Origin: Macrostomum lignano
Taxonomy: Eukaryota
DNA length: 36,976 nucleotides
Direction: 5' to 3'
NCBI GenBank assembly: GCA_002269645.1
Contig: NIVC01000979.1
Coordinates: 1 to 36,976, forward strand
In this document: positions 1 to 36,976 of the stretch, in pieces
Layout: every line of letters begins with the position of its first letter
How positions within the stretch are numbered: position 1 is the first letter of the stretch
Translations under genes and position numbers: made by a program
The notes under the pieces: generated by a model
Told to the model about the DNA's origin: nothing
The model's database searches: none
The model's input: only the letters and a program-made list of their open reading frames with translations

Positions 1-182
1 TTTAATTTTAAATATACTCTAATAAGCTACTTACAGTAGGAGAAGTAGTATAGTACTGGCATAAAGTAGAAGTGATGAGTAGTAGAGCCAAAGCTGTGCA
101 TGAATTTGCATATAAATACAAGGCAACATGATCTAACAATTAAAAATTAAATTAAGGCACTCCAGTTATAATTTAATCCAAC

Positions 183-1250
183 GGCACTCCCCTAAACTGA
201 AATGGCATTCCCCAAACTGAAATGGCACTCTCCTCAAAACTGAAATGGCACACTCTCCCAACACTGACATGACACTCCCTAAAACTGAAATGGCACTCCC
301 CCTGAACTAAATGGCACTCCCCTAAACTGAAATGGCACTCTCCTAAACTGAAATGGCACTCCCCTAAACTGAACTGGCACTCCCCTAAACTGAACTGGCA
401 CTCCCCTAAACTGAACTGGCACTCCCCTAAACTGAACTGGCACTCCCCTAAACTGAAATGGCACTCTCCTAAACTGAAATGGCACTCCCCTAAACTGAAC
501 TGGCACTCTCCTAAACTGAAATGGCACTCCCCTAAACTGAAATGGCACTCCCCTAAACTGAACTGGCACTCCCCTAAACTGAACTGGCACTCTCCTAAAC
601 TGAAATGGCACTCTCCTAAACTGAACTGGCACTCCCCTAAACTGAACTGGCACTCCCCTAAACTGAAATGGCACTCCCTAAACTGAAATGGCACTCTCCT
701 AAACTGAAATGGCACTCCCCTAAACTGAAATGGCACTCTCCTAAACTGAAATGGCACTCCCCTAAACTGAAATGGTACTCCCCTAAACTGAACTGGCACT
801 CCCCTAAACTGAACTGGCACTCCCCTAAACTGAAATGGCACTCTCCTAAACTGAACTGGCACTCCCCTAAACTGAAATGGCACTCTCCTAAACTGAAATG
901 GCACTCCCCTAAACTGAACTGGCACTCCCCTAAACTGAAATGGCACTCTCCTAAACTGAAATGGCACTCTCCTAAACTGAACTGGCACTCCCCTAAACTG
1001 AACTGGCACTCCCCTAAACTGAACTGGCACTCCCCTAAACTGAAATGGCACTCTCCTAAACTGAAATGGCACTCCCCTAAACTGAACTGGCACTCCCCTA
1101 AACTGAAATGGCACTCTCCTAAACTGAAATGGCACTCCCCTAAACTGAACTGGCACTCCCCTAAACTGAACTGGCACTCCCCTAAACTGAACTGGCACAC
1201 TCCCCTAAACTGAACTGGCACTCCCCTAAACTGAACTGGCACTCCCCAAA
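183..1250. repeat. 21-bp minisatellite (GGCACTCCCCTAAACTGAA[A/C]T), ~50 copies, in the intron upstream of the TIR exon
   Basis: The period is visible directly and gives 7-aa repeat ORFs. The array stops about 10 nt before the acceptor AG at 1259-1260. Confidence 0.97.
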
Positions 1251-1260
1251 ACAACCACAG

Positions 1261-3391
1261 CATGGCCGCAGGCGTAGACAACGCAGCGGTGGTATGCCCG
1301 TTCATCACTGCCAAGTACCAGGAGTCCAAAAACTGCAAGAAGGAGCTCAACTATGCCGACGCTCGCGACGTCCCAATCGTGCCGGCCATGGCCGAGCTGA
1401 AGTTCAAGGCCACCGGCTGGTTGGGCATCATCACGGCCGGACTGCTCTGGATGGACTTCCGACGTGATGAGGCCTTCGACAACAGCATTGTGTCGCTTAC
1501 TAAAGAAATCATCCACGCTGCCGGAGACAAACTCAAAATTGGCCAGGCCAGTCCATCCCAGCCTCCGGCGCTCAAGGTGGATCTGAAGAAGAAACCCGGC
1601 CGAGCTTTCAGGCACAGCCAGTTGGGAAAATTTCTGGCCGAATCGGGTGAGTCAGAGTTAGGGTGTTAATATTGTTGTAGCATTTATTCAATTAGTTTAT
1701 AGGCCTCGCTTTCAACTTGGCGCTAGTGCTTCATCGAATTCGCTGGCCCTAATGTCCGAATTAGTATCTCTAACTGGCGTCAATTGAACCCTGATTGGAG
1801 TCTCTAGCACCCTAATTGGCATGCCCTAATGCCCTAATTGACAAACCTTAATACCCTAATTGGCAAACTTAAATTGTCCTTTGTTTGCAATCCCTAATAC
1901 CCTAATACCCTAATCGGCAACCCTAACTCCCTAATCGGTTCAAGTTTATGTTCATGTACATGTAAATGACATGATAACGCGCTCGAAGGCATTCCAGATC
2001 GTCGGTACATTAAAAAGCTACCAAAGAAATGATGACATTTGCACAGCCTTGCATATCAATAAGACGCAAACACCTCTATCATTCCCCCATGCGCAGGCGA
2101 GGTGAAGCACCACCAGGCTAGCGGCAGCCGGAGCACCCTGGTGCTGCGAGACACGCCGAGGACACCAGCTACTGGGAGGAGAGCAAGCTGGAGCCCAAGT
2201 CTGAGATCCACTACTTCCGCAACTACCAAACTAAGCAGTACCTCGGTGAGTGAGGCTGAATATGACTCTGCATCACAGTCCCAATCATTATGCGCTCTGA
2301 TAATCATTATCTCCCTCACTCTGATAATCATTATCTCCCTCACTCTGATAATCATTATCTCCCTCACTCTGATAATCATTATCTCCCTCACTCTGATAAT
2401 CAATATCTCCCTCACTCTGATAATCATTATCTCCCTCACTCTGATAATCATTATCTCCCCCACTCTGATAATCAATATCTCCCTCACTCTGATAATCATT
2501 ATCTCCCTCACTCTGATAATCAATATCTCCCTCACTCTGATAATCATTATCTCCCTCACTCTGATAATCATTATCTCCCTCACTCTGATAATCATTATCT
2601 CCCTCACTCTGATAATCATTATCTCCCTCACTCTGATAATCATTATCTCCCTCACTCTGATAATCATTATCTCCCCCACTCTGATAATCAATATCTCCCT
2701 CACTCTGATAATCATTATCTCCCTCACTCTGATAATCATTATCTCCCTCACTCTGATAATCATTATCTCCCTCACTCTGATAATCATTATCTCCCTCACT
2801 CTGATAATAATTATCTCCCCATTTTGATAATCATTATCTCCCTCACTCTGATAATCATTATCTCCCTCACTCTGATAATCATTATCTCCCTCACTCTGAT
2901 AATCATTATCTCCCTCACTCTGATAATCATTATCTCCCTCACTCTGATAATCAATATCTCCCTCACTCTGATAATCATTATCTCCCTCACTCTGATAATC
3001 ATTATCTCCCTCACTCTGATAATCATTATCTCCCTCACTCTGATAATCATTATCTCCCTCACTCTGATAATCATTATCTCCCCCACTCTGATAATCATTA
3101 TCTCCCTCACTCTGATAATCATTATCTCCCTCACTCTGATAATCAATATCTCCCTCACTCTGATAATCATTATCTCCCCCAGGCTACGACCCGAACGGTG
3201 ACTACATCTACACGAAGGGCCAGCATTACGGCGCCGAAGAGTGGCTGCTGATCTCGGACGAGGAGTCCACGGACGGCCGCAGGGCGGTGGTGATTTTTGC
3301 CAAGTTCGGCCAGCGCTACCTGGCTATTAGAAATGGCAAGCTGACCGGCGTGGCCAACAAAGGGCCCGACTGCGTTTGGTACCTGGATTAA
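1261..3391 (+). CDS. TIR-domain (TIR_2/SARM-like invertebrate type) + C-terminal beta-trefoil-like protein, 5'-partial; one apparent 1-nt deletion in the middle exon
   Basis: Exons 1261-1646 (ccacag|c ... TCGG|gtgagt), 2097-2245 (gcgcag| ... CTCG|gtgag) and 3183-3391 (ccccag| ... GAT TAA). The first exon encodes MAAGVDNAAVVCPFITAKYQESKNCKKELNYA...GWLGIITAGLLWMDF, typical of TIR_2. The C-terminus has three repeats (AFRHSQLGKFLA..YW / YFRNYQTKQYLG..EW / IFAKFGQRYLA..VW). The middle exon is 149 nt between two phase-1 introns, so about 1 nt is missing near 2155-2158 (RDTP|EDTSYW). The 5' exon(s) are not identified in the window. Confidence 0.8.
2295..3181. repeat. 24-bp minisatellite (CTCTGATAATCATTATCTCCCTCA), ~37 copies, filling an intron up to its acceptor
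   Basis: Gives 8-aa repeat ORFs. The unit contains the palindrome GATAAT-C-ATTATC. The last unit ends ...CCCCCA and is followed by the G of the acceptor AG. Confidence 0.97.
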
Positions 3392-3740
3392 CATGGCTTT
3401 GATTATTAGCTACAGAATAGTAATGCTAGTAGCTATTAAGGACAGGAAAGGACAAATGTCATTATTTGTTAAATCTTCGTTTGACTTTTTAGATTTTTCT
3501 CTTGTCAATTGGAACCTTTTCTCATTTTTAAAACATATTTAATTTTTCTATCTGTTACTTCATATAGCACAAAATATTACACCAATATGTCATCAACTAC
3601 TTATTAGCTTTTAAATAAGTAGTTTAGACGCAAGTTAACTAAAACAGCTTATACGCGACATAGTCTTATATTTTCCAATTTACTGACTTTCTAGATGTTT
3701 TTTGATGTTCTCTTAATACCGTATATTATTATACCGTCAT

Positions 3741-3929
3741 GCAGGGACTACTTTAAGTAGAATGATGGAAAACTACGCTTCTTGAAAATTTTTAGGAGAC
3801 AGATTTTACTGAAAAAATGCATTACGGAGATAGGGTTTCATTTTTCAGACAGCTAAGAAATGATTCTCCAAGAATTTTCTAAACATTTCCAAGAAACGCA
3901 GTTCCCATCCTACTTTAAGTAGTCCTTGC
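3741..3929. mobile_element. MITE-like element, ~190 bp with ~45-bp imperfect terminal inverted repeats
   Basis: Left GCAGGGACTACTTTAAGTAGAATGATGGAAAACTACGCTTCTTG matches the reverse complement of right CAAGAAACGCAGTTCCCATCCTACTTTAAGTAGTCCTTGC. No clear TSD. Confidence 0.6.
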
Positions 3930-4804
3930 CTGCCTTCATGCTTATATTAATGCACTTTTTGCCACTTATTTGGCATTTCACATCATTTTATTAACCACGG
4001 CGCATATATTGCAACTATTTCAATGTATCGACAAGATTCTTTCAGACTAATAACTCTGTTTGAAAAATAAATCATCTTTTGTGCATTCCTTAGTTTTATT
4101 TATACACAAATTTTGCACACGCCTCTAAAAACTTCATCTCTATATTAGACAATTTGATGAAGAAATTGAGTTTTGCGTTATAAAATTATTTAATCATGTT
4201 TTAGCAAAAGTTTATTCCGATTATTAAATTTATTTATTAAATATTAGCATAGTTATTGTAGTTTTTAGAGAGCAATTGCGAAACAACGAATAAATACAAA
4301 CGTATTACACATGTAATAAATATAGTACTTATAGGCGACTGCATTGAATATAACAAACAAACAAATATATCATGCAGCAAACACATCATAAAAAGCTGCT
4401 TAAAAGGCAAAATAATAATCATGCATCCGGTTTGCTATCGATCAGACGGAACTACTGAGGCACCTAACTATAGCAAACATATAATATTTGATTTTTGTAG
4501 CAGTTCATGCTACTGACAATAATATAGAGGTTTTAAGCACACCAACATGTATAGTAGTAGTACTAATATACAACAGCTTATAAATAGCATCAAGAAATTC
4601 TTTTCTTTAAATGACAAAACATTTCACTAGAAAGTTAAAAAAATTGACGGTGAAATTAGTACAATTTTTTAGCTCGTAAAAAATCTATTTACAAAAATTT
4701 AATATGCTATGCTTTAGCATAAACACAATATCGTCACTAAATGATACGCCTAAACAGTGTATCAGGGTTGTTATTAATAAAATTTTCAATGTTATGCAAG
4801 AGCC

Positions 4805-5040
4805 TTTCTACAGTGTACATTATAAGGGCAGGGGTTTTCCACAGTGTACACTAGGGTAGGAGTTCTCCTGAGTGTACATTATGGGGGACAGGGGTTTTCC
4901 AGAGTGTACACTAGGGGTAGAATTTCTACTGAGTGTACATTATGGGGGACAGGGGTTTTCCAGAGTGTTCACTAGGGGTAGATGTTCTTCTGAGTGTACA
5001 TTATAGAGACAGGAGTTTCTAGGGTGAACAGTAGGGTTGG
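4805..5040. repeat. ~60-bp tandem repeat (two ~30-bp subunits each containing AGTGTACA), ~4 copies
   Basis: Recurrent gagtgtacattatgggggacaggggttttccagagtgtacactaggggtag. Confidence 0.85.
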
Positions 5041-5384
5041 ATGTTGCATAAAATAGACAGAAGAGCCTATACTGCATGGCACTTAAAATGTGAAAAACTA
5101 AGAAAATGTTGCGAACGCAATCATGCAACATAATTAAGCTAGTGAAAAAGCAAGCACATTGAAAAATCCGTTTTTACTGTATGGCAAATAAAGTACATAA
5201 GGTACTACTGATGCTAGTAAGACATGCAGCGGAAAGCAACGCTAAGCGGGTACAAATGGAAGCCGCTTGTCCAAGTAAAGCTGACAACAAAAAGTTGTTG
5301 ACAATAACAAGCTTAAAAAGCAGCATGGACTTTAACCATAAACACTCGACAGAGCGACAGTCAAACTTAAAAGTTAAGCATCTT

Positions 5385-5820
5385 TAAAATCATCTCACCC
5401 CTAGAAAATATCTAAACTTCAAAATCTCACCCTAGTAGATAAACAAACTTCAAAATCTCACCCCAGTAGATCGATATCTGAACTTCAAGATCTTACCCTT
5501 AGTAGATAGCTAAACTTTAAGATCTTACCTTTAGTAGATAGCTAAACTTCAAAATCTCACCCTAGTGGATAATTAAACTTTAAAATCTCACCCCCAGTAG
5601 ATCAATATCTAAACTTCAAAATCTCACCCCAGTAGATCGATATCTAAACTTCAAAATCTCACCCCTAGTAGATCGATATCTAAACTTAAAAATCTCACCC
5701 CTAGTAGATAGCTAAACTTAAAAATCTCACCCCTAGTAGATTGCTAAACTTCAAAATCTCACCCTAAGTAGATTGCTAAACTTCAAAATCTCACCCTAAG
5801 TAGATTGCTAAACTTCAAAG
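5385..5820. repeat. ~31-33-bp minisatellite (AAACTTCAAAATCTCACCCTAGTAGAT...), ~13 copies, just 3' of the integrin stop
   Basis: The repeat is visible directly. Confidence 0.9.
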
Positions 5821-5894
5821 TAAACTTAGAGCATAAACTTGTGTAAAAGACGCAGAAACATCGCAGTTTCATATTTAACAATTAAAAAAGCCGA

Positions 5895-7829
5895 TCAAAA
5901 GTCGTTCTTGCCGGCAAACACGGGATTAGTGACGGTGGTGTTGGGATCTCGATAGACCGGATTCTCCCCGGCGCCCCAGGCGGAGTTCTGAGTCTGACTC
6001 TTGAATTTGGCGAACTCTCGCCGGTCGGATATCGTGATCAGAGCCTTCCAAATCAGCAGGATGATGATGCCGACAATTACCACGGCGGCTACTACGATGA
6101 GTACGAGAATGAGCGGAGACACCCGGTCGCGGCACTGCTTCTCCTCCTGGATGAACAGCGTCATGTTGCGAATAGACCTGCTGCCAATGCTGCCGTCCCC
6201 GATGATGTAGCCGTACAAGAGGCTGCACTCGTTGGCCATGTTCAGCACGCAGGTGCTCTTGTCGTTGATCACCTCGCTTTGGGGAGTCAACTGGATCCTA
6301 ATTAGGGATGAGCAGGCATGAGGCTGTTAATATTAGCTTCTAATCTCACCAATATTTTCTCTAGTCTCACAACTTTTCTCTAGTCTCCAATCTCTCCTCA
6401 CATCTTCTATCATAACACACTTGATGTACTTTAGTCTTGACCAAGATATGATATAATCACATCTAGTTTCTCTTTTATCTGATTTAGATAATCTCTAATC
6501 TCATCTACTCGTAGATACTCTCTAATATCATTTTCTAGATTTTCTCTAATCTCATTTCCTAGATCCTAGACTCTAATCTTAGATTCTCTCCAATCTTATC
6601 TCTTAGATTCTCTCTAATCCCATTTTCTAGATTATCTCTAATCTCATTTCCTGGATTCTCTCTAACCTTATCTCCTAATTTTCTCTAATCTCCTTTTCTA
6701 GATTTTCTCTAATCTCATTTTCTAAATTATCTCTAATATCATTTCCTGGATTCTCTCTAAATCTTATCTCCTAGATTTCTCTAATCTCATTTCTTGATTC
6801 TCCCTCATCTTATCTCTTAGATTCTCTCAAATCTTATTTCCTAAATTCTCTAGTCTCATCTCCTAGTCTCTCTAATCTTATAGATTGTCTAATCTAATCC
6901 GATACCATTCTCAAAAATATTTCTACTAATCCAATCCCAATCCCTGTCATCTCATCTGCTAGATTCTCTCTAATCTCATATTTTAGATTCCGCACTAATT
7001 TTTCAAAAAGCTTAGAACGAACAGACGCCGGAGACACCCACTTGCTAGCGTCAATCCAGACGCCCTCCTCAACCAGGCTGCAGTTGCACTGGGTCTGCCG
7101 GTCCTCGGGCGCCAGTTTCCGATTATTGAACACGCACTCAACGCATCGGCGGAGGCCTTCGTCGTTGCACAGGCTGCCAGTTGATCCAGCCTTGGTGTCG
7201 CAGTGCGGATCAGACGACCACAGGGCTTCGCAGACGCATCGGCCGCAGATGCAGGTGCCGTGATTTGAGCACTGCATATCTTTGTATTGCTCTTTCTTAG
7301 AATGACAGTCCGGTTTGAGCTTGTTAGCGTCTGAGCATGAGCAGTCTTTCTCAGAGTAGCCAGGCTTGCAAATGCACGTCCTTTTGCCGTCGCATTCGCC
7401 TCGACTGGGCCCGCCGCAGGGCTCCTTGGTGTCCCAGGAGTCCGGGCAGGACAGCTTGTCCAGCTCGCACAGTTTGCCATAGTAGTTGTCCTTGTAGCAC
7501 ACGCACTTGTTGCACACGCACCGGCCGTTCTTGCTGCAAATATTCGACACGTCGCCGGAGTGGCACTGGTCGACCTGGGACCCGGTCTGGGCGTCGCATT
7601 GGCACGAGTCGCCGCTGTAGTTGCCATGGCAACTGCATACTCCGCACTCCAGGTGGCTGGGTTGGAAAGAAAAAACATTGATAATTCATTTTAAGATTTA
7701 CCGAGTTTAGGGGTCGGCCAACTTCGGCCACATGCGGGCTACCAAGCCTCTCTATCTTGCTCTCCATCAATCCGGCCTGCTCAAGGTTTGCGACTCTTCT
7801 CAGCTCCTTTCTCTCTAATCTACTCTTTA

Positions 7830-7872
<43 letters not shown>

Positions 7873-10800
7873 CTCCCTCTCTCCTCTCCTCTCTCTTCTC
7901 CCTCTCCGCTCCCTTCTCTTCTCCTCTCTCTCTCTCCTCTCTCTTCTCCCTCTCTCTTCTCTCCTCTCTCCCTTCTCTTCTCCCTCTCTCTCCCACTCTC
8001 TTATCTCCCTTCTCTTCTCCCTCTCTCTCTCCCTTCTCTTCTCCCTCTCTCTTCTCCCTCTCTCCGCTCCCTCTCTCTCTCCCTCTCTTCTCCCTCTCTC
8101 CGCTCCCTTCTCTTTTCCCACTCTTTATCTCCCTTCTCTTCTCCCTCTCTCATCTCCCTTCTCTTCTCCCTCTCTCTTCTCCCTCTCTCCTCTCCCTTCT
8201 CTTCTCCCTCTCTCTTCTCCCTCTCTCCGCTCCCTTCTCTTCTCCCTCTCTCTTCTCCCTCTCTCCGCTCCCTTCTCTTCTCCCTCTCTCTTCTCCCTCT
8301 CTCCTCTCCCTTCTCTTCTCCCTCTCTCTTCTCCCTCTCTCCGCTCCCTTCTCTTCTCCCTCTCTCTTCTCCCTCTCTCCGCTCCCTTCTCTTCTCCCTC
8401 TCTCTTCTCCCTCTCTCCTCTCCCTTCTCTTCTCCCTCTCTCTTCTCCCTCTCTCCGCTCCCTTCTCTTCTCCCTCTCTTTCTCCTCTCTCCGCTCCCTT
8501 CTCTTTTCCCACTCTTTATCTCCCTTCTCTTCTCCCTCTCTCATCTCCCTTCTCTTCTCCCTCTCTCATCTCCCTTCTCTTCTCCCTCTCTCACCTCCCT
8601 TCTCTTGTAAGGTCATCCAAAAAGTGCTAGCGACTCCGAGAATTACGTACAGCCGAGTACAGCGCTGGCTAACTAAAGCTCTGCGGGATGACGCAATCAA
8701 AACAGTAGAACTCACCCGACATTCTGACACTTCGGCACCTTCTGCAGAGGATTAGCTTTGGCCTCGCACTCCGGACAATTGCACAGCGATTTAATTCGAA
8801 CTTCCATTCGATCGTCAGAAGTTGTTGACGCGAAATGTACAATCTCTTCTGGCCGGGGCAGGCACTTGGTGAGGGTGACGGTGGCCCTGTAGGACACGGT
8901 AGCTCCTAGCGGCACTCGGTGGCACCTGTTGCCCAATTTGAAATCGGTCTCGCCGGGGCATCGAACCTCGGACGTGATGTTCAACCATAGGCCAGGATCG
9001 TTAGCCCGAATCTCAACAGTCTCAGCAATGGATCGATAATTCTTTTTAATCAATTCCAATACGTTATCGTTAGTGACCAGATCGACTTCAGTCACCACTG
9101 GCAGGGCGTGCTTCAGTTGCATGTACAGAGGCGTGTAGCTGTCAGATTTCAAGGCGAATATTACTGACACCTTGGCGTCGGAGAGCACCTTGGCAACTTG
9201 CCCAATTGATGGATAGTCAAATCTGAAGTTTTATCAATTAATTATTGTCAGTAAAGTATCGGTAAAGAAACCCCCCCCCTGACAATTTTTTGCTGGAGCA
9301 ACGCAGGCCCACGAAATTGAAGAACACGGGCCAACTTTTTGTTGCGCACCTTCTCAAACAAGAATCAAGTCGCCAGCCCTCTGGACCAACGAGATATTCG
9401 ACGATTCTGCCGGAAGGTCGGATTTTCCCATAAGCGCTAGTGTATTCAGTACACCACTATGCGTCAATCAGCACTGCGTCTCAGTGCAGCCTTGCCAAGT
9501 CTCCAAATTTTATCAGCAACTTGAACACATGTGTCTGCATTAGCACTGACTTCGTTGGTCACTGGCCTTCACCCAGATGGAGCTTCTGGACCTTCAACAG
9601 GTGGCACCAGGTGACTATGGACACCCTGATACGAATTTCTCTAGTTTCGCCGATCAAGCCTCGACAGTGGAAAACCTCAACTGCTAGGTATCCTCAGCTG
9701 GTCTCTCGAGCATTCCGTCATCACCCGACGCCGTCGGTACTTTCAACAGATGACACCAGGTGACTATGGACATCATTTTGCGAAAATGTCAGATTTTTCT
9801 TTTCAAGCTTCAATAATAGGCAAGCCTCAACCGCCGGAAATCTTCAGCTAGTATCTCAAGCATTCAGTCTTCACCCGGACGCCGTCATCCCCCTCTTGGT
9901 AGTTCTACTGTTAACCATTTTCAAGTAGTTTTTTTCTATAAGTAACCTAAACTAAAGATATACAGGAGTCACAGCAGAAATATCACGACAGGGTGAACTA
10001 ACCACTAGCTCCTCACTCGCTCACTCACTTCTCACTTCCCACTCACTCACTCCTTACTCACTCACTTCTCACTCCTCACTCACTCACTTCTCACTCCTCA
10101 CTCCTCACTCATTCACTTCTCACTCCTCACTCATTAACTTCTCACTCATTCACTTCTCACTCACTCACTTCTCAGTCCTCACTCACTCACTTCTCACTCA
10201 CTCACTTCTCATTCCTCACTCACTCACTTCTCACTCACTCACTTCTCATTCCTCACTCACTCACTTCTCACTCCTCACTCACTTCTCACTCCTCACTCAC
10301 TCACTTCTCACTCACTCACTTCTCATTCCTCACTCACTCACTTCTCACTCCTCACTCCTCACTCATTCACTTCTCACTCATTCACTTCTCACTCCTCACT
10401 CACTCACTTCTTACTCCTCACTCACTCACTCCTCACTCATTCACTTCTCACTCCTCACTCATTAACTTCTCACTCATTCACTTCTCACTTCTCACTCACT
10501 CACTTCTCACTCCTCACTCACTCACTTCTCACTCACTCACTTCTCACTCCTCACTCACTCACTTCTCACTCACTCACTCACTTCTCACTCCTCACTCACT
10601 CATTTCTCACTCACTCACTTCTCATTCCTCACTCACTCACTTCTCACTCACTCACTTCTCACTCCTCACTCACTCACTTCTCACTCACTCACTTCTCACT
10701 CACTCACTTCTCACTCATTCACTTCTCACTCCTCACTCATTCACTTCTCACTCCTCACTCATTCACTTCTCACTCACTCACTTCTCACCCCTCACTCATT

Positions 10801-13727
10801 CACTTCTCACCCCTCACTCATTCACTTCTCACTCCTCACTCATTCACTTCTCACTCCTTACTCATTCACTACTTGCTCCTCACTCATTCACTCTCACTCC
10901 TCACTCATTCACTACTTGCTCCTCACTCATTCACTTATCACTCCTCACTCATTCACTCCTCAACTCATTCACACCTCTCACAATCGCTCCTCATTCACTC
11001 ACGCCTCGCTCAGTTGAGTATTAACTAACCGTTGCCAAGTTACAAAAAACATCTCTAACGCACCTGGTGGCATTGACGTACTCCAGACTGCCAGTAACAT
11101 TCAGTTTATTCCTACCCGTCTCCAGGTGACACTGCGACTCGGGAAACGGTTCGATAATGCCGCCAAACCGGCCGTCGCCAGCCATGTGAAAGCCGCCATC
11201 AATAGCCAGCAGGACCACTTTGCGAGAATTCGATCGCCAACCAATTTGTGAGCGGCAGATCACCGCCTGCAGTAGGGCGTCTAGGGAGCCTTCGGGGGCG
11301 TCCAGGTTGGCCGAGATGGTCTTGGCCGCTGTGACCTAATGTGGGTATGAAAAGGCACAAATGAAAGTTAAATTAGTCAGACAACGTAGTTTCAAATGAA
11401 GGGTACAAATGAAGGTTAAAGAGTCGGGAAGGGCAGCACAGGTACAAATGAAGGTTAAAGAGTCGGGCAAAGGTAGCACCGGTACAAATAAGGTTAAAGA
11501 GTCGGGCAAAGGTAGCACCGGTACAAATAAGGTTAAAGAGTCGGGCAAAGGTAGCACCGGTACAAATAAGGTTAAAGAGTCGGGCAAAGGTAGCACCGGT
11601 ACAAATAAGGTTAAAGAGTCGGGCAAAGGTAGCACCGGTACAAATGAAGGTTAAAGAGTCAGAGCGCGTCGTAATTAGGGTAAGTAGAGTACAAATAAAG
11701 GTCAAATTATCGAGCGACGGTACAAATGAAAGTTAAAAGCCTGGGAGGGTAGCATAGCATTTATATAGCTCATCCAAAGGTAATAACGCTACATATCGGT
11801 ATATAATAAGGTGAAGATTTACTTCTTTAAGCTCGACGACATTCTGGCTCAAATCCATAGCGTGAATATAGCTGAAGGTGTCGATGCACCGTTCGCCGAA
11901 GCCCAAAGAGTCGCAGGGCGCAGCAGACGGATTCGGCTGCACATAGGGGAACACTGGCTTGTCGACAAAGAATCCGACCCCGATGCGCCAGTTGCGAGTC
12001 AGCTCGCCCAGAGTCTGCTGGATCTTCTCGGACATGTTGGCTACGGACTGTAGAAGTCTCGCATACTGTGACTCTTGTCGGACAGGATGTACATGTCCAC
12101 CGGGTAGTTTTCAGCTTGCTTAAATTCGAATTCCAGTTGGATTGAATGATGATCGGGCCCATACGCTCACGTTTTGAGGCGATTTGGTTGCTATCGCTCA
12201 GCGGGTTGTCGAGCATGATCTGGCTGGCACAGGGGTGGCCGAGCTTCTGGTCCTATCTAGAGTTCTAGTACTATAAACGGATGGGAAGACGGCTTATGTT
12301 GTTATGGGAAACATACTGAATGGGAAGTTACGGATATGGTTATGGGAACATAACTGAATGAATATAGCTACATAAATGCAATCCCGAGAGATTGTTCTAG
12401 TACAATAAATAAGTGAGACTTTATTTAAGATTATTATTTAGATTATTTATTTACTTTCTCACGATATTATAGTGCATGATGGAAGAACATTTGCTATTGC
12501 CATTGAACAGTTGCCTTCTGTAAGTGGGGCTGTGGGATGCAGTGTGGGGGCTCAGTCAGACATGCTCTGATGATGTACTCCGTGCCTTGGAGCCCCAGAT
12601 TAATGTGGCTCAGAATCGAAGACGGCGACTTTGGTGCGAGAGTGCGACGCGACGGGTTGTGACCCACTATATAGGGCTGGGTGTGACCGGATTAAGGAGC
12701 CACGTGTGACAGGCTGTGACCCATTATTAAGGGCCAGGTGTGACAGATTGTGACTCACTAAAGGAGCCAGGAGTGAAAAGTTGTGACTCACCATGAGGAG
12801 CCAGGCGGAATAGTTGTGATCCAGGGATCCAGGACCCAGGGTTGAGAGGTTGTGATCAACTTTTAAGGGCCAGGTGTGACCGGGTTGTGATCGACTATTA
12901 AGGGCCAGGTGTGACCCACTATAAAAAGCTAGATGTGACAGGTTGTGACTCAATAAAGAGCCAGATTTGACAGGTTGTGACCCAATAAGGACCCGGATGT
13001 GACAGGTTGTAACCCAATAAGGAGCCAGATGTGACAGGTTGTGACTCAATAAAGAGCCAGATGTGACAGGTTGTGACCCATCATAAAGAGCCAGATGTGA
13101 CAGGTTGTGAAGAGCCAGATGTGACAGGTTGTGACCCACTATAAATAGCCAGGTGTGACAGGTTGTGACTCAATACGAGCCAGATGTGACAGGTTGTGAC
13201 CCACTATAAATAGCCAGGTGTGACAGGTTGTGACCCACTATAAAGACTAAAGAGCCAGATGTGACAGGTTGTGACTCAATAAGGAGCCAGATGTGACAGA
13301 TTGTGACTCAATAAAGAGCCAGATGTGACAGGTTGTGGTCCTATATAGAGCCGGATGTGATTGGGTTGCAAGTCTGCATGAAGACCATTGATCCGTATCC
13401 ATCTATAATTGACCAATAAAGACAGTCTAAGGCTACCAAGATTGAGTAAAAGTACATTTCTTCCCTCACCTCAGCGCGACTAACTGGCGACTCCATGAGA
13501 ATGCAGCCGCGGTCCCTAAGCTCGGCCTTAGTGCCGCACCTGTGCTGAGGCCCAATGCGACTGTCATCAAATGATTCGTCTGTGCACCAGGCGCAGGAGC
13601 TGTGCAATTTGATGCAGGCCGAACAGCTGGTTGGCGGAATGCCCACAGAGCAGGGCGAGATGGAGGACACTATAGTGACAGTGGCAGAGCATAGCAGTGC
13701 CAGAAATAGTGATTTGGGAAGTAGCAT
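5895..13727 (-). CDS. ITGB: Integrin beta subunit (6 exons); exon 2 frameshifted as assembled
   Basis: Exons in transcript order: 13727-13470 (an in-frame ATG at 13763 is also possible), 12219-11823, 11335-11064, 9222-8716, 7656-7042, 6297-5895, all GT-AG. The protein has a signal peptide, a PSI domain (CSACIKLHSSCAWC), a betaI domain with MIDAS DKSHS, NLDAPEG and IDGGFHMAGDG, FDYPSIGQV, a hybrid domain, Cys-rich I-EGF repeats, a TM helix, and the tail KALITISDRREFAKF...NPVY...NPVF. Exon 2 is 397 nt between two phase-0 introns, and the homologous text is split across three frames. Confidence 0.95.
6340..6990. repeat. Degenerate CT/A-rich tandem repeat (..CTCTCTAATCTCATTTCCTAGATT..) in integrin intron 5
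   Basis: Recurrent ctctaatct / tagatt motifs. Confidence 0.8.
7830..8605. repeat. Polypyrimidine (CT-rich) compound microsatellite in integrin intron 4
   Basis: Almost pure C/T on the + strand, with higher-order units. It produces the spurious LS-rich and ER-rich ORFs. Confidence 0.95.
10007..10990. repeat. (CTCA)n-derived array (ACTCACTTCTC/ACTCCTC) in integrin intron 3
   Basis: About 1 kb of ctca/ctt/ctc units. It reads GTGAG(T/A) on the integrin sense strand. Confidence 0.95.
11395..11660. repeat. 39-bp minisatellite (GGTACAAATAAGGTTAAAGAGTCGGGCAAAGGTAGCACC), ~6 copies plus degenerate flanks, in integrin intron 2
   Basis: Gives 13-aa repeat ORFs (KVKESGKGSTGTN). Confidence 0.93.
12650..13365. 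repeat. ~32-bp minisatellite (GAGCCAGATGTGACAGGTTGTGAC..AATAAA) in integrin intron 1
   Basis: The repeat is visible directly and degenerates toward the left end. Confidence 0.9.
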
Positions 13728-14049
13728 GATTGTTTTTAGTAGCTGGAAAAGTTTATGAATCATTTTTAAATTAGTTTTTTCTACTTTTATTTTACAAAAC
13801 GTTTGGGAGATGGAATTTTTTTGTTTTTGTTGTCAAATTTTTTTTTATTATTTTTAGTAATTTTTATTTAAATACATTTTTTATTTTCTTAATAATTTGA
13901 TTAAGTCAGGAACATTTAAAACATGGAAACTTCGAACTCACAACAAATTTTTCACACACTCAATTTAAAAATCCCCGACGCCACTCTTCTATAGTCCTAA
14001 AAACAAAATTACCACTATAAAAATTATATACAGTGATAATAATATAGAA

Positions 14050-14275
14050 GAGGGGTTTAGCCTGACTGAAGCCCAGTTGTTATTTGTGTCCTTTAGCAGT
14101 GACACTGAACTCTGCATTGGTTCAGTTCAACCAGCTGCAAAATGGGTGCCAGCTGGGTAACTGAGGATGTGTGTGGCAACCCCCCCCCCCTAGTCCTTGG
14201 ACTGAACAGCTATACAACCTTCAGACATGCTGTGCAATAGCTGTAGCAGAGCTGTCGGTTGCACATCTATCTATT
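14050..14275 (+). mobile_element. Probable CORE-SINE-like retroposon relic
   Basis: 14085-14146 (TGTGTCCTTTAGCAGTGACACTGAACTCTGCATTGGTTCAGTTCAACCAGCTGCAAAATGGG) resembles, from memory, the MIR/CORE-SINE core (TGTGTGACCTTGGGCAAGTTACTTAACC...CAGTTTCCTCATCTGTAAAATGGG). The tRNA-derived head is unclear. Confidence 0.55.
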
Positions 14276-14834
14276 AGGACAGGTATAATTAATCAGGTAC
14301 TAATATTAATATTACCCATAAATGTTCAACTCCCAAATTTTACATAATCTATGCAACATTGCTTTTCACAAAAATATGACATAACTATATCAAAAGAGCC
14401 TTTTGGCAATAGCTTCCCTTGTTTTCTCTCAGTTTTACAGGTTTTTCTATTGATTAATTCATTTCTTTTTTCATTTTTTGTCATGTGTATCTTTCTTTAA
14501 TTTATTGGGGGCTTTGTTGATTGATCTAGCAATATACCTACCTTGACTGAGTGTTATGCAATAAATGCCTTAAAATAACTTTTGTTAGTTAAATTTTCAA
14601 TTTTTTCCTAAAAATATAAATGTAGAATGATATAAATGGTTAATATATTATAAAAATTTAAAGTTTCAAGCAAGCTATACTCCACCCTTTGGCTTTGTGG
14701 TTTATTTAAAACTGGTCATTTTTTATTTTTTGTCTACTACATGTTAACTAGACTTTAAAATTAAATGGCATCTAACTAAAAAACAGGTTGTCACTTTGGT
14801 ATCTGGGTAAACATTCAATAAACATTCAATGAAA

Positions 14835-15326
14835 CAACAAAACATCCGCAACATGAAAGCTGAGGAAAGAACCATTAAAAGTTATTCAACATTGTCCTGA
14901 AGCTTCACCACATAGTCACCACTGTGCTGCACACTTCTGCCATTGGCTGTGCATGTTGTCAATGTTGTCAATCAGCAAAATCTGAGCGTGGCATCTCATG
15001 AAGGAGAATTTGGCGAGTCAATGCTTCCAAGCTCCCATGACAAGCAAAGATTTGTCCATGCAGCAGCTTCTTCCTCTTTGGAAAGAAGGCAAAGTCAGCT
15101 GTTTACAAATCCAGAGAGTAGGGTGGCAGTGAGAGCAGCACAGATTTTGCCTGCTTGATCGTCTCCTCTGTTTTCTTGGCCATGTGGGACGTGCGTTGTT
15201 GAAATGCACAGCCGATGGCAGAAGTGTGCAGCGCACCCAGTGGTGACAATGTGGAGAAGCCTCAGGACAATGTTGATTAACTTTTAACTGTTCTTTCCTC
15301 AGCTTTCATGTTGCGGATGTTTTGTT
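14835..15326. mobile_element. Foldback/MITE-like element: ~120-bp inverted arms around a ~250-bp spacer
   Basis: 14835-14954 (AACAAAACATCCGCAACATGAAAGCTGAGGAAAGAAC...CTGCACACTTCTGCCATTGGCTGTGCAT) is the imperfect reverse complement of 15204-15326. Confidence 0.8.
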
Positions 15327-16889
15327 GATTTGTTGAATGTTTCATTGTTTCATGCATCAGGTACAAAGCTTTGGTCTATGGCAATTTGTAAAAGTAGCAC
15401 AGGGGGTGGCAGAAAAGTGCTCATATCTCAAGAATGCCAGCAGATACAGAAATAAACAGAAAGTCATTTTAAGGCAGATAATTCTCTTTTTAACTGCAAT
15501 AGACTTAATATTTCTGATTAGTCAGAAAAGGCTATATTGAAGAAAGTGAACTGACTTTTGGGACACCCCTTGTAATAAATGCAAGTCTACGAGACTCATA
15601 AATGCAAAACTTTTGGGCCTTGTAATACATGTGAATATATTGTGATTATGGCTTTTTTGACTGTTGCTTTTCTGATTGTCACTTTTTATCTATTGCCTTT
15701 TCACTCTCCTAAGGATGCTATTTTCTCAATGAATTTGTGACATGCATGAGGGTTTTTGGCCCTTGCACCGCCTACATTACCATATATAGTAAGACTTCAT
15801 ATGCAATAGACAAAAAATTTTTTGGCATATAGCATGTGCAAAATGGATTTGGAAATAAAACAGATTTGGATTTGGCTACACTGTGGAAATTTGTAATTGG
15901 TAATGTCTTAATTTAAATTATTTTTTTCAATATTTTAATTATGAAATTTTAGTTAAATAACTACAATATAATATATTTTGTTATAATTATAACTTGCAAC
16001 AAAATAAAAGATAGAGAAAAGTAATCCAATCTGTGAAAAAGAATTCAATTTGTTTAAACAGGCTTTGCTGCATTGCGTAAGCATATAAGCAAAGTGCTCT
16101 TTAAAACATAAGCACATTTTTGCTTTTAACCTCCTCTCCCTAGTCACCACTTTGCATGCAGCACATAGTGCAAATGAAACCCTTGGAATGTAGCATGCAG
16201 AGTCAAATTTTTTGTGGCATGCATGAAACATCTTTGGGACTATGGTTGCTTTTTTGACCTATTATAGAATATAGTAGGTACTTTTGTCTATGTCCTTTTA
16301 GTGTGTTCATACAAAGTTACTTAGTCTTGGAGATATGGCAGCCTGAATACACTATTTAATTTGAATTAAATAGGCCCTAAGATTTAAAATGCTAAGAAAA
16401 TGTCAACTGACTAAGATAATGAAGTAGCTAAAATTCTATTATATACTGTATGTTACATATTTCACGCATGTAATTCTGCCTTTTCTTTTTAGTGTATTTG
16501 TAAACTTCTAAATTAATACTATGCACTAAATATGTACGGCTACATCTTTTATTTTGCCTTAACAAAGAATACAGTAAGAAAATATTGTTATAATGTATCT
16601 GCCATTTTTATAAAGTTTCCTATATAAGCAAAAAATATATGTTAGAAAAGATAACTTGTGTTTGCTTGGTTTGCCACTTGGCTCCAATACTCCTATCCTG
16701 TTCTCAAGCATTAGAAGAACAGTTGTGCTAAAAATAGAATTTAGTATTCGTCAATCTTCCTTTCTTATTCAGAGGAGCGTACAGTAGAGACGCACAGCCA
16801 CTCCTTTCCCTTCTCCCCCGCGAGCGTTTCCCCAAGAAGAATCGGCCTTGCATCCCAACCCCTCCCTGATCTTCCCTAGACATAACAAC

Positions 16890-17257
16890 TGTCAAGTCAC
16901 TGCTCGCCCCGACTAATTGTCCCTTAGTATTAGAAGTTCTATTCCCGCTACTTAATTCCTAATGAAGCAACCTGCCATTTATGCCAGCATTCCCTACTAA
17001 CCACTAGAATTCCCCATTAGCGTGCCAAGCAACTCTAATCCATCGCGAAACCCTTATCTCCCCCCATTTATATTTCCCCAGACTGAGTAGAAAATTGTGT
17101 CTTGCTGCTCAGACACATCATGCCACCAGGAGCAACCTAAGGCTTACTTCTATTAGTAGAATAAATTACATTTTCCTCCCCAAATCCTAAGAAACGCTCA
17201 GAAAATCCCCAGTAACCCCTGACCCCCTTACAACAAATTTGGTGTCAGCAATAGGAT
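16890..17257 (+). mobile_element. Possible LTR followed by a tRNA-Leu-like primer-binding site (truncated LTR retroelement)
   Basis: TGTCAAG (16890) ... CTTACA (17232) termini, an internal AATAAA near 17160, then TGGTGTCAGCAATAGGAT at 17240-17257. No gag/pol follows. Confidence 0.35.
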
Positions 17258-18694
17258 AAACTTCCCTCCCCCACAACCCCTGTAACAATAAGGAATCAAG
17301 TGCCAGGGAATTATATAAATGAAATTTCAAAGAATATAGCCATGATCTTCCAATCTTATAAATATCTAGGATTGGAGATAATATAACAAATACTGCTTTA
17401 GCTAGGCTATAAAAGATTAGACACAGGCCTAACTGAACCTTCTGTTGATCATATCATTCACAATACTCAATAGGCCTTAGGCCTACTCAAAGTCAAAACT
17501 TTTGGGCCTAGAGAAATAGTTTCTAATCCAATGATTGAACACTAGCCTATTCTGATTGACAAGTAGTAGAACACTTTAGTTTGCTGCAGAAAAATACTAG
17601 CATAGCATAGAATAATACATTAATACAGCATAATGCCATGGCATAATGGTGTTTAAGTTTTCTCTTGAATGTTGCGTTTCTATTATTATATTCTACTATT
17701 AGAATCTCTACACAGAAAAAATATAATTATAAGCAAAAGTAGTATAGCTGTTATTTCACAGTATAAAAATACACTAACTGCATTAGGTAGGCTGCTTAGC
17801 TTTTCAATTGCGCAGTAGGAATGTAAGTAGATAGCTGTAATAACTGTAATTAACCGATTGTCAGGGTCTGGTCTAATAGATTTTCTAAGATAACGACAAT
17901 TTCCAAATTAGGATTTTGTGTATTTAAACAAGTAAGTATAACTGGTTGTTTTTAAGCTTGTAATACAATTATACTAACAATATTTTTTACAAAGGTTTTA
18001 CTTTTAAATAATAAATGCTTAACTTTAAGAGTCGTAATGTGGTGCATCCAACGTTTCGTCTGACAAATTTAACATGAAAAAGCAGACTTTATTTAGTTAA
18101 ATAAATTTTCCAGCCAACAGCTGCAAAAAAACTGTATTTTCAAGGAAATTTTAGGAAGATAATTCTAACGCTGGAAGTATTTTGATTTTACTGAGAATCA
18201 CAGGTATACGGAGACTATACAAAGATTAAAGAGCCTAAAATATTTTATTAAGTAAATGGAGTTATTTAACCAATTTTGTACAGATAATGTATCTTTGGAC
18301 GTATCGTAAAATACTGCCATTTAGTGGAATTTTTATCCAACTAAGCTCCATAAGCTTATGGAGATAGTAATTTATTTTTATAACATGTTGCTCGCTTTCC
18401 TATACAACTTTATTTGCTTAGTTAGGATACTTATTGTTTTAAGCTTTTTTAGTCTGAAACATTTAGCATCTAAATGGATTTAAAATGTATACTGCATACT
18501 GTATATGTCTCTTAGCTTAAATACTGCTTTGTAAATATCTTATCAATGTATTATTATACATATGTTGTTTTTTGTTTCATTCATAAATTTCTAAAATCTT
18601 TTTCGAAATTGGTATCGAAGGTTTATATTATAATGCATGACCAAGCGGCAAAAAGCCTGAAGCATTGATAAAAACAGTATAAGCTACAGGCACC

Positions 18695-21600
18695 ATGGCT
18701 GTCTCATTGCCAGTAACCTTCGAGCCTCAATCAGCCATGAGTCTCAGCAGCTTGGTAACATCCATCGAATATAAAACTGGCGCTCTCTACGATGGTGACG
18801 TTAGCGATCAGGCCAAGCAGGGAACCGGGGTTTTCACTTGGCCTAATGGTGACACGTACTCCGGCGAGTTTTCCAATGACAAGAGAAATGGCAAAGGTAT
18901 TCTGGTATTCTGGGTCGGAATGTTTGATTGTTATTTCATTGTTTTGACTGATTGTTAAAACGTAAACAACTTCAGGTGAACAAGTTTGGTACGATGGAGA
19001 CCGCTACAATGGCGAATATGTCGACGACATGAGACACGGATTCGGCGAATACACCTGGAATAACGGAGAGGTAAGAATTAAAACTGACAGTGCGAGATAA
19101 TTACTCAATTAAAAAATATAGACTACTAAATCGGATTGACAGCAAAAGAAGAAAAAAGCTTTTTGCTCCCAGCCTTGCACACTAGTCACAGGGACCTCCA
19201 ATCTGCACCTCTGTAGCTGGCGCCCCTCTGTAGCTGGCATCCCCCTCTGTAGCTGGTACCATTTAGAACATTTAGAACATTCATATTTAGCATATCGTAT
19301 TTAGTGCAGTCTTTCGCGTAGAAAAGATCGATGGGCAATTCTCGTCCACCGAAATTTAGAAAATTGTTTAAACTTATAATTTTTATCTCTATGCAGCGCT
19401 ACATCGGTCAGTTCTACAAAGACCACCGGCACGGGCCGGGTCAGTACACCTGGGCAGATGGCAGTAGTTTCGTCGGTACCTACTACATGGATCGCAAAGA
19501 AGGCTACGGAACGTTTTTCTACGCCAATGGCGACAAATTCGATGGTCTCTACCAAGCTGACGAGCGCGAAGGCCCCGGCGTGATAACTTATGCCGATGGT
19601 AGCCAGGACGTCGGACTGTGGCATCGAGAGCGACTATCCAGACTGCTGACTGAGGTTCCTGACACGTTCAGCCTGGGCAACCACCCAGAGCTCGACTACG
19701 ATCCCAGCCGTGGCAAAGTTCAACTGCCTGCCGAGGGTCGACCGGATCCGCAGCTCGACGCCTTCCTAGAGGCGATCGTCAATCCGCCACCCGAGTGGAC
19801 GTACGACCCGGCCGCTGCGCAGCGCGTCAAGTCACGTCTGGACGGCGAAGTGCTCACTGGCAGCCGACCGGACAGCGCTGCTTTTAACAGAAAGGACTCC
19901 GACGTGAACTTTCGACGCTCGGCTGGTCTGCGGGAAGACGCCGAGCACACGGATGAGGCTGACGCGGCCGGGAAGGAGACTCCGGCGGCGGAAACTGAGC
20001 AGCAGGATGCCTCATCTTTGCCACCGTCGAGCAATCAGTCTCCAACGCATCAGCAGCATCAACACAGGGCGTCGCCGAAAAAGGCAGGCGGTAGCAGCCC
20101 TAGCAGGTGAGGAGGATGCTGATAAATTTGGTTTGATTTGGTTTGGTTTTGTTTGATAGAATCACTCGTGAGGCTTCTGACTTGATTTTCAAGCAAGGGA
20201 GAAGCTAACGAGATCGAAGAAATATTATCTTTTTGTGTCCTCCGCCACAGGAGTCCGAAGCGCGGCTCGCCCAGTCGGAGGCCGCAGCCGACCGTTAAGC
20301 CGGCGAAGCGAGGCGGCCGCTCCACTGTTGAAACGCCCAACGAGTCGTCGAACAGCCCAACGGCCGACGCGGAAGCCGCAGCCAAGAAGTCTCAAACAGT
20401 GGACGCTTGGAATCCTACACCGGCCAGCGTGGCGATGCAACTCCACGTGATTCGGTTTCGACAGTTGCAGTCACGAGCCGGATTCGATGTGGATGCAGTT
20501 CTTCGAGCCGATCGGAGTGGCTTTTGCCAACAGGTACAAAATGTTTTTAATAGGCAAACTTTTAAACGTTGACCTACTTGATTTATGGATAAAGGCTATG
20601 CCAACCGCAGCCGAAAGTAAAACTGAAAAACTGCAAACTGCACTGTAGTCGATAATTTGCTTGAAAAGGTGGATAGAAACCCTGAGACATTTCATCCAGA
20701 TCCCTCTTAGAATCCCAGGAGAATTTTCTATTGCAGTTGGTCTGCCTCAGCTCCACTCTAGCGCATTCATTTATAAGTAGCTTGCACACATTCGACGCAT
20801 CTCCAGACTTTGATTCTGTGCGCGGCCTCATTCGTTTGGGGCTTGTGCGCAAAAATTCGCCGGCGGGTGGTCGTGCGTCCCTACTTACAGTACCCACCCA
20901 CGTATAGGTGCACAGCGGAACAGACGGAATTGCGTCAGCGCTGGTTGTAGGACAATGTCACTGAAAGCGTTGCACCAGGGTGCATAAAACCCTGAATATT
21001 TATTCTTGGCATAGTTTAAGAAACTTACTTTGCGGAGCCTCAGAGAATTCCATTGCATAGCTTATATAATTCGCAACACCAGGGCCCATTGGAGCGTCGC
21101 TCGGTAGAGCTGATCGAAGCCGCCAAGTCTGGCGACCTCGCTGCGGTGCGCGGCTTATTGTCCAGCGGCGACGTCGATCCCAATGTGTCTGACAGTCTGG
21201 GCAAAACTCCACTTCTCTGCGCCAGCGTCAACTGGCACCGACAGGTGGTCGATTACCTGCTGGACGCCGGTGCGGACGTCAATCGGCTTAGCGACGAAGG
21301 CGTCTCCTGTTTAGCTGCTTGCTTCGTTCACTACTATCCGAGCGACAAGTTTCAGCGGAACATTGCTGAGAGTCCGGTAAGAAGCATGTTTTCGTGCAAG
21401 TTATGTCTATAGTCATGGGAATGTCGAGAAATCAACAATTGCTTTCCTGGAAACTAACTATACCGCTAACTTGAACTTAAATTTCTGCCAAACGAGCGAA
21501 TTTCGTTGCATTTTTTCGAGTTTTTTAACACCAAATTGGCAACATTTCCTTTTGAAATAAAAAAGACCAGTTTGTTTTTCCGGAGATTTCCAAGTCGGAA

Positions 21601-24600
21601 GATTTGGAGCGGAGATGTTGGCAATATCTTGCTTAAAAACGGAAAACGTCTTATCTAGCTAATTTACTCGGACTTTTTAGCGAAAACTACGATTTTCAAG
21701 CTCAATTCATGTCCGGGGGCACGTCTATCGCGTACAAGAATATGCTGTTTATAGAAATTCATCCCTATATATGTTGCTACGTTGAAAAAATGACAATATT
21801 TCTGTTTCCCAAAACAATTCGTTTAGGTGAAGCGCCTCACTGAAGAAGAGCAGAAAGCCGCTAGGAAGGCAGCGGCTAAAGCCGCCGCCGCTGCCGCCGC
21901 TGCCGCCTCGACTGCCGCAGCTCATCGCAAGCCGGGCGCTCTGCCGCCAGTTGCTGAAGGAAAACCTGGCGAAGCCGCCGGACGACCGGGAGCCTCATCC
22001 GACCGACTAACCGACCCCGTTGTTGGCCGCGGTGGCCGATTTGCCGGGACGCTAACCGGGGCACGACGACCGGACTTTGTGGCAGCAGCCGCGACCCGGC
22101 CCGGCCGGTTCCAGCGCAGCTGGTCGGTCAGCGACGACGACGACGATGACGATGGAGATTCAAATTCTGGCGCCCGCGGTGGCCAACCGAAGCAGGACGA
22201 TGCCGTTGAGTTGGCCAGCGCCGTCAGCGTTGGTTCAGCTTCGCCCAGACCGTCGGAAGATTTTGAAAGCACCGATTCGCTGGCTAATTACAAAATCACC
22301 GTGCCCGAGGAGCTGGTCAGGCGGGCCGCCACGGCGCTGAGCAGCAATCAGCTGGTGGCCAGTCGCGTCGCGTCATCCATGGTGACCCGCACGGCACCGC
22401 AGCCGCCTGGCGGGGGAGATGAAAATTTGGAATCCGGCGGACAGGAGGGCAGGACAAGAGAGATGGCTGTTCATATGGCTAAGTAAGTTTATTAACAGTA
22501 GCATGTCGTGCCTTTTTATGAGATATGAAATTGCAGCAGAAATTCCATCTACATATAGAACGGGTAGTAATAGAAAATTGTGACCATTAACAAATGTAAC
22601 CTGCTCCTTGTGAAGACCTAATAGGCGTCTCAATGATTATTTTAAAAATGGTCAAATATGGACAATTCAATTTTGTCACCTTTTGCATCAGTCGGTGATT
22701 TGATGATCGACTTAGTTGACGGCGGTCAAAGAGCTTCGAAATGTGTATGCATATGATTGGAAACCACTTAAACACTGCAGGCACAAGCTGATGTCAGACA
22801 CCGTCCACCTGCTCCTTGAACGCGGCGCCGACCCGAACGCATCTGCCGTCCCCTTTCCCGCCCTGTTCTTCGCGGTGAAGTCCGGCGACGTTGACATGAC
22901 TCGCCAATTGCTGCTTCGCGGAGCCGACGTCCGTGCTCGTCTGGAAGCGTCGCGCGGCGGCCTAACGGCGCTGCACATCGCCGTCGCGCTGCCGGGCGAG
23001 CCGAGCGTCACCATCACGGAGCTGCTGCTGCACAGCCTGGCGTATCCTGACGCCCGAGCTGTGCCGGACGATTCCTTTCTCGATCGAACTATGGAAGAGG
23101 ATTGGTCGCGCGACGAGATCACGGACGAGCAGAAAATGCTTCTTGGCGGTAGGACTCCGCTGCAGATTGCCGCTTCGAGAGAGGATGAGCACCGGGTGAG
23201 ACTGGGGCCTCGGATTGGTAAATTTTTATCATAATTGCTATTGAAGATTGTTACAGGGGAAGGGTTAGCTCACTGAGGGTATGCATGGATCGGGATTATC
23301 TGCTTGCCTCCTCGGCTGCGGATGGATCGTCGCCTCGATTTGCGTTGGTCAGCTCAAAACTTTACTTGACTAAAACATAAAACGTGAATCAATAAAAACT
23401 GTTCCTATTTTCTTGCCCGAGGAACCAACGAAACCAAAATTGTTAAGGTAAAATTCAAATGATTTCATTGATAAATCAAAATTAAGTAAGTGGCCTAGTC
23501 ATCGTATTATTCTCTACTTCATATTATGTCACTCATTTGTCATCACCGACCTGCATCCAAGCCGTGCACCATTCAGTATTCAACGTCAATGCATAACAGA
23601 AACACAAACGCCCCAATGCGTTCTTCAGATCACATGTTTTATTGACTTGTAATAACCTCAGCGTATCAACAAAGTATCTGCGTCGAGCCCAAACTCTTAC
23701 CAAATAATTCTCTGAATTTTCAGCGAGCCCACCAAATTGTTCGCCTATTGCTGGAACACAAGGCCAATCCCAATCTGCTTTGCAACGGAAATAATGCTCT
23801 GACGCTGGCTGTTCAAAGCGGAAATGACGCAGTGAGTTCCTGTTGGTTTTAGCGCTATTGATCAACAAAGTAAATCATGAATATTTAAATCTTAAATTGT
23901 TAAGAAAGCAATCAAAGAAACTTACAAGATGCGTAAAGTTTTAGCACCGCACAACGTTGAGTAGGACGACAATTACTCCGTCATGAAAACTGCCTAGAGA
24001 GCATCCGTGTCCTTGTCAATTTAAAAATTCATAGTCTATTTCACTCTGAACTGAACACTTCGTTTCCAGCACACTTGTTTTTTGAATTAGTAATGATCCC
24101 CACATGTGATTCCCAGCTGCACTGACCTACGGGTTGAGCTAATTATACTTGTCTATTTACTAATTAAATCATGCAACGAATTTATCCGATAAACAAACCG
24201 ATAGTCACTGACCTGATGCATAAATCTGTAGCAACTCCGTCCCAAGCATGGCAGCGTCAGCACGATTCGGGAGCTTCTGGACTTTAATCGACGCTTAGCC
24301 ATGCTGGAGCCTCAAACTCTGATGCTCACGGCAGCAGAGGGAAAAGCTCAGCAAAGTGCAACTTACAGTCCAGACTGCAAGATGGCTCGGTCGATGACCA
24401 TGTTTCGTCGAGAACCGATCCAGCAGATCTGATTGCTAATTTCATCGATAAGATGGACACGTCCGAGATGGACAGTGTTCGTTAAAAGATCACTCGCTAC
24501 TTTATGAATAATTGCCAACGACACCATTAAACTGCACAATATTTATTATTCGTGTCTACTATATCACCCGCGTATATCAAACAATAGCTGCAAATATGTT

Positions 24601-27600
24601 CGGGTATCAGGATATCTCGAGACACTCTATGTTATTACCAAGGTCTTAATTATTAATTACACAAGACAAAACCTAAAGTTACACACTCTTCAATTTACCG
24701 GTTTTTGGTCTTCAAACACAATTTATATTACTTCGGATTCACGTGCTACTCGAATTTAAATGAATTCACAATAATCACTTTAAAGCTCTATTCCATCACG
24801 TGCATGACAACACGGTACACTAATTTTGATAAATAAATTTCACCAAACTTTTGCTAAACTTCAGGCCATAGACGAGCTGCTAGCCCACAATGCCAACGTC
24901 AACTTGGCTTTGTCTCACGGTGTCGGCAGTGCCCTCTGCGCAGCCTCCAACATCGCCTACGAGGATAAACGCCAACTTAGAGGCCGCCTGGATCTAGTGA
25001 GCGCTTGGGATACATTGAAAACCTTCACTGCTACTCCTGAAATACCTAACTAAACACTGTTTAGCCCCATTTTAGAATCTAACCATTAGTTTCTAACACC
25101 CATCAACTTCAGATCGACAAGCTCATGGACGCCGGCGCGGACATACTGCAGCCAATAGCCATTGGTGTCAAACGACAGCTTGGCACGGCTGTAGACTACG
25201 GATGGCAGTCCTACTACCTGGACAAGCGCGTAGCCTTCTCTCCCTACCATGCTCTCAACCCGGTTGAACGTCAAGCCTTCCAAGATCGCAACGTCGTGCT
25301 GAAGCATCTCAGCAATCGACTTCGCGAGAAGGCGGTAGAACGAGAGCGGCGCCGGCTTGAAGAAGAAGAAGCTGACGGCGTTGTTAGTGAGTTCAATCGT
25401 CAGTTTTGTTTATTTGTTTGCTCGGAAATTTCAGAGTTCCAGACTTCTATCTAGGTCGGACACCAGCATGGGCTATAGAAGCACGCTGTGGCTTGTGGGC
25501 ATAATAAAATTCTGAAAGTTCTAGGAAATTCTAGGAAACTACCACAGACAGTCTCGATTAATAGATTAATACGCTCGTAGAGCTTTCATCAAACCTGCAA
25601 AGGCAAACTCATTTTTGGGAATAAGTCCTCTTACTTTTATCCAACCCTTCATTAAACTATATATGCAGCAAGCATGTACTATTCAATTTTTAGATCGCGA
25701 GAAAATCAAGGGTGAAGCAGAATTATGTTTTCTCCTTGTTTACATATAAATGCTATGGTTTTCGTAGATACACTGTACTACATCTTATTTCGTTGAGCTA
25801 TGAGTTGAGCAAACTATTTTGGTTATTCTGATTTCTGTTAAAAGGGTCTTTCATCTTCATAGTCACGTATTTCTCTCAGTATTTAACTTTACTTTTCATC
25901 CAAGATATTTTTGTTTGAATTTGAATTGAATTTAAATATTATAGATTCTCTAAGCGCGCCAATTTGAATTGATCAATTTAAAGTAAGCGGACTAAAAAAA
26001 ACAAATATTCTCTTTGACAACTTTCAAGGCCGAGGGCCGAGCGAGAATTTTGTGTACACCGGTGCGGGCGCTTCAATGCCGGGCACGCGCGACTCCGGTG
26101 ACGAGTTTCTTCGTCAGCAGGAAGTCATCGTCCGGTGAGTTCTTCTCCTTCCCGCTACTATAAGTAGGATAATTCAAACATTCGGAAAACTAGTTTGGAT
26201 TGTCAAGCGATTCACACCCTTGAAGACTAACCCCAAGTCACAGAGAGTGTACATGCTGGACGATTAGAAAGTCTAGGCCGCTGTACACTTGTGTGAGCAT
26301 CTGTGCATGCTCAGGTAACAGCGGACTGCGTGATTCATAGGAGCTACGTTTGCCAACACAATAACTGAAAAACCGAAAATTATTATTTAATTTCAGATTT
26401 AAAACCAGAAAAGAAAGGTTTGTATTATTAGTTAGTGCAATTTAGATTTTCTACTTATAATTTGTTATCTAAACTGTTTCAGCTTCAGTTTAAAAGCATC
26501 ATTGTCAGTGTCTTCTTTTAGAAGCGCGGAGCGCTATTTCTTGAGTAGCTAGACTAGACATAATCTATCAGTATAACTGCATCAATTCTTGCCAGAGTAG
26601 TATGATGCTTTTGTTTGTTTCAGAAATTGTAGCTTAGGCGAATATTTTTTATGTAAAAAATGGGGTTTGACTGTTTGACTCTTATTTTAGTTCTTGGCTC
26701 AGTTTTTGCTGTGTGGAAGCACTCCTTATATTTGTCCTTGTTCATTAAAGATTATTTGAGAGGGCTTGTTTAATGGACCATCGAGGTTCTTGAGAAATTT
26801 TTAAGCCCAGTTTTTCACGCTGATGTCAGACTGTCTCTCTCTCTTCATCGGCTCTGATGTCAGACTGTCTCTCTCTCTTCATCGGCTCTGATGTCAGACT
26901 GTCTCTCTCTCTCTTCATCGGTTCTGATGTCAGACTGTCTCTCTCTCTCTTCATCGGTTCTGATGTCAGACTGTCTCTCTCTCTCTTCATCGGTTCTGAT
27001 GTCAGACTATCGGTTCTGATGTCAGACTGTCTCTCTCTCTCTTCATCGGTTCTGATGTCAGACTGTCTCTCTCTCTCTTCATCGGTTCTGATGTCAGACT
27101 GTCTCTCTCTCTCTTCATCGGTTCTGATGTCAGACTTCAGACTGTCTCTCTCTCTTCATTGGTTCTGATGTCAGACTGTCTCTCTCTCTTCATTGGTTCT
27201 GATGTCAGACTGTCTCTCTCTCTTCATTGGTTCTGATGTCAGACTGTCTCTCTCTCTTCATCGGTTCTGATGTCAGACTTCAGACTGTCTCTCTCTCTTC
27301 ATCGGTTCTGATGTCAGACTGTCTCTCTTTCTTCATTGGCGCTGATGTCAGACTGTCTCTCTCTTTCTTCATTGGCTCTGATGTCAGAATGTCTCTCTCT
27401 TTCTTCATTGGCTCTGATGTCAGACTGTCTCTCTCTTTCTTCATTGGCTCTGATGTCAGACTGTCTCTCTTTATTCATTGGCTCTGATGTCAGAATGTCT
27501 CTCTCTCTTCATTGGTTCTGATGTCAGAATGTCTCTCTTTCTTCATTGGTTCTGATGTCAGACTGTCTCTCTCTTTCTTCATTGGCTCTGATGTCAGACT

Positions 27601-30318
27601 GTCTCTCTTTATTCATTGGCTCTGATGTCAGAATGTCTCTCTCTCTTCATTGGTTCTGATGTCAGAATGTCTCTCTCTCTTCATTGGTTCTGATGTCAGA
27701 ATGTCTCTCTTTCTTCATTGGTTCTGATGTCAGACTGTCTCTCTCTTTCTTCATTGGCTCTGATGTCAGAATGTCTCTCTCTTTCTTCATTGGCTCTGAT
27801 GTCAGACTTCAGACTGTCTCTCTCTCTTCATTGGTTCTGATGTCAGACTTCAGACTGTCTTTCTCTTTCCATCGGTTCTGATATTAGACTTTCCATTTTT
27901 TCCATTGTCTTTCCATTAGACTTTCCATAATCTTCATCTCCTTGAATACATTAACCATGAGTATCTGGCTGGAAAGACACGTCACCATCAAGAGAATCCC
28001 TCCACGACGCAGGCGTCCAATCTTCAAGTACTGCTACGACTGCGGCCGATCAGTGGGCGTCCGGTTGACTCCGTGCACTCGCTGCAAAGAGGTCTACTTC
28101 TGCGGCAAGGCCTGCAAAGTGCGCGCCTGGAACGACCGGCACAAAGACGAATGCCAACGTGTTGGCGGCGGCGCCGGGGCCGCAGGTCGGAAAACCGACG
28201 CCAGTCGAATCGACAGTCCGACTCCGGCTACTGACGCGGACAGAGGCTTGAGCAAGCCGCGAGTTCGCGACCTGAGCAAACACCTGGCCGAACTGCGGAT
28301 GCGCAATCCGATGAAAGGTCGCAGCAAGAGCGCCGTAGGAGCTGGCGTTGGAGGTGATTTCTTGCTTCTGCAAATCACTTTTGATAATGGGGATGTCAAC
28401 TTAAGCAAAATGGAATGGAGCCAAAAGTTACTATCCGAATCAAAGTGACTATCAAGCTAGAAGTTCTGTAGCCATTGAAAGTACAAACCTTCTCCAAAGG
28501 AGGGGCCTGCTGAGATGAGATGTCTCATTACCTGTGGTATTGCATCATTCAGTTGGATATTCAATTTGATCTTTGAGGCATTGGGATAGACACAATTATC
28601 CAAATGCCTCAAAGATCAAATTGAATATCCAACTATATTGGGATAATTGAATCCCAATTATCCCAATTATCCCAATACAGGCACATGGACAGACACCAGG
28701 ACACCATTTAGACAGGCACTTGGACAGACACCAGGACACCAATTAGACAGGCACTTGGACAGACACCAGGACACCAATTAGACAGACACTTGGACAGACA
28801 CCAGGACACCAATTAGACAGACACCAGGACACCAATTAGACAGGCACTTGGACAGACACCAGGACACCAATTAGACAGACACTTGGACAGACACCAGGAC
28901 ACCAATTAGACAGACACTTATACAGACACCAAGACACCAATTAGACAGACACCAGGACACCAATTAGACAGACACCAGCATACCAATTCGACAGGCACTT
29001 GGACAGACACCAGGATACCAATTAGACAGGCACTTGGACAGACACCAGGACACCAATTAGACAGACACCAGGACACCAATTAGACAGGCACTTGGACAGA
29101 CACCAGGACACCAATTAGACAGACACTTGGACAGACACCAGGACACCAATTAGACAAGCACTTGGACAGACACCAGGACACCAATTAGACAGACACCAGC
29201 ATACCAATTAGACAGGCACTTGGACAGACACCAGGATACCAATTAGACAGGCACTTGGACAGACACCAGGACACCAATTAGACAGACACCAGGACACCAA
29301 TTAGACAGGCACTTGGACAGACACCAGGACACCAATTAGACAGGCACTTGGACAGACACCAGGACACCAATTAGACAGACACTTGGACAGACACCAGGAC
29401 ACCAATTAGACAGGCACTTGGACAGACACCAGGACACCAATTAGACAAGCACTTGGACAGACACCAGGACACCAATTAGACAGACACTTATACAGACACC
29501 AAGACACCAATTAGACAGACACCAGGACACCAATTAGACAGACACCAGCATACCAATTAGACAGGCACTTGGACAGACACCAGGACACCAATTAGACAGA
29601 CACTTGGACAGACACCAGGACACCAATTAGACAGACACTTATACAGACACCAAGACACCAATTAGACAGACACCAGGACACCAATTAGACAGACACCAGC
29701 ATACCAATTAGACAGGCACTTGGACAGACACCAGGATACCAATTAGACAGGCACTTGGACAGACACCAGGACACCAATTAGACAGACACTTGGACAGACA
29801 CACTAAGATGCACTAAGAATACCAAATCTTACGCACAAACCAAAGAGTAGATAGCCAAGTCAACTAAGCATTTGGTAAACTTTGCTTTAGCTTTGTAAGT
29901 CTCTTTGATGCTTTGTGCTAAGTAAGTCTTAGCCTTTCAATAGCTAGCTGAGCTTGACCACTCCAACTAAATGTAGTCCTTAACTACGCCTTCAGGTGCG
30001 AGAGACTTCTCACCTACGCACGGCGGCGGTAAGCTGCCACCGATCAAGGGCCAACACCAGCAGCAGCTCCTGATGCAGCAGCAGCAACAGCGCGCCCTAC
30101 TCAACAGAAAGCTTCAACAGCAAGGTGGAAAAGCTGGCAATGGCACCGCAGCTGGCGGTTCGTCCCTTCCTGAGGGCGTCTCCTACAAGTACAGCAACGG
30201 GCGCTACATCCTGGTTGATTCGCTTGGCAGACCTCTTAAAGGTCCGTACTATCAGCAATTAATGATGACGGGCATCGGCAGCGATGGCAGCCTGCCAGAC
30301 AATTATAGCTTCGAGTGA
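18695..30318 (+). CDS. ANKMY1: Ankyrin repeat and MYND domain-containing protein 1 (MORN repeats + ankyrin repeats + MYND zinc finger), ~1312 aa
   Basis: 13 exons: 18695-18896, 18976-19070, 19397-20106, 20251-20533, 21083-21376, 21827-22482, 22781-23195, 23724-23831, 24865-24996, 25113-25386, 26029-26134, 28013-28353, 29996-30318. They total 3939 nt with all phases compatible. Kozak-like gcaccATGg start. Six full MORN repeats (YxGxFxxDxRxGxG), ankyrin repeats ([22 protein letters not shown]), MYND CYDC..CTRC..CGKAC..HKDEC. The 3' boundary of exon 12 (28353) is the least certain junction. Confidence 0.92.
26821..27890. repeat. ~34-bp compound minisatellite (TCTGATGTCAGACTG(TC)nTTCAT[C/T]GG[T/C]) in ANKMY1 intron 11
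   Basis: The repeat is visible directly. It has an internal TCTGA-TG-TCAGA palindrome and a variable (CT)n tract. Confidence 0.95.
28551..28634. other. Near-perfect 38-bp-stem hairpin (8-nt loop) in ANKMY1 intron 12
   Basis: AGTTGGATATTCAATTTGATCTTTGAGGCATTGGGATA / GACACAAT / TATCCAAATGCCTCAAAGATCAAATTGAATATCCAACT, one mismatch. Confidence 0.9.
28680..29800. repeat. Minisatellite with alternating 35-bp and 23-bp units (GGACAGACACCAGGACACCAATTAGACAGGCACTT) in ANKMY1 intron 12
   Basis: The repeat is visible directly, with higher-order re-use of variant blocks (e.g. acttatacagacaccaagac). Confidence 0.95.
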
Positions 30319-31850
30319 CCTTGACCTTTGATTGGTCGCTACGTTGATGTCTTTTTGCAGTTTGAGAAGCTTAAAACCTCGCGATTTTGATATGTAGTAT
30401 ACCAGTGCAAGCTACAATGTTCAAAACTAGCCTGTGACAGTTTTCACACTCGATAATCTCTGGTCCAGACAGTTATATAGCTTTTGACCATAGACTGAGT
30501 AATTAGGAGCGTTCGATGGGTTATAAAATGAGTTTTAGTCGTCTACCTATACGTGTTAAAACGAGGCTGAATGGCATAGCAAGCCACCAGCTAAGAATGT
30601 CTATGACCAAAAGCCTATTGATTTAGTGAAAATCTAGCGGGCGGGGCCTGAAACGCCAAGACTGTCTGTGGTAAATCTAAGTATACTGCTAGTAGTATAT
30701 CAAAATGATGATAATTTAAGAGAATCGTTTAAACTATTGCAAGTAACAGACAGTTCTTTATATGTTCCTGACGTTGTTGTAGTAACATTTTAGATAATTC
30801 GTAGCTTTTAGACAGCCGTCCATTGTTGTTTTAATAGCTAAACAGAATCGTTTTAAGTTCAGACTAGCGTGTACACGTATAGACTTTGATTGGTTGGATT
30901 TTTCCGTCAGCCTTTTTGTAATTTTGTTTTAAACTGAACTACTGCTGCTGTTGTGTGTGCGTGTTCCTTTCAGCACTTTATTTTCCAAGAAAGCACAATC
31001 TATGCTGCTGCGTTTCCTCTTTCGTTAGTTTTTGTTGCTTTCTTTTTCTATTTACAAATTTGATTTTTTAAGTATCCCAATAAATATTTTGTTATACTAG
31101 CTTATATCTGAAATGGCTTAAAGAAAATGAAATATCGTGTAATTAAATATTCGAATTTTGTGCCGCTTCTGATACACTGCTGCTAATTATGACAAGAACT
31201 TTCATTTTCTGTCTATTTTTGCTATTAATGAAAACACGCTTTGTTTATCTGAATCCCAGTCGATTGGCTAAACTGCTGAATAATATTTTAAATTGAAGGC
31301 CTAAGCGTTTTTTCGTTAATTTTTTATGTTACAGTTTTATCAATAGAAATGATTTTTTAGACATGGCTGAACTTCTAAATCTGTATCATTATTTTGAATT
31401 CGCGTGTCTAAAATGTCTAGAATGCACTTATATTTTGCGCCGTTAGTGATGTTATTTCTATAAGTCTGATTTATTTTTACGCAGCCAGGGACAGTTTCCC
31501 TGCTGCTAACGCTTCTCTGCTAAAGGCAACCCTATCTATAAGGACGCTTTCTTTAAAAAAAACGGCTCCTTGTCAGAATAAATTATTTTGTTCTGCTTGC
31601 GAACAAATAATTTATTTGTCATTGTTACGCGCGCTATAAATTTAGATCTCTAATAGTTGCTTGATTTAGTTAGCAAGCCTTAATCTCTATACTGTACTAC
31701 GAAATAATCTTCTTAATGCTTCTAATGTTCAATAAAAACTATATTTTGATCATTTCGATGGATTAAATGTGCCGATGAGAAACTGTTTAAGGATTATGAT
31801 AATCCTGATTTATTTCGATGCAACACAAGTGGGTGTTAACAAGATTTGGC

Positions 31851-32206
31851 GGCTTTAGCACCAGGGGCTTTAGCACCAGGGACTTTAGCACCAGGGGCTT
31901 TAGCACCAGGGGCTTTAGCACCAGGGACTTTAGCACCAGGGACTTTAGCACCAGGGACTTTAGCACCAGGGACTTTAGCACCAGGGACTTTAGCACCAGG
32001 GACTTTAGCACCAGGGACTTTAGCACCAGGGGCTTTAGCACCAGGGGCTTTAGCACCAGGGACTTTAGCACCAGGGACTTTAGCACCAGGGACTTTAGCA
32101 CCAGGGCTTTAGCACCAGGGACTTTAGCACCAGGGACTTTAGCACCAGGGACTTTAGCACCAGGGGCTTTAGCACCAGGGACTTTAGTACCAGGGACTTT
32201 AGCACC
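31851..32206. repeat. 15-bp minisatellite (G[G/A]CTTTAGCACCAGG), ~23 copies, intergenic
   Basis: Gives 5-aa repeat ORFs (TLAPG / FSTRD). One 14-bp unit near 32105. Confidence 0.96.
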
Positions 32207-33083
32207 TGAATGCTTGGGTATTAATATAGAGGCGCCAGCACAAGGGGCGCAGTTTCATTTAACGGTCTCTAAAGCTGTTGTTTTAGGGGCCAATCGTTTA
32301 AATGCAATTGTACCACATGGCCTGTTTGCTTGGCGAGCAAATTATCTGTGCCTGTTAACTTATTAACGACCGCTAACAACAAGATGTCTATGGTCGAATC
32401 TCTATTAATCGCCCGCAAATAGTGGGCACTTAAGACTATCAACTGAACGAAAATTTCTGAAATTTATTTTGTCGAAAACAAAAATAGTCTATGGTGGTGA
32501 GTGGGGCTCCTTCCACAGGCCGCCATCACTAGCTGTCATTGTGATTGATATGAGCGTCTATCATAGAATGCTTGGGTATTAATATACGATAATCACATGC
32601 TCTGGCACGCTTAGCACGCATGAACTAAATTATACCGGTAGTGAGGAGGTCATTTTTTAACTGACTGTGCCTATAGCTTTCAATCTGAGTCTGCTTTCGT
32701 CATACTAATAACTATTCGGTAGAAAAAAACACAACACGAATGAAAGAGCGAGAGTTTTAGTGTCAGGCCACACTGGTCACAACTCCTGGCTTGTATCGGC
32801 TCACTATCTGCCAGCTAGTCAGCTCTGCACAGCTGAATGAAATTCTCAGAACTGCAGCCTGGCACAGCAGCAACTCGGCTAACACTGTCATTTGCCAATG
32901 CTTATCGCGATCCTCTTAGCAGTAAAAGCAGTGTTATCTGCTTTGCCAAGTCGAAGAGCCGTTGGTGAGAAAGTTACCGAAGTGAAAAAGGTTCAATAAA
33001 ACAAGCAACTTTCATTTTCGAGGATTGGAAGTTTCCAATTTTATAGTTTTTTAATAGACAGCAGAAATAACTGTGCAGTCTGA

Positions 33084-36000
33084 ATGCTAAAAGACAACTT
33101 CAAACTGCTGTTGCTGCTTCTAGCAGCGCTGCTTTGCCAAATTGTTCACTGTCAGCAGAGCTGTCCATCGTCAGATTGGATTGAAAATGGAGCATTCTGC
33201 TACCTGCTAGTCAATGGCACAACCGGTAGGAGCTTCGACGAGGCCAGGACAGACTGTCAGGGTCGAGCGAACGGCGCCGATTTGCTGTGGATTTCGACAG
33301 ACAGCGAACTGAGCTGGTTTGAGGACTACCAGGCCAGGGCGTGGAACATTAAGAAGAACTGGGCGCAATGCACCGACTGTGACAGACGTGTGGAAGCCGC
33401 CTGGATCGGTGCCTACAGAGACGATTTGGGAATTTTCCGTTGGATAAGGGACAGCCAAGCGGTGGAAATCAATTTGTAAGTTGTTAGGTGAATGAACTGG
33501 ACAGTAGGGAATTAAGGACAGCCAAGCGGTGGAAATCAATTTGTAAGTTGTTAGGTGAAGGAAATGGACAGTAGGGAATTAGGGACAGCCAAGCGGTGAA
33601 AATCAATTTGTAAGTTGTTAGGTGAATGAAATGGACAGTAGGTGTTCTAGCTGTAACAGCATTAGCGAAAAATGCAAAAAATATTAACTAAAGACGGCGA
33701 AATGTTAAGTAAATTCTCATTTTTGCTTTTCCAGTTAAAACTGAAACCAGCAATCTACGTAAACCTTGGCGTAAATACAAGCTTTTACGATTCTTTCAGG
33801 AATTGGTACTTTGGCCAGCCTAAAGACACGCCGCTAGATTACATCCTAGCAGACGACACCGGATCAAGTATACGGTACCGGACTGACACCAGAGAGGCCA
33901 ACAGAAAGTTCTGGCACTTTTGCAAAGTGCAGCACAGAGATCCCACAACCCCCACCCCAATGCCGACTACAACGCTGCCTCCGTACCTCGGTCCGTGTCC
34001 AACTCGATACTGGACCGAGCAGGGCGACTCCTGCTACCTGCTGGTCAAGGGCGAGTCCGGTCGTAGCGTCGATGAGGCCGAAGCAGACTGCTCAGCTCGG
34101 AGCTCTAAGGCCGGACTCTTGTGGATTGAGACGGCAGACGAGGCCGCCTGGGTCATGGACAACTCAAAATCAGCATGGAACCTGAAGAGAGACTGGTCTG
34201 AATGCAAGGACTGCCAGTCCGCTGCTACAGCTTGGATGTCGCTGAGAAGAACCGGAGACGTGTGGACTTGGGGAGCAAAGACCGGCATCGATCAGTCTGC
34301 AGTGTCAGTGTCTCTACAAACTGTGTCTCATTACCTTGCTTCAATAGCAGCATAACTTACCTATCTGAAATCCTGACATTGTCCATTTCAGACGGTGGTT
34401 CACCGGTCACCCTAGAGCTACACCGAACGACTTTGCTTCGCTGTACGACACAGGAAACAGCAACGATCTTAGTGTGAGGAGCGAGACCGCCGGGTCAAAG
34501 ATGTGGCACATCTGCAAGTTCCGGTTCAGAGAAAGCACAGCCACGACTCCGCCGTCTACGTCGACTCAGCCGTCAACCAGCTCCGTCACCACCTCCGCGC
34601 CTACAACGACGCCGTACGAAGGAGCTTGTCCTTCATCCGAATGGATCGAGAACGGAGCTTTCTGCTACATTCTGGTCAAAGGAGCGACTGGTAGGAGCTT
34701 CGATGAAGCCAGGACCGACTGTCAAAGTCGGAACGCAGGCTCCGATCTGCTGTGGTTCTCCGACCAAAATGAGCTGAACTGGTTCCAGGACTACAGTGCC
34801 AGGCAGTGGAACATCAAGCAGGACTGGGATCAGTGCACAGACTGTGTGAGAGGCGTCGAAGCAGCTTGGATCGGATTGTACAGGGATGTGGCTACTGACG
34901 AGTTTAAGTGGCTCAAGACTGGAATGGCGAACGAACTGACCTTGTAAGTTGTTTGTTTTTGCTACATTTGTTTTTATTGCTTTTGCTTTTCAGTTAACTT
35001 AACTCCCGGTTATTTTTTGAATAATTCTTCTGAGGGATCGCAGATACTTTGCTATAGATATTATTCAATATTTGAATGGGCAGCAGCAAATCTATGAGTC
35101 ATTTTTTATTTTCCCAACACGTTTTGGTGCGAGTTATCTAAAGTAAAAACTGTGGTTGATATAGAAGTAATCTTTAGTTATTGCAGTCCTCATACATCGT
35201 AAGTTGTTACAGCTGCTTTCTGTCACGTTTGTTTCTTTCGAAAATGACAGATGAACATATTATAACCCTTGTATTGCAAGGTTCTTTAATTGACTTAGGC
35301 GTGCCTTTAACTCTATTTATCACTTACAATTGAGTTCCATTAAAGAAGAACTTGAGCACTGCAAGATATGTAACGCAAAATGTCTTTTGCAGAGACTGGT
35401 GGTCCACCCACCGAAAGACTCACCGGCCGACTTTGTCATCGCAGACGATACCGGGTCTCAAATGCGGTATCGCTCCGAGACCAGCGAGGCCAACAGAAAG
35501 TTCTGGCACTTCTGCAAAGTGCAGCACAGAGAGCTCACAACCACCACCCAATGCCGACTACAACTTTGCCTCCGTACCTCGGTCCGTGTCCAACTCGATA
35601 CTGGACCGAGCACGATCACTCCTGCTACCTGCTGGTCAAGGGCGCGACTGGCAGAAGCTTCGATGAGGCCAGGACGACTGTAAAGGACGAAATACGGAAT
35701 CAGACCTGCTGTGGATCGTAGATGAAAGCGAGCTCAACTGGTTCCAGAACTACAGTGCCAGGCAGTGGAACATCAAGCAGGACTGGGTTCAGTGCACAGA
35801 CTGTGTGAGAGGCGTTGAAGCAGCTTGGATCGGGTTGTACAGGGATGTGGCTACCGGCGAGTTTAAGTGGCTCAAAAATGAGCAAACCGTCAGTGTTACA
35901 CTGTAAGTCGTTCTACATTATTGCTTTGGGGACTACGCAGTTCTGCTTATCTATCAACTAAATAGAAGTTGATAACATGTCTTTAGAATATAGCTAATAA

Positions 36001-36976
36001 AATTTAAGACCATTAACACTGTGATCTGTTTCTAGAGACAGAAAGCGTTTGGCTGATGACTAACGTGGTTTTTGTGGCTAATTATTTAAACTAACAACAT
36101 TCATCCTGAATTTGGTTTTGACAAAGCTTGATTACTAACATAAAAGTGTTACCTGTTTTCAAGGACTTTAATGAACAAGAACCATACATGCGTACTTTGG
36201 CTTAAAATAAGAAACTCGTTATCCTAAACAAACGAATTTACCCTGCTGAATCACCGCATAAAATGTTTTTGTACACAATGAAATGCGCTCAAATATCGCA
36301 AAATACCGATTCTTCAGGGACTGGTGGCTCAACCATCCGAAAGACTCACCGGCCGACTTTGTCATCGCAGACGATACCGGGTCTCAAATGCGGTATCGCT
36401 CCGAGACCAGAGAGGCCAACAGAACGTTCTGTGCACTTCTGCAAAGTGCAGCACAGAGATCCACAACCCCCACCCCAATGCCGACTACAACGCTGCCCCC
36501 GTACCTCGGTCCGTGTCCAACTCGATACTGGACCGAGCAGGGCGACTCCTGCTACCTGCTGGTCAAGGGCGAGTCCGGTCGTAGCGTCGATGAGGCCGAA
36601 GCAGACTGCTCAGCTCGGAGCTCTAAGGCCGGACTCTTGTGGATCGAGACGGCAGACGAGGCCGCCTGGGTAATGGACAACTCAAAGTCGGCGTGGAACC
36701 TGAAGAGAGACTGGTCTGAGTGCAAGGACTGCCAGTCCGCTGCTACAGCTTGGATGTTGCTGAGAAGAACCGGAGACGTGTGGACTTGGGGAGCAAAGAC
36801 CGGCATCGATCAGTCTGCAGTGTCAGTGTCTCTACAACAGTGTCTCATTCCCTTGCTTCAATAGCAGCATAACTTACCTATCTGAAATCCTGACATTGTC
36901 CATTTCAGACGGTGGTTCACCGGTCACCCTAGAGCTACACCGAACGACTTTGCTTCGCTGTACGACACAGGAAACA
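33084..36976 (+). CDS. Secreted/surface multi-C-type-lectin-domain protein (>=5 CTLDs with Thr/Ser/Pro linkers), 3'-partial; several small indels as assembled
   Basis: Signal peptide MLKDNFKLLLLLLAALLCQIVHC. Exons 33084-33475, 33800-34303, 34392-34943, 35393-35902, 36318-36821, 36909-end, all introns phase 2. Each domain shows CP..W.....CYLLV, A..DC, LLWI and WIG/WMS motifs and ends in WH(F/I)CK. Single-base deletions lie near 35412, 35550 and 35673, and a compensating +1/-1 pair lies near 36430/36460 (by comparison with the paralogous copies). Confidence 0.88.
33447..33640 (+). repeat. 67-bp triplication spanning the exon-1 end and 5' splice donor of the lectin gene
   Basis: ACAGCCAAGCGGT[G]GAAATCAATTT|GTAAGTTG recurs at 33451, 33518 and 33585. 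Donor GT positions are 33476, 33543 and 33610. Confidence 0.92.

Follow-up and report, generated by a model that had tools for sequence, protein, structure and literature searches.

NAD+-consuming TIR enzymes drive cell death or immune signaling in bacteria and plants and, to our knowledge, SARM1 is the only established NAD+-consuming TIR enzyme in animals. Many TLR TIR domains retain the equivalent of the catalytic Glu without NADase activity. In Cat1, which combines a TIR with a CARF domain, ligand binding leads to filament assembly and then to NAD+ cleavage (PMC12162218), and bacterial TIR-STING works in the same way, i.e. ligand binding gives rise to filaments and these to NAD+ cleavage (PMC13142454). 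Here, we compare with these systems a locus in a 36,976-nucleotide stretch of a Macrostomum lignano contig (NIVC01000979.1; the whole stretch is referred to as the window). An earlier note, made from the letters of the window alone, had proposed that the locus encodes a TIR domain with an intact putative catalytic Glu fused to a beta-trefoil and that the protein is a sensor-NADase in immunity. The observation is confirmed, while the interpretation is partly supported.

Gene structure and the frameshift in exon B

The window locus is the 3' three-quarters of a M. lignano gene and consists of its last three coding exons (exons A to C), which encode the C-terminal 247 residues. The features are as follows.

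183-1252, no strand: 21-bp minisatellite of about 51 copies (TRF), filling the window's share of the intron 5' of exon A
1261-1646, + strand: exon A, running from the third base of codon 45 through codons 46-173 to the first base of codon 174 (translation)
1343-1345, + strand: GAG codon of Glu73, the putative catalytic residue, in the motif S-K-N-C-K-K-E-L (45/45 homologs; SARM1 E642/Cat1 alignment)
1647-2096, + strand: GT...AG intron, with short, degenerate repeats resembling CCCTAA(T) at 1809-1938 (TRF)
2097-2245, + strand: exon B, running from the second base of codon 174 through codons 175-223 to the first base of codon 224
2156-2160, + strand: frameshift site, CCGAG in the window where CCNGAG (Pro-Glu) is needed, one base missing at about 2158/2159
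2246-3182, + strand: intron, nearly all of it a 24-bp minisatellite (2295-3178, about 37 copies, TRF)
3183-3391, + strand: exon C, running from the second base of codon 224 through codons 225-292 to TAA (tblastn, 100% to P0001 residues 224-292)

Exon A has its acceptor AG at 1259-1260 and its donor GT at 1647-1648, exon B at 2095-2096 and 2246-2247, respectively, while exon C is bordered by an acceptor AG at 3181-3182 and the TAA stop codon at 3389-3391. Exon A (tblastn, 99-100% to P0001) encodes TIR helices alphaB to alphaE (~1262-1531), a Pro/Lys linker (~1532-1597) and, from ~1598, the first part of the trefoil. Exon B, which carries a 1-bp deletion, encodes strands 2-4 of trefoil repeat 1 and the start of repeat 2, and exon C encodes repeat 2, with the almost invariant GYDPNGDYIYTKxQHYGAEEW, and repeat 3. 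As the earlier note had it, the three exons splice to a TIR plus a trefoil once a single base is restored; the repaired product (247 aa) aligns over 100% of its length with P0001, a M. lignano protein of 292 aa (UniRef A0A1I8GCP2), at 100% identity and contains the strings that had been quoted, i.e. SKNCKKELNYA, GWLGIITAGLLWMDF and the linker SPSQPPALKVDLKKKPG.

The first exon encodes MSHVMLSYQWDKQ...NINDS and is spliced to position 1261 in the gene model. A tblastn search with the N-terminal 46 aa gave no match in the window, which places the exon for residues 1-45 beyond the window's 5' end, where it had been expected. The suggestion that the N-terminus could add domains did not hold: the missing exon adds only 45 residues, which finish the TIR, and no further domain. 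The complete layout is a TIR at residues 1-135, a short Pro/Lys linker at 136-157 and a beta-trefoil at 158-292. The 292-aa protein has neither a signal peptide nor a TM segment and is a cytosolic, two-domain protein.

The splice phases of the exons, tested base by base, agree only with one base added in exon B. Here, the tblastn alignment is split, with residues 173-194 in frame 2 (2093-2158) and residues 195-224 in frame 1 (2158-2247). The frame switches between CCG (2156-2158) and AG (2159-2160), and restoring one base gives ...LVLRDTPEDTSYW...; most simply, the missing base is a G from a GG pair. Alternative splicing cannot rescue the frame because the break lies inside the conserved block RDxPEDTSYW, which is uninterrupted in one exon in Nematostella and Megalops. 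A single acceptor, AG at 2120-2121, looks as if it could keep the frame, but its phase is wrong, as reasoned from the sequence.

Because of this frameshift, the window copy is, on its face, no intact gene. If the deletion at 2158/2159 were genuine, the copy would be a real pseudogene and function would reside in other M. lignano copies. This would account for the break in the assembled frame and the premature stops downstream. In addition, the UniRef cluster of P0001 has three M. lignano sequences, so that further copies may exist, and another M. lignano model, P0050, gives the same gene in garbled form with multiple frameshifts. We nevertheless consider a pseudogene unlikely: the other 246 codons have zero amino acid differences from P0001, the splice sites are intact, and the loss of one base from a GG pair, together with similar 1-bp indels in other coding units of the window, indicates a long-read assembly error. 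Thus, we attribute the frameshift most likely to an indel in the assembly; failing that, it would be a null allele of very recent origin.

Elsewhere in the window, paralogous coding units likewise differ from each other by 1-bp indels, and 2/3 of these lie in C runs.

The TIR and beta-trefoil domains

The N-terminal domain is of the TIR_2 type, in agreement with the earlier note. Pfam TIR_2 (PF13676; STIR clan) matches residues 1-73 of the window fragment (E 1.6e-7, 32.2 bits, cut-off 28), which covers profile positions 44-115, and the full-length relative P0059 scores 72 bits over positions 1-120; a match to this model does not diagnose the TIR subtype (PMC13142454). An AlphaFold (AF2) model of the protein has a pLDDT of 91.3 and a pTM of 0.88, and in a TIR-only model (pLDDT 89.8) the domain adopts the flavodoxin-like alpha/beta fold. 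Foldseek with the TIR model gave 114 PDB matches at E<=1e-3, and the best 50 of the 114 are all TIR domains. Among the matches listed are the enzymatic TIRs RPS4, SARM1, SPARTA, RUN1 and AbTir and, in a similar score range, the scaffold TIRs Hydra TRR-2 (9e-7), MyD88 (2.6e-5), MAL (4e-5) and TLR1; the best structural match to SARM1 has TMq 0.76, TMt 0.80 and rmsd 2.2. With the family profile, the best sequence matches in the PDB are Cat1 (7.5e-6, spanning Cat1 residues 5-97) and the SARM1 TIR (6.5e-4), followed by Hydra TRR-2 (2e-3) and then by plant TIRs and C. elegans TIR-1.

The putative catalytic Glu that had been pointed out is present and invariant: Glu73 is conserved in 45/45 homologs, falls on SARM1 E642 and on the Glu of SDWCWDEL in Cat1 when the profile is aligned to the PDB, and lies within helix 68-79 of the AF2 model, i.e. 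in alphaC. Across the family, the surrounding motif reads S-K/R-N/S-C-K-K-E. The BB-loop residues D33, G40 and I42 align with SARM1 D594, G601 and F603 and are invariant or at least 90% conserved; in enzymatic TIRs, the Asp...Gly-x-hydrophobic pattern of this loop is required for the composite active site. Conservation reaches at least 90% at Y8, W10, D33, G40, W108 and D110, and F111 and R112 show no variation. The Trp at position -4 from the Glu (SARM1 W638; SDWCWDE in Cat1) is absent from the family, which has at this position an at least 90% conserved Asn69 (Ser in fish), and the positions of SARM1 R569/R570 are occupied by Q9/W10. Judged at the level of sequence, the intact Glu73 alone would not demonstrate NADase activity. 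The proposal of an enzymatic TIR stood with regard to the invariant Glu73 and is weakened by the Asn at -4 and the mixture of enzymatic and scaffold TIRs among the Foldseek neighbors. The statement that the protein has none of the classical TLR, MyD88 or SARM1 architectures proved correct. In place of the ARM, 2xSAM and C-terminal TIR of SARM1, there is only an N-terminal TIR and a trefoil in 292 aa, and Pfam detects in these 292 aa neither a death domain nor an LRR/Ig ectodomain with a TM segment, i.e. no MyD88/TLR/IL-1R-type architecture.

The three BB-loop residues are encoded by the exon outside the window.

AlphaFold and Foldseek show a beta-trefoil of 12 strands in the C-terminal 135 residues. 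DSSP on the model assigns the 12 strands to 4 x 3 repeats between residues 159 and 291, and an invariant Trp (W200, W244 and W289) closes each repeat, which agrees with the three internal repeats, each with a terminal Trp, that had been read from the sequence. In repeat 2, D226, Y231, Y233, K235 and E242 are likewise invariant. The proposed repeat motif F-x4-5-(G/K)-x-(F/Y)-L is found in repeats 1 and 2 with x5 (FRHSQLGKFL and FRNYQTKQYL); it fails in repeat 3 (FAKFGQRYL). In Foldseek, the trefoil matches Symfoil/FGF1 (TMt 0.85, rmsd 2.0), SeviL (0.79) and BEL (0.72) with E about 1e-7, which bears out the predicted fold, and the nearest natural trefoils include the lectins SeviL, BEL, actinohivin, Polyporus lectin and HA33. 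Foldseek against viral structures was uninformative: besides one TIR of a giant virus, it returned generic trefoils of the FGF, fascin-like and ricin kinds.

In Pfam, the trefoil has no model of its own and no trefoil family matched it at threshold. RicinB_lectin_2 matches 3/22 members weakly (best E 0.04), and in a separate comparison P0070 and P0133 score 19.5 and 22.4 bits, respectively, against its cut-off of 25.6; sub-threshold FGF matches occur in 6/22 members (best E 0.009) and a Fascin match in 1/22 (4e-5). The threshold for an FGF/IL-1/fascin assignment was not reached, and the window protein itself has no FGF, IL-1 or fascin Pfam match. The family reads S-Y-W, E-E-W and C-V-W and lacks the Gln that ricin-type QxW motifs contain. 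SeviL is the only PDB match of the trefoil profile, and this match is marginal (E 0.064); a PDB sequence search with the single protein gave chance antibody matches and SeviL at E 0.27. Among 1.84 billion representative proteins, the trefoil profile has 77 matches, and no bacterial match was identified. The domain occurs almost only in fusions, and TIR_2 precedes it in nearly every full-length match. Two of the profile's matches, P0090 (744 aa, PALP repeats) and P0131, are due to chance driven by repeats, and the same probably applies to P0128 and P0132.

Descent of the family and its possible function

Proteins of this family have ~290 aa and are 55-68% identical across Pigoraptor, ctenophores, cnidarians, acoels, a flatworm, annelids, a nemertean and teleosts. 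Conservation is highest in the trefoil, with a mean column identity of 70% vs 61% for the TIR. Three intron positions are common to the flatworm, Nematostella and Megalops: between IND(S/A) and MA, between ESG and (E/Q)VK and between YLG and (Y/F)DP, which correspond to the intron before exon A, the intron at 1647-2096 and the intron at 2246-3182, respectively. More than 40 homologs are colinear ~290-aa proteins, many of them from mRNA-sized contigs. Together with the common intron positions, this colinearity supports that the downstream exons of the window are part of the same transcript as the TIR and not of another one, a concern that the earlier note had raised. The common intron positions in three lineages also argue for ancient vertical descent and, along with the lack of any identified bacterial match to the trefoil, against a recent horizontal transfer of the whole gene from bacteria. 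At most two near-full-length paralogs were found in any species (two in Pigoraptor). Extra paralogous exons at the Nematostella locus were an artefact of two loci in one file and disappeared once these were separated. A literature search for a TIR-trefoil family found no description. Thus, the TIR-trefoil family is narrow, very strongly conserved, older than animals and so far uncharacterized.

The gene is kept at about 60% identity in the acoels Convolutriloba and Symsagittifera. Acoels lack TLR, MyD88 and IRAK (bioRxiv 10.1101/2025.06.17.660074), and flatworms lack TLR-type TIRs (PMC7075850). Retention of the gene in acoels and a flatworm without these Toll-type parts argues that it acts independently of Toll signaling.

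Based on these data, the reading of the family that we find best is that of a ligand-gated TIR enzyme, to which we assign a probability of roughly 0.45. In this model, the TIR would be an enzyme of the SARM1/Cat1/plant kind, in which Glu73 would cleave NAD+ or make an NAD-derived signal after self-association of the TIR. The C-terminal trefoil would act as a regulatory or sensor module that keeps the TIR inactive until a ligand is bound. Since no part of the protein is better conserved than the trefoil, a universally conserved endogenous molecule (a sugar, a sugar-phosphate, a nucleotide-like metabolite or a conserved host protein) would be a more likely ligand than a glycan that varies among pathogens.

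Parts of the same evidence would also fit a non-enzymatic adaptor or scaffold, in which the TIR makes only homotypic contacts as in MyD88, MAL and Hydra TRR-type proteins, and the trefoil tethers the protein by anchoring it to a membrane lipid or glycolipid, to the cytoskeleton (fascin-like) or to a partner protein. The TIRs of Hydra TRR-2, MyD88, MAL and TLR1 are structurally near, TRR-2 is also matched by the family profile, the Trp at -4 from Glu73 is absent and one member has a Fascin match. Moreover, several fixed partners would suit the very high conservation, and cnidarian surveys would have binned such proteins as "TIR-only" scaffold candidates (PMC5094078). We regard a scaffold as possible, albeit doubtful: the gene persists in acoels without TLR, MyD88 and IRAK and in the flatworm, about 45 sequences from Pigoraptor to fish show at least 90% conservation of both the Glu and the BB-loop Gly, and enzymatic TIRs are the best matches of the sequence profile. 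The immune role put forward in the earlier note, i.e. a cytosolic lectin-type pattern-recognition sensor in which binding of a microbial or viral glycan oligomerizes a NADase TIR effector, shares the TIR evidence with the ligand-gated enzyme. It could further draw on the lectins among the nearest natural trefoils, on SeviL as the sole sequence-level PDB match of the trefoil and on the weak RicinB_lectin_2 matches. Nevertheless, a sensor of pathogen glycans fits poorly with 55-68% identity between Pigoraptor or cnidarians and the flatworm and with a trefoil that is more conserved than the TIR. Also, with no more than two near-full-length paralogs found per species, the diversification expected of pathogen-facing receptors is not seen, no lectin family is matched at threshold, the residues before the closing Trp are Y, E and V rather than belonging to a QxW motif, and the protein lacks a signal peptide and is cytosolic, the cytosol being poor in glycans. 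We therefore judge such a sensor to be quite improbable.

Returning to the ligand-gated enzyme, we speculate, at long odds, on a more specific version of it: alongside SARM1 and independent of it, animals may have a second family of TIR enzymes that stems from unicellular ancestors and in which the trefoil and an endogenous signal of the nucleotide or sugar-phosphate type would gate TIR assembly and NAD+ cleavage or signal synthesis. If true, the family would be the eukaryotic counterpart of the second-messenger-gated effectors TIR-STING and Cat1. It would have been overlooked so far because the gene is missing from the standard model organisms and the domain databases are blind to the trefoil. 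The putative catalytic Glu is invariant in a unicellular holozoan, ctenophores, cnidarians, acoels, flatworms, annelids and teleosts, and the private trefoil is even more conserved than the TIR. If enzymatic, these proteins would constitute a second ancient TIR-enzyme pathway in animals, with a conserved trigger and kept where Toll signaling was lost. The presence of the gene in the tractable organisms Nematostella (ortholog P0024), Exaiptasia and Macrostomum makes these ideas testable.

Comparison with known TIR and beta-trefoil proteins

SARM1 and C. elegans TIR-1 resemble the TIR-trefoil family in that they are strongly conserved cytosolic animal proteins with a TIR of the TIR_2 type. However, SARM1 and the family share only about 17-19% sequence identity, the TIR of SARM1 is C-terminal and accompanied by ARM and SAM domains while that of the family is N-terminal and accompanied by neither, and W638 and R569/R570 of SARM1 are replaced by Asn and Q9/W10. 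The trefoil takes the place of ARM as the presumed regulator. In overall design, the family is similar to Cat1, TIR-STING and TIR-SAVED, in which an N-terminal TIR is followed by a C-terminal ligand-binding domain, a role that is putative for the trefoil. In these effectors, the sensors are CARF, STING and SAVED domains, whereas the putative sensor of the family is a beta-trefoil. By contrast with the bacterial effectors, the TIR-trefoil gene is eukaryotic and intron-bearing, and because its intron positions are conserved across animal phyla, it is not the product of a recent transfer.

Hydra TRR-2, MyD88 and MAL/TIRAP share the TIR fold with the family (TMt 0.79-0.81 for TRR-2 and about 0.72-0.73 for MyD88 and MAL). 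The family differs from them in that it lacks a TM segment, a death domain and a PIP2-binding motif and, unlike the adaptors of the Toll pathway, it persists in lineages that lack this pathway. Like FGF1/Symfoil, SeviL and other R-type-like lectins, and fascin, the trefoil folds into three repeats with 12 strands in total, each repeat being closed by a Trp; it differs from the known trefoils in forming a narrow family of its own, in lacking the QxW Gln and in being almost always fused to TIR_2. Finally, the "TIR-only" and novel TIR_2 proteins of cnidarian surveys (PMC5094078) and the uncharacterized clades of the 2026 TIR atlas (PMC13142454) are bins that the family, in which Pfam detects only TIR_2, would fit. 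Unlike what the label "TIR-only" implies, the family's proteins have as their C-terminal half a folded and conserved trefoil, which is missed by domain databases, and the "TIR-only" counts in surveys of invertebrate immune genes conceal a real two-domain architecture.

Gene structure and the frameshift in exon B

The last three coding exons of the TIR-trefoil gene lie in the window together with intronic minisatellites and three downstream neighbours.

Features of the window (coordinates, strand where assigned, description)
183-1252, 21-mer minisatellite, 51 copies, in the intron upstream of exon A
1261-1646, +, TIR-trefoil exon A, canonical AG/GT borders
2097-2245, +, TIR-trefoil exon B, canonical AG/GT borders
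2295-3178, 24-mer minisatellite, 37 copies, in the intron between exons B and C
3183-3391, +, TIR-trefoil exon C, canonical splice border, TAA stop at its end
5895-13763, -, integrin beta subunit gene with PSI, VWA, EGF and cytoplasmic domains
5895-6290, -, integrin beta cytoplasmic tail with NPxY-type motifs
6894-7550, -, integrin beta EGF/integrin-EGF repeats
8712-9188, -, end of the integrin beta VWA domain
13341-13763, -, integrin beta PSI domain
19331-28448, +, gene with MORN, ankyrin and C-terminal zf-MYND domains
33084-36864, tandem array of Cys-rich units
33672-34355, 35330-35721 and 36283-36864, +, paralogous Cys-rich coding units (CPxxxW...CYLLVKG...DEAxxDC)

The splice phases of exon B demand different frames at its start and end, with the switch at CCG|AG (2156-2160). 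Adding one base at this site gives ...LVLRDTPEDTSYW..., and the resulting 247 residues match P0001 (UniRef A0A1I8GCP2), an intact 292-aa M. lignano protein titled "TIR domain-containing protein", with 100% identity from end to end of the product. This match assigns the window to the flatworm. The spliced and repaired reconstruction in the earlier note was correct. Its suggestion that the unseen N-terminus might add domains does not hold: the 5' exon beyond the window encodes only residues 1-45 of P0001 (MSHVMLSYQWDKQ...GNINDS), i.e. strand betaA, helix alphaA and the BB loop, and thus merely completes the TIR domain. No match to this exon was found within the window.

One base of CCNGAG is missing from the window copy at 2157-2159, and this could reflect either an assembly indel or a genuine, very recent null allele. 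Three observations favor the former. The remainder of the copy is intact, with 246 codons and all splice sites as in P0001. The three paralogous Cys-rich units are 87-95% identical in DNA but differ by single-base indels in their coding sequence: a T is added near 36432, and a C is absent near 36460 and again near 35546. Two of these three indels fall in C runs, and two, about 30 nt apart, cancel each other. These indels are themselves either homopolymer errors of assembly or signs of decaying copies. Finally, P0050 (UniRef A0A1I8F900; M. lignano, 195 aa) translates a copy of the same TIR-trefoil gene with several frameshifts, and its residues 1-16 are a wrong-frame reading of exon A. Its title, "EamA domain-containing protein", is a mis-annotation arising from indels in the source assembly, and an EamA transporter is ruled out. 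Altogether, an assembly indel is quite probable and a null allele the less favored explanation.

The introns of the TIR-trefoil gene consist of minisatellite nearly throughout, and the middle intron also has degenerate short CCCTAA(T)-like repeats resembling the telomere motif (1809-1938). The integrin beta introns contain many CT-type minisatellites. TRF gave 44 rows for the whole window, so long minisatellites are a general trait of this genome region. The architecture of the MORN/ankyrin/MYND gene resembles that of ANKMY1, and the two Cys-rich units scanned had no Pfam match. We saw no functional link between these three neighbours and the TIR-trefoil gene.

A TIR domain joined to a private beta-trefoil

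Pfam identified TIR_2 in the window fragment above the gathering score (E 1.6e-7) and in full-length relatives at E-values down to 7.7e-20, in agreement with the earlier assignment. By Pfam, the C-terminal 135 residues had no match. The AlphaFold2 model of P0001, based on an alignment of 45 sequences, is confident (mean pLDDT 91.3, pTM 0.88). In it, the strands and helices of the TIR run to residue 135, and a linker of 20 residues leads to twelve strands within residues 159-291. In Foldseek searches of the PDB, the neighbours of the C-terminal domain were beta-trefoils (E 1e-7 to 1e-5), including Symfoil and FGF1 (TMt up to 0.85, rmsd about 2 Å), the mussel lectin SeviL (TMt 0.79), BEL (TMt 0.72), actinohivin and HA33. 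Because the domain models as a beta-trefoil, the fold proposed from the sequence stands. An invariant Trp closes each repeat (W200, W244 and W289). By sequence, there are only hints of known trefoils: the family trefoil profile matches SeviL at E 0.064, and in some members FGF, RicinB_lectin_2 and Fascin match in Pfam below threshold.

Run exhaustively with HMMER against 1.84 billion representative proteins, the trefoil profile gave only 77 hits, mostly exon-sized fragments, and almost never a trefoil without a TIR domain. The full-length hits were members of the TIR-trefoil family, its variants P0070 and P0101, the Pigoraptor paralogue P0060, and P0133, a distant Ifi-6-16 fusion. Thus, the trefoil is a private domain of this family without a model in domain databases, and Pfam-based surveys would class its members as "TIR-only" (PMC5094078). 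P0070 (344 aa) and P0101 (486 aa) come from metagenomes or transcriptomes; in P0070, TIR_2 and the trefoil are preceded by an N-terminal extension that includes a hydrophobic, TM-like stretch, and in P0101 a long Lys/Ser-rich insertion interrupts the trefoil.

Distribution and age of the family

Among 5.8 billion proteins searched, there were 58 relatives. Most are about 290 aa long, align colinearly with 100% of the query and share 55-68% identity with it. Based on named sources and cluster look-ups, the family is present in the unicellular holozoan Pigoraptor chileana, the ctenophore Bolinopsis, many cnidarians (Nematostella, Exaiptasia, Porites, Orbicella, Oculina, Desmophyllum, Rhopilema and Sanderia), the acoels Convolutriloba and Symsagittifera, the annelids Owenia and Dimorphilus, the nemertean Tubulanus, and several teleosts (Megalops, Conger, Sardina, blennies and a wrasse; 38-49% identity). 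Among hits with organism names, many hits being nameless, there were none from arthropods, nematodes, molluscs, echinoderms or tetrapods. Three intron positions, IND(S/A)|MA, ESG|(E/Q)VK and YLG|(Y/F)DP, are common to the flatworm, Nematostella and Megalops genes, and a fourth, DFR|, to the latter two. The gene is old and vertically inherited, with many lineage losses. P. chileana (EukProt) has both a full TIR-trefoil protein 58% identical to that of the flatworm (P0031) and a protein in which about 110 unrelated residues, with no detectable TIR, precede a divergent trefoil copy (P0060). These two proteins suggest that the trefoil module is older than animals and able to recombine.

All members are titled "uncharacterized" or "TIR domain-containing", and literature searches aimed at a TIR plus trefoil architecture found no paper. 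A 2026 TIR atlas describes TIR_2 as not subtype-defining and several eukaryotic TIR clades as wholly uncharacterised (PMC13142454). The family is present in database catalogues, yet functionally and architecturally undescribed.

A putative sensor-NADase

Among solved structures, the family profile best matched Cat1, a CRISPR-associated TIR NADase (7.5e-6), followed by the SARM1 TIR (6.5e-4), Hydra TRR-2, and then plant TIRs and TIR-1. Glu73 (codon 1343-1345) aligns with the catalytic Glu (SARM1 E642) and is invariant in 45 of 45 sequences, while D33, G40 and I42 align with D594, G601 and F603 of the SARM1 BB loop. Y8, W10, D33, G40, W108 and D110 are conserved at 90% or more, and F111 and R112 are invariant. 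On the other side, SARM1 (W638) and Cat1 have a Trp at position -4 from the catalytic Glu where this family has Asn69, and SARM1 R569/R570 correspond to Q9/W10. In a TIR-only model (pLDDT 89.8), enzymatic neighbours (RPS4, SPARTA, SARM1, RUN1 and AbTir) and scaffold neighbours (Hydra TRR-2, MyD88, MAL and TLR1) had overlapping scores, and many TLR TIRs retain a Glu at the catalytic position without NADase activity. That the TIR is an enzyme is thus plausible, though unproven, with a probability near one half.

Three features suggest that the trefoil acts as a regulator or sensor: domain order, the two-domain pTM and the near-exclusive pairing with TIR; the high pTM also hints at a fixed packing of the two domains. 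Mean column identity is 70% in the trefoil versus 61% in the TIR domain, and repeat 2 (NYxTNGYLGYDPNGDYIYTKxQHYGAEEW) hardly varies all the way from Pigoraptor to flatworm. Such conservation runs counter to the pattern expected if the trefoil faced variable pathogen glycans as a receptor, and points to a conserved, probably endogenous, ligand or partner. The glycan immune sensor is thus the weakest part of the sensor-NADase idea put forward earlier. Moreover, acoels, a group with no TLR, MyD88 or IRAK (bioRxiv 10.1101/2025.06.17.660074), have kept the gene, and so has a flatworm; TLR-type TIRs are missing from flatworms (PMC7075850). This retention argues against a role in the canonical Toll pathway.

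By analogy, a sensor-NADase is a reasonable but putative mechanism. Cat1 and TIR-STING share the domain order of the TIR-trefoil protein, with the TIR N-terminal and the ligand-binding domain C-terminal, and in both, ligand binding sets off filament assembly and NAD+ cleavage (PMC12162218; PMC13142454). We read the TIR-trefoil protein as a TIR effector joined to a sensor domain, i.e. a known kind of protein in a new form.
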